Source: Candidatus Moraniibacteriota bacterium (GTDB lineage Bacteria > Patescibacteriota > Minisyncoccia > Moranbacterales > UBA1568). From it: 64,000 bases of DNA. The notes below the pieces were generated by a model that worked only from the letters and a program-made list of their open reading frames with translations, was not told where the DNA came from and did not search any database. The position numbers were made by a program, and so were the translations under genes. The DNA is taken from the NCBI GenBank assembly GCA_016699875.1, contig CP064989.1, positions 776,788 to 840,787 of the forward strand, in the 5' to 3' direction. Positions 1 through 64,000 of this stretch are shown piece by piece; within the stretch, counting starts at the first letter, position 1; the number at the start of each line of letters is the position of its first letter.

Positions 1-684
1 ACGATTGAAGATCCGGTCGAATATGATATGGCAGGTATCAATCAGATCCAAGTGAATCAGCGTGCCAATCTTACCTTTGCGACGGGACTGCGCAGTATCC
101 TGCGCCAGGATCCGAATATTATTCTTGTCGGGGAGATCCGCGATGAAGAAACGTCCGGCATAGCAATTAATCTGGCAATGACAGGGCATCTTGTGCTCTC
201 GACGCTCCATGCCAATGATGCGGCGACCACGATTCCGCGATTGCTCGATCTTGGCACTGAGCCGTTCCTTATCGCTTCGACCGTGTCGGTTGTTGTGGCG
301 CAGCGGCTGGTCCGGAAAATCCATGAACCGTGTCGGGTGAGCGAGGAAGTCTCTTTGGATGTGCTTCGAAAGGAGCTCAGCGAGGAGTTGGTGCGGAAAA
401 TGTTTCCAAGGAAAGCATCTCTGCAAAAGGGGATGACTCGCGTGTATCGTGGCAAGGGTTGTTCGCTGTGTCATGGAAGCGGGTATGCGGGGCGCATCGG
501 TATCTTCGAAGTGCTTTTACTGGATGAGGCGCTTCGCCATGCTATTATGGAGCGTGCAACGGCAAGTGAAATCCAGGCGATCGCGAAGCAATCCGGCATG
601 CGAACGATGATTGAGGATGGCATCGAGAAGGTCCGCCAAGGAATAACGACGCTCGACGAAGTTATCCGAGTTGCCCGGGAATAA
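1..684 (+). CDS. pilB: Type IV pilus / T2SS assembly ATPase, PilB/GspE family, C-terminal part (5' end lies outside window)
   Basis: Reading frame open to window edge; Asp-box/His-box region ([23 protein letters not shown]), C-terminal tetracysteine motif (EPCR...[22 protein letters not shown]) typical of PilB/GspE rather than PilT; immediately followed by pilC. Confidence 0.85.
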
Positions 685-694
685 ATAAGAAAAT

Positions 695-1750
695 ATGTTT
701 TCTTCTCATATTCGATTGTCGGACCGGGCAGTGTTTGCAAAGCATCTTGCAATGATGCTCAAGAGCGGTATTTCTCTCGCGGAGGCGCTTCGCGTATTGG
801 AGATGGAAACAAAGAACGTGGCTTTTCGGAATATCCTTCAAGCAATTTGTGCCGATGTCGAGAGTGGGAAGAAACTTGCTGAGGCGCTTCGAATCCACCC
901 GAAAGACTTCGATCCGTTTTTCGTTAGTGTTATTGAAGTGAGTGAGGAATCGGGCACGCTTTCCGAGAATCTGGAATTTCTTGCAAAGCAACTTTCAAAA
1001 GAAGATATGCTCCATAAAAATATCCGGGGAATCTTGCTCTATCCATCGCTTATCCTCGGTGTTGCGGCTGTTATGGGGAGTTTTATTAGCATATTCATAC
1101 TGCCGAAACTGATCGATCTCTTCGATTCGCTCGATGTGGCGCTTCCATGGTCGACGCAAGCGCTTTTGTGGTTCGCCGCTTTGATGAAATCGCATGGCAT
1201 CCTCATTATTTTGGCGTGTTTCGGTTTTTTCTTTGCGTTTCGTTTCATGGTGCATACTCATCTCATCAAGTCGAGATGGCATGCATTGCTTCTTTCATTG
1301 CCCATAATAGGCCGATTCATTGCGGCTGTTTCTTTGGGGCGGCTTTTTCGCGGGCTGGGAATTATGATGCGAAGTGGACTTCCTCTGGTGCACGCACTTG
1401 GCGTTGAGGAAGAGAGTTTAACTAATCGCGTCTTTCAGCGATATGCTCGCGAATTGAAAGAGGGTGTCTCAACAGGCACAGAGCTTTCGGCGCTACTCGA
1501 ACGTTCAGGATTCCAACATGTGCCACCTCTTGCGACAAAGATGGTGGCGGTTGGCGAACGGACGGGGAAGCTTGATGAGAGTTTTTTCTTTCTGAGTCAA
1601 TTTTTTGATGAAGAGGTAGATACGGTGGCAAAGCGATTCTCAACACTTCTCGAACCGGCATTGCTTTTCGGGATTGCCGGCATTGTGCTTTTTATCGCGC
1701 TCTCTATTATTACCCCGATCTATTCGCTGACGGGATCACTGCAGAGATAA
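695..1750 (+). CDS. pilC: Type IV pilus assembly inner-membrane platform protein PilC/GspF family
   Basis: 351 aa; paired GspF-type cytoplasmic domains (LAMMLKSGISLAEALRVLE ... GRFIAAVSLGRLFRGLGIMMRSGLPLVHAL) with 3 TM segments; 11-nt gap after pilB stop. Confidence 0.85.
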   Translation: MFSSHIRLSDRAVFAKHLAMMLKSGISLAEALRVLEMETKNVAFRNILQAICADVESGKKLAEALRIHPKDFDPFFVSVIEVSEESGTLSENLEFLAKQLSKEDMLHKNIRGILLYPSLILGVAAVMGSFISIFILPKLIDLFDSLDVALPWSTQALLWFAALMKSHGILIILACFGFFFAFRFMVHTHLIKSRWHALLLSLPIIGRFIAAVSLGRLFRGLGIMMRSGLPLVHALGVEEESLTNRVFQRYARELKEGVSTGTELSALLERSGFQHVPPLATKMVAVGERTGKLDESFFFLSQFFDEEVDTVAKRFSTLLEPALLFGIAGIVLFIALSIITPIYSLTGSLQR

Positions 1751-1971
1751 GGAAGGTCAGAAGATGGGAGATAGAGGGTGGAAGATGGAAATTTGGAATT
1801 CAGGATACTAGGTTACGAATCATCCTACCTATTATATTAACTGTATTAACTCTTTTTCCGCTATTCCAATTCAACTCTTCCTTTCTATCTCCCGACCGAA
1901 GTGGAGGGATCTCAATCGCGTTAGTGATGCGGGAGAGAGAAGATGGGGGTTGGAAGGTAGGAGAGGGGGAA

Positions 1972-2457
1972 ATGAAAAATATGGCAAAATGTCAGATATT
2001 TAATATTCGGTACCCCAAAAGTTCTTCTCAGGGGTTTACAATCATTGAATTGCTACTCGTTGTAGCAATTTTCTTTGCTGTTGCTGGTTTTGCTCCAGCT
2101 TTTTACAACCGGTTTTTTTTACAAGATGCGGTAGTTGAAGCGGCTGATCGCATAGCGGGATCACTCCGAAATGCACAGGGATTTTCGCTTGCTGGGAAGG
2201 GGAGTCTTCCATGGGGAGTAGCTCTCAATGGTAATGCGGTTGTTTTGTTTCAGGGCAATTCATTCGCCACTCGGAATACAGCACTTGATCGGCAAATTGC
2301 TCTGCCTTCATCGGTGTCAATAAGTGGACTCAGCGAAACCGTTTTTGCTCGTGTGTCAGGGATGCCGACAGCGCCGCTCACGATTTCTCTTACTGCTTCT
2401 GGCGGCGTGTCGCGCAGCGTTCTCATGAACTCACTTGGCGTGGTGAGTCGGGAATAA
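1972..2457 (+). CDS. Type IV (pseudo)pilin-like protein with prepilin cleavage/methylation motif
   Basis: N-terminus ...KSSSQG|FTIIELLLVVAIFFAVAGFA is a class III signal peptide (G|FTxxE + hydrophobic helix); start chosen at ATG 1972 preceded by purine-rich RBS (ggtaggagaggggg); ORF track starts it at 1924. Confidence 0.75.
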   Translation: MKNMAKCQIFNIRYPKSSSQGFTIIELLLVVAIFFAVAGFAPAFYNRFFLQDAVVEAADRIAGSLRNAQGFSLAGKGSLPWGVALNGNAVVLFQGNSFATRNTALDRQIALPSSVSISGLSETVFARVSGMPTAPLTISLTASGGVSRSVLMNSLGVVSRE

Positions 2458-2505
2458 GGGCGATAAATGCCTTGCTTGAAGCGAGGGTAAATAATTGTGC
2501 TCATA

Positions 2506-2546
2506 AAAACAAAACAGGGAACGTTGAAACGTCCCTGTTTTGTTTT
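2506..2546. terminator. Bidirectional rho-independent terminator between convergent pilin gene and surface-protein gene
   Basis: Perfect 15-bp stem aaaacaaaacaggga / tccctgttttgtttt with 11-nt loop; A-run on one side, T-run on the other. Confidence 0.8.
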
Positions 2547-2579
2547 TTGCTGCCCTATCTAAATTCAATGCTCTACATG

Positions 2580-3030
2580 CTACATCCCCGCCCCCTGCAC
2601 CTGCCAGTAGAACGTAGAACACGTTGTGTCTCTGCATCCGCACTTCCATCGGCCTCCTTGTATACTGCAGGTCATACCAACCAGGTAGGCGGGATCGGAA
2701 GCGCTGGTTGTAGAGATATCGGTATCGGTGAGAGTGGTAGAGACACTTCCTTGGCACCAGTCTCCATTCAAGGCTCCGGTACAGGTTCCGGTGAAGGAGG
2801 TCCAGTCAGATATACCGGGATCATAGTAGTAGCCTTTGGTATAGACGATACGGGTAGTGTCTCCGGTGATACCGAGGGTGGCGTTTATCGTGTGGGTATC
2901 ACTGCTGGTACAGGTGGTGGAGATGAGAGGGGTGTTACTCACAAAGACGTCATAGGGGGCACCGTAGCCGGTGTAGGTTGAGGTGGTGAAGTTGGTGGGG
3001 GTGACGGTGGAGCAGGAGGTGGGGGTGGAG
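2580..3030. repeat. Left copy of ~450-bp inverted repeat (C-terminal cassette of surface protein); partner at 9197..9650
   Basis: Reverse complement of 2580-3030 aligns by eye to 9197-9650 with only ~11 substitutions; mirrored spurious ORFs in the six-frame track (2472..2981+ vs 9249..9479-; 2431..2757- vs 9473..9676+) confirm it. Confidence 0.85.
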
Positions 3031-5117
3031 GTTCCTCCTGTAGTGAGTGGGGTGTTCATGTCGGTCTGTATTTCTGACTGGGTGAGGGCAGTGTTGTAGA
3101 TTCTTACGTCGTCGATTCTTCCATTCCAACTCTGATTGCTCCAACCCATACCGACATGGACGGGATTGGTTGAGGATTGAAGTGTAGCAGTGATATTTGT
3201 TGATTGAGTACTCTGAACACCATTCAAGTATACCGTGAGCGTATTGTTTGTATCATCAAAGATGCCAGTGACATGAGTCCAGGTATTGAGGGAGAGCGTG
3301 GTTGTGGTAGTTGCGGTATACCAGATTCCTCCACTGGAGAATCCTACCTGTATTTGTCCACTGTTGGTTTCTTGGAGGTGGTAGTCGGAAGAAGAATCGT
3401 TTACCTTGGTGATAATATCTCGATCTCCGGAGAAACTCGTGGGATACACCCAGGCAGAGAGCGTGAGGGATGAGGTGAGATTAAGCGTGCTTGGGTTGCC
3501 GATATTCACCAGATCATCCACTCCATCAAAAGTGAGAGAGTCGCTGTATTTTCCGGTCGTATTCCAGCTCGTGCCGTTTTGGAGCGCCCCCGTATTCGTG
3601 TGTCCGGAAACATCTTCAGTCGTAGTTCCTGATCCTTCATTGAAGTTAAGTCCGAGCATGAGAGAATCAGAGACCGGAGGCGCCTGATCAGTCGTAGCTT
3701 GAGATACGGATGAGTAGGAAGAGGTATTGTTTGCTGCATCTGTGGCTCGTACTCGGTAGCGGTACGTAGTAGAGGCAGAAAGTCCGGTATCTTGGTAAGA
3801 GTTCGCGGTGGGAGTTCCTACTTGAGAGAAAGTTGTGCAGGATGATCCTGGGCAGCGTTCAACTTGATAGTTGGTAACACTAATGTTGTCTGTGGAAGCG
3901 GTCCAGGTGAGATCGATGGTGCTGGATCCGCCAGTGGTCGGAGTAGCGGCTTGAAGGTTGGTGGGAGTAGTAGGAGGAGTGGTATCGGGAGCCTGAGTCG
4001 TGGCTCCAACGACATTGCTCCATCCGCTGGTATTCCCTGCAGCATCGACGGCTCTTACATGGTAGGAGTAGCCGGTAGAAGCAGTGAGACCGGAATCAGT
4101 GTAGGGAGAGTTTTGTGTAGTTCCAATTTGGGCGAAGTTGCCACAAGAGAGACCAGTGCAACGTTCGATGTCATAGCGGACGACTCCGATATTATCGGTA
4201 GCAGCGGTCCATGAGACAGTGATGCTGGACTCTGAGGTGGCATTGGCAGCGAGTCCGATAGGAGAAGTGGGAGGGGTGGTGTCGGGGGTGGTATTGAGAG
4301 CAACATCACCGTTTGCCATGGTACCGCTGGCTGGGGTGCCTGAGGTGGAGTCAGAGTAGATTTCGAAATCATCCCAATAGGTATGATTGTTGGCATCGTG
4401 AGCCCATTCGGGACCATTATCTGACCAGTTGGATATTATGTTTAACTCATTCCATTTTTGGGATGAACTAAATCCTGTCTTCTCCCATTCCAAATAATCG
4501 TCTACCCAAATACGAAAAATCGAGCTACCTCCTCCTTTAGAGTAGAATTCCAACTTGTGCCACTGGGTATTTCCTATCAGCCCTGAACCGTAATTATTCC
4601 AATTGTTACAGGTTCCGTCAAGACACTCGATGTTTGTGTATATAGGACCTCCTGTTTGCTCCATCTGTCCGTCAGCAATAAAGCTATTTGTTGGATAATT
4701 CCCAGTTATCCGAATCCATTTTGATCCAAATTTATGATCAACATCATTGTCAACTCTTACCCACATGCGTATGAGGAACTCATTAGTGTAACTCCATGAT
4801 CCAAGGACGGCACTACTGTATGACGCAGGGTCATTCCATGCTACAGAACCATTCCAGTTGCATTGCATCATGTGAGATCCTCCGTGCGGGGAGTTACCAT
4901 CAATAGCCGTTAAGACATTGGTACATTTGTCATTTGAGCCACCCTGACTCCATAAGTTGGTATTTCCGCTTTCGAGGTCGTCGTAGAAGACTCGGGTAGC
5001 AGCGGAAGCGTTTCTGTTTCCCAGAAAGAGCATTGCCATGATGGACAATACGAAAAAACTCGCTCGCAAAAAGAGTGAACTTGTTCGAGAAATATTCATA
5101 AGATTTCTATTTTTCAT
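2580..5117 (-). CDS. Large secreted surface protein: signal peptide, novel N-terminal domain, 2x fibronectin type III, LamG/concanavalin-like domain, C-terminal Cys-rich ~148-aa domain
   Basis: 845 aa; N-terminal signal peptide (FFVLSIMAMLFLGNRNASAATRVFYDD); two FN3 repeats (ITVSWTAATDNIGVVRYDIERCTGLSC...YSYHVRAVDAAGNTSGWS and IDLTWTASTDNISVTNYQVERCPGSSC...YRYRVRATDAANNTS); LamG_3-type motif (NGRIDDVRIYNTALTQSEIQ); C-terminal domain near-identical to that of 7479..9650. Confidence 0.85.
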   Translation of the reverse strand: MKNRNLMNISRTSSLFLRASFFVLSIMAMLFLGNRNASAATRVFYDDLESGNTNLWSQGGSNDKCTNVLTAIDGNSPHGGSHMMQCNWNGSVAWNDPASYSSAVLGSWSYTNEFLIRMWVRVDNDVDHKFGSKWIRITGNYPTNSFIADGQMEQTGGPIYTNIECLDGTCNNWNNYGSGLIGNTQWHKLEFYSKGGGSSIFRIWVDDYLEWEKTGFSSSQKWNELNIISNWSDNGPEWAHDANNHTYWDDFEIYSDSTSGTPASGTMANGDVALNTTPDTTPPTSPIGLAANATSESSITVSWTAATDNIGVVRYDIERCTGLSCGNFAQIGTTQNSPYTDSGLTASTGYSYHVRAVDAAGNTSGWSNVVGATTQAPDTTPPTTPTNLQAATPTTGGSSTIDLTWTASTDNISVTNYQVERCPGSSCTTFSQVGTPTANSYQDTGLSASTTYRYRVRATDAANNTSSYSSVSQATTDQAPPVSDSLMLGLNFNEGSGTTTEDVSGHTNTGALQNGTSWNTTGKYSDSLTFDGVDDLVNIGNPSTLNLTSSLTLSAWVYPTSFSGDRDIITKVNDSSSDYHLQETNSGQIQVGFSSGGIWYTATTTTTLSLNTWTHVTGIFDDTNNTLTVYLNGVQSTQSTNITATLQSSTNPVHVGMGWSNQSWNGRIDDVRIYNTALTQSEIQTDMNTPLTTGGTSTPTSCSTVTPTNFTTSTYTGYGAPYDVFVSNTPLISTTCTSSDTHTINATLGITGDTTRIVYTKGYYYDPGISDWTSFTGTCTGALNGDWCQGSVSTTLTDTDISTTSASDPAYLVGMTCSIQGGRWKCGCRDTTCSTFYWQVQGAGM

Positions 5118-5223
5118 ATTCTACAATTTTATGAAGCATATGAAGTAATTGTAGCACAATCCGTATGGAGGGTGAGAGAGTTTGACTGAGAGTTGTCAAT
5201 GATGAGGGTAGCTCTGGAAATAA

Positions 5224-5234
5224 TCTGATATACT
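5224..5234 (+). promoter_or_regulatory. Extended -10 promoter (cTGaTATACT) ending 6 nt before ATG 5241; implies leaderless mRNA
   Basis: TGnTATACT motif read at 5226-5234; no Shine-Dalgarno between it and the start codon. Confidence 0.45.
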
Positions 5235-5240
5235 ATCAAT

Positions 5241-7448
5241 ATGTATAAAAACACTTCACGATTTCTTCAGTGGACACTTATCACTCTCGTTCTGTCCATA
5301 GTGGCAGGCTTGTATTTTTGGTACGGAAGCAAAGCAGGAGTGAGTATTGATACTCCCAGCATCACAGATACTACAGTAACGAGTGGGCTCATAGCACACT
5401 ACACTTTTGATCCGCCGGATGTGGTGTGGTCAGACGCGATAAGTGAAATTAAGGATCACACAGGAAATGGGTACCATTTCAATGCAGTTGGCTTAGGCGA
5501 ATCTAATCTCGAGCTGGGGCATATAGGACAGGCGCTTAATTTTATTCCGGGTAACGCTACCTCTTTACTTAGAACTGAGGCAGCATTTGATGCTCTTGCC
5601 ACCGGATCGATATCAATGTGGATAAAGTGGGATGGAACAAGCGTAGGAACTAGCGGGACACTCCTTGATCGAGGAGACTGTGGGTCGAATAATGGCCAAT
5701 TCCAGCTCTATATGGATATGGCAGCAAGCGCTATTGGTCTTTGGATGACTGCCGTGAGTGCGGGATGCTCAGCAACTGTCGACGCAGAGACAACGCTTGC
5801 AATTTCAGATCCGAAAGCATGGCATCATATAGTTTTTACGGACAGCTCTTCAGGGCATGTTGTCTATATTGATGGCAGTCCTCAGGCGCTTTCTTATACA
5901 TCGGGAAGTTCATCGGTAGATTTCTTCTTTGATAACGTGGGAGGGAGTCAGGAATATCAAATTGGCAGGAATAGTTCAGAGGAATTCGGCGGCCTTATAG
6001 ATGATGTCCGCATATACAATCGCGCGATCTCCGCTTCCGAAGTCTACCAACTTTATACTACTGGAACTGCGAAAGTAAACGCGCCGACAGAAGACCCCCT
6101 CTCCCAATCCCTCCGTGGCTACTGGAAACTCGACACCGGAAGCGGCACCTCTGCCACGGACTCTTCCGGCAATGGGAACACCCTTGCTATGACTGGTTCT
6201 CCCGGTTGGGTCACCGGAAACATCGGTCCCTATGCCCTCGACTTTTCCGGAAGTGGACAATACCTCTCCATCGCCTCTCCCTCAAGCGCTCTCGACTTTG
6301 CCGATGGAGCGAGCTTCACTCTGACTGGCTGGTTTAATCGAGATACATTCACCAGTGACCATACCATCCTCTCCACCAAGAGCGGACAATCCACTGAAAG
6401 TGATGGATATATTGCCTATATTGACGATGCAACCGGTCAGCTTATCATTCGCTTTGATGAAAATGGAACCACTGAGGCAAGAACATTTACATCTTCATCT
6501 ACCTTTACTATCGCTACTGGTTGGCATAACTTTGCTCTCTCTTGGAATGAAAGCGCTCCCGATGCCGTTCTCTATATCGATGGTAAACCTGATGGGTCAG
6601 GAAGCGGAACCGTCTTTGCCAGTATGGGAAATCTTTCCAACACCAATGCTTTCTATATTGGTGCTGAAACCGATGCTGGGAATCCTTTCGACGGAAAACT
6701 TGATGATATCCGTATCTATGGTTATGCCCTTAGTGCTGATCAGGTGAAGAAGATATATAATACCACCAGTCCCACGCAACCGATCGATACAAGTCTTGTT
6801 GGACATTGGACTTTCGATGGGGCGGATGTTGACTCGGCGAACGGTATTGTTCGCGATAAGTCAAGAAGCGGGAATGACGGAACATTCAATACGCCGTATG
6901 TCTCGCCGGCTGTCGGAAAATCGGGACAGGGCATCTCTTTTGACGGAACCGGATGGGAATTTATCCCATTAGCTTCAATGCGAAACTTGGAGATGGGCAC
7001 TGGAGATATGACCGTCAACGTGTGGGTACGTCTGGTGAGCAGTAATGCCGACACATACTTTGTGAACAAAAAAGACTCTGGCCTTGAATCGGGAGAAGGA
7101 TATTCTTTTTACTACTCCAACTCTCTTTCGAGTCTAGTCGTCTTAATCGGAACCGGATCGGCACATACATACTACGACACTTCGACAGCCTCTCTCCAGG
7201 ATGATCAATGGCATATGGTTTCATATGTTGTCGATAGGGACGCTGGAATCTCATTCTATCTCGACGGAACGTTTCTCGATATGGATGGAACAAGTGTGTA
7301 TAATGGAACTGATATAACGAACGCGTCGGAATATCCCGGTCTCGGGTATTCTGACGGAAACGGCGATGTTGTTTCCTACGATGATATTCGGATTTATAAT
7401 AGAGTGCTTTCTTCCGATGAAATTTCGAACTTATATCGTATAATGTAG
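5241..7448 (+). CDS. Membrane-anchored secreted protein with three LamG/concanavalin A-like (LamG_3) domains
   Basis: 735 aa; N-terminal signal-anchor (WTLITLVLSIVAGLYFWYG); three repeats of the LamG_3 signature (GGLIDDVRIYNRAISASEVYQLY; GKLDDIRIYGYALSADQVKKIYN; SYDDIRIYNRVLSSDEISNLY); divergently transcribed from 2580..5117. Confidence 0.8.
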   Translation: MYKNTSRFLQWTLITLVLSIVAGLYFWYGSKAGVSIDTPSITDTTVTSGLIAHYTFDPPDVVWSDAISEIKDHTGNGYHFNAVGLGESNLELGHIGQALNFIPGNATSLLRTEAAFDALATGSISMWIKWDGTSVGTSGTLLDRGDCGSNNGQFQLYMDMAASAIGLWMTAVSAGCSATVDAETTLAISDPKAWHHIVFTDSSSGHVVYIDGSPQALSYTSGSSSVDFFFDNVGGSQEYQIGRNSSEEFGGLIDDVRIYNRAISASEVYQLYTTGTAKVNAPTEDPLSQSLRGYWKLDTGSGTSATDSSGNGNTLAMTGSPGWVTGNIGPYALDFSGSGQYLSIASPSSALDFADGASFTLTGWFNRDTFTSDHTILSTKSGQSTESDGYIAYIDDATGQLIIRFDENGTTEARTFTSSSTFTIATGWHNFALSWNESAPDAVLYIDGKPDGSGSGTVFASMGNLSNTNAFYIGAETDAGNPFDGKLDDIRIYGYALSADQVKKIYNTTSPTQPIDTSLVGHWTFDGADVDSANGIVRDKSRSGNDGTFNTPYVSPAVGKSGQGISFDGTGWEFIPLASMRNLEMGTGDMTVNVWVRLVSSNADTYFVNKKDSGLESGEGYSFYYSNSLSSLVVLIGTGSAHTYYDTSTASLQDDQWHMVSYVVDRDAGISFYLDGTFLDMDGTSVYNGTDITNASEYPGLGYSDGNGDVVSYDDIRIYNRVLSSDEISNLYRIM

Positions 7449-7478
7449 AACATGCTAATTTTTTAGTGGACTTTTGTT

Positions 7479-9650
7479 GTGAAAACGCTTCGCGTAGTTA
7501 TGTTCGTTGCTCTGGGTTGTATTTGCGCGTCGAAAGCGAGCGCTGCCACGCGAGTTTTCTATGACGGCTCTGAGGCGGGAAATACCAACCTGTGGAGTCA
7601 GGCTGATTATCGGGATAAGTGCACATCGGTTACTTCGGCTGCCGATGGTGTTACGGGGCCATATTCCGGGTCGAGAATGATTCGCTGCAATACCGATGGC
7701 ACGGTTGCTTGGAATACGCCGAAATGGTTTGAGACAATGGCACTGAATTCTTTTCCTTATACGAACGAATTCTTGTTTCGAGCAGAAGTTCGAGTGGATA
7801 AAAATCACGCGAGAAGCGGTGATTCTCCGAAAAAGATTCTCCGTTGGTTTACCGGGAGTATTGACTACTTCGATTCAATCCATGATTCTTCAGGTTTCAA
7901 GAATGAGGGGCCAATTACATCTGGGTCGTATTGGGGTGATGCTCCCGGAGATAACACAGCATCATCGCAGAAATGGGGGAAAGTCGAGGTATACTATAAC
8001 AGTTCGAACAGGAAGCTTCGAGAGTGGCATGATGACGTGCTTATCCGAGATGAAACAACGGGAAATCTCGGTGGGAAATGGTACCCTTTGTATATCACTT
8101 CAAATTATGAACAGGTGCCATCGGGAGATAGTTTGAACTACGTCTATTTTGATGATGTGGAGATTTATTCTGATGCTACCTCTGGCACTCCATCTGCTTC
8201 TGGTACCATGGCTAATGGGGATGTATTGGTAAGTGGTGGAAGCGGCGGCACCTCCGACACTACTCCTCCCTCCAGTCCCACAAATCTTGCCGCTAATGCT
8301 ACGAGTGCCTCCGGTATTTCGGTCTCTTGGAATTCGGCTACTGACAATGTTGGGGTAGTTGGCTATCAGATTGAGCGCTGTACCGGACTCTCGTGCTCGA
8401 ATTTTACTCAAGTCGGAACTCCTTCTTCATCTCCGTTTGTTGATTCAAATCTTTCTGCTTCTACTGGCTACTCCTATCATGTGAGAGCGGTAGATGCTGC
8501 CGGAAACACGAGCAGCTGGAGCAATGTGGTTGGTGCCACGACTCAAGATGTTGCACAAACTCCTACTGTCACGCTTTCGGCAAATCCGACCAGTATCGCG
8601 TCAGGGTCTTCTTCTGTGCTCACATGGAGTAGTACAAATGCTACCAGCTGCACCGCCTCTGGAAGCTGGTCTGGCACCAAGTCAACGAGCGGTACTCAGT
8701 CCGTTTCGCCAACCTCGACAAGCACTTATACCCTCACATGCACCGGAACGGGAGGGAGTGCAAACCAGAGTGTGACGGTAACAGTCTCTGATCCAAACGA
8801 AGTTATCATTGATAACACCGACACCGCATCTGTCTCTTCTTCTGGGAGCTGGCTTCCATCAACTGCCTATCCCGGATACTATGGAAGCGATTATTTCTAC
8901 TCTTCCACCACAGCCGGAGAATGGTTCCAATGGACCGCATCTTCTCTTGTTCCAGGAACCTACGAGGTGTATGCCCGATGGCTGGCAGTCACCGGAAGAC
9001 CAACTGATGTGAACTATCAAGTCACCCATGCTTCCGGTGCCGCAACAGTCGGACCGGTTAATCAGGAGATAAACGGATCCCAATGGAATCTTCTCGGTAC
9101 TTACAGCTTCAATACAACCGGAGCGGTCAAAGTGATTGGAACTGCAACCGGATGGGAGGGAACCGCTGCTGACGCCGTACGATTCCTCAAAGTGACATCC
9201 TCCACCCCACAACCCTGCTCCACTGTCACTCCCACCAACTTCACCACCTCAACCTACACCGGCTACGGTGCTCCCTATGACGTCTTTGCGAGTAACACCC
9301 CTCTCATCTCCACCACCTGTACCAGCAGTGATACCCACACGATAAACGCCACCCTCGGTATCACCGGAGACACTACCCGTATCGTCTACACCAAAGGCTA
9401 CTACTACGATCCCGGTATATCTGACTGGACCTCCTTCACCGGAACCTGTACCGGAGCTTTGAATGGAGACTGGTGCCAAGGAAGTGTCTCTGCCACTCTC
9501 ACCGATACCGATATCTCTACAGCGAGCGCTTCCGATCCCGCCTACCTGGTCGGTATGACCTGCAGCATACAGGGAGGCCGATGGAAATGCGGATGCAGAG
9601 ATACAACGTGTTCTACGTTCTACTGGCAGGTGCAGGGGGCGGGGATGTAG
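7479..9650 (+). CDS. Large secreted surface protein, paralog of 2580..5117: signal peptide, shared N-terminal domain, FN3, Ig-like domain, CBM-like jelly-roll domain, shared C-terminal Cys-rich domain
   Basis: 723 aa; signal peptide (VMFVALGCICASKASAATRVFYDG); FN3 (ISVSWNSATDNVGVVGYQIERCTGLSC...YSYHVRAVDAAGNTSSWS) ~85% identical to FN3 of paralog; Ig-like (VLTWSSTNATSCTASGSWSGTKSTSGTQSVSPTSTSTYTLTCTGTGGS); domain with GTYEVYARW...VNYQVTHASG...INGSQWNLLGTYSF (carbohydrate-binding-like); C-terminal 148 aa ~97% identical to paralog. Confidence 0.85.
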   Translation: MKTLRVVMFVALGCICASKASAATRVFYDGSEAGNTNLWSQADYRDKCTSVTSAADGVTGPYSGSRMIRCNTDGTVAWNTPKWFETMALNSFPYTNEFLFRAEVRVDKNHARSGDSPKKILRWFTGSIDYFDSIHDSSGFKNEGPITSGSYWGDAPGDNTASSQKWGKVEVYYNSSNRKLREWHDDVLIRDETTGNLGGKWYPLYITSNYEQVPSGDSLNYVYFDDVEIYSDATSGTPSASGTMANGDVLVSGGSGGTSDTTPPSSPTNLAANATSASGISVSWNSATDNVGVVGYQIERCTGLSCSNFTQVGTPSSSPFVDSNLSASTGYSYHVRAVDAAGNTSSWSNVVGATTQDVAQTPTVTLSANPTSIASGSSSVLTWSSTNATSCTASGSWSGTKSTSGTQSVSPTSTSTYTLTCTGTGGSANQSVTVTVSDPNEVIIDNTDTASVSSSGSWLPSTAYPGYYGSDYFYSSTTAGEWFQWTASSLVPGTYEVYARWLAVTGRPTDVNYQVTHASGAATVGPVNQEINGSQWNLLGTYSFNTTGAVKVIGTATGWEGTAADAVRFLKVTSSTPQPCSTVTPTNFTTSTYTGYGAPYDVFASNTPLISTTCTSSDTHTINATLGITGDTTRIVYTKGYYYDPGISDWTSFTGTCTGALNGDWCQGSVSATLTDTDISTASASDPAYLVGMTCSIQGGRWKCGCRDTTCSTFYWQVQGAGM
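9197..9650. repeat. Right copy of ~450-bp inverted repeat; partner at 2580..3030
   Basis: See left copy; identity starts at the domain boundary (PQPCSTVTPTNF...) and stops exactly at the stop codon. Confidence 0.85.
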
Positions 9651-9786
9651 GGGTGAATGGGATGGATAAAATGTGAAATGGGAGCGAGAGTCTTGCGCGG
9701 TGTTGTTTTGGATGGAGAGTCTGACTTATAGAAGTGCGAATGTGGTATACTTGAAACAAGTTCGGATTGTATGAAGAAAATATCGT

Positions 9787-11703
9787 ATGGGCATACAAGA
9801 CCTCGATGAGCAGCTTCATAAACACGATGGAACGCCGCGTGAGCCGTTATATCAAACAAAAGAATTCGATCCGAGTCGTGTTTCGAATGACGTTGAAAAG
9901 TTGTCACTTGAAAAAACAAGCGGATGGAGCGCTGTTCGTAAGCGGTTTGCAGTCGATCAAACAAAGGCGGTTCATCTCGGTATGTGGGCAATCGGCGTGA
10001 TTACCCTGGTAGCGCTTCTTGCGGGAACATTCGTTCGGATTCAACAGTCTTTATTTTCGCAAGATCGTGTGACTGTTTCCGTGACGGGACCGAGCAATGT
10101 GAATAGTTCGGATATCACGGATTTCGTCATCTCCTACGAGAATGCCAACCGATCGGGACTTGCTGATGCGGAATTGATCGTTTCTTATCCGCCGGGATTT
10201 ATTCCGGAAGGGAATGAAAGCACCTTCCGCAATGACGCTTCATCGAGCACGGTTACGATCGGCACTATTAATGCCTTTGAGAAAAAGACGCTTGACTTCT
10301 CCGGGAAGTTTTATGGGTCAAAAGATTCAATCGCGTATATTCACGCTGAATTGCGGTATCGACCGAACAACGTGCAGAGTCAATTCTCATCAGCCGGACA
10401 GAAGAGCGTCAACTTGAGGAGCGCATCACTTGCAGTAGAGCTGGAAGCGCCGCTTTCGGTACCGCCATCGGGAGAAGTGAATTATTTAGTGAATTACGAA
10501 AATACGAGCGATGCAACGCTTTCGAACATACGCATGAAAGCGGCATTTCCCTCAGGTTTTTCTCTCAATGATTCCGATCCGAAGCCGTCTGAAGGGGAAG
10601 TAGTATGGTATCTGGGAAGTATTGCTGCGGGCGAACGCGGGAAAATTCGCCTGACCGGAAATATGAGTGGCGTGCCCAATGAAACGAAGACGCTCAAAGT
10701 TGAGTTTGGAACCTTTCAGGGTGATAATACATTCTTTGCCTATAGCGATGCTGAGCGTACAACAAGAATAGTGGCAGCACCTTTCAGTATTCGACAGTCT
10801 TTGAATGGTTCGATGCCGGGAGCGGTAAATCCCGGTGATTCTTTGCGGTATACGGTGTCCTATCGAAATGACAGCGAGATAGCCTTGCGAGAAGCTATCA
10901 TCACCGTGGAATTGGAGGGGGATGCCCTTGATTTCTCCCAGCTTCGTCCGGAGAAAGGGGCTTATGATAGTCTTCGGAAAACGATTACTTGGAAAGCCTC
11001 TGATATCCAACAACTCGCAAATCTTACCTCGGGTGCTTCAGGGAAAGTCGAGTTTGCTGTGCCAGTTCGAGATGATCTTGTCCCGAAGAGTGTGCTGACA
11101 AAGAACTTCCAAATAAGGACAATAGCAAGAATTGAGAGTCCCGATGTTCCCAATCCAGCCGGAGCCAATAAAATTGTTGCAACCGATACAATGTGGGAAA
11201 AAGTGAATTCCCGACTCCTTCTCGAAACCGCTGGGTATTACCAGGACAGCACGCTGCCGAACACGGGTCCTATTCCTCCGGCAGTCGGCAAGAGCACTAC
11301 CTATACGATGCATTGGTTGTTGTCGAATACGACAAATGATGTGACGGGAGTGGAGGTGTCGGCTGATCTTCCAACCGGCGTCGCGTGGACCGGGAAAACG
11401 TTTCCGAATACTGAGAACATCTCTTATAACGAACGCACAAATAAGATTATATGGAATGTCGGGAGTCTTGGTGTTGGAGAGGGAATCCTTTCGCCAAAGC
11501 GAACCGTGGTTTTTCAGGTGTCAATCCGTCCGGAGGTAAACCAGGTGGATACGTCACCGTTGTTGCTCGGTATGTCATCTGCCAAGGCAACAGACGTCTT
11601 CACGAATGAGACGATTCAATCGACTGCATCGGAGAAAACAACGAACCTCCGAGAAGACGATTCTCTTCCTTCGAATAGCTCTCGGGTCGTGAATGGAGAA
11701 TAG
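9787..11703 (+). CDS. Membrane-anchored surface protein with four tandem DUF11/CARDB-like beta-sandwich repeats
   Basis: 638 aa; N-terminal cytoplasmic segment then TM (LGMWAIGVITLVALLAGTF); four ~110-aa repeats each with a 'VxYxxxYxNxS/G' pattern (VISYENANRSG; LVNYENTSDATLSN; YTVSYRNDSEIAL; TMHWLLSNTTNDVTG). Confidence 0.7.
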   Translation: MGIQDLDEQLHKHDGTPREPLYQTKEFDPSRVSNDVEKLSLEKTSGWSAVRKRFAVDQTKAVHLGMWAIGVITLVALLAGTFVRIQQSLFSQDRVTVSVTGPSNVNSSDITDFVISYENANRSGLADAELIVSYPPGFIPEGNESTFRNDASSSTVTIGTINAFEKKTLDFSGKFYGSKDSIAYIHAELRYRPNNVQSQFSSAGQKSVNLRSASLAVELEAPLSVPPSGEVNYLVNYENTSDATLSNIRMKAAFPSGFSLNDSDPKPSEGEVVWYLGSIAAGERGKIRLTGNMSGVPNETKTLKVEFGTFQGDNTFFAYSDAERTTRIVAAPFSIRQSLNGSMPGAVNPGDSLRYTVSYRNDSEIALREAIITVELEGDALDFSQLRPEKGAYDSLRKTITWKASDIQQLANLTSGASGKVEFAVPVRDDLVPKSVLTKNFQIRTIARIESPDVPNPAGANKIVATDTMWEKVNSRLLLETAGYYQDSTLPNTGPIPPAVGKSTTYTMHWLLSNTTNDVTGVEVSADLPTGVAWTGKTFPNTENISYNERTNKIIWNVGSLGVGEGILSPKRTVVFQVSIRPEVNQVDTSPLLLGMSSAKATDVFTNETIQSTASEKTTNLREDDSLPSNSSRVVNGE

Positions 11704-11746
11704 TGATCTGGTTCTTGACCGAGACTTTTGTTTCGGGGTAGGGTGA

Positions 11747-12913
<1,167 letters not shown>

Positions 12914-12940
12914 GAGGGACTGTCTCAGTGTGTCTGGGAT

Positions 12941-12969
12941 TTGACAATCTGAAAGGAACACTCTATACT
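12941..12969 (+). promoter_or_regulatory. Sigma70-type promoter TTGACA-17-TATACT upstream of rpoB leader
   Basis: ttgaca 12941-12946, 17-nt spacer, tatact 12964-12969; followed by ~300-nt untranslated leader before rpoB. Confidence 0.55.
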
Positions 12970-13266
12970 CCCATGACAGTCGAAATGAGAGCGAACTCTC
13001 AGGGAATCACGATCATGGACAGAAGCCCCTCGGAATTCGCAGCGGTTTGAAGTGGAGCCGGAAAAGGAAAAGATTGCAAAGCAAGGAAGGGGAAGATATG
13101 ATAGAAGGAGGAAGTGTACGAAAGGGTCTTTTTCAAGCGAATGTCAACGCTTCTGTCTCGGAGATATAACAATTCATTGTAAGCGAATCTAATTTCTCAT
13201 CTCCTGCCGTCTTTCGGGAGCGTTTTTTGTTCTCCGAGAGGCGGGAGAAGGGATGAGCGTCTTTCT

Positions 13267-16200
13267 ATGCCCAAAAAAGAAGCGGTCAGAAAAGAAGAGA
13301 AGGTACTGAAGATTCGCGATTCGTTTCGTTCGGGATCGTCCCTTTCGACGCGAAAATTCTTCAAGCGGCGCATTATGGTGTCGCTTCCGAACCTTATCGA
13401 CGTGCTTACAAGTTCGTACATGTGGTTTTGGGAGAAGGGTTTCAAAGAATTGCTCGAAGAAGTGAATCCTATCCGTGATTTTACCAATAAAGATCTGGAG
13501 CTTCGCTTGGGTGACTACTATCTTGACGAGCCGAAATACGATGAAGTGACCGCCAAAGCAAAGAACATTTCCTATGAGGCGCCGCTTCGCGCCAAGGCGA
13601 CGCTTACTTTCAAGAAAACGGGAGAAGTGAAAGATCAGGAGATTTATCTTGGCGAATTTCCGATCATGACCGATCGGGGGACATTTATTATAAACGGTGT
13701 TGAGCGCGTCGTTGTGAGTCAGTTGATTCGTTCTCCGGGAGCGTTCTTCACCATGAACTATCAGAAAGGTAAGAAGCTTTTCGGTGCAAAAATCATTCCG
13801 AATCGTGGCGCGTGGCTTGAGCTCGAGACCGATCTCGACGGAGTGATCTCTGCGAAGATAGATCGGAAGCGGAAGGTGCCGGTGACGGCGCTCTTGAAGG
13901 CGTTTGGCTGCGGCAATGACGAGACGCTCCGAGGTTTGTTTGCCGATACGGATACGGGGGAGGTGCGCTATATCGAGGAAACTCTCTCGAAGGATCCGAC
14001 TCGCACCCAGGGTGAAGGATACAAGGAAGTCTATAAGCGACTTCGTCCGGGTGACTTGGCGACCGAAGAAAATGCGAAGCAGATGATTGACTCGATGTTT
14101 TTCAATTACGAGCGCTACGATTTTGGAAGTGTTGGGCGGTATCGCCTCAATCAGCGGCTCGAAACGAACCGTGAAGACCTCGAGGCAAATCGCGTGCTGA
14201 ATGTCGATGACTTGGTGCTTATTATCCGCGAAATCATCAGGCTTAACAACGATCCGGAGGCGAGACCGGATGATATCGATCATCTGGGCAATCGCCGCGT
14301 GCGCGCCGTGGGTGAGCTTATTCAGAACAAGCTACGCGTAGGGCTCTATCGCATGGTGCGAAATATCAAGGATCGCATGAGTACTTGTGATGTTGAGACG
14401 GTGATTCCGGGACAGCTCATCAACCCGAGACCGGTCGCGGCAGCGGTGAAAGAATTTTTCTCGAGTTCGCAGCTTTCGCAGTTTATGGATCAGGTGAATC
14501 CGCTGGCAGAGCTTGAACACAAGCGCCGTCTCTCGGCAATGGGGCCGGGCGGACTTACGCGTGAGCGAGCGAGTTTCGAAGTGCGCGATGTGCACTCATC
14601 GCACTATGGGCGTATTTGTCCGGTGGAGACGCCGGAAGGACCGAATATCGGCTTGGTTGGACATATGGCGACCTATGCGCGCGTCAATGAATACGGATTT
14701 CTCGAGACTCCCTACTTGCGCGTCCAGAAAGATATCGCTGTTGAAGATGCTCAGGAATTGGTAGGAAGGATTCTGAACGAGCCAATTGCCGGCAATGAAG
14801 TCGGTACATTGATCGACGAATCACTTGCCGGGAAAATCGCAAGGGAGCGAAAGGGTGGCACGGTTCGAGTAAAACCGTTCATTACTCTCGCTATCGATTA
14901 TCTCAATGCTATTGTCGAAGATCGAAAAATTATCGCACATGCCGGTATCGAAACTGACGAGAAGAACAATATTCTGGAGCCGCTTGTTGAAGCTCGTGTG
15001 AATGGTCATCCGGAGATGATTGAGGCGGAGCGCGTAGACTATGTGGATGTTTCTGTGAAGCAGTGCATTTCCGTGGCAACCTCGCTCATTCCATTTTTGG
15101 AACATGACGATGCAAACCGCGCGCTCATGGGTTCGAATATGCAGCGCCAGGCGGTGTCTTGCGTGGTTCCTGACGCGCCGCTCGTGGGGACGGGTATTGA
15201 GGATAAGGCGGCGGCTGATTCCGGACAGGTGATTCTTGCTCGGCAAGATGGCGAAGTAATCGAGGTGGATGCGAGTCATGTGGTGGTAAGGGAATCGGCG
15301 CCGATCGGTTCGAAGAAGGCTCATTTTGATTATGTATACGCGCTCAAGAGTTTTGCCAAGTCAAACAATTTCACGAGCATGAACCAAGTGCCGCGTGTCG
15401 CGAAAGGGCAACTGCTCAAGAAAGGTGATCTCATTGCGGACGGTGCCTCGACGGATCGCGGCGAGTTGGCGCTCGGGCAGAACGTGGTTGTCGCATTTGT
15501 TCCGTGGCAGGGCTACAACTTTGAGGACGCCATCATCATGTCGGAGCGATTGCTGCATGAGGATCGCTACAGCTCTATTCATATCGAAGACTTTTCTCTT
15601 GATGTGCGCGACACGAAGCTTGGTCCCGAGGTAGTGACGCGCGATATCCCGAATATCGGTGAAGATCGTCTGAAGAACTTGGATGAACAGGGAATTATCC
15701 GTATCGGTGCCGAGGTGTCTTCCGGTGACATCCTGGTTGGGAAAATCTCCCCGAAGGGGGAGGGTGACCTCACGGCGGAAGAACGATTGCTTCGCGTTAT
15801 CTTTGGTGAGAAGTCGCGCGATGTGAAAGATTCGTCGCTGTACCTTCCACACGGTGAGCGCGGAAAGGTAGTGGATGTGAAGATATTTTCTCGAGAACAG
15901 GGCGACAAGCTCTCCATGGGCGTGTTTCAGCAGGTGCAGGTTTCGGTGGCGCAGCTTCGAAAGGTTTCGGTAGGGGATAAGTTTGCCGGCCGCCATGGAA
16001 ACAAAGGCGTGGTTTCTCGCATTGCGCCGATCGAAGATATGCCGTATCTCGAAGATGGTACGCCGGTTGACATGATCTTGAATCCGCTCGGCGTAGCGAG
16101 TCGTATGAACATCGGGCAGATTCTTGAAACACATCTCGGATGGGCGGCAAAGAAGCTTGGTTATACAGTGGCGACGCCGGCGCTCGATGGCGCGACTGAA

Positions 16201-16686
16201 GCGGATATCAAGGCCGAGCTCCACAAAGCCGGACTCCCCGAAAACGGAAAGGTCCGACTTCGTGACGGAAAGTCGGGGGAATACTTTGACAATGAATCAA
16301 CTGTCGGCGTTATGTATGTGATGAAGCTCAATCACTTGATTGATGACAAGCTCCACATGCGTTCCATTGGACCGTACTCACTTATTACGCAGCAGCCTTT
16401 GGGCGGCAAGGCGCAGTTTGGCGGGCAGCGGTTTGGAGAGATGGAAGTGTGGGCGCTCGAAGGATATGGAGCCGCGCATACGCTGCAGGAAATGCTGACC
16501 ATCAAGTCCGATGATGTGCTTGGTCGATCGAAGGCGTACGAGTCTATTATCAAGGGAGAGCCGATTAAGAGTCCGAATATTCCGGCGTCATTCCATGTGT
16601 TGGTGAATGAATTGAAGGGTCTGTGTCTCAATGTTGATTTGGTGGGCGCGACACCGGTCGCCTCCGAAGAGGATGATCATTCATAA
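13267..16686 (+). CDS. rpoB: DNA-directed RNA polymerase subunit beta
   Basis: 1139 aa; hallmark motifs (GDKFAGRHGNKGVVSRI, NMQRQAV, rifampicin cluster region); true start may be downstream (e.g. MVSLPNLIDV at 13375). Confidence 0.95.
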   Translation: MPKKEAVRKEEKVLKIRDSFRSGSSLSTRKFFKRRIMVSLPNLIDVLTSSYMWFWEKGFKELLEEVNPIRDFTNKDLELRLGDYYLDEPKYDEVTAKAKNISYEAPLRAKATLTFKKTGEVKDQEIYLGEFPIMTDRGTFIINGVERVVVSQLIRSPGAFFTMNYQKGKKLFGAKIIPNRGAWLELETDLDGVISAKIDRKRKVPVTALLKAFGCGNDETLRGLFADTDTGEVRYIEETLSKDPTRTQGEGYKEVYKRLRPGDLATEENAKQMIDSMFFNYERYDFGSVGRYRLNQRLETNREDLEANRVLNVDDLVLIIREIIRLNNDPEARPDDIDHLGNRRVRAVGELIQNKLRVGLYRMVRNIKDRMSTCDVETVIPGQLINPRPVAAAVKEFFSSSQLSQFMDQVNPLAELEHKRRLSAMGPGGLTRERASFEVRDVHSSHYGRICPVETPEGPNIGLVGHMATYARVNEYGFLETPYLRVQKDIAVEDAQELVGRILNEPIAGNEVGTLIDESLAGKIARERKGGTVRVKPFITLAIDYLNAIVEDRKIIAHAGIETDEKNNILEPLVEARVNGHPEMIEAERVDYVDVSVKQCISVATSLIPFLEHDDANRALMGSNMQRQAVSCVVPDAPLVGTGIEDKAAADSGQVILARQDGEVIEVDASHVVVRESAPIGSKKAHFDYVYALKSFAKSNNFTSMNQVPRVAKGQLLKKGDLIADGASTDRGELALGQNVVVAFVPWQGYNFEDAIIMSERLLHEDRYSSIHIEDFSLDVRDTKLGPEVVTRDIPNIGEDRLKNLDEQGIIRIGAEVSSGDILVGKISPKGEGDLTAEERLLRVIFGEKSRDVKDSSLYLPHGERGKVVDVKIFSREQGDKLSMGVFQQVQVSVAQLRKVSVGDKFAGRHGNKGVVSRIAPIEDMPYLEDGTPVDMILNPLGVASRMNIGQILETHLGWAAKKLGYTVATPALDGATEADIKAELHKAGLPENGKVRLRDGKSGEYFDNESTVGVMYVMKLNHLIDDKLHMRSIGPYSLITQQPLGGKAQFGGQRFGEMEVWALEGYGAAHTLQEMLTIKSDDVLGRSKAYESIIKGEPIKSPNIPASFHVLVNELKGLCLNVDLVGATPVASEEDDHS

Positions 16687-16730
16687 AACAATACACACTT
16701 CGTATTCTTCAACTCTAATTTTCCAACACT

Positions 16731-19700
16731 ATGATGGAAGAAACTGGCATTACTAAGGTAAGCGACTTCGAGAGTGTGCGGCTCACGCTTGCTTCTCCGG
16801 AACAGATGCTCGAGTGGTCGAGCGGAGAAGTGACAAAGCCCGAAACGATCAATTATCGAACTCAGCGATATGAACTCGACGGACTTTTCTGCGAAAAGAT
16901 ATTTGGTCCGTCGAAAGATTGGGAGTGCTATTGCGGCAAGTACAAGCGCGTGCGTTACAAGGGTATCGTGTGTGACAAGTGCGGTGTTGAGGTGACACGG
17001 TCGGTGGTGCGTCGCGAGCGGATGGGTCATATCAAGCTGGCAGCGCCTGTTTCGCATATCTGGTTCTTGCGCGGCGTGCCATCAAAGATCGGTCTGGCAC
17101 TGGGCCTTTCTCCGCAGGAGGTGGAGAAGGTTGTGTATTTCTCGTCTTATATTGTCACGTCGGTCAACGAGGAAGCTCGAGAGCAAGCGATTAATCAGCT
17201 TGAGCGCGAGTACAAATCGAAACAAGGCGACGTGAAAGAAGAGTCTGGAACAACAAAGCATCTCGAAGAGAGTCTCAATGCGCTGAAAGATCAATACCGG
17301 ACAGCAAAAGACGATATTAAGGGAATCGAACTCTTCCGCGTGTTGTCCGAAGTGGAATATTTCAATCTCTCGACGCGTTTTGGACAGATGTTTACAGCCG
17401 GTATCGGCGCTGAGGCAATTCGCAAAGTTCTGGAGAATCTTGATATTGATCAAACAATCGAACGCCTCAGAGAAGAACTCGAGGCGAACGGTATGAACGA
17501 TGAGAAGAAGACGCTTCAGCGACTCAAGCTCTTTCAAGGGTTCAAGAAATCGGAACTGAAACTTGAGTGGATGTTGCCAACGATGATCCCGGTTATTCCT
17601 CCGGATCTTCGCCCGATGGTGGCGCTCGACGGTGGACGTTTCGCAACATCCGATCTGAATGATCTCTATCGTCGTATTATCAATCGAAACAATCGTCTCC
17701 GGAGACTCCTTTCGATCAATGCGCCAGAGGTAATTACGCGCAATGAGAAGCGTATGCTTCAGGAGGCGGTGGATGCGCTCTTTGACAACAGTGCCCGGCG
17801 CGGCCAGGCGTCGACGGCAGCCTCTACGGGGCAGCGTCGCCCGCTTCGATCACTTGCCGATGCGCTCAAAGGAAAGCAAGGTCGGTTCCGACAGAATCTC
17901 TTGGGAAAGCGCGTTGACTATTCCGGTCGGTCGGTTATTGTCGTTGGTCCGCAGCTGAAGCTGCATCAAGCGGGATTGCCGAAGAAAATGGCACTCGAAC
18001 TCTTCAAGCCCTTCATCATTCACAAGATGATCGAGAAGGAGTATGCGCACAATGTCCGCACGGCAGGGCGAATGGTGGATGCGGAGACGGAAGAAGCCTA
18101 CGAAATTTTGGACGAGATCATCGAGCATCACTATGTGCTTTTGAATCGCGCCCCAACGCTTCACCGCTTGTCGATTCAAGCGTTCCAGCCGGTTTTGATC
18201 GAGGGGAAGGCGATTCGCTTGCATCCTCTGGTGTGCTCGGCGTTCAATGCGGACTTCGATGGTGATCAGATGGCGGTTCATGTTCCGTTGACCGATGAAG
18301 CGCGTGCGGAGAGTGCCAACCTCATGCTGTCGTCGAAGAATCTTCTGAAGCCGGCATCTGGCGAACCGGTTGTGACTCCGTCGCTTGATATGGTGCTTGG
18401 AATTTATTATCTGACACACATCAAGAAAGGCGCGAAGGGAGAGGGGAAAATACTGAGCTCCATGAAGGAGGGTGTTTATCTCTACAACTCAGGATTGGCA
18501 GATGCGAATGCGAGGGTGAAACTTTTGTTCAACGATGAGGTTATCGATACGTCTATCGGGCGGATTCTTTTGAACGACATTTTGCCGGAGTCGCTTCGCT
18601 TTGTAAATGCGGAAATGACCAAAAAGGATTTGAAGGGTTTGGTAGCTCAAATATTGGCAACCGAAGGAAGCGAGCAGGCGGCGCTCTTTGCGGATCGCGT
18701 CAAAGATCTTGGTTTCAAGGCTGTGTCGCATTCCGGTATTAGCTGGGGAATGGATGATCTCGTAGTGCCAGCTGAGAAGAAATCGACGATCGAAGCGGCA
18801 GAGCGACAGATTGCCGAAGTGAAAGAGCAGTATCAGATGGGATTGCTCACCAATGAAGAGCGTCGGAATCGAGTGATTGAAATCTGGAATGCGACGAAGA
18901 ATACGATTACCGAGTTGGTTCGGGAGTCGATCGACAAAGACGGACCGGTCTATTCCATGATTTACTCGAAGGCTCGTGGTACCGAATCTGTCGTTGTGCA
19001 GATGACCGGTATGAAGGGACTTATGGCGGGTCCGACCGGTGAGACGCTTGAACTTCCGGTAAAGAGCTCCTTTAAAGAAGGATTCAATGTGTTGGAATAC
19101 TTTATTTCAACACACGGCGCAAGAAAGGGTATGGCGGATATCGCGCTTCGCACGGCGACCGCTGGCTATTTGACTCGCCGATTGGTTGATGTGTCGCAAG
19201 ACGTTATCGTTCGCGAGGCAGACTGCGGCGACACCGAAGGTGCGACGCTGTATCGTGAAGATAGCGATAGCGTGGGTGTTTCTTTTGCTTCTCGAGTCGA
19301 GGGTCGCGTGTCTCTCGAGCAAATCAAAACGGAAACCGGGAAGATTCTTGTGAAAAAGGGCGAACTCATTACCAAAATGCAGGCTCAAGAGATTGAGCGT
19401 CGCGAGATTCCGAAAGTGCATATTCGCAGCGTGGTGACGTGCCGGACACGTCGAGGTGTCTGTCAGAAATGTTACGGCGTTGACTTGGGACGAGCATCTC
19501 TGGTGCAAGAGGGGCAGGCGGTTGGTATCGTCGCGGCACAGGCTATCGGTGAGCCGGGAACGCAGCTTACGATGCGGACCTTCCACATCGGAGGTGTTGC
19601 CGGGTCGGACATTACGCAAGGACTCCCGCGTGTTCAGGAAATCTTCGAAGCTCGCCAGCCGAAGGGTGAGGCGGTGATTTCTGAAGTAGATGGGAAAGTC

Positions 19701-20363
19701 ATCTCTATCTTGAGTGAAAGTTCCAAGACCACGTCTATTAAAGTGGAAACAACTGATGGCGAGATGAAAGAGTATCTTGTGCCGAACGGAAGCGGTATTC
19801 GCGTTGAGAAGGGAGACCTCATTGCAAAGGGGCAGGCGCTTATCGAGGGGAGCCTTGATCTTCGTAAGCTTTTCGAAGTGATGGGTCGCGAGGCATTGCA
19901 CCGCTATATTCTTCGGGAAATTCAAGAGATCTATGCTTCGCAAGGCGAGGGCATAAACGACAAACATATCGAGGTCATCATTCGTCAGATGCTTTCTCGT
20001 GTCCGTATTCTGGATTCCGGAGATGCCGATCTTTTGCCGGGAGACATTGTCGAGAAAGACCAATTCGAAGAGGCAAATGAGGAAGCAGTAACACTTGGCG
20101 GGAAACCGGCTGTCGGGGAACAACTCCTCCTCGGTATCACCAAAGTGGCTCTCTCGACGGAATCATTCTTATCTTCCGCATCTTTTCAGGAGACGGCTCG
20201 CGTGTTGATCAATGCGGCGGTGACTGGTCGTGCCGACAAACTCCGTGGTTTGAAGGAGAATGTGATTATCGGTCGGTTGATTCCTGCGGGAACAGGATTT
20301 CTGGATCGCCAGATGGCGACAGCTTCTTCACTATCTCCGGAAGCGGATTCTTCTGTGAAATAG
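16731..20363 (+). CDS. rpoC: DNA-directed RNA polymerase subunit beta'
   Basis: 1210 aa; Zn finger CGKYKRVRYKGIVCDKCGVEV, catalytic NADFDGDQMAVHVP. Confidence 0.95.
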   Translation: MMEETGITKVSDFESVRLTLASPEQMLEWSSGEVTKPETINYRTQRYELDGLFCEKIFGPSKDWECYCGKYKRVRYKGIVCDKCGVEVTRSVVRRERMGHIKLAAPVSHIWFLRGVPSKIGLALGLSPQEVEKVVYFSSYIVTSVNEEAREQAINQLEREYKSKQGDVKEESGTTKHLEESLNALKDQYRTAKDDIKGIELFRVLSEVEYFNLSTRFGQMFTAGIGAEAIRKVLENLDIDQTIERLREELEANGMNDEKKTLQRLKLFQGFKKSELKLEWMLPTMIPVIPPDLRPMVALDGGRFATSDLNDLYRRIINRNNRLRRLLSINAPEVITRNEKRMLQEAVDALFDNSARRGQASTAASTGQRRPLRSLADALKGKQGRFRQNLLGKRVDYSGRSVIVVGPQLKLHQAGLPKKMALELFKPFIIHKMIEKEYAHNVRTAGRMVDAETEEAYEILDEIIEHHYVLLNRAPTLHRLSIQAFQPVLIEGKAIRLHPLVCSAFNADFDGDQMAVHVPLTDEARAESANLMLSSKNLLKPASGEPVVTPSLDMVLGIYYLTHIKKGAKGEGKILSSMKEGVYLYNSGLADANARVKLLFNDEVIDTSIGRILLNDILPESLRFVNAEMTKKDLKGLVAQILATEGSEQAALFADRVKDLGFKAVSHSGISWGMDDLVVPAEKKSTIEAAERQIAEVKEQYQMGLLTNEERRNRVIEIWNATKNTITELVRESIDKDGPVYSMIYSKARGTESVVVQMTGMKGLMAGPTGETLELPVKSSFKEGFNVLEYFISTHGARKGMADIALRTATAGYLTRRLVDVSQDVIVREADCGDTEGATLYREDSDSVGVSFASRVEGRVSLEQIKTETGKILVKKGELITKMQAQEIERREIPKVHIRSVVTCRTRRGVCQKCYGVDLGRASLVQEGQAVGIVAAQAIGEPGTQLTMRTFHIGGVAGSDITQGLPRVQEIFEARQPKGEAVISEVDGKVISILSESSKTTSIKVETTDGEMKEYLVPNGSGIRVEKGDLIAKGQALIEGSLDLRKLFEVMGREALHRYILREIQEIYASQGEGINDKHIEVIIRQMLSRVRILDSGDADLLPGDIVEKDQFEEANEEAVTLGGKPAVGEQLLLGITKVALSTESFLSSASFQETARVLINAAVTGRADKLRGLKENVIIGRLIPAGTGFLDRQMATASSLSPEADSSVK

Positions 20364-20398
20364 TGAGGGGAAGAATCAAAGAGAGAATATACACAATG

Positions 20399-20432
20399 AA
20401 AACGATCCCAAGTTGGGATCGTTTTCATTTTT
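20399..20432 (+). terminator. Rho-independent terminator after rpoC
   Basis: stem aaaacgatccc / gggatcgtttt followed by cattttttg. Confidence 0.75.
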
Positions 20433-20488
20433 TGTGGGTAGGTATGTCTCTCGGCGCAGGTCGTATTTTTTCTTTTCTGTAAGGTATT

Positions 20489-20497
20489 TGGTATAAT
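20489..20497 (+). promoter_or_regulatory. Extended -10 promoter (TGgTATAAT) 9 nt upstream of ftsK ATG; leaderless-type
   Basis: tggtataat at 20489-20497, ATG at 20507, no SD. Confidence 0.5.
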
Positions 20498-20506
20498 ATC
20501 CCCATT

Positions 20507-23080
20507 ATGGGAAGGAAAAAGAAAACAAAAGACATCTCTCAGGATCCCGAAGAGGAAACGGAGATGAATGAATCTCCGGGCATCCTTCATCATGATGTGA
20601 AGCGAAGCATTGTTGCTATTCTTCTTTTTACAGCGGGCATTCTTTTCGCGCTTGGGTTTTTCAAGAGTGCGGGGATGCTTGGATTGTTCTTCGATCGTAT
20701 GGCGGGGCTCGGTCTGGGGTGGGGAAAGTGGGTCTTTCCATTTCTACTGTTTCTTGCGGGCGTCTTTCTCTTTCGTCGTCGAACAAGCTCGTGGTCAGAT
20801 GTTGTGAAATTGGGAGGACTCACGGTGGCATTCCTAAGTTTTCTCGGGCTTTTGCATTCGTTTCAAAGTGGCGATTTGGAGCAGCTGGCTCTGGAGGGTC
20901 GGGGCGGGGGGTATATCGGGTTTTGGCTGGCAATGCTTTTTGAAAAACTTGCCGGAACGGTCGGGGGAACGATTTTGTTTGTAGCGATTTTCTTGGTAGG
21001 CACTATTGCGGCGTTTAATTTTTCACTGCTTCAATTTTCGGATTCGTTTGGCGAGTGGGCGAAGCGTCGGGATGCGAACCGACCTGATTTCGAGAAAGAC
21101 GGAGAAGGAACTGTAGCCGAATCAGGTTCTCCGGATGAGCCAATCTCTGAAATTCAGGTCGGGACGGAGGCGCCGGCAACCGTTGACCCGGTGGTTATCG
21201 AGAAAGAAAAATTAGAACAAGAGAATATAAAACATATCCATTTTCCGCAAGAGGAGAATGAGAAGCAGTCAGGAACAGCATCAGCTGACATGAGAAAAGG
21301 TTCGGATCTTGCATCGGTTCCGGCATACTTTCTTTCCGGCGAGCGAAAGCCGTTCTCAGTGGAACCTCGCCGGTCATCGAGAAAGCGAACGTTTTGGCAG
21401 TTGCCGACGCCGGACCTTTTGGATGCTTCAAGCGAAGAGGGATTTGGCGGTGATACGGAATCGCGCGCGGAAATTATTCGGCAGACGCTTGAAAATTTCG
21501 GCATCCCAGTCGTGCATCATGCAACAATGGTTGGACCGACGGTGACGCAATACATGTTTAGTCCTGCGGGCGGTGTGAAACTTTCTCGCATCACAACGCT
21601 GTCGGATAATCTGGCGCTTGCTATGGAGGCGCCCTCCATTCGCATTCAGGCGCCGATTCCCGGGAAGGCTCTTATTGGCATTGAGGTGCCGAACCAAGTG
21701 CAGGCAGTGGTTAGATTGCGGAATATTCTGGAGAGCTCGGCGTTCTTGAAGCGGAATTCTCCGTTGACGGTTGCACTCGGAAAGGACGTGCATGGAGACT
21801 ATGCTGTTGCTGATATCGGGAAAATGCCACACCTGCTCGTCGCGGGAACAACTCGGAGCGGGAAAAGCGTGTTTATTAATGCGATTCTCCTGTCGCTTCT
21901 CTATCAGAATGCGCCTGACGATCTTCGTCTTATCCTGATCGATCCGAAACGTGTGGAGCTTTCACTTTACAATGGTATTCCACATCTCATTACTGACGTG
22001 ATTGTTGAGCCGAAGAAAGTGGTGAACGCGCTTCGTTCTATGGTGGGAGAAATGGATCGTCGGTACAAGCTTTTGGAACAAGTCGGTTCTCGAGATATCG
22101 AATCCTATCATGTACGTTCTGCTCGTGGTGAAAAGCGAACGGTATCGTTGCCCGGAGGCGGACAGCGGGAAGAAGATTTGCCGAAGCTCCCCTATATTAT
22201 CATCGTGATTGACGAGATGGCAGATCTCATGATGTCGCATGGGCGTGAGGTGGAGGGCGTGATTGTGCGTTTGGCGCAGATGGCTCGAGCAGTTGGCATT
22301 CATTTGATTCTTGCGACACAGCGGCCGAGCGTTGAAGTTATCACAGGACTCATCAAGGCGAATATTGTGACGCGTATTGCTTTCCAGGTGGCGACACAGA
22401 TCGACTCTCGTACGATTCTCGACCAGGGTGGTGCTGAAAAACTTATCGGACAGGGAGATATGCTTTTTACGACGGCTGGCTACCCTCAGCCGCGGCGAAT
22501 TCAGGGGCCGTTTGTGTCCGAAGATGAAGTGCACAATGTGGTGGAGTTTATCCGGGATCAGAAACGCGCTGCCGGTTTTGAAGAATCGATCGATGGGGAA
22601 ATATCAACCGGATCCCCCATACGCGAGCGGGAATTCGCTTTGCCGCCACTTCCTCGGTCGAATGGCGATCTGGAGGCGGCTCCGGTTGGACCCGATCCGG
22701 AATCGCCTGCGCATCCCGAGAGGTTCTCTGATAGCATTGTATTCTCACTTGATGATGAAGAGAATCTGGAAGAGGATCAGGATCCTCGATATGAAGAAGC
22801 TCGTCGCGTAGTGCTTGAATTCCGCCAAGCATCCACCTCATTCCTTCAGCGGCGTATGGGACTTGGATATTCCCGCGCAGCGAAGATTATCGATTGTCTC
22901 GAGAAGAACAGGGTTATCGGTCCAAAGGATGGTTCCAAGCCCCGGGAAATTATTGCGCTCAATGGCATTTCTCCAGCCAAAGCGTCTTCTCCGGAGAATT
23001 CAGCTGGTATTGCCGATGTAGCGGATGAACAAGGGGCATCTTCCCCAGAAGATACTCAGGAAGACAAGTGGCAGATGTGA
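20507..23080 (+). CDS. ftsK: DNA translocase FtsK/SpoIIIE
   Basis: 857 aa; N-terminal 4-5 TM helices, Walker A GTTRSGKSV, Walker B IIVIDEMADLM, C-terminal winged-helix gamma domain (FLQRRMGLGYSRAAKIIDCLEKNRVIGP). Confidence 0.9.
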   Translation: MGRKKKTKDISQDPEEETEMNESPGILHHDVKRSIVAILLFTAGILFALGFFKSAGMLGLFFDRMAGLGLGWGKWVFPFLLFLAGVFLFRRRTSSWSDVVKLGGLTVAFLSFLGLLHSFQSGDLEQLALEGRGGGYIGFWLAMLFEKLAGTVGGTILFVAIFLVGTIAAFNFSLLQFSDSFGEWAKRRDANRPDFEKDGEGTVAESGSPDEPISEIQVGTEAPATVDPVVIEKEKLEQENIKHIHFPQEENEKQSGTASADMRKGSDLASVPAYFLSGERKPFSVEPRRSSRKRTFWQLPTPDLLDASSEEGFGGDTESRAEIIRQTLENFGIPVVHHATMVGPTVTQYMFSPAGGVKLSRITTLSDNLALAMEAPSIRIQAPIPGKALIGIEVPNQVQAVVRLRNILESSAFLKRNSPLTVALGKDVHGDYAVADIGKMPHLLVAGTTRSGKSVFINAILLSLLYQNAPDDLRLILIDPKRVELSLYNGIPHLITDVIVEPKKVVNALRSMVGEMDRRYKLLEQVGSRDIESYHVRSARGEKRTVSLPGGGQREEDLPKLPYIIIVIDEMADLMMSHGREVEGVIVRLAQMARAVGIHLILATQRPSVEVITGLIKANIVTRIAFQVATQIDSRTILDQGGAEKLIGQGDMLFTTAGYPQPRRIQGPFVSEDEVHNVVEFIRDQKRAAGFEESIDGEISTGSPIREREFALPPLPRSNGDLEAAPVGPDPESPAHPERFSDSIVFSLDDEENLEEDQDPRYEEARRVVLEFRQASTSFLQRRMGLGYSRAAKIIDCLEKNRVIGPKDGSKPREIIALNGISPAKASSPENSAGIADVADEQGASSPEDTQEDKWQM

Positions 23081-23301
23081 TGACGGATTCTTCTTTGGAA
23101 TATTTCAATTGATAGTGCTGCTGTATGGTGTTGCGGTGGCCCGATCTTGAGTTCTGGGAGAATGATATCTGCGAGAGGTGCTCTTGTGGAGCTGGGAGCG
23201 CTTGCAATTTTCTGTTCCTTTTATTTTCCTAAACAATCGGCCTATCCTTCATGGTGTATACGATGAGAAAGAGGTAGAATGCGGGTAGTCATGTTATTTC
23301 A

Positions 23302-24495
23302 ATGTGTTATATGGAAAATGAAACGCTTATATCGTATATTGAGGGTCAGGTGCGGGCTGGTGCGAAAAAGGCAGATATTCAAGAGGCATTGCTTGCTGTT
23401 GGGTGGTCGGAAGACGATGTGAGCATGGCCTATGCCCGCGCATTGGTTGCGTCCGGCGTGCCGGTTCCGGAAGGGGATGGAAAATCGCTTGCTATGAGAA
23501 AAGCATCGACGGCAGATGTGATGATTGGGTTCTTTGCGTTTATTTTGCTTGGTATTATTCTGTCAGCAATCGGTTCCCTGTTCTTTGAGATAATCGATAA
23601 GTATTTTCCCGACCGTTTGGTAAACGGAGCGCTTGGATCGGCTGTTTCATCGGACACAGTGCACTATTCGACCGCTGCTCTTATAGTGGGGATGCCGCTC
23701 TATCTTTTCGCGCTTCGCCTGTGGTTTCGCCGTTTTCGCGAAGATGATGCCCGGGCAGAATCCCGTCTTACGAAATGGGTGACATATCTCGTGCTTCTTA
23801 TCGCTGCTATCACTATTGTCGGTGATTTTATTGCTATTCTCTTTACATTTCTTCAGGGTGAAATCAGCGCTCGATTTTTCCTGAAAGCTTTGGTGATTCT
23901 GGGAATTTCCGGTATGGTCTTTGGTTTTTATTTTCTCGAGAGAAGGAAGGTTCAATACAAGAAAGATGTCCCCCGGAAGACATTCCAGTCATTTGGTTGG
24001 GGGCTTGTGAGTGTGGCAATGCTTGGTATTGTGCTGGGATTTCTGGCAGTGGGGTCTCCGGCCACAGAGAGAATGCGGACATTTGATGTTCGGCGCGCCA
24101 GTAATTTGGTGACGCTTGCGGGATGCATCAGCGGCTATGCGCAAGAGTTCTCTCGTTTGCCGGGCACGCTTTCGGATCTGGATCGGTCAAGTCAGTTTGG
24201 ATACTGTCTCTCCTTGCAGGATCCCGAAACAGAAGCTCCGTATGAATATCGCCCCATCAAAGATTTTCTGTCGCTCCAAGATGGGAGTGAGGCAGAGTTT
24301 GAATTGTGTGCGGTATTTGCTTTGGATTCGAGCGAGAATATCCAGTTGCAGTCTGGCGGCGGTATGTATTCTTCCCAACCTTCTTCTAAGTGGAATGCTC
24401 ACTCGGCGGGAAGAAATTGCAAATCTGAGGCGGTTGTTCTGAAGAAAAACACAGTATATCCCGTACCTTTCCCATCAGATACGGTGTCATATTGA
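23302..24495 (+). CDS. Hypothetical polytopic membrane protein with N-terminal soluble domain
   Basis: 397 aa; ~5 predicted TM helices after a ~60-aa cytoplasmic N-terminus (LISYIEGQVRAGAKKADIQEALLAVGWSEDDV); no recognisable catalytic motif. Confidence 0.5.
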   Translation: MCYMENETLISYIEGQVRAGAKKADIQEALLAVGWSEDDVSMAYARALVASGVPVPEGDGKSLAMRKASTADVMIGFFAFILLGIILSAIGSLFFEIIDKYFPDRLVNGALGSAVSSDTVHYSTAALIVGMPLYLFALRLWFRRFREDDARAESRLTKWVTYLVLLIAAITIVGDFIAILFTFLQGEISARFFLKALVILGISGMVFGFYFLERRKVQYKKDVPRKTFQSFGWGLVSVAMLGIVLGFLAVGSPATERMRTFDVRRASNLVTLAGCISGYAQEFSRLPGTLSDLDRSSQFGYCLSLQDPETEAPYEYRPIKDFLSLQDGSEAEFELCAVFALDSSENIQLQSGGGMYSSQPSSKWNAHSAGRNCKSEAVVLKKNTVYPVPFPSDTVSY

Positions 24496-24656
24496 CAAGA
24501 ATACTGGATGTGGTACGTTGGGAGGACAACCAAAAAGGCCATTCTTGCTCCGCCCCGATACGGTATTGTGCCGCGGGGATACGGGCAAGGTTCGAGGCTC
24601 GAAGAGAGTCCGTGGCGTCTTTTTGCGTTGCGGGCTTTTGTTTTTAATGTGCATAT

Positions 24657-25148
24657 ATGATGGAGTACGAAATTCTGTATTTGGTAGGGGAATCGAAGAA
24701 GTCGCAGCTTGAGATGATTAAGAAGGGCATCGAGGAAACAATCGCTGCATCGGGAGGAGAAGTGCAACCGGGGGAGTTTGTTGATGAGCGTCGGATGGAA
24801 TATTCAATCAAGGGTGAGTCTCGCGGGGTCTATGTTGCGAAGCGTTTCACAGTGAAAGAGGGCGCGGGAGATATTCCTGCGGAGGTTACAAAAGCAATTT
24901 CGTTCAACAAAGACATTGTGAGGTTCATGGTTGTTCGCGCTGAGGGATTGCCAACACTTGAAGATTCTCAGGAACGAGTGAGACGTGTTCCGGATGCAAG
25001 ACGGAAGCCTCAGGGACGCTCGGCATTTGCTCGCCAGCGTTCCCTCCAGGGAGGAGTGGCGCCGGTCGTGCCCGATCCGGAGCAAGCAAAATCAGTTATT
25101 TCCGATACGGAAATAGATAAAAAACTTGGCGAGGTTTTGGATATCTAA
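24657..25148 (+). CDS. rpsF: 30S ribosomal protein S6 (with C-terminal extension)
   Basis: N-terminus MEYEILYLV...GGEV...YSIKGESRGVYV matches S6 fold signature; first gene of classic rpsF-ssb-rpsR operon. Confidence 0.85.
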   Translation: MMEYEILYLVGESKKSQLEMIKKGIEETIAASGGEVQPGEFVDERRMEYSIKGESRGVYVAKRFTVKEGAGDIPAEVTKAISFNKDIVRFMVVRAEGLPTLEDSQERVRRVPDARRKPQGRSAFARQRSLQGGVAPVVPDPEQAKSVISDTEIDKKLGEVLDI

Positions 25149-25166
25149 TTTATTTTCCTCTCGCAT

Positions 25167-25658
25167 ATGAATGTAAACAAAGTGATTCTGGTTGGGAGGC
25201 TGACACGTGATCCTGAAACGCGGACAACGCCAAACGGACAGACCGTTGCCACGATTGGTCTGGCGACGAGTCATCGTTGGAGTGACAAAAGCGGTCAGAA
25301 ACAAGAAAAAACGGAATTTCATACGATTATCCTGTGGGGTCGGACAGCGGAAGTGGCTGCGCAATACCTTACGAAAGGACAGGAGGCATATTTCGAAGGG
25401 AGGCTCCAGACGAGGAGTTATACAGGGAAAGATGGCGTTGAGCGTCGTGTGACAGAAATTGTGGCGGAAAATATGCAACTTGGAAGTCGCCCGATGGGGC
25501 AGGGCAGTAGCTCATCTCGGTCTGATTCAGCTCATGCATCGCAACCTGCGAATCATGGCCAATCAAGGTCAACGCCGGTGTCTGCTGATGATGATATCCC
25601 GACGATTAATCTTGATGATGAAAAGGAAGAAATTAAGATTGAGGATGTCCCGTTCTGA
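25167..25658 (+). CDS. ssb: Single-stranded DNA-binding protein
   Basis: OB-fold N-terminus (VILVGRLTRDPETRTTPNGQTVATIGLATSHRW...TEFHTIILWGRTAE) and acidic C-terminal tail ending EDVPF. Confidence 0.9.
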   Translation: MNVNKVILVGRLTRDPETRTTPNGQTVATIGLATSHRWSDKSGQKQEKTEFHTIILWGRTAEVAAQYLTKGQEAYFEGRLQTRSYTGKDGVERRVTEIVAENMQLGSRPMGQGSSSSRSDSAHASQPANHGQSRSTPVSADDDIPTINLDDEKEEIKIEDVPF

Positions 25659-25759
25659 GAACTTGTTTACAGTACCCATATTTTTCTTTGGTTTCCAAGT
25701 TTTGACTGCACAACAGAAATAGTAGTGCGATTGAATTTATTCCGGTAACATTTTGTATT

Positions 25760-25969
25760 ATGCAAACCAGCGAACAAGAACAAGCAATGCGCAAGAAGTT
25801 GGAATCACTCGACTACAAAGACGCGTATTTTCTTCGAAAATTTCTCAATTCGCAGGGAAAGATTTACCCTCCGAAGAAATTCGGATTAACAGTAAAAGAA
25901 CAGCGTCATCTTTCTGTTGCGATTAAGCGCGCTCGGTATATGGCGCTTGTCCCGTATGTTATTCAGTAG
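25760..25969 (+). CDS. rpsR: 30S ribosomal protein S18
   Basis: 69 aa; FLNSQGKIYPPKKFGLTVKEQRHLSVAIKRARYMALVPY. Confidence 0.9.
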   Translation: MQTSEQEQAMRKKLESLDYKDAYFLRKFLNSQGKIYPPKKFGLTVKEQRHLSVAIKRARYMALVPYVIQ

Positions 25970-26048
25970 GGCAGAGATGGGGGCTGACCTGTGGGAATTC
26001 TTTTTACTTTCTGTTTGCTCAGGGTGTATTTATTGTGAGCGGTGAATT

Positions 26049-26606
26049 ATGTTGAATATCAGTGATATTAAAACAGGAAAGAAAATTGTACTAGAGGGTG
26101 ATCCGTACGCAGTGCTTTATCATGAGCATTCCAAAACAGGACGTGCTGGAGCGGTACTGAGGACTCGATTGAAGAATCTTCGGACAGGCGCAGTCTTGGA
26201 GCGAACCTTTCAGGGATCGGACAAAGCAGATGAGGCAGATGTAACGAAATCAAAGGCGCAGTATTTGTATCAAGAAGGACATTCCTATGCCTTTATGGAT
26301 ATGGAGTCGTATGACCAAGTTTCTTTGTCGGCCGAGACACTTGCCGGCGCGGAGCGCTATCTTGTCGAGGGAACTGAGGTGATACTCCTGCAGTTTGAAG
26401 GGATGCCACTGACTATCGAACTTCCGCCCAAAGTAACGCTTACCGTGGTTGATGCGCCACCGGGAATCAAGGGTGATAGCGTATCTTCCGGTGACAAGCT
26501 GGTCAAACTCGAGACCGGACTTGAGGTGACAACGCCACTCTTTGTGAAGGAGGGCGATCGGATTATTGTAAATACTGAGAAGGGGACATACGTGTCTCGC
26601 GCGTAG
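26049..26606 (+). CDS. efp: Elongation factor P
   Basis: 185 aa; N-terminal KOW-like domain with conserved loop Lys region (HEHSKTGRAGAVLRTRLKNLRTG), three-domain length. Confidence 0.9.
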   Translation: MLNISDIKTGKKIVLEGDPYAVLYHEHSKTGRAGAVLRTRLKNLRTGAVLERTFQGSDKADEADVTKSKAQYLYQEGHSYAFMDMESYDQVSLSAETLAGAERYLVEGTEVILLQFEGMPLTIELPPKVTLTVVDAPPGIKGDSVSSGDKLVKLETGLEVTTPLFVKEGDRIIVNTEKGTYVSRA

Positions 26607-26714
26607 GGGCGCGGGTTCTGTATTGCGAGTTCATTTTAAAAATTTCCGGAGTTGTTCCAAAATTATCTTTGAGGAGGAGGTTTGGCGTCTGATTTGCCTG
26701 GCTTCTCTTTCTGT

Positions 26715-26743
26715 TTGCGAAAAAACAGAGTTTTGGCTATAAT
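26715..26743 (+). promoter_or_regulatory. Sigma70-type promoter TTGCGA-17-TATAAT
   Basis: ttgcga 26715-26720, 17-nt spacer, perfect tataat 26738-26743; lies inside the 5' extension of ORF 26682, arguing for start at ATG 26781. Confidence 0.55.
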
Positions 26744-26780
26744 AGGGAGTGGAGAAGGGAAGAGTTCCTTTGTTTTTTTG

Positions 26781-29280
<2,500 letters not shown>

Positions 29281-29379
29281 ATGGGATGTGCTTCTTGACT
29301 TCCTCCCTCTGTTTATGCTACGATTTTTCGAGCGAAGGAATCCTTTGCTTGAGCGGTTCTTTTCCCGTATACTCGACAT

Positions 29380-29700
29380 ATGAATGGGTCAATCGGAAAT
29401 CTGAAGTCGCTGGCAAAGTGTCCGGTGTGCAATAAGAAGTACACCTCCGCCGTTGTGACGCCTCTTGCCGAGAATGAGACTCGTTCGACAATGCATATCT
29501 CATGTCCGTCATGTGGTGTGTCGAGCATCTTGTTTGTGTCGATGAATCAGTGGGGAATTGCCAGTGTGGGCATCCTGACAGATCTTGGCGGCGAGGAGTC
29601 CAAGAGGCATTTTGGTCGAGAAATTGTCTCGACTGATCAGGTGCTCGACGCTTACATCTTTCTGAAAGATCGGTCGGGGCATTTGAGCGATATTCTATAA
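29380..29700 (+). CDS. Small hypothetical protein with two CxxC pairs (Zn-ribbon-like)
   Basis: 106 aa; CPVCNKKY...(28 aa)...CPSCGVSS. Confidence 0.4.
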   Translation: MNGSIGNLKSLAKCPVCNKKYTSAVVTPLAENETRSTMHISCPSCGVSSILFVSMNQWGIASVGILTDLGGEESKRHFGREIVSTDQVLDAYIFLKDRSGHLSDIL

Positions 29701-29794
29701 GAGTTCAGTGGTGCGAAGTCGATGCTCGCGATGGTGACTTCCCGGGGAATTCTCCCGCTTTCTTTTTTAGCAGTCGTCTTTTTGAAACGTACTT

Positions 29795-30463
29795 ATGAGC
29801 GCATCAATACAACTTTCGGTTGAAGAACGAATGAAGACGGGGTCAACACTTTCAAGTATTCGAAAGAGTGGTCGAATTCCGGCAGTATTGTACGGGCACG
29901 GGGATACATCGCAGATGGTGACCGTATCCGCTCTTGAATTTTCTCGAGCATATAAAGAAGCTGGCGAGAACACACTGGTAGAGCTTATCCTCCCAAAGGG
30001 AAAGCCGATTAATACGCTGATCTATGATGTACAGACCGACCCTTTGTCTGGGAAATTTCTGCATGTCGATTTTTATCGAGTGCGCATGAATGAGAAAGTG
30101 GAGGCAACGGTTCCGTTGGTATTTACCGGGGAATCTTTGGCTGTCCGCGGGTCGGGAGGGGTGCTTGTAAAAGCGCTTGATGAAGTGGAAGTGTCGTGCC
30201 TTCCCGGGAATATCCCTCACGAGTTCCTTGTTGATATTGCAGCTCTGGCTACTTTCGACGATCAGATTCATGTCTCGGATATTGCTGTTCCTGACGGGGT
30301 GGAAATGTTAAGCGATGCAGAAGCGGTTGTTGCGCTTGTGGAACGTCCAAGAACAGATGAAGAGATGGCATCTCTGGACACAAAAGTGGAGGCTGATGTG
30401 AATAAAGTGGAAGGTGTGGTAAAAACAGAAGGCGCTCCGAGTGCCGAGAAAAAGTCAGAGTAG
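29795..30463 (+). CDS. rplY: 50S ribosomal protein L25 / general stress protein Ctc
   Basis: 222 aa; N-terminal L25 fold (RKSGRIPAVLYGHGD...) plus Ctc-type C-terminal domain. Confidence 0.85.
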   Translation: MSASIQLSVEERMKTGSTLSSIRKSGRIPAVLYGHGDTSQMVTVSALEFSRAYKEAGENTLVELILPKGKPINTLIYDVQTDPLSGKFLHVDFYRVRMNEKVEATVPLVFTGESLAVRGSGGVLVKALDEVEVSCLPGNIPHEFLVDIAALATFDDQIHVSDIAVPDGVEMLSDAEAVVALVERPRTDEEMASLDTKVEADVNKVEGVVKTEGAPSAEKKSE

Positions 30464-30732
30464 ATGATTTTTGTCCGTATTAATTGACACTAGAGGGACT
30501 TTCTTCTTGACAGACTTCTATTTTTTTGCTAGTTTTGAATGTCAGGAAGGAACTGCTTTCAGTGGCGGCAAAATATTTCTTGAACCTTTCCACCCGCTTT
30601 TCTTTGTTGGCGTACGAGGCTCCGCCCGCAGTACCATTCGAGGACTATCCCTCCTTAGGTCCTCGGAGGTTACGTCTCCCGTGTCTTCGGATACATGGAG
30701 CGGCTGCGGACGGAACCCTGTGCGCCAATACG

Positions 30733-30780
30733 AAACAGCCCCGCTTCTCATTTAGAGAGGATGCGGGGCTGTTTTGTTTT
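30733..30780. terminator. Bidirectional rho-independent terminator between convergent rplY-side transcript and pth
   Basis: 12-bp stem aaacagccccgc / gcggggctgttt, 18-nt loop, flanked by A-run and T-run. Confidence 0.75.
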
Positions 30781-30796
30781 ACGGCGGGTGTATATA

Positions 30797-31360
30797 TCAT
30801 TCCGAGTGCTTGTTCTCTATGAGGGTGCGGAGCCTTTCTGTGACAATGGGGAAAGTTTGTTCTATTTTCGCGAGCTCGTCGGCAGAGAACGGCTCGAGGA
30901 CAAATGTTGCCGTATTTTTGTAGGGATGCGCCGTATTATTTGATAATGGCTGCTTGATGCCGATGCGGAAGCGGAGGAAGTCTTTGGTACGAAGTACCTC
31001 GATGATATCTTCAACGCCGTTGTGTCCGGCAGACCGGGAACTGAATGATTCACGAACCTCTCCTAAGAGGATATCCAAGTCATCGTGAATGACGGCAATG
31101 TCGCTCGGATCGATTTTATAGAATTGGGAAATATTTCGTACCGCATCGCCGGATCGATTCATAAACGTCTTTGGGCGGGCAAGTGCCACCTTTTCGGTTC
31201 CAAGTCGACCTTCGGCATATTCCGCTCGAAATGACGAGCTGTTGCGGAAGGCGGGGAAATCCCAATGTTTGCGAATGTATTCGATACAGGAGAATCCGAC
31301 ATTGTGCCGTGTGTCTTGGTATTTTTCTCCAGGGTTTCCGAGTCCGATAATGAGGTACAT
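30797..31360 (-). CDS. pth: Peptidyl-tRNA hydrolase
   Basis: 187 aa; MYLIIGLGNPGEKYQDTRHNVGF... catalytic His region. Confidence 0.92.
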   Translation of the reverse strand: MYLIIGLGNPGEKYQDTRHNVGFSCIEYIRKHWDFPAFRNSSSFRAEYAEGRLGTEKVALARPKTFMNRSGDAVRNISQFYKIDPSDIAVIHDDLDILLGEVRESFSSRSAGHNGVEDIIEVLRTKDFLRFRIGIKQPLSNNTAHPYKNTATFVLEPFSADELAKIEQTFPIVTERLRTLIENKHSE

Positions 31361-31420
31361 ATGGTTGGTATGTGAACGGTCAAAGGTGTTGCTTGGGAAA
31401 AGAATGCATGATTGACTGTG

Positions 31421-33085
31421 CTATCTCTCCGATGCAAGGGCGGCATCAAGTTGTTTCTGATATTCAAGATCTTTCTCGGAACTCTGCAGATCATCAATAG
31501 TATCTTCTTTGAATGAGAGTCGTTTGGCAAGATCGTTTCCAAGGAAAACAACGATATCACTCTGATCGTATTCTTTGAATATGTCATGAATAGTATCGTC
31601 TTGGCTCCCGGTTTGGAGCGAGAGTTTCATGGCTATTTCATTGGTGGTATAGACGGCTTCGGTGCTTGCCCGGCGGAAGATGCGGCTTGTATCAAGCGTA
31701 TTGTTTTCGGACATCGAATATTCGGTTGATTGAACTTTCGGAGCGATGCGAACTTGTTTCATGTGGAGATTCTCGGTAAGAAATTGCATGACTCTTGCTC
31801 CGAGCGAAGGATTGTCCGAATTGTTAACGAGGGTGATGCGAGCATTTTCCGTGTCGATCGATTCTTGGCGAGATCTTAATTGGTCGAGATCGAAGATATT
31901 CTGTGCGAGCTCGCGTGTTTCAACCCAATCGCCAGTTCGAGGCACGAGGATAAACATAGAAACCGAGCCAACGGGAACATGCGAAACACGCAGGAGGCTA
32001 TCTTTTTTCCATGCGTCAATGACGGCGGTGGAGATATTGGTAGTGTCGAACTCGTCGGCGAGCCCGATGAGACTCTCTATGTTAGCGAGAGAAAGGTCGG
32101 TTTTGATGTGATTTCCAAGTGTATCGATAACGCCGGAGATTGCGAGTGGATTGAGGAATATTTGGAGAGAGAACGCCTTTTTCTTGAGAGCCGCAAGAAC
32201 AGCTTGCTGGCGTTTGGCGCGTCCGAAGTCTCCTTCCGGATCGCCGTGTCGTTCGCGGACATATTTGAGTGTAGTTGCGCCGTCGAGGTCCTGCCACCCT
32301 TTCTTGACGGAGAATGTTTCATAACTGTAATTTGGTCCGGGAAAGCGCGAGTCGAAGAGATCACGTTCGACATAGATGCTGATGCCGCCAACGCGATCGA
32401 TAATATTGATAAATCCGTCATAGTCGAGTGTGGCAAATGCGTGTATGGGAAGTCCGGTTATTGTTGAAACAGCTTGCTTGATAGTATCTGCGCTTTCATT
32501 GTTCGCTCGATCGATTTGGTAGAGCGCATTTAGTTTGGTAAATGTTTTCGTGTCGGGTATTTCCACGTAAAGATCGCGCGGAAGGGAGAGGAGTGCGATT
32601 TTCTTGCGCGAAAAATCGAAACTCGCAACCATGATCGTGTCGGTAAGATTTTGTCCGGCGGTTTTTTCATTCGCTTTTCCAAGAAGGAGAATATTCGTGC
32701 GTCCTTCTGACTCTCCGGGAAGAAGGCTTCTTTCGCGATGAAGGATTGGCGTAAGGAGCGATGTTGCGCCATGTAACGTATCGGAGAGGGCGGTATCTTC
32801 TTGAGGGTCGATACTCATAGCTCTTGTTGCGCTGCCGATCTTCCAAGAAAAGTATGTCAAAAGCGAGAGCGTAACCAGTAAAAGCAATGGGAGTGTCCAG
32901 AGGAAGATCCGCAGAAACTTCCGGTGGTGCTGAGGATGTTGTTGTAATCGTTCAAAAGTGTCTTGCTGCTGACCGAAGATAGGCATGGATGTCGTATGGG
33001 GACGGCTCAAAGGGGATGCCTGCGCAAAGGGTGTGGTTGGCGCACCCGTCTTTATTCGGAATGGTTTTCTTCGAAGACTGTCCAT
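31421..33085 (-). CDS. LytR-CpsA-Psr (LCP) family cell-envelope phosphotransferase, with LytR_C-type C-terminal domain
   Basis: 554 aa; cytoplasmic N-terminus, one TM, LCP core (ILLLGKANEK...DTIMVASFD...SLPRDLYVEIP). Confidence 0.8.
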   Translation of the reverse strand: MDSLRRKPFRIKTGAPTTPFAQASPLSRPHTTSMPIFGQQQDTFERLQQHPQHHRKFLRIFLWTLPLLLLVTLSLLTYFSWKIGSATRAMSIDPQEDTALSDTLHGATSLLTPILHRERSLLPGESEGRTNILLLGKANEKTAGQNLTDTIMVASFDFSRKKIALLSLPRDLYVEIPDTKTFTKLNALYQIDRANNESADTIKQAVSTITGLPIHAFATLDYDGFINIIDRVGGISIYVERDLFDSRFPGPNYSYETFSVKKGWQDLDGATTLKYVRERHGDPEGDFGRAKRQQAVLAALKKKAFSLQIFLNPLAISGVIDTLGNHIKTDLSLANIESLIGLADEFDTTNISTAVIDAWKKDSLLRVSHVPVGSVSMFILVPRTGDWVETRELAQNIFDLDQLRSRQESIDTENARITLVNNSDNPSLGARVMQFLTENLHMKQVRIAPKVQSTEYSMSENNTLDTSRIFRRASTEAVYTTNEIAMKLSLQTGSQDDTIHDIFKEYDQSDIVVFLGNDLAKRLSFKEDTIDDLQSSEKDLEYQKQLDAALASER

Positions 33086-33278
33086 GGATGTTTCAATATT
33101 AAGGTTGTCTTGCCAAGCGTCGAATGCGCATGATATTCTGTGAAAGTTGGTCTATGCGCTTGAGGATCGCAGTGGTATTTTGAAACAAACAATGCTTGAA
33201 TTCTCGGTTTCCTAACGCGAGTACAAGTGCATGCTTGAGGGGGTCCAAGGTGTGTATTTCTCTTAAGTTATCGAGAGG

Positions 33279-33938
33279 GTGTGTATGAATTATATTGAAG
33301 GAGGTCAGCCACAGAATCCCGATATGCATCAAGAAACATTTGATGAGGAGGAGGTATATGGTGTCGGTCGCTTCTTGTTGGAGATTGCAAAAATTGTCAT
33401 TCTCGCACTGGTCATTATTATACCTGTCCGAGTGTTCTTCTTCCAGCCGTTCTTTGTGCAGGGAGCAAGCATGGAACCGAATTTCCATGATGGGGAGTAT
33501 TTGGTTGTCGGGGAATTCGGCTATAAGGAGACAGTTGTCGGATTTGGCGGTATCGCTCTATTTGATGTCACGCCCTTCAAGGAATTGCATCGTGGCGATC
33601 CTGTTGTGTTTCGTCCGCCAGGCATTGCTGGACAGTTTTTTATCAAGCGTGTTGTTGGTCTTCCGGGCGAGACAATTGAGATAAATAATTCCCATATCAT
33701 AGTGAAGAATGCTCAGACTCCGGGAGGATTTGTGCTCAATGAACAGATGTATCTTTCTCCAACAGTGGAAACAACCGGGGATCGAGTGGTAACACTGAAG
33801 AATGACGAGTATTTTCTTCTGGGAGACAACCGGACGGCAAGCAAAGACTCTCGCGCATTTGGACCTGTCTCGAAAGATCGTATTACTGGCAAGGTGATGC
33901 TACGGGCTTGGCCATTTGATCGTTTTACACTCTTCTAA
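33279..33938 (+). CDS. lepB: Signal peptidase I (S26 family)
   Basis: 219 aa; box B GASMEP, box D FIKRVVGLPGE, box E GDNRTASKDSRAFGPV. Confidence 0.88.
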   Translation: MCMNYIEGGQPQNPDMHQETFDEEEVYGVGRFLLEIAKIVILALVIIIPVRVFFFQPFFVQGASMEPNFHDGEYLVVGEFGYKETVVGFGGIALFDVTPFKELHRGDPVVFRPPGIAGQFFIKRVVGLPGETIEINNSHIIVKNAQTPGGFVLNEQMYLSPTVETTGDRVVTLKNDEYFLLGDNRTASKDSRAFGPVSKDRITGKVMLRAWPFDRFTLF

Positions 33939-34026
33939 ACAATTTCTCTCTCCTATGTCATCTGCCGGATCTCTCTCGAAAGAGTCTTCAAAGAAAAAGT
34001 TGTCTACGGAAAAGAAGTCGGGAACA

Positions 34027-35355
34027 ATGAAAGATCAGAAAGAACCGTTGCTTCTGCAGACGCTTCGTGGTATGCGGGATATTCTTCCGGATGAGCAGCC
34101 ATACTGGGAGCGAATTCGCAGACTCCTATCAAGCGCCTGTCAAGAATTTGGCTTTCATCGGATTGATACGCCGGTTGCGGAATATGCCAACCTGTTTATC
34201 CGTTCAGTGGGCACTGGCACGGATATCGTTGACAAAGAAATCTATCTTTTTGAGACGCGGGGTGGTGATAAGGCAGCGCTCCGTCCTGAATTCACGGCAA
34301 GTATCGCTCGTGCTTATATTGAACACGGCATGCAGTCATTGCCAAAGCCGGTAAAACTCTTTTCAACCGGACCGCTTTTCCGCTATGATCGACCGCAAGA
34401 GGGACGCTATCGTGAACACTGGCAGGCAAATTTTGATATTTTCGGTGAAGCTGATCCGATCCTCGATGCTCAGGTGTTCCAGATTGCCTCTCGAATCCTG
34501 ACTCAGCTCGGGCTCAAAAATATTGAGTTTCAGGTGAATAGCATTGGGACTCCTGAGGGACGAAAAGAGTATCGCAAGATTCTTGTGCGATACCTTGAAT
34601 CTCAACGGCACAAACTGTGTCAGAACTGTAAAGATCGCCTTCTTACGAATCCGCTTCGGGTCCTCGATTGCAAGGAGGATAAGTGTGTGCAAGTAACGGC
34701 AAATGCTCCGCAGTCAGCGGACTATCTCGACACTGACTCCCGAGAACATTTCAAGCTCCTCTTGGAGTACCTGGATGAGCTTGCGCTTCCGTATGTTGTG
34801 AATCCGAGATTGGTGCGCGGACTCGACTATTACACGAAGACGGTGTTTGAAATTTATTCCACGAGTACGGATCGAAGCGGCAAGAAAGCGTCTTTGGGTG
34901 GTGGCGGTCGATATGACGGATTGATTAAGTCGCTTGGTGGCGAACAAACGCCAGCTATCGGTTTTGCACTTGGTATGGATCGACTCGTTCTCGAGATGGT
35001 TCGTTTGGGCGGAAAACCCTATCGCGAGTTGCGACCCAAGGTGTTCTTGGCGCAGCTCGGTGATTGTGCAAAGAAAAAGAGTCTCCGCGTCTTTTCCGAT
35101 TTGCAGAAAAACGACATTCTAGTTGCGGAGAGCTTTGGTCGGGGAAATCTCAAAGCGCAACTTCGTGCTGCCAATCGAGTTGCCGCTGAAGTTACTGTAA
35201 TTATCGGACAGAAGGAAGCTCTTGACGGTACGGCTATCGTGAAAGACATGGTAAGTGGAACGCAGGAGATGGTTCGGCAGGACAGGTTGGTGGGCACTAT
35301 CAAGAAGATTCTCAAGAGTAATGTGCAGACGAGTCATAATGGAAATGGGAAGTGA
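34027..35355 (+). CDS. hisS: Histidine--tRNA ligase
   Basis: Class II motifs; N-terminus LRGMRDILPDE; anticodon-binding C-terminal domain; start set at MKDQKEP (ORF track begins at 33916 overlapping lepB). Confidence 0.9.
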   Translation: MKDQKEPLLLQTLRGMRDILPDEQPYWERIRRLLSSACQEFGFHRIDTPVAEYANLFIRSVGTGTDIVDKEIYLFETRGGDKAALRPEFTASIARAYIEHGMQSLPKPVKLFSTGPLFRYDRPQEGRYREHWQANFDIFGEADPILDAQVFQIASRILTQLGLKNIEFQVNSIGTPEGRKEYRKILVRYLESQRHKLCQNCKDRLLTNPLRVLDCKEDKCVQVTANAPQSADYLDTDSREHFKLLLEYLDELALPYVVNPRLVRGLDYYTKTVFEIYSTSTDRSGKKASLGGGGRYDGLIKSLGGEQTPAIGFALGMDRLVLEMVRLGGKPYRELRPKVFLAQLGDCAKKKSLRVFSDLQKNDILVAESFGRGNLKAQLRAANRVAAEVTVIIGQKEALDGTAIVKDMVSGTQEMVRQDRLVGTIKKILKSNVQTSHNGNGK

Positions 35356-35394
35356 TATCCCAACGGTTTTTCATTTATTTGCGCAAACTTACCT

Positions 35395-35931
35395 ATGGGG
35401 TTTTTCTCGAGTGACACTATCTTTACCGCGAGGGAGCTGAAGTATGGGAACTTCAAATATAGCAAGGTGATGAAAGATCTCCTGGCAGACAAGGATGTTG
35501 CTGATATTTTGGACAAGGGAGATGAGAAGAAGGTCTTCTATGACAAGATGAAGGAAGTGGCAAGTCGAACACCCGGAGGGCGGCTTACTCGTAATGGACT
35601 TCGCGAAGTGCTTGGTTACTTCAGGAGCGGCAGAGCGGCAAATATTCATCCGACCAAGGAAGCGATACCTCTTGCACAGAAAATTGCGAAGAAATTTCTT
35701 CCCGCAGGAACTCGTCGATATGTGTACCGAAAGGAGAATGATATCGACAGCCCGATGCATGGGCGGAGGTTTACGGAAAGATTCTCGCCGGGGTCGGCAG
35801 TACCGGATACGAAAGCAAAACCTTTCGCATCTTCCGTAAAACCAATGTCTGGTATGTTTCGATCTGCGCCGCCGCCGATATCTCGTCCAATCTCTGCTGT
35901 GCGGCGATTCCCATCCCGGCCTGCATTTTGA
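35395..35931 (+). CDS. Hypothetical cytoplasmic protein, basic Pro/Arg-rich C-terminus
   Basis: 178 aa ORF in tight operon context; no recognised motifs; start uncertain (alternative MKDLLADKD at 35470). Confidence 0.4.
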   Translation: MGFFSSDTIFTARELKYGNFKYSKVMKDLLADKDVADILDKGDEKKVFYDKMKEVASRTPGGRLTRNGLREVLGYFRSGRAANIHPTKEAIPLAQKIAKKFLPAGTRRYVYRKENDIDSPMHGRRFTERFSPGSAVPDTKAKPFASSVKPMSGMFRSAPPPISRPISAVRRFPSRPAF

Positions 35932-35960
35932 GTGTTTGTTTCTGAGTTCAATGTAGATAT

Positions 35961-36308
35961 ATGCCAACGGTTTTTACGAAAATCATCAACAAAGAGATTC
36001 CGTCGGACATCTTGTACGAAGATGACGATATTCTGGCGTTTCGAGACATCCATCCGCTTGCGCCAGTGCATGTTCTGATTATTCCAAAACGAGAAATCTC
36101 ATCCATTAATGATGTTCTCGTGGATGATGCTCTACTTATCGGCAGGATGGTGTTGGTTGCTCGTGATGTGGCGAGGGACTTGAATATTTCCGGAAAAGGG
36201 TATAAACTACTCTTTCGAGTGGGGAGGGATGGTGGACAGGAAATACCGCATATCCATCTGCATCTTATCGGAGGCGCTCGTCTCCATGAGGATATTCGTC
36301 CAGCTTGA
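35961..36308 (+). CDS. HIT-family (histidine triad) nucleotide hydrolase
   Basis: 115 aa; histidine triad HIHLHLIGG. Confidence 0.88.
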   Translation: MPTVFTKIINKEIPSDILYEDDDILAFRDIHPLAPVHVLIIPKREISSINDVLVDDALLIGRMVLVARDVARDLNISGKGYKLLFRVGRDGGQEIPHIHLHLIGGARLHEDIRPA

Positions 36309-36457
36309 TGATTGAGGTGATGAGACGGTTTTCTTTAGATTATCCTGGCTCTGGACTTTCGCTCGTGGCGCTCTGTGGATTTGAGTGGCAATTGTTATCA
36401 GGGTGTCGGTAGCGAGAGTCTTCAGGAGTGAAGGCTTCACGGAAGGAGGTTTTTGAT

Positions 36458-36712
36458 ATGATTCATATTCGCAAGAAAGATCGTGAGACGCCGGAAAGTA
36501 TGATCCGGAGGTTTTCTCGTCGCGTGCAGCAGAGCGGCGTGCTTCAGCGTGTTCGGAAGAACCGTTTTCGACTTGAAGAGAAAAGTCGCGTGAAGCGGCG
36601 AGAGGAAGCTTTGTATAAAGTGAAGATTCGCAAAGAAATCGATCGCCTTAAGAAGCTCGGTAAATTTGATGACGAATCGCTCCGCGAAGTGCGGAAGCGC
36701 CTCAATCGATAA
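36458..36712 (+). CDS. rpsU: 30S ribosomal protein S21
   Basis: IHIRKKDRETPESMIRRFSRRVQQSGVLQRVRKNRF; strong RBS ggaaggagg 8 nt upstream of ATG 36458. Confidence 0.8.
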   Translation: MIHIRKKDRETPESMIRRFSRRVQQSGVLQRVRKNRFRLEEKSRVKRREEALYKVKIRKEIDRLKKLGKFDDESLREVRKRLNR

Positions 36713-36727
36713 TGTGTCTTTCTTTAT

Positions 36728-37180
36728 ATGACAATGCTAACCTCGAGAATTCACGAAGACATGAAGGAATCGATGCGTTCCGGGGATTCGTTTCGTCGCG
36801 ATACGCTCCGCTTTCTTGAAAGTGCTCTCAAAAATACGGCACTCGAGAAGCGCGTGTCTCTCCAGGAGTTATCTGACGAGGATGTATTCGCCGTTTTGCG
36901 ACGAAGCGTGAAGCAACGTGAGGATAGTGCGGCTCAATATCATGCCGGCGGACGAAGTGAACTTGCTGGGAAAGAAGATAAAGAAAAGTCGATCCTTGCC
37001 TTGTATCTTCCGGCAGCTCCGGACGAGCAGACGATGCGCTCAGTTATTCAACAGACGATTGCAGAGACCGGGGCGACTTCAAGGAAAGATATGGGAAAGG
37101 TTATGGGGCAGGCAGTGAAAACACTTACGAATGCTTCGGGCAATGATGTTCGCCGCATCGTCGAAGAGCTGTTGGTTTAG
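36728..37180 (+). CDS. yqeY: GatB/YqeY domain protein
   Basis: 150 aa; YqeY-type helical domain; conserved S21-YqeY gene pair. Confidence 0.8.
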   Translation: MTMLTSRIHEDMKESMRSGDSFRRDTLRFLESALKNTALEKRVSLQELSDEDVFAVLRRSVKQREDSAAQYHAGGRSELAGKEDKEKSILALYLPAAPDEQTMRSVIQQTIAETGATSRKDMGKVMGQAVKTLTNASGNDVRRIVEELLV

Positions 37181-37388
37181 GAAGATCTTGAGCGGTAAAT
37201 GATATGAATGCAGTGAAGAGTGTCGGCACAATTGTGTCGGCGCTCTTTCTTTTGGCTGGATGTTTTTTTAGGAAGTGCTACTCCCCATGGATCAGGCATG
37301 TGTTTTAAAGGATGCTCTGTAGCTTCTTGGACTGATAAAGTCGTGGTAGTATTGTAAGGGGAGAATATATTCTGATGGAACGATTTCT

Positions 37389-37748
37389 ATGAATCGAACA
37401 GTGCGGAGCTTCTCATTTGCTGCAAGAGGTTTTCGCTATGTGCTTCGCGGCGAGCGGAATTTTCAGATAGAGCTTTTCGTGGCCGGTGTTGTAATATTTG
37501 GCATGTTGGCATTTGAGCTTTCCGTGTTGGAAAGGGTTGCGCTGATTCTCTGTATTGTCTGGGTGCTCACACTTGAATTGGTGAATACTGCCGTTGAACG
37601 GATTATGGATGTGTTGCAGCCACGCATCCACCCCTATGCTCGTATTATTAAGGATGTGATGGCAGCTGCAGTGCTTGTTTCTGCTACGGGTGCGCTTTTA
37701 GTAGGTCTCGCTATTTTTTTTCCGCGAATGGCAGAACTTTTTTCGTAG
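37389..37748 (+). CDS. dgkA: Diacylglycerol/undecaprenol kinase (DgkA family)
   Basis: 119 aa; three TM helices, conserved ERNFQIELFVAG...LELVNTAVE motif. Confidence 0.82.
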   Translation: MNRTVRSFSFAARGFRYVLRGERNFQIELFVAGVVIFGMLAFELSVLERVALILCIVWVLTLELVNTAVERIMDVLQPRIHPYARIIKDVMAAAVLVSATGALLVGLAIFFPRMAELFS

Positions 37749-37933
37749 GCTGGGTTTCTCTGATACATTGCTCAAGCATCGGATGATATTGTGATATACT
37801 GTACCAGTATACTTGGACATTCCTGTTTCGCTTTTGAGAGTATTGACCCGTTGTTTCTAAAATTCTTCCTTTCTTGAATCAATGAGCTGTCTCTCTGGTA
37901 CCTTTTTGAAAATGCTTCTCTCTCGATTTTTGT

Positions 37934-39181
37934 ATGGGAAAGAATAATTGTGTTGTTGGTCTTGATATCGGATCCGGGACCATTCGGACAGTCATTGCTG
38001 TTCCTGGGAAAGACCACGATGCTTTGCGTGTGGTTGGCGTTGGATCAGTGGCATCCTCCGGTATTCGTCGCGGGTCAGTTGTTGACATGGAAGGAGCTGC
38101 CCGGGCTCTCCTTGAGTCTCTTTCGCGTGCCGAGGGAATGGCGGGGTTCTCCGTCGGCCAAGCGATTGTTGCGCTTGGCGGACATGAGGTGTTTTTCCGT
38201 GAGGCGAGCGGAGTGGTTGCGGTAGGGAAGGCCGATGGGGAAGTTCTGGATGATGATATCAATCGAGTGCTGGAGCAGGCGAGAAATTCCGCGGCATTAT
38301 CGCCCAATCAAGAAATTCTTCATATTATTCCCAAACAGTACCGTCTCGATGACGAAAAGAATATAAAAGACCCGCTTGGCATGAGCGGTGTCCGGCTCGA
38401 GGTTTCCGCATTGGTGATCGGAGATGCTGCGCAACATACGAAAAATATCTCGCGAGTGCTAGAACAAACCAGTGTAGCTCTTGAGCAATTTGTAGTGGCG
38501 CCCCTTGCGGCATCGGAGGCTGTTTTGGGAACGCGTGAACGAGAACTTGGAGTTGCTCTTGTTGATATTGGTGCGAATACCACTTCGCTTGCTGTCTTTG
38601 AAGAGAGCGATCTTTTGCATGTAAAAATACTTCCCATAGGTTCGGGACATATCACCAATGATATTGCCATTGGTTTGCGTACTTCCATCGATGTTGCTGA
38701 AGAGGTAAAATTGCGTTATGGAAGCGCTCTCCCTGACGACATTAATCCCCAGGAAGATGTTGATCTTTCAGAAATGGACAGTTCGGAAGATGGAGGGGTA
38801 TCTCGCCGACATGTTGCTGAGATTATCGAGGCGCGTGTTGAGGAACTTCTGCGCTACGTTGACGAGGAGTTGAAAGCGATTGGTCGATCCGGACTTTTGC
38901 CAGCAGGTATCGTGCTTACCGGTGGAGGCGCAAAGCTTCCCGGGCTCGTTGATCTTGCCAAAGAGACGCTTCGACTACCGGTGCAAATCGGATATCCAAA
39001 ACCTTTGGGAGGGGTGCTTGATCGCGTAGATGATCCGGAATTTGCAACAGCGGTTGGCTTGGTGCTGTGGGCAGAAGCAAATGCCGACCATATTTCGAGC
39101 CATTCTTCCTGGATGGTTTCTGGAGGTGTCCGTGATGTTATGAATCGGACAAAAAAATTCCTTGGGAAGTTTCTGCCATAG
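37934..39181 (+). CDS. ftsA: Cell division protein FtsA
   Basis: 415 aa actin-like ATPase; VVGLDIGSGTIRTVIAV phosphate-1 motif, GGGAKLPGL, C-terminal amphipathic tail. Confidence 0.9.
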   Translation: MGKNNCVVGLDIGSGTIRTVIAVPGKDHDALRVVGVGSVASSGIRRGSVVDMEGAARALLESLSRAEGMAGFSVGQAIVALGGHEVFFREASGVVAVGKADGEVLDDDINRVLEQARNSAALSPNQEILHIIPKQYRLDDEKNIKDPLGMSGVRLEVSALVIGDAAQHTKNISRVLEQTSVALEQFVVAPLAASEAVLGTRERELGVALVDIGANTTSLAVFEESDLLHVKILPIGSGHITNDIAIGLRTSIDVAEEVKLRYGSALPDDINPQEDVDLSEMDSSEDGGVSRRHVAEIIEARVEELLRYVDEELKAIGRSGLLPAGIVLTGGGAKLPGLVDLAKETLRLPVQIGYPKPLGGVLDRVDDPEFATAVGLVLWAEANADHISSHSSWMVSGGVRDVMNRTKKFLGKFLP

Positions 39182-39273
39182 TAATCCAAGTAGTTAATGT
39201 GGGAATACGAGGGCAAGAAATTTTTTGGGCGGGGTTTTTGTTGTATACTATCCGTACCACCTAATAGTATTTT

Positions 39274-39654
39274 ATGTTTTCTTTTCAATCTTTGCGATTT
39301 CTTCCGTCTTCGAGAAGGAATTGGCTGATTGTTCTTATTATAAGTGTTCCTCTCATTGTTTTCGTGCTCCTCTTGATTTTGAAGAGATCGCCAATGAGTT
39401 TGAATCAGGATGCAGAGGTATATCCTGTTTCTGAAGATTTGGCAGGAGATGCTTCCGCTGATGCTTACAGCGCGGATCTCATGGCTGATTCTGCTGAGCT
39501 TGATTCGTTGCGTGCGGATTCGACTGCTGAGGTGGACGCAGTGCATCAATCTTTTGAACTCGACTTGCTTCGCACGAAGACAAATGAGGGCGATGAAGCG
39601 CCGATTCAGAAGCAGCTTATGGATTTGGACGAGCAGGCAAATACAAATAAATAG
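39274..39654 (+). CDS. Small bitopic membrane protein with acidic, Ala/Asp-rich periplasmic/extracellular tail (possible FtsL/DivIC-like divisome component)
   Basis: 126 aa; single TM (WLIVLIISVPLIVFVLLLIL) then low-complexity acidic segment and short helical C-terminus; located between ftsA and ftsZ. Confidence 0.45.
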   Translation: MFSFQSLRFLPSSRRNWLIVLIISVPLIVFVLLLILKRSPMSLNQDAEVYPVSEDLAGDASADAYSADLMADSAELDSLRADSTAEVDAVHQSFELDLLRTKTNEGDEAPIQKQLMDLDEQANTNK

Positions 39655-39696
39655 GGATGCGCAGGAGATTTTCAAAGTATTTTTAAGGTAAGAAAT

Positions 39697-40551
39697 ATGA
39701 AACATACGAGGCTTCCATCGGCAACCGCAACGTTTTTTCGAAGATCAATGTCAATTCTCGCAGTGGTAGGCGTTACCGGTTTCGTTGTATTCTTGGTGCG
39801 GAGTGGCAATGCCGATTCAATTCCAAGTATCACCGCATTCCAGGCGGCTGATATGGGGTCGAGGGCGGTTATCAAAGGTATGAATCAGCTAGGTTCGAGT
39901 GATGCTATTTCTCATCTTGATGGGAATTGTCACAACGGTATTCTTTCTGGGGAAAATTCGTCGGGAGAATATCAAGTATCATTTCAGAGTACCTCCGGTC
40001 AGCAGATGGGATGTTCGGATAAGTTGGGCGATGTCGCTTCTATAGAGACAGCCGGAATATTTGGTTCGGAGAAACGTATTGTGCGTCGTGTTGTTCAGTC
40101 CGCCTCTGCTGGTCCTGCTGATGGCTCCAACTCATATGTGACTACCGGATCTGAGTCTCAGTATAAGTCAGGTGCGCTTGGTATCGGAGGCTTATTAAAA
40201 GCGTATGCTGGAATAAGCGCGAGTGGTGCCCGTATTACTGACGTTGCTTCGCCAATTAGCGCGAGCGATGTTGCCACAAAAGCATATGTTGATGCTGCCA
40301 ATACTACTTCTGGCGGAGGTAGCTCCTGTACGGGTGTAGTGTCAGGAGGTTGTTATGTAAAGCGAAACTCAATCACTGGCGGGTCTATTCAGTCGACATG
40401 GGGACGAGGATGTAAAGCTGCCTATTCTTCAGCTGGGGATTGCGCGGGTGCGGCGGATGCCTCTCATTCATGTGGTGAAACATACTCCGTGACTGAGTCT
40501 CAAGGATCTGCTGTCTATACACGGTCTTACTGTCTGTGTGCTTCTTTGTAG
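39697..40551 (+). CDS. Secreted Gly/Ser/Ala/Cys-rich fibre-like protein
   Basis: 284 aa; N-terminal signal peptide with SPase I-type site (LVRSGNA|DS); low-complexity G/S/A-rich body, 10 Cys, internal motif ISASDVATKAYVDAANTTSGGG. Confidence 0.55.
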   Translation: MKHTRLPSATATFFRRSMSILAVVGVTGFVVFLVRSGNADSIPSITAFQAADMGSRAVIKGMNQLGSSDAISHLDGNCHNGILSGENSSGEYQVSFQSTSGQQMGCSDKLGDVASIETAGIFGSEKRIVRRVVQSASAGPADGSNSYVTTGSESQYKSGALGIGGLLKAYAGISASGARITDVASPISASDVATKAYVDAANTTSGGGSSCTGVVSGGCYVKRNSITGGSIQSTWGRGCKAAYSSAGDCAGAADASHSCGETYSVTESQGSAVYTRSYCLCASL

Positions 40552-40627
40552 TGTCCAGGTATGAAAGAGGACAGTGTTTTTTGCATGGCAATCCTTTGAT
40601 TCCCAATGTGATAAGCGATGATATGAT

Positions 40628-41242
40628 ATGGTCTCTTCCTGTGGAAGGAGGGTCATCCCTGTTTTCCTCTCGTGTGGTGTAGCGAGCGCCTTTGTGTTTT
40701 TTGGTTTGTATATATGCATATTCAGGGAGGCGCGCACGTATTCTTTGCTGAATGAACCTTCCCATGTTGAACTGAGAGAAGATGCGCAGTGTGTAACCCG
40801 TTCCGAAAAGAGAGAAGTTCGAGGAACCTCCATGGAACCACTGTTTTCTCCGGGGGATACTATCGATATCTCACTGGGGTGGTACGTTTGTCATCTTCCG
40901 GAGCGAGATGACTTTGTAATGCTGCATTTTAGCGGGAATGACGCGCCTATTCTAAAGCGGGTTCGCGGAATTCCCGGTGACAGTTTCGGTGTAGACATTC
41001 TTTCGAATGGGGAGGGTGAGTTTCTGATAAATCACGCCGTATTGAAGAATTCACAGGGAGAAGCGTATCATATCTCTTCAGCGCGGGCGAAAATTTGGAC
41101 ATCCTATAAGGAGCAGTTTCGCGGCATGATTCCCCAGGGGCTCTTTTTCGTGCTTGGAGAGGTGTCTGCCGGGTCGCTGGATTCGTCAAGATTCGGCTTC
41201 GTAAGGCAGTCAGATTTTTTAGGAAAAGTACATGTGAAGTAA
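40628..41242 (+). CDS. Second S26-family signal peptidase I paralog (dedicated/SipW-like role inferred)
   Basis: 204 aa; N-terminal TM; box B GTSMEPLF (Ser nucleophile), box D ILKRVRGIPGD (Lys), degenerate box E SLDSSRFG. Confidence 0.7.
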   Translation: MVSSCGRRVIPVFLSCGVASAFVFFGLYICIFREARTYSLLNEPSHVELREDAQCVTRSEKREVRGTSMEPLFSPGDTIDISLGWYVCHLPERDDFVMLHFSGNDAPILKRVRGIPGDSFGVDILSNGEGEFLINHAVLKNSQGEAYHISSARAKIWTSYKEQFRGMIPQGLFFVLGEVSAGSLDSSRFGFVRQSDFLGKVHVK

Positions 41243-41518
41243 TATTTGAGGTTTTTCTGATTCTCTGGTACACTGGACAGTAGTAAGGGATTTTTCGGGG
41301 GTGTCCTTTGCTGAAGTTTTCAAATAAAGACACACAAGCCGGCTTCTGGTTCTGTCCCTCGAGGAGTCTTCTTCGTATTCGGGGGTGAATCCGATCCGGC
41401 TTTTCTTGACACTGTTTTTTGCCTCGTGATAAAGTGGGGCATTCTCGTGAAGCCCGCTTTTTTGTGTTCGAGTGTCGCGTTTGAAATTCCTGTTTTTCTT
41501 CTTGCCTAAACCTCTTCC

Positions 41519-42868
41519 GTGCATATGGCTGAAATCAAACCGGCAATAGAAACATTTGCAAAGATAAAAGTCGTTGGTGTTGGCGGATCCGGATGCAATG
41601 CGGTTTCGCGTATGATCGAGGCGAAGATAAAAGGAGTTGAGTTTGTCGTGGTGAATACCGATGCGCAGGCACTCCATCATTCTCGAGCAAGTGAGAAAAT
41701 CCATATCGGCAAAAACCTGACTAAAGGTCTTGGTGCGGGTATGAATCCGGAAATCGGTCGTCAGGCCTCTGAGGAGAATCGCGATGAGATTCAGGAAGTC
41801 TTGAAAGGCGCGGACATGGTGTTTGTCACCTGTGGACTGGGCGGCGGAACCGGATCTGGTGCTGCGCCTATTGTCGCCGAGACAGCCAAGGAGATTGGCG
41901 CGTTGACGGTTGGCGTGGTGACAAAACCCTTTGCTTTCGAGGGAGCGCAGCGTCGCGCGATTGCCGAGGAGGCGCTTCGTAATATGCAGGAGCGAGTGGA
42001 TGCTCTCATCACGATTCCGAATGACAAATTGCTTTCCATTATCGATAGAAAAACAACGCTGATAAACGCGTTCCGTATTGTGGATGACGTACTCCGTCAG
42101 GGTGTCCAGGGAATTTCTGATTTGATAACAAAGCCGGGGATTGTGAATGTCGACTTTGCTGATGTCCGCGCTATTATGGAGGATAGCGGCAGCGCATTGA
42201 TGGGCATCGGCATTGCATCGGGCGACAATCGTGCCTTGGAAGCGGCGAAGGCCGCAATTAACAGTCCACTACTTGATCTCTCGATTGATGGTGCCAAGGG
42301 TGTGCTCTTTAATATTTCCGGATCGAGCGATGTCACCATGCTCGAAATAAACGAGGCGGCAAATATTATAACCGAGAATATCGATCCGAATGCCAAAGTG
42401 ATTTTCGGCGCTGTGTCCGATGATCAGGTGCGGAAGGGTGAAGTGCAGATTACGGTGGTGGCGACCGGGTTTGATACCGGGCGTGTGGCAGAGGAACCAT
42501 TCCGAAAACTCTCTCGTATTTCAGCGATGAAAGATAGTCATGCCAATGAACGGGATTTGCAAGAGCGCCGAGTAGTCCACGAGGCAGTGGTTCCTCTTCG
42601 TGAAGCGCCAGCTTCATCGACATCGTTTGAGTCAGTGGAGAGTACCTCTCGACAGGAAGAGTTGCCTGATGATGTAACAAGGCCGACAACGGATGAGGAT
42701 GTCCATGAAAGAATGTTTCCTACGCGGAAATTGGAGCCGAAAATGATTATTGAGGAGAAGATAGCACCTCAAGTGACGCCGATTCGCAGCGATGCAAAGG
42801 ATGACTTCTCCGAAGAGGATGACTTGGAGGTGCCAGCCTTTATTCGAAGAAAGATGAAGAAAAACTGA
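41519..42868 (+). CDS. ftsZ: Cell division protein FtsZ
   Basis: 449 aa; tubulin signature [15 protein letters not shown]7 loop NVDFADV, long disordered C-terminal linker and conserved C-terminal peptide [12 protein letters not shown]. Confidence 0.95.
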
Positions 42869-42881
42869 GCTCCTTTCCGGT

Positions 42882-44342
42882 ATGGCTGTTTCGCAAGTGT
42901 TTCGAATCGGGATGCTCTGCATTATTGGAGGGGTCGGAAACGGCCTCTTTTTTTCATGGTCTCTTGGAACGGCTCTGCTGGCTAGTTCGATTGCATTGGC
43001 ATGTGCTTTTGTTTGGCAGTTTCAATATCGCTCTCTGGTAGGAGTGTACGGGATGCTGTTTCTTTTGATTTTCCTTGGGTCATGGCTTCGCGCAAGTCAG
43101 AGTCTGCTGCAATGGGAGTTGCTTCCTGATATCTTGGTGCGCCTTGATCAAGCGATTGTTGTGGATCGTGTGAAACAGACGGAGAATGCCAAGCAGGTGG
43201 TTTTACGGCCGCTCTCGTGTGAAAATAACGCTTGCCCATCTGTTTTGGTTCTGGGATTCTTTCCATCCTTTGCGGATATTACTGAAGGCGACGTGCTGGC
43301 TCTTTCATGCGTTTTAGAGAGACCGGCAACATTCTCAGAGGGTTTCGATTATCCGAAGGTGCTGGCAAAGGATGGTATTGGGTATGTATGCCGATTTCCA
43401 AAGAAATGGGCAAAGGAAGGTAAATCCGAGAGTCTGTTTGCTTCCGGGGTTCGCAGGACTCGTGAGGTTGTGGAGAGAGTGTTGCGGAACGAAATACCGG
43501 AGCCGGAATCCGGACTTGTTCTCGGTTTGCTTGTTGGCGGGGACGGGCGACTGCCGGAGGCTGTTCAGAATGAATTTTCTCGCACGGGACTTTCGCACAT
43601 CGTGGCTGTCTCCGGATACAATGTCTCAATTATTGCCGTCATCGTCATGAGTGCGCTTATATTTCTTGGGCTGTACCGACAGCAGGCACTGTGGGGCGTG
43701 CTTTTGGGTATAATTTTCTTTGTGTCGATTGTCGGAGCGCCGGCATCGGCGGTTCGAGCGGCAATCATGGTTTCGGTTGCACTCTTTGCAACACATATTG
43801 GAAGAGTTGGAAGCCCGATAAATGGCATTTTGTGTGCGGCTGCTGTCATGGTGCTCATAAACCCGCTTCTTCTTCGATACGACATTGGTTTCCAACTCTC
43901 ATTTGCGGCGACAATCGGTATTTTTTTGCTCGCGCCTTTTGCGCTTCTTTCGCTTCATGTGGGTGATATTCTTGCGACAACTCTCGCAGCCGAACTCTTT
44001 GTGCTCCCGATCATTTTGTTTCACTTTCATTCGTTTCCGATACTTTCGCTTCTCGTGAATCTGTGTGTCTTGCCGCTCGTGCCACTTGCTATGATGCTTG
44101 GTGCGATAGCGCTTTGCTGTAGCGTGATATTTCCTTGGTTTGGAGAAATATTTGGAATACCCGCTTTCCTTGTTTCGCGGACGATTCTTGAAATCGTTCA
44201 CTTCTTTTCGGTACAGCGATTCGCTTTGGTTTCGGTGTCAAGCTTCGGTATAGGGGCTATGTTGTTGTGGTATGGTGTTGTCGTTCTGTTGCTCATGTTT
44301 CTCCGAAGGAGATTTCCGCAAGTGATGTCTTTTCAAAAATAG
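42882..44342 (+). CDS. comEC: ComEC/Rec2 DNA-uptake channel, N-terminal OB-fold (DUF4131) + polytopic competence domain; lacks the metallo-beta-lactamase domain
   Basis: 486 aa; many TM helices, conserved LSHIVAVSGYNVSII motif; stops at TAG 44340-44342. Confidence 0.85.
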   Translation: MAVSQVFRIGMLCIIGGVGNGLFFSWSLGTALLASSIALACAFVWQFQYRSLVGVYGMLFLLIFLGSWLRASQSLLQWELLPDILVRLDQAIVVDRVKQTENAKQVVLRPLSCENNACPSVLVLGFFPSFADITEGDVLALSCVLERPATFSEGFDYPKVLAKDGIGYVCRFPKKWAKEGKSESLFASGVRRTREVVERVLRNEIPEPESGLVLGLLVGGDGRLPEAVQNEFSRTGLSHIVAVSGYNVSIIAVIVMSALIFLGLYRQQALWGVLLGIIFFVSIVGAPASAVRAAIMVSVALFATHIGRVGSPINGILCAAAVMVLINPLLLRYDIGFQLSFAATIGIFLLAPFALLSLHVGDILATTLAAELFVLPIILFHFHSFPILSLLVNLCVLPLVPLAMMLGAIALCCSVIFPWFGEIFGIPAFLVSRTILEIVHFFSVQRFALVSVSSFGIGAMLLWYGVVVLLLMFLRRRFPQVMSFQK

Positions 44343-44344
44343 AT

Positions 44345-45202
44345 ATGAAAGCATCTCTGAAAATATGGACTTTTGTTGTTTTGCTCCTCTGCTTTGTAGT
44401 GGCATACCTGGGCATGTTGATAGTTGGGAAGAGTGAATTTCGGGCGCACGTTGCTTTCCTCAATGTAGGGCAAGGAGATGCAATCTTGATCTCATTTGGA
44501 TCGAATCAGCTCCTTATTGATACGGGAAAGAATGGACGCGCACTTCTCTCGGAGCTGGGTCGCCAATTGCCGCCATGGGATCGAACGATTGAAGTAGTCC
44601 TACTTACACATCCCGACCAGGATCATGTAGGTGCTTTTCCTGATCTCGTTTCGCGATATAGGGTGGACATGCTTCTCTCTGCAGAGCTCCCGGAAACATC
44701 GGCCATCGGGCGGGCGATTCGGCAGACCATTGATTCCCATAGCATTCAACGTATCGAACCGCGTGCGGGACTCTCCATTGATTTTGCCCCGGATATGCAT
44801 CTCGAGACGCTTTTTCCGGGAGTGAACTTCGTGCCGAATCCGAAGAACACGAACGCATCGAGCATCGTCGAATTGCTGTATATCGGTCGCGACACCTTTC
44901 TTTTTACGGGCGATTTGCCGAAAGAGGAAAGTGTGCTTCCGGCACGCGATATCCGCGTGCTCAAAGTGGCGCATCACGGTTCGAAATATTCGACGAGCGA
45001 CGAGTTTCTCGATCGGATGACGCCGGAAGAGGCGATTATTTCCGTTGGGAAAAATTCCTATGGACATCCGTCCGAAGAGGTGCTCGCACGTCTTGCCAGT
45101 CGCGGTGTACATGTATGGCGAACTGATACTTCCGGAACGATCATCTATGAATGTTCTGTCTTGCCGGACACGTCTTGCAGTGCTCCTGAGCCATCATTTT
45201 GA
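44345..45202 (+). CDS. ComEC C-terminal metallo-beta-lactamase-fold domain encoded as a separate ORF
   Basis: 286 aa from ATG 44345 (MKASLKIWTF, N-terminal TM); MBL motifs LNVGQGDAILI, LLTHPDQDHVG, KVAHHGSKYS; ATG 2 nt after preceding stop. Confidence 0.8.
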   Translation: MKASLKIWTFVVLLLCFVVAYLGMLIVGKSEFRAHVAFLNVGQGDAILISFGSNQLLIDTGKNGRALLSELGRQLPPWDRTIEVVLLTHPDQDHVGAFPDLVSRYRVDMLLSAELPETSAIGRAIRQTIDSHSIQRIEPRAGLSIDFAPDMHLETLFPGVNFVPNPKNTNASSIVELLYIGRDTFLFTGDLPKEESVLPARDIRVLKVAHHGSKYSTSDEFLDRMTPEEAIISVGKNSYGHPSEEVLARLASRGVHVWRTDTSGTIIYECSVLPDTSCSAPEPSF

Positions 45203-45246
45203 CGAAATGCCAGTCGCTCGTTATGCTGGAGAAAAAGACAAATGCT

Positions 45247-45447
45247 ATGAAATTCAAAATAAAACAAAATCCTCACGGCGAGTTCTTTTGGGAACTGGTC
45301 GCAGGGAACGGGGAGTTGGTTTGTGCAAGCGAGACGTATCAAGCCAAAGAGTCCGCCATAAAATCCATCAACCTTGTGAAGCTGGAGTCCGGTCGATCGG
45401 GAATCGTCGATACGACCGTCATCTTCCGTCGAGCTTCAGGAAACTGA
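45247..45447 (+). CDS. DUF1508 (YegP-like) small protein
   Basis: MKFKIKQNPHGEFFWELVAGNGELVCASETYQAKESAIKSINLVK matches YegP repeat pattern. Confidence 0.7.
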   Translation: MKFKIKQNPHGEFFWELVAGNGELVCASETYQAKESAIKSINLVKLESGRSGIVDTTVIFRRASGN

Positions 45448-45484
45448 GCGGGGAATTTTTCTGAAACAGTTTTACAAATTTCGT

Positions 45485-46192
45485 ATGCCGACGCTGGTTT
45501 TTGATATAGAGACAATTGGAGAAGATTTCGATGCGCTCGACGAGACAACGCAAAAGGTTCTCACTCGATGGATTCGCGAAGATTCGTTCAGTGATCAGGA
45601 ATATCAAGCGGCGCTTGAAGATGTGAAGAATAGTCTCGGGTTCTCGCCGCTTACGGGCGAGATTGTCGCGATCGGTATGCTTGATGTCGAGCGGGCGAAG
45701 TCGGCGGTCTATTTTCAGGCGCCCGGTGAATCGACGGAGTCGTTTGAGGAGAATGGCGTCTTGTATAAGCCGATGGAAGAGGGGGAGATGATCGGAGAAT
45801 TCTGGCGTGTTGCCGAGAAATACGATGCGTTTGTCACCTTTAACGGGAGAGGTTTCGATGTCCCGTTTCTTATGATGCGTTCGGCGGTGCATCAGATCCG
45901 TCCGACGCGCGATCTGCTCTCGAATCGCTATCTCCCGCTTCAGCGCGGTGTAAAGCATATCGACCTTATGGATCAGATGACTTTTTACGGCGCGACGCGC
46001 CGGCGCCCGAGTCTGCATCTTGCCTGTCGCGCATTCGGTATCCCGACGCCGAAGGGTGATGGGATTGACGGCGACAGTGTTACACGCTTTTTCCGCGAGA
46101 GACGATTCAAAGATATTGCCCGATACAATGTGCGTGACATTGAAGCGACCGGAGCGCTCTATGGTTATTGGGACCAATACTTGCGATTTTGA
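45485..46192 (+). CDS. DEDDy-type 3'-5' exonuclease (RNase H-like fold)
   Basis: 235 aa; Exo I VFDIET, Exo II FNGRGFDVPFL, Exo III YNVRDIEAT. Confidence 0.7.
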   Translation: MPTLVFDIETIGEDFDALDETTQKVLTRWIREDSFSDQEYQAALEDVKNSLGFSPLTGEIVAIGMLDVERAKSAVYFQAPGESTESFEENGVLYKPMEEGEMIGEFWRVAEKYDAFVTFNGRGFDVPFLMMRSAVHQIRPTRDLLSNRYLPLQRGVKHIDLMDQMTFYGATRRRPSLHLACRAFGIPTPKGDGIDGDSVTRFFRERRFKDIARYNVRDIEATGALYGYWDQYLRF

Positions 46193-46252
46193 TCCGCCTG
46201 CTTGATTTCCCTCAATTTTTCGGGTATTCTTCCTCAATAAGTCATTGTTGTA

Positions 46253-46867
46253 TTGTGTATGGAAAACGTACAGAGAGAGCGGACACTGGTGATTATGAAA
46301 CCGGATGCGGTGCAGCGATCGCTCATGGGAGAAATCCTTGGACGATATGAGCGGAGCGGTCTCAAGTTGGTTGCTATGAAAATGCTTATCCCGACGCCCG
46401 AGATGGCGACGGAACACTACATGGTGGGCGGCGAAGAATGGCTTGAAAATGTCGGGAAGAAGGCGGCGGCTGCCTATGAGAAAAAAGGCGAGAAGTCTCC
46501 ATTCAAGACGTTCCGCGAGAATGGCATGGCGATTCTCAATTCGAATGCTACCTATCTTTCTGCTGGACCGGTTGTCGCGATGGTGTGGGAGGGAAACAGC
46601 GCGGTTGGCATCGTCCGGAAACTTACGGGAGCGACTGAGCCCTTGGGGAGTGATGTCGGGACGATTCGCGGAGACTTTACGGTAGATTCATACCAATTGG
46701 CTGATACAGGCAATCGTTCTATTCGCAATCTTATCCATGCGTCTGGCGATCCGTCGGAGGCTGAGAAGGAAATTCCCATCTGGTTTTCCGAGAAAGAAAT
46801 TCTCTCCTATAGGCACGTACAGGAAGCGATTCTCTATGACGTGAATCTGGACGGAATTTTGGAGTAG
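46253..46867 (+). CDS. ndk: Nucleoside diphosphate kinase (long form with insertion)
   Basis: ERTLVIMKPDAVQRSLMGEIL...NLIHASGD active-site His region. Confidence 0.8.
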   Translation: MCMENVQRERTLVIMKPDAVQRSLMGEILGRYERSGLKLVAMKMLIPTPEMATEHYMVGGEEWLENVGKKAAAAYEKKGEKSPFKTFRENGMAILNSNATYLSAGPVVAMVWEGNSAVGIVRKLTGATEPLGSDVGTIRGDFTVDSYQLADTGNRSIRNLIHASGDPSEAEKEIPIWFSEKEILSYRHVQEAILYDVNLDGILE

Positions 46868-46908
46868 GGAATATTCCGGTGTTTTACCGATTTGACGTTT
46901 GCTTTCAG

Positions 46909-46941
46909 ACCGACCTCTTTTTTGCAAGAGGTCGGTTTTTC
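46909..46941 (+). terminator. Rho-independent terminator after ndk
   Basis: 11-bp stem accgacctctt / aagaggtcggt + ttttt. Confidence 0.8.
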
Positions 46942-47582
46942 ATCCGGTATTGACAGAATCACAGAAAGGGCGCAAAGTGCCGGTAGATGGAGTAGTTCTT
47001 TTTCATAGGGAATTGGAGTGAGTTTCCGGTCCAATTTTTTTCTCGAGGGGAAAATCATGGCACAAAGACCAGATGTGGCTTTTTCGGATTTTATTGTGTT
47101 TAGTGCGCAGGCTTCGACTGCATTGGCTGCAGCTGCGTGGCGGGAGTGGATAAAGCATCTCGATGTACTTGCGTCGTGCACAGGTGTGAAAACATGCCGG
47201 TGGGCTCGTGCCAATGGGTTGAACCGCATCGGACAATCAAGAGTCTGAGTCTGATGAGGTCTGATTCATCCCGACATCGGGAATTACAATTTCACAAAGG
47301 CGAGTCTCATTTACAATAGGGATTCGCCTTTCTTCTTGACAGGAATTCTTCGTGTGGCATACTGTTGGCATGGCAACGTCGACGAACAATATTATGCGTG
47401 CGACAGGGTGGGGTCTTCGTGATCTCGTCCTCTTTGCGGGCGTCATTGCGCGCAAGCGGCATACATATTCGTCGGGGTTGTCCTAAAGGAGGAAAAAGGA
47501 AAGGAAGAAAGAAAAGGCACCCGACGAAAACGTTGGGATTTTTGTTGACTTAACAATACAAAAAGTTTGGAGGACGTTCTCT

Positions 47583-47774
47583 ATGACAACCGATGTCTCT
47601 ACAGATCAAGGAACATGTAAAGGGACAGCAGTGTCGCGCCGTACAGTAGGAGAAGGGTGGAAATGCTGCCACAGTTTCGTGAGGCCACCTGCATCATTCG
47701 ATTTCCCAGTGAAACAGGATGTCCTGGGAAATGAGTCTTCCGGCAGTCCATCTACCTCTCCATTGAAACCGTAA
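47583..47774 (+). CDS. Hypothetical small Cys-containing protein
   Basis: 63 aa; RBS ggagga 8 nt upstream; 4 Cys (CKG...CCH); in small 2-gene unit with next ORF; weak. Confidence 0.3.
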   Translation: MTTDVSTDQGTCKGTAVSRRTVGEGWKCCHSFVRPPASFDFPVKQDVLGNESSGSPSTSPLKP

Positions 47775-47785
47775 GAGGCAATAAA

Positions 47786-47998
47786 ATGCTATCACTATCT
47801 GACGAAGGTATTCCAGGTGCCGACAGCCTGCTTCGGTTTGAGCTAAGGGCTTTGTCAGTTTCCAGCGACCTTATTGACGTTGATGCTCGATTGAGTGACC
47901 CAAATACCCCCGAAGAAGAGAGGGGTGGGCTTCGTCGGAGGAAACAAGCTCTTCAACTCAAGATAGCTCAGCTGCAAGAGCAGGAAATCTATACATAA
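47786..47998 (+). CDS. Small coiled-coil protein, DUF465 (YdcH-like) pattern
   Basis: 70 aa; RBS aagagg; C-terminal RRRKQALQLKIAQLQEQE resembles DUF465 KKQKLxLKDE signature; followed by terminator at ~48053-48090. Confidence 0.45.
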   Translation: MLSLSDEGIPGADSLLRFELRALSVSSDLIDVDARLSDPNTPEEERGGLRRRKQALQLKIAQLQEQEIYT

Positions 47999-48127
47999 TG
48001 TAGGGATTTCACGGACAGTAACCCCCTCTAAAATAATGGGGATGTAACTTAAAAAAGGCGGTGCAAACATCATCGCCTTTTTGATTTTTCTTGGGGGGCG
48101 TGATAGGTTATGTGGGAGGTAAGAAGA

Positions 48128-48198
48128 ATATGTCATTCGGGCTGTAGTATACCGGTAGTACGCGTCCATGGGGTGGATGTAGACCGGGTTCAATTCCC
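48128..48198 (+). tRNA. tRNA-Pro (anticodon GGG)
   Basis: Hand-folded cloverleaf: acceptor CGGGCTG/CAGCCCG, D-stem GTAT/GTAC, anticodon stem CGTCC/GGATG with loop ATGGGGT (U33, GGG, G37), V-loop TAGA, T-arm CCGGG-TTCAATT-CCCGG, discriminator A; CCA not encoded. Confidence 0.6.
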
Positions 48199-48276
48199 GG
48201 CAGCCCGACAAGAGAGAGTGAGAGCTTTGGTTTGGTCTGTGGATCGCTCTGTATAAAATATACTTGCTGACTTAAC

Positions 48277-48305
48277 AGAAAAATCCCCCGCAAGGGGGAT
48301 TTTTG
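48277..48305. terminator. Bidirectional terminator between tRNA-Pro and mscL
   Basis: aaatccccc-gcaa-gggggattt + ttt. Confidence 0.75.
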
Positions 48306-48333
48306 GATGAAAGCTTTTATGGTATAGAAAGCG

Positions 48334-48762
48334 TTATTTCTTCTGTTTTGCCAGAAGGTCTCGTATTTCCGTGAGGAGCAGTTCCTCTTTCGAAGACTTC
48401 GGTGATGAATCTGCCTTCTTTTCTGCCGGGCGGAGGCGGTTGATTTGTTTGATGAACACGAAGACGGCGAACGCAGTGAGGACGAATCCGATGATATTCG
48501 TCAGGAAGAGTCCGTAGTTGAGCGTCGGGGCACCGGCTTTCTGGGCGGCTTCGAGCGTGGAGTAGTGTGTGCTCGAGAGGTTCCAGTAGAGTTCGGAGAA
48601 ATTGACCTTGTTCAAGATGAGTCCCAAGGGCGGCATGAGGATATCCGACACAAGGGAGCTGACGATTTTACCAAAAGCGGTTCCGATAATAACGCCGACG
48701 GCGAGGTCGATAACGTTTCCTCTGATGGCAAATGATTTGAATTCCGAAATGAACGATGTCAT
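48334..48762 (-). CDS. mscL: Large-conductance mechanosensitive channel
   Basis: 142 aa; [43 protein letters not shown]. Confidence 0.92.
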
Positions 48763-48790
48763 AGTGACACAGTATGCCGCAGCAAAGCGG

Positions 48791-48967
48791 TTATTTCTTG
48801 ACTTTGGTCAGCGTTCGGAGCGCGCGAGTGCTCAGCTTCATACGGACGCCCCCGATCTTTTTGGACTGGAGGTTGATCTTGAAGGTGCGTCGCGTAGCGA
48901 TATTCGAGTGGCTTCGGGAGTTTCCGGAAGTGGTGCCGCGGCCGGAGAGGTCACATACTCTGCTCAT
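48791..48967 (-). CDS. rpmB: 50S ribosomal protein L28 (58 aa; below the 60-aa cutoff of the ORF track)
   Basis: Hand translation of minus strand: [58 protein letters not shown] - canonical L28 (MSRVCxxxGK...SHS...T...VNLQ). Confidence 0.75.
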
Positions 48968-49088
48968 AATTGATTCGTTAGGAAAAGTATGATAGAAAAG
49001 GTATCATAGCGTTGGCATTCCGTCAACTGGAGTTGTGTTGCGTTCTGGCGTTTCATTTTCGCTCCCATTTTTGCTCTAAGGGTTACCT

Positions 49089-49817
49089 ATGTCGCCACAG
49101 GAATTTGTTCTCGTTGGATTCTACCTTGTCATTTTGCTCTATACCGTCATCATGCATGAGGTGGCGCATGGCGTTATTGCGCTCTGGCTTGGCGATAAGA
49201 CAGCGCAGTATTCGGGTCGGCTCACGCTCAATCCGGTATCGCATGTCGACTTTATGGGGTCGGTCGTGGTGCCGCTCATGATGTTTTTTACGACAGGTCT
49301 TGCATTCGGGTGGGCGAAGCCGGTGCCATACAATCCATACAATCTCAAGAATCAGAAGTGGGGGCCGGTGGTGGTTGCTTTTGCCGGGCCGGGGTCGAAC
49401 TTTCTCTTGGCATTCATTGCCGCGATCATCGCGCATATTCTTCCGGTGAGCCTTGCGGAGCGTCAGGATATTTTCGCTCGATTCTTTGGTATTATCGGGC
49501 GCGTCGGAGAATGGTCGGATCGATGGGGCGGATTTGCTGATGCGGTTGCCGGGTCACTGCCGGGAATTTTCCTCGGATTTCTTCTCATGATCATCTTCTG
49601 GAATGTGCTTCTTGGCGTGTTTAACATGGTGCCGATCCCGCCACTTGACGGCTCGAAGCTCTTGTATCCGCTGCTCTCGCTTCGCCCGGAAACGGTGATA
49701 TTTCTCGAACAATACGGATTCATCTTTCTCTTGCTTGTCATCTTCTCGCCCCTTGGCATCCTTATCCAATGGCCCCTCGGCATTTTCCTTGATTTCTTCC
49801 TGCGCATTGCAGCCTAA
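49089..49817 (+). CDS. M50-family (site-2 protease / SpoIVFB-like) membrane zinc metalloprotease
   Basis: 242 aa; HEVAHG (HExxH) in TM helix, NMVPIPPLDGSKL (LDG motif), polytopic. Confidence 0.8.
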   Translation: MSPQEFVLVGFYLVILLYTVIMHEVAHGVIALWLGDKTAQYSGRLTLNPVSHVDFMGSVVVPLMMFFTTGLAFGWAKPVPYNPYNLKNQKWGPVVVAFAGPGSNFLLAFIAAIIAHILPVSLAERQDIFARFFGIIGRVGEWSDRWGGFADAVAGSLPGIFLGFLLMIIFWNVLLGVFNMVPIPPLDGSKLLYPLLSLRPETVIFLEQYGFIFLLLVIFSPLGILIQWPLGIFLDFFLRIAA

Positions 49818-49868
49818 TCGCGTGCGCGCCTGACAGGTCTTATTTTCACCGGTAGAGCCCTCCAGTGT

Positions 49869-50492
49869 ATGAAACTTCAACGAACCCCAATCATTATCAT
49901 CTCAATTCTCACCTTGCTTCTTGTCGGAGCGGGGGTGTTTTGGTATGGGAAGGCTCAATGGACAAAGTCGCAAGAAACTCAGAATAAATCTGCTGATGTG
50001 ACAATTCCTGCAAACCAGCCATCTGCCAGCGACCCCCAAGCTGAACAAGAACAAGCTTGGTATCAAATTCCCGAGTTGGGAATCGAGATTCAATTGCCGA
50101 AAGATATTGCCGATGATTTGGTGTATATGTATGAAGAACGGCCTATTACGAAGTATAATGGTGAGAGGCATGTTCCAGTGAAGGGAGTTACAAAAAAACT
50201 TGCTTTGTTTTCAACGAGAACACTCGTCAAATTCGATAGCAGGAATTGTTCTTTGGAAATTGCTCCGGCTGGTATTATAAGTCGAGAAGAAGGAGAGCAG
50301 ATTAAGGAGAATCCACAGGTGAATTCTTGGGTAGGTCCGGCATTGGCATTCGATTCGTTTTACGTGTATTATGAGGGTTCTCAAGCGGCCTGCACGAATG
50401 ACCAGGAGATGCTGGATTACAATAGTAGGGTGATGGTTTCCCTAGGTACTCCGTTCCGAGAAGAACTAGGGAGAATTCGAGAGATACGGTAG
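49869..50492 (+). CDS. Hypothetical N-terminally anchored extracytoplasmic protein (paralog family A)
   Basis: 207 aa; N-terminal 30 aa (MKLQRTPIIIISILTLLLVGAGVFWYG) ~95% nt-identical to start of 50860..51516; rest unrelated. Confidence 0.55.
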   Translation: MKLQRTPIIIISILTLLLVGAGVFWYGKAQWTKSQETQNKSADVTIPANQPSASDPQAEQEQAWYQIPELGIEIQLPKDIADDLVYMYEERPITKYNGERHVPVKGVTKKLALFSTRTLVKFDSRNCSLEIAPAGIISREEGEQIKENPQVNSWVGPALAFDSFYVYYEGSQAACTNDQEMLDYNSRVMVSLGTPFREELGRIREIR

Positions 50493-50581
50493 AAGGGGCG
50501 GAAAAATGTATTTTCAAAGAGATTTCTAAAACATTGGAAGTCTCCAGAGAATGCCTCGTCAAAACGAAACAGGAGAAGGTC

Positions 50582-50824
50582 ATGAATCGTTCGTTAACAA
50601 TTCTCCCGGTTGTTCTGGGAATGTTTGGAGTTATGTGTCCGATAGTCGTCTCGGCTGGGTTGGACTTAGGATATGAAAATTCCAAGAAAGTCGGTGGTTT
50701 ATGTCCGAGCGTATGGACAGTGGAAAGAAAGATGGATGGCTCATGGGGATTTGCCGCTTGCAACTGTACCTCATACGTTGCCTATCGACTCAATCTCAAT
50801 GGGCTGGCTCGCTTTGGTTCTTGA
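50582..50824 (+). pseudogene. Truncated remnant of a secreted CHAP-type amidase (only signal peptide and start of catalytic Cys region remain)
   Basis: Signal peptide MNRSLTILPVVLGMFGVMCPIVVSAG; ends ...GFAACNCTSYVAYRLNLNGLARFGS* - CTSYV resembles the CHAP catalytic Cys motif (QCTWYV) but the His-containing remainder is absent; stop overlaps downstream promoter. Confidence 0.4.
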
Positions 50825-50849
50825 CACATTCGAATCCCTTCGGTAGTAT
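50821..50849 (+). promoter_or_regulatory. Strong sigma70-type promoter TTGACA-17-TAGTAT, 10 nt upstream of ATG 50860 (leaderless-type)
   Basis: ttgaca 50821-50826, 17-nt spacer, tagtat 50844-50849; identical hexamer pair to the rpsL promoter. Confidence 0.6.
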
Positions 50850-50859
50850 CTGAAAACAT

Positions 50860-51516
50860 ATGAAACTTCAACGAACCCCGATCATTATCATCTCAATTCT
50901 CACATTGCTTCTTGTCGGAGCTGGGGTGTTTTGGTGTGGGCTGAGTAATATTGGCAAGCAAAGCGTTTTGGATGACGAATGGAAGACGGTCCGCGGTGAT
51001 GATCTTCAGTGGCAAAAGAATCAGAAGGGCTGGATGAACATTTCTTTTCTAATCCCGGAGTTAGCGCAAGTTGACGAGGTGTTCATGGCTGATAGTGACA
51101 ATGTCCACAGTCTCAGTGTTGATCTTTCGCATATTTCCCCCTTCTCTCTCGTGAGTGTTTCTCCTATTGCTCATGTTTTTTCGGATAGCGGGAGAGTTTC
51201 TATTATTGAGGAAACTTTGCGAGATGTTGAACTTGGGGGGTTCTCAAAAGAATTTACTTACACACATGAATATAAAGCGTTTGCTCATGTACGAGGTATC
51301 CAATTTGACCCAATTGCTATAGATGGTGTGTCAGATGTTTCTAGGGATATGTATATTCCGGCATATATTCTTGTGAAGACAAAAGCTGACGTAGGTAAGG
51401 GTGAATATTCGATATATCGATTTTCTCTCCAGTATAATAGTAGTATCAGAACTACTCAGATGGAAGAATTGGATCGAGCGTTTATTAAGATGTTGGACTC
51501 TGTTGAGGTTCTGTAG
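50860..51516 (+). CDS. Hypothetical N-terminally anchored extracytoplasmic protein (paralog family B)
   Basis: 218 aa; shares duplicated N-terminal anchor with 49869 gene; C-terminal domain unrelated. Confidence 0.55.
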   Translation: MKLQRTPIIIISILTLLLVGAGVFWCGLSNIGKQSVLDDEWKTVRGDDLQWQKNQKGWMNISFLIPELAQVDEVFMADSDNVHSLSVDLSHISPFSLVSVSPIAHVFSDSGRVSIIEETLRDVELGGFSKEFTYTHEYKAFAHVRGIQFDPIAIDGVSDVSRDMYIPAYILVKTKADVGKGEYSIYRFSLQYNSSIRTTQMEELDRAFIKMLDSVEVL

Positions 51517-51647
51517 AAAAGTGCTAAGCAGGAGTGGCATTGCAAGAGACATGAGAATCAGTTTCTTGTGGTGTCTGACTGGTATTGGCAAGAAGTATTT
51601 CTTGGTGTACTGAGAGTGTTGTTTAAAAACCTAGAGGAGGTTCCTTT

Positions 51648-53339
51648 ATGTCTTTGCGTAGAAGTGCCCTTTCTTTGTTGATAGGACTTTTCTCGCTGGA
51701 AGCGCTAGCGGGACAACCGAGTCTTAAACTCCCATTTGAAGCTGGAGTGACTATTCGTGTGTCTCACGGGTACTGGTCGTTGTCAGGGAATGATCCATCT
51801 GATAGTCATGCAGCGCCTTCGGATCGTTTTGCACTTGACTTTGTTGGCTCTGGCGGTAGCGGTTGCGAGATATTTGGAACATCTGTTGTAGCAGCTCAGA
51901 CAGGCGTAGTTTCAAAGGTTGTTCGGGGTAAGTCCGCCGTATTTCCGGTTTCGAGGAGGGGGATTGCAGATGGCTATGGAAACTATATTATCCTCGATCA
52001 CGGAGACGGCTACTTTACTCGCTATGCTCATTTGAGCGAAGTAGATGATAGGGTCCAAGTTGGCGCCCCTGTAATTCAGGGGTATTCTATTGGAAAAGTT
52101 GGTGACACTGGATATGCAGTTGGATCTGTCTGCTCAAATAGTCATGCAGGTGTCCATCTCCACTTTGCTTTATATAAGGATGGGAATGGTAAAAGTCCAG
52201 AACCAATGAGTGGATATGTTGGCTTCCTGAGCGGGAACTCGTATACGTCTGACAATGGTCAGAGTGCTTGGGCGAAAGCGAAGACATCAACATTGGTTGA
52301 TGAGAACCGCTGGATATACTGGAAAATGAATGCGAGTGACCCTACATGTACCGCTGGTTCAAATCATGTTATCGATGATATGGATAGGGGTATCTGCATT
52401 CAAGTGTCGAGCGAAAGTTGCCCGGAGTCTGCATTCTTTGTGACCGTAGACGATGTGTTTGGGGGATCGTTTGAGGATCAGTCCGCATCTCCCCCTATCA
52501 CCGGCGGCAAACATTCCGGCGACCTTCCCAACCTCATCGTTCACGAATTGTATCTCGTGAAAGATGCTGACAGCAACAGTCCACATCTCTCCCAAATCCA
52601 TATCGGAGAGCGAAGCTACTGCAATATCCAGGTGAAAAACACCGGAGAGGCCGGAGCTTGGGACGAGTGGGCGAATCGGTGCTATCTGTCCAAGGGAAAC
52701 TATCGCGACCACGATCCCGACAATCTTGGACACGAGAGTATGGACGACTTGGCGGCGGGACAATCCCGCCGGGTTTATCAAATCATCCCTCCTTTCGAAT
52801 ATCCGGGAACCTTCAACATCACCGCGTGCGCGGATACGGATGGAAGCAGTGGGGACAAGGCGGTTACGGAATCCGACGAAGGCGACAATTGCTATGACGA
52901 GGTTCGGTTCACGGTGGTGAGCGATCCCGATGTGGCGGTGACGGGCTTGAGTCTGAATACGACCGTATTGGAAGCGACTGTCGCCAATATCGGGGAGAAT
53001 TTCGGTCCGGATGTTGTCCGTATTTCCTACGCTGTTGATGGTGCTTTTGTTGGATTTGATCAAGTGAAGAGGGAAAACCTCAAAGGAGGCATGTCCAAAG
53101 TTGAAAGCGTCGATATATCCCAAGTCGTTGCCGAAACCGGCACACATACGGCTCGGGCGTGTATCGACTATGACAGTCAGATTGTAGAGGTGAATGAGGT
53201 GAATAACTGCAAAGATCTGACATTTGTCGTTCAAGGCGCGTCCGTTCCTGCAACCGGTCCGGATCCCGATGCGGTACCAACAAAGACGCCTTCGACCAAG
53301 CAGGCGAGTCCGGCGGCTTTGCAACTGCTATTCGATTGA
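51648..53339 (+). CDS. Secreted M23-family (LytM/lysostaphin-type) peptidoglycan endopeptidase fused to two CARDB-like domains
   Basis: 563 aa; signal peptide; M23 motifs GNYIILDHGDGYFTRYAHL and HLHF; two C-terminal ~110-aa repeats with CARDB pattern (VKNTGEAGA...ESDEGDNCY; VANIGENFG...VNEVNNC). Confidence 0.8.
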   Translation: MSLRRSALSLLIGLFSLEALAGQPSLKLPFEAGVTIRVSHGYWSLSGNDPSDSHAAPSDRFALDFVGSGGSGCEIFGTSVVAAQTGVVSKVVRGKSAVFPVSRRGIADGYGNYIILDHGDGYFTRYAHLSEVDDRVQVGAPVIQGYSIGKVGDTGYAVGSVCSNSHAGVHLHFALYKDGNGKSPEPMSGYVGFLSGNSYTSDNGQSAWAKAKTSTLVDENRWIYWKMNASDPTCTAGSNHVIDDMDRGICIQVSSESCPESAFFVTVDDVFGGSFEDQSASPPITGGKHSGDLPNLIVHELYLVKDADSNSPHLSQIHIGERSYCNIQVKNTGEAGAWDEWANRCYLSKGNYRDHDPDNLGHESMDDLAAGQSRRVYQIIPPFEYPGTFNITACADTDGSSGDKAVTESDEGDNCYDEVRFTVVSDPDVAVTGLSLNTTVLEATVANIGENFGPDVVRISYAVDGAFVGFDQVKRENLKGGMSKVESVDISQVVAETGTHTARACIDYDSQIVEVNEVNNCKDLTFVVQGASVPATGPDPDAVPTKTPSTKQASPAALQLLFD

Positions 53340-53360
53340 CGAGAAGAGGAGTAAGAAGAG

Positions 53361-53672
53361 ATGAAGAAATACATCGTTGCCTTTCTGGCAACGTTTTTAA
53401 CCGTTGCCAATGCGGCTCAGTCGGCGGAGATTATGTTCAACCCGAGCGCCCTCTGGTACGATGTGACGAGCGAAGGCGTCTTGGAACTCTGGGGCGTTCC
53501 GGAAGCGAACGGGCAAGCTCTGCAGGCGAACCCGGACTATGACTGGCCGTCGGTCAATACCGTTTCCCTCTGGACAGGCATGCTTCTCAAAGCGCAAGAA
53601 ATGGGGCTGAGTGTGCCAGTCGGGTATGATCCGGGAAATCTGGATATCTGGTATATCGGAAAGCCGAGGTAG
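53361..53672 (+). CDS. Small secreted hypothetical protein
   Basis: 103 aa; lipobox-less signal peptide MKKYIVAFLATFLTVANA|AQ; 21 nt downstream of M23 gene. Confidence 0.5.
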   Translation: MKKYIVAFLATFLTVANAAQSAEIMFNPSALWYDVTSEGVLELWGVPEANGQALQANPDYDWPSVNTVSLWTGMLLKAQEMGLSVPVGYDPGNLDIWYIGKPR

Positions 53673-53828
53673 TAATGGCTTGAAATGAAAGAAAAGAATC
53701 AATGGAATGTTTTTGTGGTCTTTGACCCTGTCGGTATGGCGGGGTCTTTTATTTTTGGAGATTGGGGAGCTATTGCTACATGTGGGAGAATTTGTGCAGC
53801 AGGCTGTCGGGAGCTGTCGTGCGGTTGC

Positions 53829-53857
53829 TTGACAAGAGCAAGAACTTCCCGTAGTAT
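53829..53857 (+). promoter_or_regulatory. Sigma70-type promoter TTGACA-17-TAGTAT for rpsL-rpsG-fusA operon
   Basis: ttgaca 53829-53834, 17-nt spacer, tagtat 53852-53857; ~70-nt leader to GTG start. Confidence 0.65.
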
Positions 53858-53932
53858 CGGGAAGCAAGCGAGTTGTCGCTTTTTTGTTCGTATTGCTCCG
53901 GAATATCTTATTTGTCTTTAAGTTTTACTCCT

Positions 53933-54349
53933 GTGCCGACACTGAATCAGCTGGTCCGCCGTCCGCGGGTCTCATCCACCAAGAAGTCGAAGTCGCCCGC
54001 GTTTGGGTTTGTGATGAATACGCTTAAGAATCATCCGACCAATTCAACGGGTCCCTACAAGCGCGGGGTGTGTCTCAAAGTTTCGACGACAACGCCGAAG
54101 AAGCCGAACTCCGCTCTCCGCAAGATCGCGCGCGTCCGCCTGACCAACGGTATGGAAGTGACGGCATATATCCCTGGTATCGGACACAATTTGCAAGAGC
54201 ACTCCATTGTGATGATTCGCGGCGGTCGCGTGAAAGATCTTCCGGGGGTGCGCTACCATATCGTACGGGGCGTGCTTGATGCCTCAGGTGTTGCCGATCG
54301 CAAGCGCAGCCGCTCGAAGTACGGTGCAAAGCGTCCGAAGGAAGCCTAG
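53933..54349 (+). CDS. rpsL: 30S ribosomal protein S12
   Basis: GTG start giving [12 protein letters not shown]...; [31 protein letters not shown]; ORF track's upstream Met extension (53873) is implausible. Confidence 0.92.
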
Positions 54350-54425
54350 TTTTTTACTTGCAATGCAAAGCGTGGAATTTTTTGGAAATTCGCGATTTAT
54401 ATAACTTGAACTGTGTCTCTTTTTT

Positions 54426-54893
54426 ATGCCACGACGGAAACGACAATTTGATAAGACCTGGAAAATTGATGCTCGCTATGGAAATCCATTGGTTGGGCAT
54501 TTTATCGGCATGATCATGTGGGATGGCAAGAAAACTGTGGCGGAAAAGATTATCTACGATTCATTTGAGATTATCCGTGAACGGACCAAGAAAGGCGGGC
54601 TTAATGTGTTTGAACAGGCGGTCAAGAATGTTTCCCCGCTTCTCGAACTTAAGAGTCGCCGCGTGGGAGGCGCTAATTATCAGGTGCCGATCCCGGTGTC
54701 CGGCGATCGCCGGCAAATGCTCGCGATGCGCTGGCTTCGCGATGTGTGCCGCAAGAAGAAGGGGAAACCGATGGCGGAACGTTTTGCTGATGAATTTCTC
54801 GATGCTGCCAATAAGACCGGTCTTGCTATGAAGAAGCGCGAGGATGTCCACCGCATGGCGGAAGCCAACAAGGCCTTTGCACACTTTGCCTAG
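54426..54893 (+). CDS. rpsG: 30S ribosomal protein S7
   Basis: 155 aa; MPRRKRQFDK...typical S7. Confidence 0.93.
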   Translation: MPRRKRQFDKTWKIDARYGNPLVGHFIGMIMWDGKKTVAEKIIYDSFEIIRERTKKGGLNVFEQAVKNVSPLLELKSRRVGGANYQVPIPVSGDRRQMLAMRWLRDVCRKKKGKPMAERFADEFLDAANKTGLAMKKREDVHRMAEANKAFAHFA

Positions 54894-54966
54894 TTTTTAC
54901 CACCTTATTGTTTTTACCTATCTTTTGTTCTGACGCGCTCTAACGAATCTTTAACATCTTCATTGT

Positions 54967-57057
54967 ATGCCTCGCACGACACCGCTCAAAGACTATCGCA
55001 ATATCGGAATTATCGCGCATATCGATGCCGGGAAGACGACCACGACTGAGCGCGTGCTTTTCTATACGGGTATTACGCACAAGATTGGCGAAGTGCATGA
55101 GGGCGAGGCGACGATGGATTGGATGGAACAGGAGCGCGAGCGCGGCATCACAATTACGAGTGCCGCGACGACGTGCTATTGGAAGAATCACCAAATCAAT
55201 ATTATCGACACGCCGGGGCACGTTGATTTTACAGTGGAAGTGGAGCGATCGCTTCGCGTGCTCGATGGCGGTGTCGTCGTATTCGACGGTAAGGAAGGGG
55301 TTGAGCCGCAGTCGGAGACGGTGTGGCGGCAGGCGGACAAATACAGCGTGCCTCGAATTTGTTTCATTAATAAGATAGACAAAGAAGGTGCTGATTTTGA
55401 GGCAGCGCTCTCTTCCATCTGGAATCGACTGACGCCGAATGCGGTTGCAGTCCAATATCCGATCGGCGTTCGATCGGACTTTTCCGGCATTGTAGATTTG
55501 ATGGAGATGAAGGCATACACCTTTGAAGGGTCTATGGGGGAGAAAGTGGTGTCGATCGACATTCCGAGTGATTTGATGGAAACGGTCAAGAAGTGGCGCG
55601 AAACCATGGTGGAGAAAATATCCGAAACGGACGACGTGCTTATTGAGAAGTTCTTGGGAGGCGAAGAGATTTCTGTCGACGAGCTTAAGGTGGCACTTCG
55701 TAAGGCGGTGATTTCCACCAAACTTATCCCGGTGCTTGTGGGTACGGCACTCCGAAACAAAGGCGTTCAATTGGTGCTGGATGCAGTGGTGGATTATTTG
55801 CCGTCGCCGCTTGATATTCCTCCGGCACAGGGAACAGATCCGAAGTCCGGTGCGGAGATGACGGTGAAGGTTGACGATGCCGCTCCTTTTTCGGCGCTTG
55901 CTTTCAAGGTAGCGACAGACCCTTTTGTGGGACAGCTTACTTTTTTCCGGGTGTATTCCGGCGTGGTGAAGGCGGGATCGTACGTGCTGAACTCTACCAA
56001 GGGTGAGAAGGAGCGTATCGGCCGTATCTTGCAGATTCACGCGAATCATCGCGAAGAAATCGAAGAAATATCCGCCGGTGGTATCGGCGCGCTTGTCGGC
56101 ATGAAAGCGACGACGACCGGCGATACGCTGTGTGATCCTGACCGCCCGGTGATTCTTGAATCGATTACTTTCCCGGAGCCGGTGATTGATATTGCAGTCG
56201 AACCGAAAACAAAAGCTGATCAAGAAAAAATGGCATTGGCACTCAAAAAGCTTGCCGAAGAGGACCCGACCTTTCGTGTGCATACGGATGAGGAGAGCGG
56301 TCAGACAATTCTTTCGGGTATGGGCGAATTGCATCTCGATATCATCGTGGATCGTATGCGCCGCGAGTTCAAAGTTGATGTGAATGTCGGTCGTCCGCAG
56401 GTGGCCTATCGCGAGACGATTAAGGTGACGGCGGAAGCTGAGGGAAAATATATCAAGCAGTCTGGCGGTCGCGGACAGTACGGACACTGTTGGATTCGCC
56501 TCGAGCCGCAGGAGGCGGGGAAGGGCTATGAGTTTGCCAGTGAGGTAAAGGGCGGTGTCGTGCCTCAGGAGTATATTAAACCGATCGATAAGGGCGTGCA
56601 GGAGGCAATGTTGAATGGCGTGCTTGCCGGGTATCCGGTTGTTGATGTGAAGGCGGTGGTGTATGACGGTTCCTCACACGATGTTGACTCGTCGGAAGCG
56701 GCATTCAAAATCGCTGGGTCACTTGCTTTCAAAGAGGCAATGCGTCGGGCGAAGCCGATTATTCTCGAGCCGATTATGAAGGTGGTGGTTATCACGCCGG
56801 AAGCCTTCATGGGCGACGCAGTTGGCGATATCAACGCGAAGCGCGGCATTATAAAAGAGATGAACGATCGAGGCGAGGGGAATGCTCGCGTGAAAGAAAT
56901 TGTTGCCGAAGTGCCGCTTGCGTCGATGTTTGGCTATGCGACATCGTTGCGCTCCATGTCGCAGGGACGAGCGAGTTCCTCGATGGAATTCAGTCACTAC
57001 GCCGAAGTGCCTTCCAATGTTTCCCAAGAAATAATGGGCGGCGAGAAAAAGAAATAA
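54967..57057 (+). CDS. fusA: Elongation factor G
   Basis: 696 aa; G1 [13 protein letters not shown]3 DTPGHVDF, G4 NKID; five-domain length. Confidence 0.95.
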
Positions 57058-57077
57058 CCGGCATTGTTTTCGAAATC

Positions 57078-57110
57078 AAACCCCCGTATCTAAACGGGGG
57101 TTTTTTGTTT
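57078..57110 (+). terminator. Rho-independent terminator after fusA
   Basis: cccccgt-atctaa-acggggg + tttttgttttttt. Confidence 0.8.
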
Positions 57111-57126
57111 TTTTCTTCTTTAAGGC

Positions 57127-58434
57127 ATGGTATACTTCAAGTTGATGAATCAAATTTTGTTCCGCGGTCGTTTGCGGAGGACAATTTTCTCAGTGGTTTC
57201 TTTAGTGTCGCTTCTCTCGAATGCGGCGTTGCCGTTTGTGGCGGTGGCGCAGGATGATGTTGAAGATACGCAGGATGACATACGTCGAGTTGAGAAAAAA
57301 ATCGAAGCGGCAACAAAGAAGAAGGCGACTTTGGAGCAGAATCTCAATCAGGTAAATGCCTCGCTTGGTGTCGCCATAGCGGCGGTGCGGAAGACGCAGG
57401 CGGCTATCCTTGATACGAAAGACTCTATTACGCGAGCAGCCCTGGAAATCGAATTGACGGATCAACAGATCGCACTCAAACAGGCAGTGCTTGCGGATTT
57501 GGTGCGCGAGGCGTATTTGCGCGGATCGGATTCGCCGGCAGACATTGCTCTGGGTGATGCGACGTTGTCGGAAATGCTCGATACGTCGACGCAATTTGCG
57601 ACGATAGGGTCGCGGATCGGGAGTATCTTGGACGATATGGAGCGCCTCAAAGAGGATCGGGAAACAGAGAAGACAGCGCTTGAAGCAAAGAAGAAAGAAT
57701 CCGAAGAAGCGCTCGCCCAGAAAAATGCTGAGAAAGCGGTGCTTGCGCAAAATCAATCGGAGATTGCTCAAGATGTAGCTGAACAGACGGCAACCATAGA
57801 GGAGTTGCAGAAGAAGCTTGCTGAATTGGAAAGTGATTTGAATACGCTGACAGGCAAATCTTACAATGCGAAAGATATCAAGGAGGCGGTGGAATTTGCG
57901 AGTGATAAGACCGACGTGCCCAAAGGCGTGCTTTACGGATTCCTCAAGATGGAGACGAATCTCGGTGCGAATACCGGGCAGTGTACATACAAAGAGGTGG
58001 AGAAGGTTGCTGTGGCGCGATATAAAAAATACGGTTCGAAATACAAATCATCTATTGCGCTTCTTTACGAGCGGCAGGAGATTTTTTATGATCTTGTTGA
58101 TGATCTGGGATACAGTAAGAATAAGAAAGTATCCTGCTCGCCGAGCGGATATATCGGGCAGGGTGGGGCAATGGGCGTATCTCAGTTTATGTCGGATGTG
58201 TGGCAGGGGTATTCTTCTTCGGTGGCATCGAAGACGGGACACAAGATTCCGGATCCGTGGAATTTGACCGATGGCGTGATGGCAATGGCTCTCAAGCTTC
58301 GCAAAGCAGGGGCAACTTCCGATAAGGAATCGGTTATCAAAAAAGCGTCGATAAATTACCTCGGTACCTTCTACAGTAATTACTACAATGGTATTGTCTA
58401 CTGGTCGAAGAATTATAAGAAGCTCTTTGATTGA
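57127..58434 (+). CDS. Secreted coiled-coil protein with C-terminal lysozyme-like / lytic transglycosylase (SLT-type) domain
   Basis: 435 aa; signal peptide; ~200-aa coiled coil (EnvC-like); C-terminus has LKMET (catalytic-Glu-like), GAMGVSQFM (GAxGLMQ-like) and DPWNLTDGVMAMALKL (DPxNIxaGayYL-like). Confidence 0.55.
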   Translation: MVYFKLMNQILFRGRLRRTIFSVVSLVSLLSNAALPFVAVAQDDVEDTQDDIRRVEKKIEAATKKKATLEQNLNQVNASLGVAIAAVRKTQAAILDTKDSITRAALEIELTDQQIALKQAVLADLVREAYLRGSDSPADIALGDATLSEMLDTSTQFATIGSRIGSILDDMERLKEDRETEKTALEAKKKESEEALAQKNAEKAVLAQNQSEIAQDVAEQTATIEELQKKLAELESDLNTLTGKSYNAKDIKEAVEFASDKTDVPKGVLYGFLKMETNLGANTGQCTYKEVEKVAVARYKKYGSKYKSSIALLYERQEIFYDLVDDLGYSKNKKVSCSPSGYIGQGGAMGVSQFMSDVWQGYSSSVASKTGHKIPDPWNLTDGVMAMALKLRKAGATSDKESVIKKASINYLGTFYSNYYNGIVYWSKNYKKLFD

Positions 58435-58564
58435 TATCTGTTCGGCGAAAGCAAAATGTGTTTTGTCGAGGGTTTGAAGATTTTGTAGCGAAAGAGGATT
58501 TGCAAAGATACGGTGGAAATTTTTTGGGAGGAGTTAGTGCGGATATTTCCTGCGGTTTGCACAC

Positions 58565-60325
58565 ATGAAAATAAAAAATCAACAACTTAAGGAATTTATT
58601 CTCGACTCTGATTTGGTGACGGTGGAGCCGCTCGAAGTTGCATTTCAGGAGGCAGAGCAATCGAAGGTGCCACTGGGCACAGTGCTTTTGGCAAAGAAAC
58701 TGCTTTCCGAGACCGATTTGCAGAAACTGTACGCGTATATTTTAGGCATCCCTTTCGTTGATCTTGCAAAGGAGGCGATTCCGACGGATATTCTCCATAT
58801 TATCCCGGAGCCAATTGCCAAGAAATCACATGTGGTCGCTTTTGAAAAAGCGGGGACGAATTTGAAAGTAGCAATGCTCAATCCGGACGATCTTCAGACC
58901 ATAGACTTCATTAAGAAGAAGACGGGTCTGAAAATCGTTCCGTGTCTTACGACGGATGAGAGTATCAATCAAGCGCTTCGCCAATATGAAAAGAGTCTCA
59001 AGGCGGAATTTGGCGATATTTTGAGTACCGACAATGCGGTAGATGGAGAGTACAGCGCTGAAGCCGATCCTGAACAGAACCTTGAGAAAGTGGCGCAAGG
59101 TATACCGGTAATTCGTGTTGTGGATACACTCATTAAGCATGCGATATTGCAGTCGGCGAGTGATATTCACATTGAGCCCGAGGAAAAAGAAGTGCATGTC
59201 CGTTATCGCATAGACGGTATTTTGCATGATGCTATGACTTTGCCGCGAGATATTGCCGCCGGTATTGTTGCGCGTATCAAGGTGCTCTCCAATTTGAAGT
59301 TGGATGAACACCGATTACCGCAAGACGGTCGATTCAAATTGGAGAGCGAGGAGCGGCGCATCTCGTTTCGTGTGAGCATTCTCCCGGTTTTCGATGGTGA
59401 AAAGATCGTGATGCGTCTTCTCGATGAATCCTCGAAGGGACTTACTCTGGAAAAGATGGGGTTTGCTGGAGTTCCATTGGAGATTGTTCACCGCGAAATC
59501 AAGAAGCCGAACGGGATGGTGTTGGTGACGGGACCAACCGGAAGCGGGAAGACAACGACGCTGTATACGGTGATGGATATTCTGAATACAAATGAGGTGA
59601 ACATCAGCACTGTAGAAGATCCGGTAGAATATCGCATGCCACGGGTGAATCAGACGCAAGTAAATGCGAAGATTGGCATGACGTTTGCGGCGGCGCTGCG
59701 GGCACTCTTGCGTCAAGATCCGGATATTATCATGGTTGGGGAAATTCGCGATGAAGAAACGCTTGAAATCGCCCTCCATGCCGCTATGACAGGACATCTG
59801 GTTCTCTCGACGCTCCATACCAATAGTGCTGCTGCGGCAATTCCCCGCATGATCGACATGGGCGCGGAGCCCTTCCTGATTGCTTCGACGACCAATGTTG
59901 TCATTGCGCAGCGCTTGGTGCGTCGGCTCTGCGTCGAATGTCGAGAAGAGTATCATATGAAGAAGGCCGAAGTGACAACGCTTGGAAAAACATTCAATCT
60001 GGATGAGATTATGGTATCTCTCAAGAGAGAACCTCAAATGAAGGAAAAGATTGCAAATATCTCCAACTGGGAAGATATCCTGTTTTTCCGCGCCAAAGGA
60101 TGCGATCAATGTGGCGGGGAGGGCTATCACGGTCGAATTGGCATCTATGAGGTCTTCGAAATGACGAGCAATATTCGCCGCCTCGTTATGGAATCGTCAA
60201 CCTCCGAAGTCCTCGAGAAAGCAGCGTGTGATGCTGGTATGCTTACTATGGTGGAAGACGGCTTCCTCAAAGCCATACTTGGAGCTACCTCAGTAGAAGA
60301 AATTCTTCGTGTGACCAAAGAATAA
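58565..60325 (+). CDS. pilB: Type IV pilus assembly ATPase PilB/GspE family, full length (second paralog)
   Basis: 586 aa; N-terminal GSPII_E_N domain, Walker A GPTGSGKTTT, Asp/His boxes, tetracysteine CVEC...CDQC. Confidence 0.9.
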   Translation: MKIKNQQLKEFILDSDLVTVEPLEVAFQEAEQSKVPLGTVLLAKKLLSETDLQKLYAYILGIPFVDLAKEAIPTDILHIIPEPIAKKSHVVAFEKAGTNLKVAMLNPDDLQTIDFIKKKTGLKIVPCLTTDESINQALRQYEKSLKAEFGDILSTDNAVDGEYSAEADPEQNLEKVAQGIPVIRVVDTLIKHAILQSASDIHIEPEEKEVHVRYRIDGILHDAMTLPRDIAAGIVARIKVLSNLKLDEHRLPQDGRFKLESEERRISFRVSILPVFDGEKIVMRLLDESSKGLTLEKMGFAGVPLEIVHREIKKPNGMVLVTGPTGSGKTTTLYTVMDILNTNEVNISTVEDPVEYRMPRVNQTQVNAKIGMTFAAALRALLRQDPDIIMVGEIRDEETLEIALHAAMTGHLVLSTLHTNSAAAAIPRMIDMGAEPFLIASTTNVVIAQRLVRRLCVECREEYHMKKAEVTTLGKTFNLDEIMVSLKREPQMKEKIANISNWEDILFFRAKGCDQCGGEGYHGRIGIYEVFEMTSNIRRLVMESSTSEVLEKAACDAGMLTMVEDGFLKAILGATSVEEILRVTKE

Positions 60326-60469
60326 GCTGTTTTTTTTATTTTTGTTTTGGTGTGGTAAAATTGGGCGTACCCGTGCAAACAGGCCATTTCTCTTTACAGA
60401 ATCGCGATTCTTTGAAAAAAGTGGAGAGAGTGGTTCGTATTCAAATCTAAATGTTATCGTGATGATCCT

Positions 60470-63133
60470 ATGAGCGAAGATACATCTATCCGGTTTGGCG
60501 CTCGGAATGGCGAAACTATCCGTTCGGAATTTCCCAGTCGACCCGCGACTCCTGTGCGGACGGGAATGCATAGTTTTATGGGGCAAGGGATGACTACATC
60601 TCCATCATCAGGAAGCGAGAGTGTTCGAGTGTCATCAGATCGCGCTTCATGGATAGCGAAGTTTCTGGATGGGCTTGCGACAACAAGTCTTTTCATGATC
60701 TTTTTTGGATTTCCGCTCTTTTTCCTTTCCCTTACGCTTCAGGGAATTGTTTTTGAAAAGCAGATATATTTTTATTTTTGGTTGCTCTTAGGCTTGGTTG
60801 GTTGGGTTTCGAAAGCAATTGTGACAGGCGAGCTTCGCATTCGACATACGCCTCTGGATATCCCGCTCCTTTTGTTCTGGGTGATAGTGGGAATCTCCTG
60901 TTTCTTTTCGGTCGACAAATGGCACAGTCTCTGGGGATTTTTTGGTGATCCGTCACGCGGGTTTCTCAGTATTACCGCATTGGTTCTGGCGTATTTCTTT
61001 ATAGTGAGCCATATCAATATGCGGCGTTTCCAGATTATGCTGGGCGCCATTCTCTTGTCTGGGGTTTTGGTGGCGTTGTGGACAACACTCGCGTTCTTTG
61101 GTGTTCGATTTTTGCCGGAAGCGTTGTTGAAGTATGCTCCACTCAGTCTTTTTGGCACTTTGCGGTCACTCACGCTTTTCTTTGGAATGATTTTGCCGGT
61201 TTTCCTCATTGGCATTATCTCGCTTTTTCAATGGTTCAAAGAAAAAAACTGGTTTTTTTGGGTTAGTATCGTGACACTGTCGATTGGTCTCCTCCTGGAT
61301 CTCTATATTCTCATGGCGGTTTATGCGTTTAGTCCGTGGTTTTCTGTCTTGGTTGGAGTGAGTTTCTTTCTTATCTACGTGTTGGCGCAGGTTGTTCGTT
61401 TGGGAGATAAGTTCAACTGGATGCCGATGGCACTCTTTGTACTGGTGCTCATCTTTCTGATGATTGGCAACCAGGGAAATGCGTTTATCTCGAAGAAAAC
61501 TACGATTCTTCCTGAGGTGGCGCTTGATCAGGCCTCGTCTTGGATAATTGCCAAAGATGCCTTGAAGGAGCGGTTGATCGTGGGTTCCGGTCCGGCGACA
61601 TATGGCTATGATTTCTCTCTCTATAAGCCGGATAGTTTGAATCAGGGTCTCCAAAGCAGTTTCCGTTTCTACCAGAGTGGGAATCTTTTCCTGGAGATGC
61701 TGACAACGGTTGGTGTAGTGGGAGGGTTTTTCTTCCTTATTTTCTTCCTCGTTTTTCTTGGGGTTGGATTTGTAGGGCTTTCGAGGGAAAAGGAGCGCAA
61801 CAAGATGTTTTCGCTGGGTATCTGGGCGTCAGCGTTGGTCTTCGTTGTGGCTATATTTCAGATGCCAATCGAGGGACCGGTATTTATATATGGCATGTTG
61901 ATTCTTTTCTTGGCAATTCCGGTTCTCTTGGAAGAAAGCGGGCAAGGAGATGAATCTATTCGTCTTTCATTGAAAGCGTCTCCAAAGTTCGCGCTTGCGC
62001 TTGCTTTTATCTTTATGGTGGTTTCCGCTGGTGTAGCATTTCTCTTTGCGTTTGTTGGGAAGGCATTTTTGGCAGATGTGCGCGCCGGGCAAGCAAGCCG
62101 CTTGGCATCAGCCGAAGTGACTTCTGACGCGCTGTCTTCCATGGCTCGATCACTCTCTCTTTTACCGTATGAAGGGCGATATTACGCAGTACTCGGACAG
62201 ATGTATATGTCGCTTGTAAATAAGGAAGCGGCGAAACCTGAGGATGAACGGAATCTTGATATGATAAAGTCGACAGTTGAGCGAAGTGTTATTCCTCTGG
62301 TCGACGAGGCAACAAAGCGCATGCCAAATGATGTCTTGGTCTATGAAGTGTCCGGGCAGGTTTATGAAAACGTGAGTCTTCTTGCAGGGTCGGATCCGGA
62401 TGTTCTGGCACGGACAAGCGAGGTATATCATCGCGCACTCGATCTTGAACCGAAGAATCCAAACTTTTATGTAAAACTCGGACTGATTGATCGTGTTCTT
62501 GCTAATCGCGATGATAAAAAATCAGTTCGGGCCGACCTCTTGAATGAAGCAAAAAGTTATTTTGATACGGCGCTAGACAAAAAGTCTGATTTCATTGCGG
62601 GATACTTGAACCGAGGGCTCACTGAAGAAGCGCTTGGAGATATTGACGGCGCAGTAAAAGACCTCAAGACAGCACTCTCAATCGGTCCGAGTTCCGATGC
62701 ATCTTTTCATCTCGCAAGAATTCTTCAGGTTCGGGGCACGGAGGATGATCTCAATCAGGCAGAAAAAGTTTCCCTCGATGCCATGAAGCGTGATGAATCC
62801 AATGTGAATATTCTCATTAATCTCGGATTTATCTACGAGAAGGAAAAGAAATCGGATAAGGCGATAGAAACCTACGAGAAGCTCCTTGATATTTTCAGGG
62901 ATGATACGTACGCGGAAACCCGGACGCAAATCAATGTGCTTATTGATAATGTAAAGAGTGGAAAGGGAAATCTTGCCAAATCGGCATCGGATATATCAAC
63001 GGAACCGGCATCAAAAGCTCCGACAGAGATTCCGCCGGCCGCTGAAGATGTGACGAATGCTCCGGCGGTGATTCCAGCGCCTGGAGCGACTGTGCCAGCT
63101 CCTGCCGAGACGCCGGAAACACCAGCTCCTTAG
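60470..63133 (+). CDS. Polytopic O-antigen-ligase-like (Wzy_C) membrane protein with C-terminal TPR repeats and Pro-rich tail; possible pilin/protein O-glycosylation or polymer ligase
   Basis: 887 aa; ~12 TM helices; Wzy_C-type signature (GSGPATYGYDF...FYQSGNLFLEMLTTVGVVG); C-terminal ~350 aa of TPR-like helical repeats; adjacent to pilB. Confidence 0.6.
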   Translation: MSEDTSIRFGARNGETIRSEFPSRPATPVRTGMHSFMGQGMTTSPSSGSESVRVSSDRASWIAKFLDGLATTSLFMIFFGFPLFFLSLTLQGIVFEKQIYFYFWLLLGLVGWVSKAIVTGELRIRHTPLDIPLLLFWVIVGISCFFSVDKWHSLWGFFGDPSRGFLSITALVLAYFFIVSHINMRRFQIMLGAILLSGVLVALWTTLAFFGVRFLPEALLKYAPLSLFGTLRSLTLFFGMILPVFLIGIISLFQWFKEKNWFFWVSIVTLSIGLLLDLYILMAVYAFSPWFSVLVGVSFFLIYVLAQVVRLGDKFNWMPMALFVLVLIFLMIGNQGNAFISKKTTILPEVALDQASSWIIAKDALKERLIVGSGPATYGYDFSLYKPDSLNQGLQSSFRFYQSGNLFLEMLTTVGVVGGFFFLIFFLVFLGVGFVGLSREKERNKMFSLGIWASALVFVVAIFQMPIEGPVFIYGMLILFLAIPVLLEESGQGDESIRLSLKASPKFALALAFIFMVVSAGVAFLFAFVGKAFLADVRAGQASRLASAEVTSDALSSMARSLSLLPYEGRYYAVLGQMYMSLVNKEAAKPEDERNLDMIKSTVERSVIPLVDEATKRMPNDVLVYEVSGQVYENVSLLAGSDPDVLARTSEVYHRALDLEPKNPNFYVKLGLIDRVLANRDDKKSVRADLLNEAKSYFDTALDKKSDFIAGYLNRGLTEEALGDIDGAVKDLKTALSIGPSSDASFHLARILQVRGTEDDLNQAEKVSLDAMKRDESNVNILINLGFIYEKEKKSDKAIETYEKLLDIFRDDTYAETRTQINVLIDNVKSGKGNLAKSASDISTEPASKAPTEIPPAAEDVTNAPAVIPAPGATVPAPAETPETPAP

Positions 63134-63156
63134 AGGGAGCTAACCTCTCTTCCAAA

Positions 63157-63192
63157 GAAAATGATCCTCGGAAACGAGGACTTTTTCTTTGC
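63157..63192 (+). terminator. Candidate terminator after Wzy_C/TPR gene
   Basis: cctcg-gaaa-cgagg followed by actttttcttt. Confidence 0.5.
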
Positions 63193-63206
63193 GTGGGATG
63201 CCGAGC

Positions 63207-63234
63207 TTGACAATCTGTTTTCATTTGCTATGAT
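63207..63234 (+). promoter_or_regulatory. Sigma70-type promoter TTGACA-16-TATGAT upstream of 23S rRNA leader
   Basis: ttgaca 63207-63212, 16-nt spacer, tatgat 63229-63234; ~300-nt leader with stem-loops (gccggtc...gaccggc; gtccc-gcaa-gggac) before mature 23S 5' end. Confidence 0.5.
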
Positions 63235-63532
63235 GAGCACTACGTACGGAGAAACAGCTTTCTCCAGCGTTTTTTCTCACTGTATTCCTTGTGCTGAAAT
63301 GCTGAGTTTTTTCGGTTGTATTGGAAAGACTTTCATTTCCGCAGAAATTCACCTTGACAATCAGGACTTGCCTTCTTTTCTCGACGATGCGGAATGCGGG
63401 GAAGGGTGGCAGGCACAAGAGAGTAGGTGAAGCGATGTGCCGGTCGGGTAAAAGCTGCCTGACCGGCAACCGAAGGTCCGAAAGGCTCTCGTCCCGCAAG
63501 GGACGGAAGTTTCTCGGACAACAATGAAAAGC

Positions 63533-64000
63533 GGTTACACATGCGCATGGTGGATGCCTAGACTTGAACAAGCGATGAAGGACGTAGCAGGCTGCGATAA
63601 GCCTCGGGGAGTCGCCAAGCAGACTTTGATCCGGGGATTTCCGAATGGGACAACCCAACTCCGCATAAGCGGAGTTATCACGCATCCGAATACATAGGAT
63701 GGTGGAGCGCACCCGGGGAACTGAAACATCTTAGTACCCGGAGGAAGAGACATCAATAGAGATTCCGTCAGTAGTGGCGAGCGAACGCGGAACAGCCTAA
63801 ACCTCGACTTCGGTCGGGGGGTTGCGAGGTATATGGACTCGGTTGAACGGGGTCGCACACGTTTTTTCTAGCGGAATGGTACTGGAAAGACCAATCATAG
63901 AGAGTGAAAGTCTCGTACGCGAAAGAAACAAACGGGCGATGCATATATCCTCAAGTAGGGCGGGGCCGGAGAAACCCTGTCTGAATCTGGGAGCACTAAC
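63533..64000 (+). rRNA. rrl: 23S ribosomal RNA, 5' portion (continues beyond window)
   Basis: Universal 23S domain I sequences: GGTTAC...GGTGGATGCCTAG, GATGAAGGACGTAG, GCTGCGATAAGCCTCGGGGAG, TTTCCGAATGGG, GGAACTGAAACATCTTAGTACCCGGAGGAAGAGA, GTAGTGGCGAGCGAACG. Confidence 0.9.

Follow-up and report, generated by a model that had tools for sequence, protein, structure and literature searches.

Gene conversion of a cysteine-rich C-terminal domain between two otherwise divergent surface-protein genes in a Candidatus Moraniibacteriota genome

In a 64,000-nt stretch of a Candidatus Moraniibacteriota genome (contig CP064989.1, positions 776,788 to 840,787; hereafter the window), two oppositely oriented surface-protein genes, designated A and B, diverge along most of their length and carry nearly the same sequence at their 3' ends. 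The locus raises the question of how these ends came to be so alike, whether their inverted orientation matters, and what the encoded domain does. CPR bacteria are generally regarded as ultra-small episymbionts, and little has been established about the display of their surface proteins and their attachment to hosts.

A repeat search of the window returned a 452-nt inverted repeat, whose arms (Table 1) were 96% complementary and separated by 6167 nt. Both arms encode the same Cys-rich C-terminal domain (CTD, or module), and tblastn found only these two copies of it in the window. In the arm alignment, identity began at PTSCSTV / PQPCSTV and ceased exactly after both TAG stops; 3' of the stops, gene A and gene B were 13-30% identical in bins of 30 nt, as expected of random sequence. 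The last 145 codons differed at 15 nucleotides (12 synonymous and 3-4 non-synonymous differences), and the two modules differed at 3 amino acids. A repeat so long and so identical cannot have arisen by chance in 64 kb. An earlier, sequence-only reading of the window had described a ~450-bp, ~97%-identical inverted repeat encoding a shared C-terminal domain, with identity switching on at this domain boundary and off at the stop codons. The alignment bore this out for the last 147 residues, with identity neither well below 90% nor running past the stops; that reading's estimate of about 11 substitutions was too low.

Both proteins are modular. Gene A encodes, in order, a Sec signal peptide (ending …NASA and followed by ATRVFYDD), an N-terminal domain of ~230 aa with no family assigned, two FN3/Ig domains, Laminin_G_3, a Thr/Ser/Pro linker and the CTD. 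Gene B encodes a signal peptide (ending …KASA and followed by ATRVFYDG), an N-terminal domain of the gene A type, one FN3 domain, an Ig-like stretch, Golvesin_C, a linker and the CTD. The N-terminal domains of A and B were 47% identical in protein and 49% in DNA, and their first FN3 domains 76% and 68%, respectively. The middle parts, assigned by Pfam to a second FN3 domain plus Laminin_G_3 in A and to an Ig-like stretch plus Golvesin_C in B, were 26-37% identical and are not homologous. The two proteins had been called otherwise moderately similar; the ~50% given for the N-terminal domain stands, whereas the ~85% given for FN3 was too high and the middle parts do not fit the description. When the N-terminal domain of gene A was compared by BLASTP with those members of the CTD family that have polysaccharide-lyase-like regions, only a motif-level resemblance emerged.

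The neighbourhood is partly shared with relatives. Gene C lies between the two arms, and its 3' end is 30 nt away from gene B; the order of a LamG gene followed by a CTD gene was also found at the relatives' loci L004 and L005. In a sister MAG, a homolog of the pilin-like gene (86% identical) again lies directly 5' of LamG and CTD genes, at another chromosomal position, and at L007 a DUF11 neighbour likewise follows a CTD gene. We looked for a terminator-like site downstream of gene B and found none. The weak second inverted repeat is ordinary paralogy, with no conversion.

Table 1. Positions of the repeat arms, genes and other features in the window
Feature	Position	Strand	Description
Left arm	2580..3031	(-)	3' end of gene A: last ~148 codons plus TAG, encoding the Cys-rich CTD
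Right arm	9199..9650	(+)	3' end of gene B: same CTD plus TAG stop
Gene A	2580..5117	(-)	845 aa
Gene B	7479..9650	(+)	723 aa; GTG start as listed
Gene C	5241..7448	(+)	735 aa; N-terminal hydrophobic anchor, then three Laminin_G_3
Weak second inverted repeat, 77%	4940..5004, with 7541-7605	(-)	Conserved start of the mature N-terminal domains of A and B, ATRVFYD..E.GNTNLWSQ
Terminator-like hairpin	2518..2535	(-)	~45 nt past the stop of gene A, in the gap to the convergent pilin-like gene
Pilin-like gene	1924..2457	(+)	Prepilin N-methylation motif; preceded by pilB (28-684) and pilC (695-1750)
DUF11-repeat surface protein gene	9787..11703	(+)	Adjoins gene B on its 3' side

The module comprises 147 residues with 8 Cys, not the 9-10 counted in the sequence-only reading; six of the Cys are conserved family-wide and two more in the subfamily of genes A and B. 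AlphaFold2, a check that reading had proposed, gave a confident all-beta model (mean pLDDT 95.8, pTM 0.89). Its fold matches were weak: superposition on CBM21, CBM56, the CBM39-like N-domain of beta-GRP and Ig/FN3-like domains covered 75-100 of the 147 residues, at TM-scores of at most 0.34 and E values of at least 0.007. Neither Pfam (E<=10) nor NCBIfam (E<=1) matched the module, and PDB searches with the single sequence and with a profile found no solved relative; Pfam searches of ten distant family members were also without a match on the module, as were the Pfam models of SLH, CWB2, LysM, SH3b and choline-binding repeats. Literature searches for a described Cys-rich surface domain of CPR bacteria returned nothing relevant. 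A family search yielded 1,067 representatives with E<=1e-3, and 699 when the limit was E<=1e-10, the representatives being clusters at 50% identity. These results showed that the module is a compact all-beta domain and that its family, though large, has no model in any library searched, in line with the earlier suggestion of an uncharacterised domain.

Among the best matches, the module was C-terminal in 63, N-terminal in 60 (after a signal peptide), stand-alone in 21 and internal in 9. Its partner domains were GH26, GH16, apiosidase-like, polysaccharide lyase, beta-helix, CBM60, M64 peptidase, LamG, FN3, Big_7 and Big_13, together with Golvesin_C, a sialidase-like CBM and metal-binding repeats. 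The contexts of two stand-alone members contained no shared conserved partner gene. The most conserved stretch of the family, WKCGCRD..C…WQ.Q, lies on the C-terminal hairpin and loop, and six aromatic residues are conserved (Y61, Y65, W74, W89, W126, W140). The Cys/His pattern C-H…CGC…C could indicate metal binding instead of disulfides. From the strand register, C119 and C128 are predicted to pair. Proteins A and B both end in …CSTFYWQVQGAGM and have no hydrophobic tail. No LPXTG, PEP-CTERM or T9SS (Por_Secre_tail-type) sorting signal was found in their C-termini, where Pfam and NCBIfam gave no match, as the sequence-only reading had noted for sorting motifs; a C-terminal sorting signal is ruled out, the domain being N-terminal or internal in many members.

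A motif-based genome scan, on which the restriction to CPR rests, located 35 loci, mostly in MAGs labelled as CPR lineages; seven were in MAGs labelled Bdellovibrionales or Burkholderiales. One MAG so labelled has an rpoC 97.5% identical to that of the window. These labels look wrong, in which case all genome matches are in CPR-type MAGs. The complete 1.05-Mb genome CP064994.1 alone contains eight copies of the module.

We then compared synonymous divergence within and between genomes. The CTDs of A and B were 96.5% identical in DNA, with dS 0.12-0.14, dN 0.012 and dN/dS ~0.1, whereas in the adjacent homologous parts of these genes, the N-terminal and FN3 domains, dS was saturated. Housekeeping genes compared with the sister species gave dS 1.2-1.7. 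The bodies of gene A and L005 were 74% identical in amino acids (dS 1.25), and on this protein identity the two are orthologs. The CTD of A was 80% identical in amino acids to that of L005 (dS 0.75) and 97% to that of B (dS 0.14). An ortholog of gene B was searched for in relatives and none was found, so this paralog-versus-ortholog comparison is one-sided, covering gene A only. Between species, CTD dS was 0.7-0.9, and a nucleotide constraint of the structured-RNA type is therefore unlikely. Because the ~3.5% differences between the two CTD copies are almost all synonymous, both copies are under purifying selection.

The same pattern recurred in relatives. Four independent sets of homogenised CTDs were identified, in the window, in CAYQPQ01, in the ERZ7245xx/CALMES01 population and in CP064994.1; one of the four includes a pseudogene (L017). 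The CTDs of L002, L003 and L004 were 98.6-99.3% identical in protein and the bodies 35-41%, and those of L013, L014 and L015 were 96.5-99.3% identical with bodies at 23-50%. Tract limits were profiled for pairs in the window, CAYQPQ01 and CP064994.1 sets, and the third set was represented by the cross-set pair L002/L005 only. In most profiled pairs, DNA identity set in ~450 nt ahead of the stop and was lost at the stop itself; in the exceptions, L013/L015 and L003/L004, it extended further upstream. The homogenised copies of relatives lie on separate contigs or at distances of hundreds of kb, and neighbouring CTD genes are in direct, convergent or divergent orientation. CP064994.1 also has divergent CTD types (L012, L016 and L018) that are 46-63% identical to one another; homogenisation thus acts on subsets and not genome-wide, which weakens the argument for one ligand. 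Saccharibacteria-type members, in which the domain is N-terminal, showed no homogenisation (43-63% identity within a genome), and between their orthologs the domain has changed more quickly than the remainder of the protein (74% vs 91%; 71% vs 84%). Such fast divergence would suit a surface in contact with the host no less than a self-anchor.

Thus, these results indicated that the 147-residue CTD was recently copied from gene to gene by non-reciprocal homologous recombination (gene conversion), and that the process is no single accident: the module has also been homogenised among otherwise unrelated proteins in three or more further genomes of the clade, which amounts to recurrent concerted evolution. 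The sequence-only reading had preferred gene conversion or recent cassette transfer of a ~148-aa module to ancient paralogy; the dS contrast, the closer match to the paralog than to the ortholog and the three other genomes upheld that preference. A mobile-element cassette is ruled out: neither a transposase nor an integrase turned up among the ORFs scanned, and the stop codon marks the limit of identity. After the copying of the CTD from one of the two genes into the other, the ~3.5% differences, almost all synonymous, gathered. Since the upstream domains and the post-stop sequences are not homologous, the conversion tract is confined to the module, with sharp edges. Converted identical copies may have been tolerated or favoured, if all copies have to fit one ligand; concerted evolution could also be a neutral by-product of sequence identity and not selected. 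Literature searches for concerted evolution in CPR returned nothing relevant. Taken as a whole, an explanation that combines gene conversion of the CTD, a binding or retention role of the module and an incidental inverted orientation is probably correct.

Other accounts of the repeat were weighed against this one. That the near-identity reflects strong purifying selection on an anciently shared domain, or an assembly artefact, is extremely improbable. The domain is clearly constrained, as its dN/dS shows, but synonymous sites are near-identical too, in contrast to their saturation in the adjacent domains, and this dS contrast refutes ancient paralogy under purifying selection; moreover, the CTD of gene A is nearer to its paralog than to its ortholog. 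An artefact is ruled out by the 15 sites that differ between the arms, each arm being in frame with a different upstream domain and having different flanks, and by the recurrence in independent assemblies, including the complete genome CP064994.1. It is also highly unlikely that programmed or other recombination at the arms flips the 6.2-kb segment and thereby varies the expression of surface proteins, on the model of the Lactobacillus acidophilus slpA/slpB inversion or of shufflons. Inversion by homologous recombination had been raised as a variation mechanism in the sequence-only reading, and the geometry is suggestive: the inverted repeat is perfectly placed to bracket the 5' parts of two surface-protein genes and a third gene, RecA-type recombination across such arms is physically plausible, and inversion of a comparable slp segment of 6 kb occurs in L. 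acidophilus (PMC3666127). The flanks are asymmetric, with a hairpin after gene A only and the DUF11 gene after B, so that a flip would change which gene is read into DUF11. However, the starts, the signal peptides and the shared 123-nt divergent intergenic region (promoter region) all lie between the arms, so that a flip would restore both genes in full and exchange no more than the 3 amino-acid differences. There is no silent copy and no expression site, Pfam scans that covered 33 larger ORFs of the window revealed no invertase, integrase or recombinase, and the arrangement is not conserved among relatives. No inverted isomer was retrieved by exact-protein look-ups for genes B and C or by a 52-nt exact scan of metagenome contigs, which gave no match; the search for other assemblies returned only a 2.8-kb Logan contig from SRR11674035, with an identical tgt gene and the end of the DUF11 gene. 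A flip of the segment is possible but would regenerate both genes, and the inverted orientation of the arms is best regarded as probably incidental.

What the module does is a separate matter, on which the same data bear differently. A surface-anchoring or binding role is consistent with them but unproven. [quoted passage not shown] The module would tether varied functional heads to a single ligand specific to the lineage; the heads are lectin-like LamG and FN3 arrays in this locus, and elsewhere glycosidases, lyases and peptidases. The ligand would most likely be a polymer of the cell's own envelope or, alternatively, a host-surface glycan. A more specific version, in which the WKCGCRD domain is the CPR/Patescibacteria counterpart of SLH or dockerin domains, a lineage-specific, disulfide-locked plug that joins the variable surface proteome (adhesins, glycosidases, lyases, peptidases) to one receptor on the own envelope or the host and is kept in step with it by recurrent conversion among dispersed paralogs in Moranbacteria-type genomes, is possible, and we put it forward tentatively. 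Somewhat less likely is that the module is a new CBM family that targets enzymes and lectin arrays to host or environmental polysaccharide and is no self-anchor. Carbohydrate-active or -binding domains dominate its partners (GH26, GH16, apiosidase-like, polysaccharide lyase, CBM60, LamG, Golvesin_C, sialidase-like CBM), CBM21, CBM56 and the domain of beta-GRP that binds beta-glucan are among the weak fold matches, the conserved aromatics would suit such a role, and the domain outpaces the rest of the protein in Saccharibacteria-type orthologs. Yet it has no significant structural similarity to any CBM, its partners include peptidases and metal-binding repeats, many members stand alone, and eight copies in a 1-Mb genome, at either terminus of unrelated bodies, match the pattern of wall anchoring at least as well. 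Protein-protein docking or oligomerisation in the manner of dockerin and cohesin, with one scaffold (S-layer, pilus or surface protein) or through co-assembly of paralogs, seems improbable. It would agree with a terminal, multi-copy module on diverse enzyme and adhesin bodies, with within-genome homogenisation, as expected if one partner must be matched, and with the pilin-like gene that still adjoins the LamG and CTD cluster after relocation in the sister MAG; on the other hand, the analysis turned up no candidate partner, the module often stands alone and several divergent CTD types occur in one genome.

A large family of more than 1,000 clusters, with up to eight copies per 1-Mb genome and a confident predicted structure, has no Pfam or NCBIfam model. 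The module marks secreted proteins with adhesin-like or polysaccharide-degrading bodies; a domain profile would better annotate CPR surface proteomes, and the domain is a small, expressible candidate for binding studies. If the plug reading were true, it would offer a sequence handle for listing the surface-exposed CPR proteome and a reagent for what CPR cells hold on to. Repeated, sharp-edged homogenisation is a clean natural case, from very small genomes, of concerted evolution at the level of a module. It also means that homologous recombination between dispersed repeats is active in these genomes, which bears on genome stability and on breaks in MAG assembly.

The locus resembles several known systems in part. 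Lactobacillus S-layer paralogs share a conserved C-terminal wall-binding region of ~125 aa (PMC3666127). As in the window, slpA and slpB of L. acidophilus are two oppositely oriented surface-protein genes a few kb apart, with a near-identical C-terminal module (~125-150 aa) and an otherwise divergent sequence. The Lactobacillus module is a non-covalent wall (teichoic acid) anchor, to which the module described here has no sequence or detectable fold relation. The slp system consists of a silent copy and an expression site and has a shared 5' recombination region; here that region is absent and both genes are complete, so inversion would not switch expression.

SLH, CWB2, LysM, SH3b and choline-binding repeats are, like the module, terminal; a genome has many copies of them, attached to one end or the other of secreted enzymes and adhesins that are unrelated. 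SLH-type wall modules likewise go without a transmembrane segment or sortase signal, but they are short tandem repeats, whereas the module is a single, putatively disulfide-rich beta domain of ~140 aa. The CBM21, CBM56, CBM39-like and Ig/FN3 families differ from it in sequence, as they are without the WKCGCRD..C…WQ.Q hairpin and loop stretch.

The babA/babB genes of Helicobacter pylori and the opa genes of Neisseria also combine divergent receptor-binding parts with near-identical terminal segments; RecA-dependent, non-reciprocal recombination between paralogs both maintains and exchanges these segments. Sharp identity edges and copies that cluster by genome rather than by ortholog are common to these genes and to the CTD genes. 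In babA/babB and opa, however, conversion moves the variable part and yields antigenic or adhesive variants, whereas here the constant module is exchanged and the outcome is homogenisation.

A repeat search of window positions 1-14000 found one strong inverted repeat, 452 nt long and 96% complementary, with its arms 6167 nt apart. The arms form the 3' ends of the surface-protein genes A and B and encode their common Cys-rich C-terminal domain (CTD). A tblastn search with this module indicated that the 64-kb window contains only these two copies. When the gene ends were aligned with 100-150 nt of flank, identity set in at PTSCSTV/PQPCSTV and stopped right after both TAG stops; the first 30-nt bins 3' of the stops showed 13-30% identity, the random level. 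The last 145 codons differed at 15 nucleotides, 12 synonymous and 3-4 non-synonymous. The N-terminal domains were 47% identical, and the middle parts were non-homologous (a second FN3 and a Laminin_G_3 domain in A; an Ig-like stretch and Golvesin_C in B). The sequence-only reading had thus described the repeat correctly apart from small corrections: the module contains 8 cysteines instead of 9-10, and the first FN3 domains, put at about 85% identity, reach 76% at the protein level and 68% at the DNA level. Translation of the ORF that lies antisense to the left arm gives a low-complexity, proline-rich string; this ORF is almost certainly no gene but the shadow cast by the Thr/Gly-rich coding strand of the CTD.

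Features of the window (nucleotide positions)
Feature	Positions	Strand	Description
Type IV pilus set	28-2457		pilB fragment, pilC and pilin-like gene; adjoins gene A
Antisense ORF	2472-2981	+	169 codons
Left repeat arm	2580-3031	-	3' end of gene A
Gene A	2580-5117	-	845-codon ORF
N-terminal domain of A	4300-5000		residues 40-272
Gene B	7479-9650	+	723-codon ORF
N-terminal domain of B	7545-8225		residues 23-249
Right repeat arm	9199-9650	+	3' end of gene B
LytR-CpsA-Psr family gene	31421-33085	-	
ComEC-type competence channel	42882-45202		two overlapping ORFs
ComEC part 1	42882-44342		DUF4131 and Competence domains
ComEC part 2	44267-45202		metallo-beta-lactamase domain
Second full-length PilB/MshE-type ATPase	58565-60325		MshEN domain
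TPR protein	60470-63133		887 aa; after the ATPase, just before the 23S rRNA gene
23S rRNA gene start	63527		

Nei-Gojobori estimates were obtained for the A/B pair and its regions. The CTD gave a dS of 0.124 and a dN of 0.012; dS was saturated in the N-terminal domain (dN 0.586) and in the first FN3 domain (dN 0.198). For rpoC, gyrB and ftsK, dS between the window and the sister-species MAG was 1.2-1.7 (85-97.5% protein identity), so the A/B module divergence lies far below that separating the two genomes. Against L005, the locus of the gene A ortholog, the gene A body had a dS of 1.25 (74% protein identity) and its CTD a dS of 0.75 (80%), whereas the CTDs of A and B differed from each other by a dS of 0.14 (97%). 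The module of gene A therefore resembles that of its same-genome paralog much more than that of its ortholog, a pattern that shows non-reciprocal transfer after the split from the L005 lineage. Ancient paralogy held by protein-level selection was ruled out, because synonymous sites were homogenised too. Since the transfer, dN/dS has been about 0.1, which shows that both module copies are functional. The sharp edges are explained by unrelated upstream domains (LamG versus Golvesin_C) and unrelated downstream flanks, into which a homology-dependent tract is unable to reach.

The same pattern recurred elsewhere. Two conserved peptide motifs were used to scan species-representative genomes, which yielded 35 loci. 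Most belong to MAGs with a CPR label (Moraniibacteriota, Saccharibacteria, Peregrinibacteria, Paceibacterota, Ryanbacteria, Peribacteria); for seven the label, Bdellovibrionales or Burkholderiales, is doubtful. The closed 1.05-Mb genome CP064994.1 contained eight CTD copies. Protein identity was 98.6-99.3% in the CTD and 35-41% in the body among three loci of the sister MAG CAYQPQ01 (L002, L003, L004), and 96.5-99.3% and 23-50%, respectively, among three of CP064994.1 (L013, L014, L015). In most of these pairs, DNA identity set in about 450 nt upstream of the stop codon and was lost there; the identical tract extended further upstream in L013/L015 and L003/L004. Isolated low-identity bins within otherwise identical tracts, as in L013 versus L014, gave a mosaic pattern. 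With a metagenome scan added, there were four independent homogenised sets, one including a pseudogenised copy (L017). The homogenised copies of CP064994.1 lie hundreds of kb apart, indicating that conversion is ectopic and independent of local inverted geometry. It is not genome-wide, as CP064994.1 also has CTD types 46-63% identical to others. L017 (10001-10420) is interrupted inside the domain, yet retains 96-98% DNA identity to intact paralogs, and conversion evidently reaches pseudogenes too. L019 (10001-10252), in the same genome, is a 3' fragment of a CTD gene, and the L001 gene (7363-8479) appears split into two overlapping ORFs. The dS contrast, the paralog being closer than the ortholog, and this recurrence bear out the earlier proposal of gene conversion or cassette transfer over ancient paralogy; recurrent conversion of a discrete domain-coding module in the clade is well supported. 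Concerted evolution of a terminal module among surface-protein paralogs is an already known mechanism; the novelty lies in the domain and in its CPR setting.

It had also been proposed that recombination between the arms could flip the intervening segment, as a possible variation mechanism. Such recombination is physically possible, but the flip would join the A body to the B arm and vice versa, so that both genes would be restored, having exchanged no more than 3 residues. Expression would not be switched, because the segment itself contains the two gene starts and the 123-nt divergent intergenic region; the flanks alone are asymmetric, with a terminator-like hairpin after gene A and a DUF11 gene after gene B. 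No recombinase domain was present among the 33 larger ORFs scanned in the window. Neighbouring CTD genes elsewhere (62-88% DNA identity) were direct (L044, L001, L049, L062), convergent (L043, L030) or, as in the window, divergent (L027), which argues that the inverted geometry here is incidental. An inversion switch is unlikely.

As the sequence-only reading had supposed, the module matched no annotated family: none in Pfam even at E<=10, none in NCBIfam at E<=1, and none among PDB sequences by single sequence or profile. A profile search of 1.84 billion representatives retrieved 1,067 proteins at E<=1e-3 and 699 at E<=1e-10. Of the 154 best hits, 63 carry the domain at the C-terminus, 60 at the N-terminus just after a signal peptide and 9 internally; in 21 it makes up essentially the whole mature protein. 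Across the family the consensus reads C-H…P.G[FY]GA.Y.V…C…G.G…YIY..GY…W…G.W..G.A…Y.V.Y.C.W.G.WKCGCRD..C…WQLQ.F. Six cysteines are kept family-wide, two more occur in the window's subfamily, and this subfamily always terminates in …FYWQ[IV]QGAG[MQLR] at the stop. Partners in the close subfamily are FN3, LamG, Big_7, Big_13 and a sialidase-like CBM; those in distant members are GH26, GH16, apiosidase-like, polysaccharide-lyase-like, beta-helix, CBM60, M64 peptidase and MopE repeats. The module is probably a disulfide-stabilised, beta-sandwich-like extracellular domain without a described relative, and it defines a large family that no searched library models and that has so far turned up in CPR-type genomes. 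One 'stand-alone' member, P0159 (8001-8654 on its contig), overlaps the 3' end of the preceding gene (6704-8050), which has a faint M23 peptidase match; the two genes may be parts of a split fusion that joined a peptidoglycan hydrolase to the domain, which would fit wall targeting.

An ORF and domain survey indicated that the window is a core chromosomal region. Its first stretch runs pilB, pilC, pilin-like, A(-), C(+), B(+), DUF11 surface protein, tgt, rpoB and rpoC, followed by ftsK, ribosomal proteins, gyrB, ftsA, ftsZ, comEC, EF-G and the 23S rRNA start. Sec-type signal peptides, both ending ASA|A, open A and B; gene C encodes an N-terminal hydrophobic anchor and three Laminin_G_3 domains. 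The closest genomes are Candidatus Moraniibacteriota MAGs (gyrB 86% identical to one of them) and the sister MAG, with its implausible Bdellovibrionales label (rpoC 97.5%, gyrB 93.6%; loci L004, L002). These identities place the organism among the CPR/Patescibacteria bacteria, most likely in the Moranbacteria lineage. In the sister MAG (L004 5947-10441), a pilin-like homolog, 86% identical, is again directly upstream of LamG and CTD genes; this cluster follows rpoC-ftsK, whereas that of the window precedes DUF11-tgt-rpoB. In the window ftsK leads directly to a DUF5671 gene, before which the sister MAG has the CTD gene of L002. The pilin-like, LamG and CTD genes have moved as a block, placing surface-protein clusters at synteny breakpoints. 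The N-terminal domain of about 230 aa in A and B had no Pfam match even at E<=10. At motif level (VF.D.FESG…W at the start, …IWVD…, Y.DD.EI at the end) it resembles, not significantly, the polysaccharide-lyase-like part of the family member P0048, which hints at a possible PF14099-like jelly roll. The ComEC split may be natural, or it may stem from a frameshift or from a sequencing error. LytR-CpsA-Psr enzymes attach secondary wall polymers to peptidoglycan in Gram-positive bacteria; the gene in the window points to polymers of this kind in the organism, where they could serve wall-binding modules as a ligand.

The module is terminal, has no transmembrane segment or sorting motif, and occurs in multiple copies in a tiny genome, either by itself or attached to one or the other end of unrelated secreted bodies, with adhesin-like arrays or polysaccharide- or peptide-degrading enzymes as partners. 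From this distribution, we infer that it may be a shared binding or anchoring module. Its ligand would most plausibly be the cell's own envelope, then a host or substrate glycan (making it a new CBM), then a protein docking partner. The anchoring or binding role proposed earlier is consistent with this distribution. The coexistence of divergent CTD types in one genome speaks against over-reading it, and homogenisation could simply follow from identity as a neutral effect. In Saccharibacteria-labelled MAGs (L024, L027, L030, L031) the domain is N-terminal. Between orthologs its conservation falls below that of the remaining protein (74% versus 91% and 71% versus 84%), and paralogous copies within a genome are only 43-63% identical, not homogenised. 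These copies behave opposite to the C-terminal Moranbacteria-type ones, and their faster ortholog divergence would suit a host-contact surface. Taken as a whole, the distribution of the module is the one typically seen for SLH, CWB2, LysM and other modules that retain proteins at the surface non-covalently or target them. It also matches that of the conserved C-terminal wall-binding region, about 125 aa long, of Lactobacillus S-layer paralogs (PMC3666127).

Follow-up and report, generated by a model that had tools for sequence, protein, structure and literature searches.

In Bacillus subtilis the TapA/TasA/SipW system has a dedicated signal peptidase encoded beside the biofilm fibre protein. 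The tapA-sipW-tasA genes of this species and sipW-bsaA-bsaB-bsaC of Clostridium perfringens follow the same three-part logic as the locus described here, with a dedicated signal peptidase beside its secreted fibre substrate and a membrane or anchor accessory protein. S26-family proteins are also encoded in the surface-filament loci of the Streptococcus pyogenes pilus islands (SipA/LepA) and of IncP conjugative pili (TraF-TrbC), where they are needed for filament biogenesis; SipA has no catalytic residues and is a chaperone-like factor (PMC4049620). The mosaic adhesive trimer (MAT) proteins of Bdellovibrio bacteriovorus combine a signal peptide and a conserved N-terminal domain with a trimeric fibre whose adhesive tips are chimeric and diverse, and a Ser-Lys protease, the C-terminal S74 domain acting in cis, takes part in the maturation of 13 of the 21 MATs (PMC10769870). 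Among phages, the tail fibres and tailspikes whose N-terminal region is of the T7 gp17 type (for example PDB entries 23sh, tail fiber gp9; 9m4c, a depolymerase; 8i4m, a cyanophage fibre) carry the pattern ..G.RI.nla.P....DAATKaYVDaa where the proximal part, which anchors, meets the distal part, which binds the receptor, and their distal parts undergo mosaic exchange.

We read a three-gene locus of Candidatus Moraniibacteriota as a further form of the theme of a dedicated signal peptidase with a secreted fibre. In the window, that is the whole 64-kb stretch of DNA that was analysed, ftsA and ftsZ are separated by 2337 bp containing three ORFs, all on the strand of the two fts genes, as the earlier note had read it (a three-gene insertion of about 2.3 kb). 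We consider it fairly probable that the three ORFs constitute a cell-surface fibre cassette in which ORF3 matures ORF2 and ORF1 serves as partner, inserted behind the stop codon of ftsA and ahead of the promoter of ftsZ. The genes and regions are as follows.

33279..33938, + strand: LepB, the housekeeping signal peptidase I and first S26 copy, upstream of hisS; matches PF10502 over the full length with 141 bits
37934..39181, + strand: ftsA, TIGR01174 368 bits, with PF14450 and PF02491; upstream edge of the insert
39274..39654, + strand: ORF1, bitopic protein of 126 aa
39697..40551, + strand: ORF2, predicted secreted tail-fibre-like protein of 284 aa with 9 Cys
40628..41242, + strand: ORF3, second S26 Ser/Lys peptidase, 204 aa
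41243..41518, + strand: region conserved ahead of ftsZ, containing a sigma70-like site
41519..42868, + strand: ftsZ, TIGR00065 420 bits

The genes dagK, ftsA and ftsZ are contiguous in more than 70 of 80 species-representative Moraniibacteriota ftsZ loci, in agreement with the earlier statement that ftsA and ftsZ are nearly always neighbours, and the insert is rare. A check of the arrangement in relatives, suggested at the same time, gave the trio in L001, L081, L083, L086 and L087, against the more than 70 species where ftsA and ftsZ adjoin. The slot is filled by other secreted cargo in L002, L003, L004 and L006, the cargo of L004 giving fn3/LamG matches in the Pfam/NCBIfam scan. L003 has ORF1-like and ORF2-like genes without a peptidase, and the peptidase is therefore not obligatory in cis. 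None of 78 other peptidase loci, outside the subclade, lies with ftsZ or comEC. The ftsA/ftsZ location of the cassette is lineage-specific, belonging to one small Moraniibacteriota subclade, and a spacer commonly regarded as invariant is thus a cargo slot in one lineage.

Upstream of ftsZ there is a sigma70-like site, TTGACA-18-TAAAGT at 41406-41435, with the insert located upstream of it. Every relative has kept the ftsZ upstream region, also L005 with its contiguous ftsA and ftsZ, and homologue N-termini make the ATG at 41525 (MAEIKP) the likely true start of ftsZ. The promoter and terminator scan is a consensus match, barely above shuffled expectation, and was used only together with conservation in relatives; on this combined evidence ftsZ keeps its own conserved, predicted promoter downstream of the insert. 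No convincing terminator was detected from ftsA to ORF3 in the consensus-based scan, and co-transcription with ftsA is therefore plausible. The trio would probably be read through from ftsA, with ftsZ expressed from its own promoter.

ORF1 has a conserved MFSFQSL N-terminus, a single transmembrane helix (nt 39325-39381) and an acidic, predicted external tail in which a 20-aa repeat occurs three times in tandem (aa 61-120, nt 39454-39633), the cores being LDSL, LDLL and MDLD. It has no match in Pfam or NCBIfam, DivIC and FtsL included, at E up to 0.1, and is unrelated to TapA. Its homologues are found only within the cassette. In the distant loci L146 and, two times, L109, ORF1-like repeat proteins adjoin fibre genes, and the control loci have no such protein. 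ORF1 may be a membrane-anchored partner whose three acidic repeats hold or chaperone the fibre at the surface. An FtsL/DivIC-like role had been suggested for it, as part of a reading where the cassette is a divisome component or a septum-targeted secretion device co-regulated with division. The bitopic nature of ORF1, the position between ftsA and ftsZ and the plausible co-transcription with ftsA are what such a device would show, but we hold it to be very improbable. More than 70 related species have no cassette, with ftsA and ftsZ contiguous, and still divide, sister genomes hold unrelated secreted proteins in the slot, and none of the 78 peptidase loci outside the subclade has ftsZ or comEC beside it; ORF1 itself belongs to the cassette, matches no division family and has an acidic repeat tail with no leucine-zipper coiled coil. 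The conserved ftsZ promoter region downstream of the insert likewise speaks against a septum-associated module tied to division. The fibre-peptidase cassette is most probably not a cell-division device, and its place beside the division genes would be due to chance insertion at a local hot spot, with no functional tie.

ORF3 scores 60.1 bits against PF10502 (Peptidase_S26, cut-off 22.9) and 60.5 bits against TIGR02227 (cut-off 47). Ser68 is found in GTSMEP at 40829-40831, Lys110 in ILKRV at 40955-40957, and GSLDSSRFG at 41171-41197 is the equivalent of box E (GDN..S.DSR); all three align with LepB and are invariant across the ORF3 subfamily. With both models passed, the residues intact and LepB encoded elsewhere, the identification of ORF3 as a second signal peptidase I paralog retaining the Ser/Lys boxes holds. 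An N-terminal transmembrane segment (aa 9-27, nt 40652-40708, KD 2.2) precedes the catalytic domain, which is predicted to lie external to the membrane. Homologue searches by word index gave only three proteins for ORF3 and two for ORF1, and the subfamily was opened up by a pattern scan of metagenomes. In a neighbour-joining (NJ) tree of 65 paralogues and 58 LepBs the two groups are reciprocally monophyletic, with 43% identity among ORF3-type paralogues and 22% between paralogues and LepB. Judged from the tree, the ORF3 subfamily is a distinct and old clade, spread across lineages with a GC content of 26 to 58%. ORF3 is thus not an orthologue of the housekeeping LepB, since it falls in a separate clade and LepB proper is at 33279-33938; LepB orthologues of other Moraniibacteriota have the same place relative to ftsZ (a conserved lepB-hisS position).

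Other S26 assignments were also considered. SipW is an ER-type Ser-His peptidase (archaeal/eukaryotic-type S26B), whereas ORF3 is a P-type Ser-Lys S26 enzyme with Lys110 and a match to the bacterial TIGR02227, and SipW type was excluded. TraF was rejected likewise, with 24 bits against a cut-off of 100.25 for TIGR02771; weak matches to the TraF and NiSOD protease models are present, as is a weak match to a PHROG family of unknown function. SipA is non-catalytic and ORF3 retains both Ser and Lys, and unlike in the SipA and TraF systems no sortase or conjugation genes are present at the ORF3 locus.

ORF2 is predicted to be built as follows.

39697..39813, + strand: signal peptide, or else a signal anchor, over aa 1-39, with a conserved G-x-A↓D/E-S (GNA↓DS) at its end
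39823..40098, + strand: N-domain (aa 43-134), in which a helix of 22 residues packs against an antiparallel beta-sheet; two Cys are conserved
40099..40116, + strand: SASA↓GP, candidate internal S26-type cleavage site suggested by the alignment
40156..40299, + strand: fibre module, aa 154-201, SQYKSGALGIGG ... ARITDVASPISASDVATKAYVDAA, with the tail-fibre neck motif
40300..40548, + strand: Gly/Ser linker and Cys-rich beta tip, aa 202-284, 7 Cys; the exchangeable part

The first of these contains a hydrophobic segment at aa 18-36, and the G-x-A↓D/E-S candidate site is conserved in 18 of 18 close ORF2 homologues. Its position matches that of VSA↓QS, the signal cleavage site in a 410-aa L006 protein that has the N-domain in common with ORF2. 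This domain is present in the 408- and 410-aa proteins of L002 and L006, and was modelled by AlphaFold with a pLDDT of 87.6 and a pTM of 0.78. The tip has a pLDDT of 70-84 (aa 215-283), and the fibre region between (aa 135-214) is of low confidence as a monomer, with the motif region below 50. The number of Cys is 9 and not 10 as first counted, and the body had been called low-complexity, which does not fit two confidently predicted folded domains flanking the fibre motif. Fold searches with both ORF2 models gave no significant match.

The resemblance of ATKAYVD to phage tail fibres, pointed out in the earlier note, was confirmed by the ORF2 family profile, which at the neck motif matches solved tail fibres and tailspikes in the PDB with E values of 5e-9, 1.5e-5, 5.6e-5, 2e-4 and 4.5e-4. 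A PHROG tail fibre family is matched with E 0.005, and the motif was found in 8212 representative proteins. ORF2 itself reaches 14.2 bits with PF03906 (E 0.036, aa 173-201 only), which is below the gathering cut-off of 25.2. Together with the signal or anchor, the neck motif match supports the view that ORF2 is secreted and fibre-like. ORF2 would be exported via Sec and appears to be the phage tail fibre or tailspike plan turned into a bacterial adhesin, in the order signal/anchor, proximal N-domain, neck motif (..RItNva.P....DAATKaYVDAA), Gly linker and a small disulfide-rich tip. In phage fibres the neck motif connects the trimeric shaft with the part used for anchoring, and ORF2 may likewise trimerise. 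Members of the fibre family show GNVGIGTT.P..KL.V repeats and either Gly_rich_2 or Cys-rich tips.

Among ORF2 homologues the identities of the N-part and of the tip are discordant, for example 64 against 86%, 99 against 70% and 92 against 39%, indicating that the tip is swapped by recombination between strains at the YVDAA/Gly junction, similar to the mosaic exchange in phage fibres. The architecture and this mosaicism suggest that the tip most likely binds a ligand of the host cell. The homology to phage fibres is limited to about 30-50 residues, and ORF2 differs from them by its Sec signal and its cellular genomic context. A prophage remnant, with a tail-fibre gene and accessory genes, would account for the neck motif common to phage tail fibres and for the weak PHROG match of ORF3, but is highly unlikely. 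There is no further phage gene nearby, GC and GC3 of the trio are like those of the adjoining genes, only the 30-50 aa motif is common to phage proteins, and ORF2 and its relatives have Sec or prepilin signals, which virion fibres lack. The scan of viral contigs gave no locus with the S26 subfamily of ORF3, and a phage origin was therefore rejected.

ORF2 has no lipobox Cys, the first Cys being residue 78, and is thus not a bacterial lipoprotein. No kinship to TasA/camelysin was found either, as PF03906 was the only match in Pfam and NCBIfam at E up to 0.1. The G↓F/M-x-x-x-E motif of type IV pilins is absent from ORF2, the N-terminus being FFRRSMSILAVVGV, with no N_methyl or TIGR02532 match. 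The window contains pilB, pilC and one pilin gene at 28-2457, 37 kb from the cassette. ORF2 could still be a minor pilin or a tip adhesin on type IV pili encoded elsewhere, with ORF3 as an accessory, and the helix-on-sheet layout of the N-domain in the AlphaFold model is pilin-like. The peptidase-adjacent family members of L088 and L144 are true prepilin fusions, and a pilin and pilB lie 1.5 kb from the peptidase in L116. We regard this as improbable, since ORF2 lacks the prepilin motif, the best pilin fold match of its N-domain is not significant (TM 0.38-0.44, E 1.0), the N-domain of L006 comes after an ordinary AxA signal peptide, and the pilus genes present in the window are distant.

The connection between ORF2 and ORF3 was followed in 80 metagenomic loci with the ORF3 subfamily, using an HMM of the 27-aa motif. 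Within 2.5 kb of the peptidase 48 motif ORFs were found, distributed over 40 of the 80 loci and all on the same strand as the peptidase, and there was none in the 210 kb of these contigs that lie at a greater distance and none in 1.29 Mb of control loci. When at least 1 kb is available on both flanks, 23 of 33 loci are positive; four of the ten negative ones carry divergent fibre-like neighbours, and in five well-flanked loci the peptidase has no fibre-like neighbour. In many loci about 50-150 bp separate the peptidase from the fibre gene. The peptidase of one Liptonbacteria locus is surrounded by four fibre paralogues, and in the 64-kb window the sole motif-bearing ORF adjoins the sole S26 paralogue. 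Peptidase-adjacent fibres open with a type IV prepilin signal in L088 and L144, the L088 protein passing TIGR02532, and stand-alone tip proteins with a signal peptide only adjoin the peptidase in L161, L163 and L165. Pfam/NCBIfam scans of ORF1, ORF2, the cargo of L002, L004 and L006, and ten peptidase-adjacent fibres gave almost nothing, the exceptions being fn3/LamG (L004), a sub-threshold Lcl_C, Gly_rich_2 in a Liptonbacteria paralogue and the prepilin motif of L088.

The functional link between ORF2 and ORF3 proposed earlier is supported by the separate clade and by the gene neighbourhood in many loci, not by this locus alone. Multiple signal peptidase I paralogues are common in bacteria, and ORF3 might be a redundant second general signal peptidase, near the fibre without any substrate specificity. 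ORF3 does pass the generic signal peptidase I model and some loci have no fibre neighbour, but the old, separate clade in lineages of such different GC content, the extreme enrichment of motif ORFs near the peptidase (48 against 0 far off), and the common strand and tight spacing typical of operon partners make a general peptidase improbable. Because the fibre-peptidase link holds across loci, the likeness to tapA-sipW-tasA is apt as a way of working; membership in SipW, TasA or SipA does not stand, with a Ser/Lys enzyme and no TasA match. ORF2 would be a tail-fibre-like protein with an exchangeable tip and not a donor-strand polymer.

ORF3 would be a dedicated S26 Ser/Lys peptidase maturing the fibre family, cutting ORF2 at one of two candidate sites, the end of the signal peptide (GNA↓DS) or the conserved A-x-S/A after the N-domain (SASA↓GP). 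Against this, many family members have ordinary AxA signal sites, which the housekeeping LepB should cut. Simple removal of N-terminal signals as the universal task of the enzyme is disfavoured by the prepilin signals of the L088 and L144 fibres. In shorter members of the family the position homologous to SASA↓GP is that of the signal cleavage site AxA↓WTxP, and A/V-x-S/A/G is retained at this position in 18 of 18 ORF2 homologues. An alternative is that ORF3 cuts internally and in trans, as a maturation or quality-control protease, and that a cut after the N-domain releases or activates the fibre, the sites being SASA↓GP in ORF2 and, in L088 and L144, SRVSA↓A or SRVNA↓A behind the pilin domain. 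The retained A-x-S/A/G aligned with the junction of the shorter homologues would agree with this, prepilin-type fibres beside the peptidase need no type I signal peptidase, and the S26 family includes enzymes acting on substrates other than signal peptides (TraF and the NiSOD protease, both weakly matched by ORF3). There is also a precedent in the cis-acting S74 Ser-Lys chaperone-protease of phage fibres and Bdellovibrio MAT proteins (PMC10769870). However, classical S26 enzymes cleave near the membrane surface, a site about 100 residues from the anchor is without precedent in the data set, and the stand-alone tip proteins of L161, L163 and L165 suit ordinary signal cleavage better, so that an internal cut as the proper function seems rather unlikely.

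MAT proteins share with ORF2 the plan of a phage-fibre-like surface protein, a likeness in architecture, and occur in a bacterium living on other bacteria. ORF2 is far shorter, with 284 aa and a disulfide-rich tip, and the protease of MATs is a cis S74 domain, whereas here it is a separate, membrane-anchored S26 gene. A wider proposal, which we make tentatively and think may well fail, is an undescribed three-component fibre-sorting system common to many CPR/Patescibacteria lineages that serves as the principal host-recognition apparatus of episymbionts. Fibres would be marked by AxA↓WTxPxxNPPxGN, or by A-x-S after an added N-domain, together with the neck motif and hyper-exchangeable tips; the S26 clade would recognise the junction and do in trans what S74 does in cis, maturing or releasing the fibres. 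The bitopic anchor would have acidic repeats of about 20 aa, three repeats for a trimer, and the tip repertoire would set the host range, as in phages.

PMC12206443 describes host recognition and attachment by ultrasmall CPR episymbionts as largely unknown, type IV pili being the sole factor tested. The cassette of the favoured reading, with ORF3 maturing ORF2, is probably a host-adhesion module. Its pairing of peptidase and fibre recurs in many CPR lineages and is therefore a good candidate for the means by which episymbionts grip their hosts. Literature searches found no description of an S26-tail-fibre pairing in CPR and no paper describing the module, and none of its proteins has a curated family in Pfam or NCBIfam. 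This locus and 80 related loci define a compact and genetically testable module, composed of a phage-fibre-like protein with recombining tips, a peptidase clade of its own and a membrane partner with repeats. With the S26 clade, the signal peptidases dedicated to particular substrates would gain a new class. If the tips set host range, they would be parallel to phage tail fibres and Bdellovibrio MAT proteins, and could be used as markers to predict from metagenomes which CPR bacteria pair with which hosts.

Three genes (ORF1, ORF2 and ORF3) are located in the 2337-bp gap between ftsA and ftsZ, and with small corrections this confirms the insertion described in the earlier note.

Genes of the lepB–ftsZ region
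33279–33938, forward strand, lepB
between lepB and ftsA, forward strand, in this order: hisS, a hypothetical gene, HIT, an S21-like gene, yqeY and dagK
37934–39181, forward strand, ftsA
39274–39654, forward strand, ORF1
39697–40551, forward strand, ORF2
40628–41242, forward strand, ORF3
41519–42868, forward strand, ftsZ, then comEC, an MBL-fold gene and onward

The longest ORF of ftsZ opens with a GTG at 41519, and because every homologue starts with MAEIKP the ATG at 41525 is the likely start. In the public annotation ORF1 is an 86-aa protein (IPK84_03925) from Met41 that lacks the TM helix, and ORF3 a 136-aa protein from Met69, so without the catalytic Ser68; both calls are probably too short since the residues upstream of Met41 and Met69 are conserved in the homologues, favouring an ORF3 of 204 aa. 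ORF1–ORF3 are no outliers against their neighbour genes in GC, GC3 or strand skew. Within positions 28–11703 of the window, 27–37 kb from the trio, lies a second surface-protein cluster. It has a type IV pilus block, with the 3' part of pilB, then pilC and a prepilin gene (1924–2457), and after this block come the genes of four large surface proteins, whose domains are LamG, fn3, Golvesin_C and DUF11.

Large surface proteins of the second cluster
2580–5117, reverse strand, protein 1
5241–7448, 7479–9650 and 9787–11703, proteins 2–4

The window comes from a Candidatus Moraniibacteriota genome (CPR/Patescibacteria), and the closest FtsZ matches in species-representative genomes all belong to Moraniibacteriota. 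Six proteins of the window, from the flanks and the insert, were compared by tblastn with 80 ftsZ loci of different species. There dagK, ftsA and ftsZ are adjacent with gaps of roughly 150–400 bp in L005 and L007–L080 wherever the contig includes ftsA, and the ftsA-ftsZ gap is occupied only in the closest relatives, whose FtsZ is 80% identical or more; the ftsA-trio-ftsZ arrangement is unusual. The same trio is present in L001, the complete genome CP064974 (L081/L082), L083 and the metagenomic contigs L086 and L087, and the slot of L003 holds ORF1-like and ORF2-like genes without the peptidase. The slot contents of L002 and L006 (complete genome CP064994) are a 77-aa proline-rich bitopic protein and a secreted protein of 408/410 aa, with the N-domain of ORF2 and another Cys-rich domain at the C-terminal end; L006 has an extra 730-aa Cys-rich protein, and in L004 LamG and fn3 giants are located upstream of ftsZ. 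Since relatives hold differing secreted genes here and the others have adjacent ftsA and ftsZ, the spacer is a lineage-specific cargo slot for secreted proteins. The alternative cargo proteins (L002 927–2153; L006 5909–8101 and 8414–9646; L004 1909–5385) share a C-terminal domain without a Pfam match, about 120 aa long and marked by W[K/R]CGCRD..C..[N/F]YW[T/M]IQ, and a 77-aa protein of the kind just named precedes each of those in L002 and L006.

About 200 bases 5' of ftsZ are conserved across the subclade in a DNA alignment (41243–41518 in the window). These bases, with TTGACA-18-TAAAGT at 41406–41435 among them, are kept in all relatives, even in L005 with its adjoining ftsA and ftsZ; the cargo therefore comes after the ftsA stop and before the ftsZ promoter. 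The TTGACA-18-TAAAGT site, which has a TG extension, is one of two promoter-like blocks, the other being TTCTCTGGTACACTG, and the two are separated by a G-rich stretch that seems to have dyad symmetry. Read-through from ftsA into ORF1–ORF3 is plausible, because no convincing terminator was found from ftsA to ORF3.

ORF3 passes the Peptidase_S26 and bacterial signal peptidase I models. It starts with a hydrophobic anchor, after which Ser68, Lys110 and the GSLDSSRFG box are all retained. It is 23% identical to LepB of the window and 34% to a homologue in Candidatus Liptonbacteria. Metagenome contigs scanned with a pattern from the subfamily alignment gave 80 loci with a GC content of 26 to 58%. 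A midpoint-rooted NJ tree separates 65 non-redundant paralogues from 58 LepBs of Moraniibacteriota as reciprocally monophyletic groups, with mean identities of 43% among paralogues, 63% among LepBs and 22% between the groups.

Close homologues of ORF2 are few, about 18 clusters, all in Moraniibacteriota and with no Pfam domain.

Features of ORF2
aa 1–39, signal peptide or anchor, ending in the conserved G-x-A|D/E-S
aa 43–134, N-domain, a helix on a beta-sheet with two conserved Cys (predicted alone with pLDDT 87.6 and pTM 0.78)
aa 135–140, SASAGP
aa 154–201, fibre module, SQYKSGALGIGG ... ARITDVASPISASDVATKAYVDAA
after the fibre module, Gly/Ser linker
aa 215–283, tip, a beta domain with seven Cys (pLDDT 70–84)

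The family profile matches solved phage proteins exactly at aa 168–201, and this neck segment has weak matches to Pfam Phage_T7_tail and one PHROG tail-fibre family. The tail-fibre motif named in the earlier note thus reflects real homology, confined to the neck.

Solved phage proteins matched by the ORF2 family profile
23sh, tail fiber gp9, E 5e-9
9m4c, capsule depolymerase, E 1.5e-5
9m4d, tailspike, E 5.6e-5
8i4m, cyanophage fibre, E 2e-4
8vbx, tail fibre, E 4.5e-4

Searched exhaustively with the profile, 1.84 billion representatives gave 8212 proteins with the neck, often many times over in giants, and only two or three clusters with the complete ORF2 architecture. As a repeat unit the motif occurs in 5–37 copies in many giant proteins, such as P0029 with 37 stretches in 5398 aa. 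The neck is also abundant on viral contigs. A phage origin of the cassette is unlikely, as a scan of viral contigs gave no locus of the peptidase clade, no phage genes are found near the cassette and its proteins carry export signals.

The main result concerns the proposed pairing of the ORF3 peptidase with the ORF2 fibre, which is borne out by an HMM made from the 27-residue neck segment. The HMM detects 55 ORFs in 82 S26-paralogue loci, every one on the peptidase strand, and none in the 1.29 Mb of 74 control ftsZ loci; ORF2 is its sole match among the ORFs of the 64-kb window (E 2e-12). At E <1e-3 it places 48 ORFs, from 40 of 80 loci, at most 2.5 kb from the peptidase (231 kb searched) and none in 210 kb farther out on the same contigs, many negative loci being contigs of only 1–2 kb. 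With at least 1 kb on each flank 23 of 33 loci are positive, and in four of the ten well-flanked negatives a divergent fibre-like gene adjoins the peptidase: L121 and L156 have variant motifs, L123 a fibre with a putative S74 end, and L126 NIGIGT together with a Cys-rich tip. In the Liptonbacteria locus the peptidase is surrounded by four paralogous fibres whose bodies are Gly_rich_2. Most peptidase neighbours open with a signal peptide and a strikingly conserved junction, AxA|WTxPxxNPPxGN (19 ORFs in peptidase loci, essentially none in controls), behind which come GNVGIGTT.P..KL.V repeats, the neck and, after a Gly linker, varied tips rich in Cys or Gly. When the family is aligned, the junction AxA|WT of short members coincides with SASA|GP of ORF2, where 18 of 18 ORF2 homologues have A/V-x-S/A/G. 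Two peptidase-adjacent fibres are prepilin fusions (that of L088 passes TIGR02532), and the most divergent peptidases adjoin stand-alone proteins of signal peptide and tip. Taken together, the linkage, the junction and the fusion and stand-alone neighbours make a dedicated role of the ORF3 clade in fibre processing likely, and a cut at the signal junction and an internal one are both compatible with these data.

The stand-alone proteins (80–87 aa, ..AFRY..C..VSGLTLRG..CICFYSLL), just upstream of the peptidase in L161 (928–1191), L163 (4504–4746) and L165 (1350–1598), have the same Cys-rich tip domain as full fibres in L120 and L125. A small bitopic protein, absent from the window, directly follows the peptidase in at least seven loci and may be a fourth recurrent partner; its motif is YYAVYLRTGDLYFGKLS.FP in L095 (2445–2876), L101 (2703–3011), L147 (2545–2895) and L151 (3062–3361), and YSLVY.Q.G...SYYGQIIKN in L125 (2367–2792), L163 (5428–5766) and L165 (2798–3055). 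The fibre upstream of the peptidase in L123 (46–1224) has NVGIGTT repeats and ends, by eye, in a putative S74-type intramolecular chaperone segment (..ERLKRIISGIDNATEKINKLNGIKFEWK..GIVAQEVEKVLPEIV..); if so, a cis-acting and a separately encoded (trans) protease would stand side by side in one genome.

ORF1 has no family match and its homologues are found only in the cassette. Its conserved features are MFSFQSL at the N-terminus, a single TM helix and a tandem of three 20-aa repeats; the repeat cores are invariant alignment columns (LDSL at 76, LDLL at 96 and MDLD at 116). Of the residues in the ORF1 tail, 21 are acidic and 5 basic. In unrelated loci, too, fibre genes adjoin bitopic acidic proteins with [E/K]-L-[D/E]-x-L repeats at a period of roughly 20 aa, and no such ORFs were found in control loci.

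Gene order around ORF1-like proteins
L146, peptidase, ORF1-like, fibre
L109, first copy, ORF1-like, fibre, peptidase
L109, second copy, ORF1-like, upstream of a second AWTxP protein

ORF1 is for this reason part of the fibre module and not of the divisome, presumably as an anchor or chaperone, and the suggested tie of the cassette to cell division is not upheld.

ORF2 homologues were cut at K-x-YVD and the two parts compared pairwise.

Identity of N-part and tip
window and P0002, 64% and 86%
P0002 and P0006, 99% and 70%
P0003 and P0007, 100% and 75%
P0004 and P0007, 91% and 99%
P0009 and P0010, 92% and 39%
P0011 and P0015, 83% and 37%

These discordant identities are the mosaic pattern familiar in phage receptor-binding proteins, and point to the tip as the putative ligand-binding, diversifying part. 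The fibre tips in L124 (5986–8097) and L122 (46–561) end in ..NWEWASN....GFRCVR, which resembles the C-type-lectin-fold targets of diversity-generating retroelements; these retroelements are common in CPR.

The cassette follows the same logic as tapA-sipW-tasA and sipW-bsaABC, but ORF3 is a Ser/Lys enzyme and not SipW-type, and TasA is unrelated to ORF2. No membership in TraF, SipW, TasA, FtsL/DivIC, prepilin or lipoprotein groups was found. The closest functional analogue of the cassette is the mosaic adhesive trimer (MAT) family of Bdellovibrio, with signal peptide, conserved N-domain, trimeric fibre and chimeric tips, often with a cis-acting Ser-Lys S74 protease (PMC10769870). No curated family covers the fibre-peptidase module and no paper describing it was found in a literature search. 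The cassette is a new form of the dedicated-peptidase-plus-fibre theme, widespread in CPR. The module is a concrete candidate for host recognition by CPR episymbionts, with proteolysis, trimerisation, anchoring and host binding as its proposed activities.

Follow-up and report, generated by a model that had tools for sequence, protein, structure and literature searches.

Sequence comparison reveals a polymorphic architecture at a peptidoglycan hydrolase locus of a Ca. Moraniibacteriota bacterium (Patescibacteria), a tiny, host-dependent organism. In these alignments, the variable unit consists of the ectodomain of a membrane-anchored protein (A) together with the signal peptide and catalytic head of the adjacent hydrolase, and it is exchanged by homologous recombination at conserved handles. 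On the 5' side the handle combines a promoter-like junction of 53 nt with the initial 82 nt common to all A genes; on the 3' side it is either a 57-nt stretch at the catalytic-Cys motif of CHAP or the point where the CARDB tail begins. In the window, i.e. the whole stretch of 64,000 nt analysed here, an A2 + M23 cassette is joined to a tail that three close relatives have in a CHAP enzyme.

Gene content of the insert

The cluster adjoins ribosomal genes and lies in a lineage-specific insert downstream of a gene with a Pfam match to Peptidase_M50 (2e-12). The five genes that an earlier note on this DNA had described were all found as ORFs on the + strand (Table 1). In blastn alignments, L002, the closest genome without the insert at the M50/rpsL site (its M50 gene is 86% identical to that of the window), aligns with the window as far as 49816 and again from 53818, and the M50-rpsL gap is at most 400 nt (median 205) in 47 of 54 relatives. 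A locus conserved as a divisome or autolysin cluster, the contrary outcome named by the earlier note, is not what was observed, since the insert is lineage-specific and varies even between near-identical strains. A scan for promoter, Shine-Dalgarno sites and terminator frames A2, the M23-CARDB gene and P103 as a single unit. The independent Logan assembly L001, 99.7% identical over 50944-53977 of the window, confirms the order A2(part)-M23-CARDB-P103-rpsL; the order A1-stub-A2 in the window comes from one long contig of one assembly, and its junction sequence was found again in three other assemblies.

Table 1. Features of the insert (positions in the window)
Feature	Position	Strand	Basis
Insert, ~4.0 kb, lineage-specific	49818..53817	+	between M50 protease gene (49089-49817) and rpsL promoter region
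Handle h1 copy 1, A1 5' end, encodes MKLQRTPIIIISILTLLLVGAGVFW	49868..49949	+	direct repeat D1, 82 nt, 95%
A1, 207 aa, membrane-anchored, one N-terminal TM helix	49869..50492	+	ORF, hydropathy
CHAP stub, signal peptide and N-terminal region to catalytic-Cys motif	50582..50824	+	likelier ATG start
Handle h2, 57 nt, encodes CHAP Cys motif (FAACNCTSYVAYRLNLNGL), crossover point	50750..50806	+	96% identity L092/L093
Junction J, 53 nt, non-coding, promoter-like TTGACA-17-TAGTAT at 50821-50849	50807..50859	+	promoter scan
Handle h1 copy 2, A2 5' end	50859..50940	+	direct repeat D1
A2, 218 aa, membrane-anchored, predicted Mog1/PsbP-like alpha/beta ectodomain	50860..51516	+	ORF, AF2 model
M23-CARDB protein, 563 aa	51648..53339	+	ORF, Pfam
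M23-CARDB: signal peptide and M23 catalytic head, aa 1-221	51648..52310	+	Pfam M23 3.2e-18
M23-CARDB: Cys-containing middle domain, aa 222-283, travels with head type	52311..52496	+	identity pattern
M23-CARDB: constant tail, aa 284-563	52497..53339	+	Pfam CARDB x2, identity to CHAP-CARDB tails
P103, 103 aa, small Sec-secreted protein, own AGGAG ribosome-binding site	53361..53672	+	ORF
Terminator-like hairpin, 10-bp stem and T-run, ends cluster ahead of rpsL promoter	53724..53756	+

A1 and A2 each carry one N-terminal hydrophobic segment (Kyte-Doolittle 19-residue maximum 2.4-2.6), with model helices at residues 7-39 and 8-29, respectively. A1 matches no Pfam family and its model is poor (pLDDT 59). 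The AF2 model of A2 has a pLDDT of 80 overall and of about 90 over residues 41-218, and its best Foldseek matches in the PDB are CyanoP/PsbP (E 7e-4, TMt 0.51), 3lyd and Apa; the A2 ectodomain is predicted on this basis to be a non-enzymatic, PsbP-like binding fold. Only 7 relatives of A2 occur among 1.84 billion representatives. As had been proposed, the two ectodomains show no detectable sequence similarity behind a common N-terminus, which recombines, and the duplicated gene start (put at ~90 nt and ~95% in the earlier note) is a repeat with 78/82 identical positions that begins 1 nt ahead of each ATG and is far beyond chance. The A genes are intact (dN/dS 0.23-0.28).

Between A1 and A2 lies the presumed remnant of a CHAP amidase, whose nature is borne out by its first ~91 residues, which share 94.6% identity with the N-terminal end of a complete CHAP-CARDB protein (575 aa) of L063. 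The latter matches Pfam CHAP (7e-10, residues 72-170) and CARDB, and the stub alone has no Pfam match. Mechanical ORF calling gave 50534-50824 from a TTG at 50534; an ATG at 50582, giving MNRSLTIL..., is the likelier start. The stub stops just past the catalytic-Cys motif (AACNCTSYVAYRLN) and lacks ~80% of the CHAP domain, so it is probably non-functional. Its DNA homology to the intact CHAP gene ends at 50806. The stub is the leftover of a head swap, in which A1 and the first 91 CHAP codons were displaced upstream; A1 can be regarded as an orphan in the window because its CHAP neighbour is truncated.

The combination of an M23 domain and two CARDB domains was recovered as described earlier (Peptidase_M23 at 66 bits against a cut-off of 28.7; CARDB 3.1e-15 in two stretches). 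In the head, D64, H118, H128, H170 and H172 are invariant and H54 occurs in 15 of 15 subfamily members. The tail comprises the two CARDB domains, a Pro-rich linker and a C-terminal peptide ...AALQLLFD. Read from the sequence, the signal peptides of this protein (..EALA/GQ) and of P103 (..ANA/AQ) look cleavable. The fusion itself, thought to be uncommon, recurs in several Moraniibacteriota (L095/96, L098, P0016). Homologues of the window tail are very rare, with 2 matches in the indexed protein database.

Cassette exchange between conserved handles

The window head is 59% identical to that of the L095 M23-CARDB protein, and the middle domain is 57% identical to the L095 M23 version against 32% to CHAP versions. 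The tail, in contrast, shares 93% aa identity with the CHAP-CARDB tails of L063/L092 and only 42% with that of the L095 M23-CARDB protein, and DNA homology to L063/L092/L093 restarts at 52500, which marks the breakpoint. With a CHAP-type tail under an M23 head, the window protein is therefore a head-swapped chimera.

At the same M50/rpsL site, L063 carries A2'-CHAP fragment-A1-intact CHAP-CARDB-P103 and L092/L093 carry A2''-CHAP fragment-A3-CHAP-CARDB-P103. Downstream from h2, L063 and L092 share 98.7% identity (rpsG dS 0.02), whereas between h1 and h2 the A1 + CHAP-N1 tract of the former and the A3 + CHAP-N2 tract of the latter are unrelated, the end of the swap falling exactly at h2. The h1 segment begins A1, A2 and A3 in L063, L092 and L093, and the identity of h2 holds for both the remnant and the intact CHAP copies of L092/L093. 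The window, L063, L092 and L093 agree at every position of J (100%) and at 95% over h2-J-h1; the promoter-like hexamers of J end 10 nt ahead of the A2 start codon, and both are repeated upstream of rpsL (53829-53857). A second case of a head swapped with its partner was found in a lake lineage, in which L085 has an A1-like gene with CHAP and L098 another A type with M23, and similarity between the two is confined to the 5' end of the A gene (85%) and to the tail (82% nt, 80% aa).

Values of dS within the cassette (A1 0.108 against its L063 homologue, with dN/dS 0.23; CHAP-N 0.123; A2 0.28-0.48; M23-CARDB tail 0.36) are 2- to 10-fold below those of the flanking core genes (M50, rpsG and fusA, 1.00-1.07), which points to repeated exchange between lineages.

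Linkage of anchored genes and P103 to the hydrolase

Each of the 12 hydrolase loci examined (window, L063, L092/93, L082-84, L088, L085-87, L095/96, L098, L101, L102, L103, L104) has an A-type gene immediately upstream and in the same orientation; together, these loci represent at least 6 different genomic sites. A comparison of gene neighbourhoods, as the earlier note had proposed, showed that, where a hydrolase is present, A1-like genes accompany CHAP exclusively and A2-like genes accompany M23 exclusively. Homologues of A1 (46-94% identity) directly precede CHAP-CARDB genes in L063, L082-84, L085-87 and L088, and in L095/L096 and L104 an A2-like gene directly precedes the M23 head. More than one A type goes with each kind of head (a many-to-one pairing): A1, A3 and the L101 type with CHAP, A2 and the L098 type with M23. 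The CHAP catalytic domains next to A1 and to A3 share 94% identity, their differences being confined to the first ~60 residues. The variants L088 and L093 come from one sample (ERZ28614207).

P103 starts 21 nt past the M23-CARDB stop, as noted earlier, and has no family or PDB match. Copies that are 89% identical lie downstream of the CHAP-CARDB genes of L063/L092/L093, and 122-aa versions (77-81% identical) downstream of those of L082/L088; its dN/dS is 0.06. It stays with the constant tail when the head changes from CHAP to M23. P103 had been viewed as the partner of the hydrolase, but it is a poor candidate for a head-specific inhibitor because it keeps to the CARDB tail and not to the head.

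Possible function and related systems

We favour, at about even chances, a swappable A + head cassette whose enzyme acts on foreign peptidoglycan, with A as its likely inhibitor and P103 serving the tail. The locus would supply one putative Sec-secreted hydrolase, made of a head and middle domain on the constant 2xCARDB tail, and this predicted extracellular wall-cutting enzyme would be aimed at the peptidoglycan of the host or of rival epibionts, with the tail as surface-targeting part. The A protein, oriented N-in with its ectodomain out, would be a head-specific binding partner that most probably inhibits the hydrolase at the producer's own surface, and it is from such a position that we infer a role in self-protection or immunity; retained orphan A genes may protect against enzymes of co-occurring kin. 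P103 might act in folding, docking or release of the tail rather than on the head. A displaced catalytic stub beside orphan anchored genes is typical of polymorphic effector/immunity loci. The resemblance to toxin/immunity systems that had been remarked on earlier holds for the variability, the co-swapped A and head, the stub and the orphan A genes; it does not extend to A1, A2, A3 and P103 themselves, for which no match to a known immunity or inhibitor family was found, nor to secretion, as only Sec signals and no specialised secretion marker were detected, which counts against an effector/immunity reading. The dN/dS values of 0.2-0.3 likewise indicate purifying and not positive selection and count against an arms race. 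The many-to-one pairing of A types with heads and the A-type arrays that lack a hydrolase (L089-91, L097) also weigh against the favoured reading.

Less probable, yet the strongest competitor, is a housekeeping autolysin with its regulator, in which the enzyme would remodel or split the cell's own wall, A would tether, activate or restrain it, P103 would be an accessory and head swaps would be ordinary modular shuffling of lytic enzymes without a role in cell-cell conflict. A small genome needs an autolysin of its own, and the activity may be self-directed. The module is co-directional with surrounding housekeeping genes, each locus has one complete hydrolase only, secretion relies on Sec alone, every part is under purifying selection, and related modules occur at various sites in many Moraniibacteriota, most genomes of which may carry one; moreover, autolysins and endolysins are well known to shuffle their domains. 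Against this stand the whole-cassette differences between the near-identical L063 and L092, the inter-lineage exchange indicated by dS, the altered catalytic chemistry that a change from CHAP to M23 entails, the orphan A genes that stay intact although their enzyme is missing (A1 in the window, A2 in L063/L092/L093), and L002, where the locus is dispensable.

It is improbable that the A genes are linked to the hydrolase only incidentally, as members of a large and rapidly evolving family of surface-anchored proteins (perhaps adhesins or proteins for host recognition) with a common recombining promoter and 5' end, in which adjacency would reflect co-transcription or recombination hitch-hiking and not a protein-protein relationship. 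A-type arrays without any hydrolase (L089-91, L097), from which the A genes may be a general surface-protein family, agree with this, as do the tandem A paralogues with identical N-termini in L088 and L101, a similar W..Y....G.x.x.P strand motif opening several A ectodomains, and a pairing with heads that is not one-to-one. Such a view, however, leaves the invariable upstream position of the A gene unexplained, together with the fact that A1-like genes with M23 and A2-like genes with CHAP were never seen and that ectodomain and head were swapped as a single tract in two independent lineages. Very improbable indeed is the remnant of a prophage or mobile-element lysis cassette (endolysin plus membrane proteins), since, despite matches of the M23 head to PHROG endolysin, tail and peptidase families and a T5orf172 gene upstream of the module in L098, these matches are generic for M23 with none for A1, A2, P103 or the CHAP-CARDB protein, no relative of the tail is present in the viral contig collection, the insert and its surroundings contain no gene for an integrase, capsid or terminase and none of holin size, and all three proteins bear Sec signals or anchors, unlike canonical endolysins.

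The favoured reading, an exchangeable enzyme with its anchored inhibitor, finds its nearest parallels in the killing-domain/immunity pairs of CdiA-CT/CdiI, Rhs and colicin/S-pyocin systems, in which a variable catalytic domain is likewise joined to an invariant part for delivery or targeting, a small neighbouring gene is co-exchanged with that domain at conserved handles, stubs of displaced catalytic domains pile up beside the expressed gene together with orphan partner genes that are still intact, and variants differ among near-identical strains. The present locus is, however, their mirror image, with the variable part at the N-terminus, the constant part at the C-terminus and the putative partner encoded upstream. 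This partner is membrane-anchored and ~200 aa long (A2 with a predicted PsbP-like fold) and not a small soluble immunity protein, and the locus has a Sec signal only, without T5/T6/T7 or Rhs/VENN-type markers. Lysostaphin and zoocin A are Sec-secreted M23 heads with a C-terminal targeting domain (SH3b/TRD) that act on the walls of other bacteria, and their producers carry an adjacent self-protection gene for FemABX-like wall modification (Lif/Epr, Zif). The window enzyme shares the secreted M23 head on a C-terminal targeting part but has 2xCARDB, and a FemABX-like gene is absent; we know of no cassette exchange in the lysostaphin/zoocin A systems. Peptidoglycan hydrolase effectors of T6SS and T7SS (Tae/Tai, Tse1/Tsi1; TelC/TipC) are encoded next to an extracytoplasmic, binding-type immunity protein, which in the case of TipC is membrane-anchored at a monoderm surface. 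An amidase or endopeptidase beside an extracytoplasmic protein is also seen here, but the dedicated secretion machines are absent and there is no sequence or fold relationship. In phage endolysins and autolysins, CHAP and M23 modules replace one another on an unchanging module that binds the wall or surface, as do the heads described here, where in contrast there is no phage context, the ectodomain of the upstream gene is co-swapped and the repeated handles are defined.

For a CPR predator, it has been proposed that secreted peptidoglycan hydrolases serve as weapons against the host wall (PMC8080830). In Bdellovibrio, the secreted peptidoglycan DD-endopeptidase Bd3459 is blocked by the contiguous ankyrin protein Bd3460, which protects the producer (PMC4686830). 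That pair resembles the present one in joining a secreted endopeptidase to a contiguous partner gene in a host- or prey-dependent bacterium, but Bd3459 is of PBP4 type and not CHAP/M23, Bd3460 is an ankyrin and not a PsbP-like anchored protein, and the Bdellovibrio locus is conserved and not polymorphic.

Content and position of the gene cluster

Five ORFs were recovered between a gene encoding an M50 protease (Peptidase_M50 in Pfam) and rpsL, exactly where the earlier note had placed them. A1 and A2, which encode anchored proteins, begin with a direct repeat of 82 nt (95% identity; handle h1) that starts one base 5' of each ATG, so that the duplicated gene start described in that note holds, as do the unrelated C-terminal domains: homology between the two ectodomains was rejected because profile-profile comparison aligned only a 29-residue N-terminus. 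Both products have a single N-terminal hydrophobic helix, and their ectodomains should, by prediction, face outward since K/R residues just precede it. M23C, which joins an M23 peptidase domain to two CARDB domains, and the small P103 each carry a cleavable-looking Sec signal peptide and a good Shine-Dalgarno site. No family match was obtained in Pfam, NCBIfam, PHROGs or PADLOC for A1, A2, P103 or the short ORF between the A genes, the first three being left without a housekeeping assignment. PADLOC gave no anti-phage defence match either, and the only non-coding RNA in or around the cluster is tRNA-Pro. Further upstream, an interval of ~1.27 kb between an ndk-like ORF and tRNA-Pro(GGG) holds no convincing ORF and has no Rfam match even at E<=0.1.

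Coordinates of features in the window and in related loci
Locus	Feature	Position	Strand
Window	ndk-like ORF	46253-46867	
Window	Interval next to tRNA-Pro	46868-48137	
Window	tRNA-Pro(GGG)	48138-48209	
Window	Insert	49817-53817	
Window	A1 (IPK84_03995, Ca. Moraniibacteriota MAG)	49869-50492	+
Window	96-codon short ORF (CHAP stub)	50534-50824	+
Window	End of homology to intact CHAP gene	50806	
Window	Promoter-like site in J	50821-50849	
Window	A2 (IPK84_04005, same MAG)	50860-51516	+
Window	M23C, 563 aa	51648-53339	+
Window	M23C residues 54-64	51807-51839	
Window	M23C breakpoint	52500	
Window	Tail-end peptide	53295-53339	
Window	P103, 103 aa	53361-53672	+
Window	Hexamer pair before rpsL	53829-53857	
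L003	Junction cargo	4712-5476	
L024	Junction cargo	672-2271	
L045	Junction cargo	10679-13670	
L075	Junction cargo	10502-12943	
L079	Junction cargo	10526-13212	
L082	Tail-end peptide	10392-10424	
L083	Split CHAP-CARDB gene	8533-9800	
L088	Tandem A paralogues	85-1482	
L089	Anchored-gene array	257-4805	
L095	Two-Cys small protein	4025-4351	
L098	T5orf172/MUG113-domain gene	267-956	
L101	Tandem A paralogues	3481-5343	
L102	Two-Cys small protein	4456-4776	
L103	Two-Cys small protein	2228-2946	

In M23C, residues 77-180 belong to peptidase family M23 (PF01551; 66.2 bits against a curated gathering score of 28.7, E 3.2e-18) and two stretches to CARDB (PF07705; 56.6 bits against 22.7, E 3.1e-15), both in Pfam; the head, i.e. 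the catalytic part, matches solved M23 enzymes including ShyA, DipM and zoocin A (E 1e-4 to 2e-7). The zinc/catalytic residue set (HxxxD, the H of the YxHL segment, HxH) was checked, and D64, H118, H128 (RYAHL) and H170/H172 (HLH) are invariant in the 15 aligned members of the subfamily. The canonical His of HxxxD, four residues before D64, is Arg in M23C and non-His in 13 of these members, and each of the 15 carries a His 7-10 residues upstream (H54 in M23C), which suggests a shifted zinc ligand. A dead M23 head, as the Arg might imply, was rejected on the same grounds, and the head is likely to have the predicted active site.

A search with the M50 protein retrieved 80 loci, every one from Patescibacteria, with L28-M50-rpsL-rpsG-fusA as a conserved block. 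The M50-rpsL gap is at most 400 nt in 47 of the 54 loci holding both genes (median 205 nt) and ~4.1 kb in the window. Since the two genes are adjacent in most relatives and the insert is absent from L002 (86% M50 identity), alignment with which gives its limits, the cluster is a lineage-specific insertion in a ribosomal-protein neighbourhood, variable among relatives. It is not a conserved autolysin or divisome locus, the case that, together with housekeeping assignments of A1, A2 and P103, the earlier note had set against its own reading. Insertions at the same junction recur in other Patescibacteria, where the cargo is unrelated and includes, by labels read from sequence only, pilin-like, MazG-like, ParB-like and deaminase-like proteins and a 640-aa secreted metalloprotease-like protein with a HicB-like gene. 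In the window, a strong terminator-like hairpin lies 3' of P103.

Exchange of cassettes between conserved handles

At the same site, the closest relative (L063, 95% M50 identity) carries in order A2' (80%), a CHAP fragment, A1 (94%), an intact 575-aa protein, P103 (89%) and rpsL. The 575-aa protein combines a CHAP domain (residues 72-170, E 7e-10) with two CARDB domains (Pfam), and the product of the short ORF of the window matches its residues 1-92 at 94.6% identity; in the window, DNA homology to the intact gene ends just past the catalytic-Cys motif. On these two grounds the short ORF is a true truncated CHAP gene, as had been proposed; in Pfam it has no match to CHAP (PF05257), only the part up to the Cys motif being present, and it is a remnant and not a member enzyme. 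As for M23C, residues 284-563 are 93% identical to the CHAP-CARDB tail (the part with two CARDB domains) of L063. Its head (aa 1-221; 59% identity) and its middle domain, which contains Cys (aa 222-283; 57%), instead match the M23-CARDB protein of another Moraniibacteriota contig, L095, the tail of which is only 42% identical to that of the window. M23C is thus a head-swapped chimera. A search of a word-indexed protein database with the tail returned only two matches and missed known relatives, so that rarity estimates drawn from it are weak. In L083 (GCA_049289275.1), the CHAP-CARDB gene is split into ORFs of 83 and 326 aa, and in the near-identical L082 and L088 it is a single ORF of 550/568 aa; the split represents a further natural inactivation or else a misassembly.

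Two other members of the clade, L092 and L093, have the order A2'', CHAP fragment, A3, CHAP-CARDB, P103 and rpsL, and the anchored gene A3 has only a 28-residue N-terminus in common with A1 and A2. L063 and L092 could almost be one strain (98.7% identity starting at the CHAP Cys motif, a dS of 0.02 in rpsG, P103 identical), and what lies between h1 and h2, a 57-nt CHAP Cys-motif segment, is unrelated: A1 with a CHAP N-terminus of type 1 in L063, A3 with type 2 in L092. The A ectodomain and the head lie within one exchanged tract. A further handle, J, is a junction of 53 nt that separates each upstream CHAP fragment from the A gene after it; the window, L063, L092 and L093 have it at 100% identity. 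It includes a promoter-like site, TTGACA-17-TAGTAT, the -10 element of which ends 10 nt before the A2 ATG, so that a near-leaderless A2 transcript is predicted; the same hexamer pair precedes rpsL.

Divergence of cluster and neighbouring genes between the window and L063 (A2 also against L092)
Gene or part	dS	dN/dS
M50	1.00	<=0.03
rpsG	1.02	<=0.03
fusA	1.07	<=0.03
P103	0.87	0.06
A1	0.108	0.23
CHAP N-terminus	0.123	0.19
A2	0.28-0.48	0.23-0.28
CARDB tail	0.36	0.10

Set against the divergence of the surrounding genome, the transfer of cassette parts between lineages is far more recent, and purifying selection still acts on these parts. These comparisons show a recombining locus in which an A ectodomain and a hydrolase head are inherited and exchanged as one unit between conserved handles, variable catalytic heads (CHAP, M23) being carried on tails that are 93% identical within the clade; a second lineage shows the same pattern. 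Cassette exchange has left behind displaced stubs and orphan anchored genes, namely a CHAP stub beside an intact A1 in the window, and an intact A2 with CHAP fragments in L063, L092 and L093. Several multi-step unequal crossing-over paths at h1/h2 fit the order of events between the window and L063 equally well. Taken alone, this architecture and its evolutionary account are held with high confidence. The main rival to an effector/immunity-type reading, an autolysin accompanied by a membrane regulator, is weakened both by this strain-level turnover of cassettes and by the retention of orphan A genes, yet it is still plausible.

The module at other genomic sites

A1-like genes (46-51% identity) lie directly upstream of CHAP-CARDB in three other settings: between tyrS and pheS in L082-84, where a 122-aa P103 homologue comes next, after dnaJ in L085-87, and in L088, where there are two tandem A1 paralogues with identical N-termini. 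In L095/L096 and L104, the gene just before an M23 head is A2-like (42-45% identity). Within a lake metagenome lineage, L085 (A1-like with CHAP) and L098 (another A type with M23) have in common only the 5' end of the A gene (85%) and the CARDB tail (82% nt), an independent instance of the same head swap. Directly upstream of the module in L098 is a T5orf172/MUG113-domain gene, of a type often found in mobile or phage contexts. Two tandem A genes precede the CHAP-CARDB gene of L101, and in L102 and L103, whose M23 proteins are more distant, the hydrolase gene again follows an anchored gene and is itself followed by one or two genes for small secreted proteins. The tandem paralogues of L088 and L101 begin with N-terminal anchors that are the same or nearly so, and their ectodomains have diverged (71% identity in L088); the 5'-end homogenisation of A genes is therefore general.

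Comparison of the hydrolase gene neighbourhoods placed an A-type gene immediately upstream in 12 of 12 distinct loci, at six or more genomic sites. Across independent loci A1-like genes go with CHAP and A2-like genes with M23, in a pairing that is many-to-one and not strictly one-to-one, several A families serving one head type. A merely incidental linkage of A genes and hydrolases, which is less likely, would be favoured by the A2-like and A1-like-domain genes of an anchored-gene array devoid of hydrolase (L089-91); in L097 an A-type gene stands beside another anchored gene. In L089 (Logan SRR16938232) this array comprises four to five anchored A-type genes with a LexA-like neighbour; one product, of 348 aa, has two A1-like domains, and an A2-like gene and the 251-aa type that precedes CHAP-CARDB in L101 are also present. 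The array could be an island of orphan partners or a mere surface-protein family.

Anchored proteins as candidate partners of the hydrolases

The effector/immunity-type reading of the earlier note stands as regards the polymorphic architecture, which is demonstrated, and stays conditional in immunity function and target. The A protein would be a head-specific partner, most plausibly a surface-anchored inhibitor for self-protection, of an enzyme directed at foreign walls, and the CARDB tail would direct this enzyme to a surface. The modelled A2 ectodomain (confident, pLDDT ~90) resembles a non-enzymatic Mog1/PsbP-like binding fold, with Foldseek matches to CyanoP/PsbP, 3lyd and Apa, and more weakly to DUF1795/SciW (probability 1.0, E 7e-4 to 1e-2, TM 0.4-0.56). 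A single weak match of A2 in a viral structure library, to a "host cell surface-exposed lipoprotein" (TMq 0.44, rmsd 20 A), was not relied on, and structure searches with the poor A1 model (pLDDT 59) gave no fold match. Once immunity is included, we regard the full statement as evenly balanced. A wider proposal is only tentative, namely that Patescibacteria possess a Sec-dependent, mirror-image polymorphic peptidoglycan-hydrolase/immunity system, in which cassettes of A ectodomain plus head recombine, with a portable promoter-plus-anchor handle as one boundary and a constant CARDB tail as the other, host or rival walls are attacked, and orphan A genes and hydrolase-free arrays such as L089 are acquired immunity islands.

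As in polymorphic toxin/immunity loci, a variable catalytic domain is borne by a conserved non-catalytic part, next to a co-exchanged gene and to displaced or orphan modules, but the layout is inverted relative to the classical one: the variable part is N-terminal and the partner gene lies upstream. Polymorphic toxin systems have a trafficking domain or a dedicated secretion system, whereas the secretion signals found here are Sec-type only, and Pfam and NCBIfam give M23 and CARDB and no dedicated secretion or trafficking domain (T5SS/T6SS/T7SS, Rhs, LXG and similar). Lysostaphin/zoocin-type bacteriolysin loci have a FemABX-like immunity gene beside the M23 gene; unlike them, the five ORFs include none (Pfam, NCBIfam), and adjacent gene products match no known immunity family (Pfam, NCBIfam, PADLOC). 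A functional precedent is provided by Bd3459/Bd3460 of Bdellovibrio (PMC4686830). In the CPR predator Vampirococcus, secreted hydrolases with no adjacent protector have been proposed as host-wall weapons, the attack being inferred only from their presence (PMC8080830). Literature searches combining CARDB with either M23 or the Candidate Phyla Radiation found nothing relevant. A phage origin as a lysis cassette was rejected, as PHROGs gave generic M23 matches only and the viral contig collection held no relative.

The locus is of clear interest for Patescibacteria biology, since it bears on how ultra-small host-dependent cells breach or remodel the walls of others without self-harm. It offers candidate enzyme/partner pairs, in which the M23 head would belong with A2 and the CHAP head with A1 or A3, and a defined recombination mechanism with exact handles, the natural swap variants being usable as controls. 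Should the partners prove to inhibit the enzymes, the Candidate Phyla Radiation would have its first candidate effector/immunity cassette system, one that mirrors the polymorphic-toxin architecture; should they not, the locus would still document cassette exchange at strain level within an otherwise highly conserved ribosomal-protein neighbourhood of a reduced genome.

P103, which had been put forward as a putative inhibitor, is reassigned to a tail-linked accessory: it is unchanged when the head changes, from which we infer that it serves the tail. It had no match among PDB sequences, and its membership in a two-Cys family of small secreted proteins was not supported, hhalign having aligned a similar-looking helix with a probability of only 1.4%. 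Members of this two-Cys family lie downstream of other M23 versions, in L095, L102 and L103. Finally, the hydrolase tails of the window, L082, P0015 and P0016 end, after a Pro-rich linker, in a short hydrophobic peptide (...ASPAALQLLFD, ...LQLLFN, ...ILNLLLND, ...IINMILED) that may be a docking or sorting signal.
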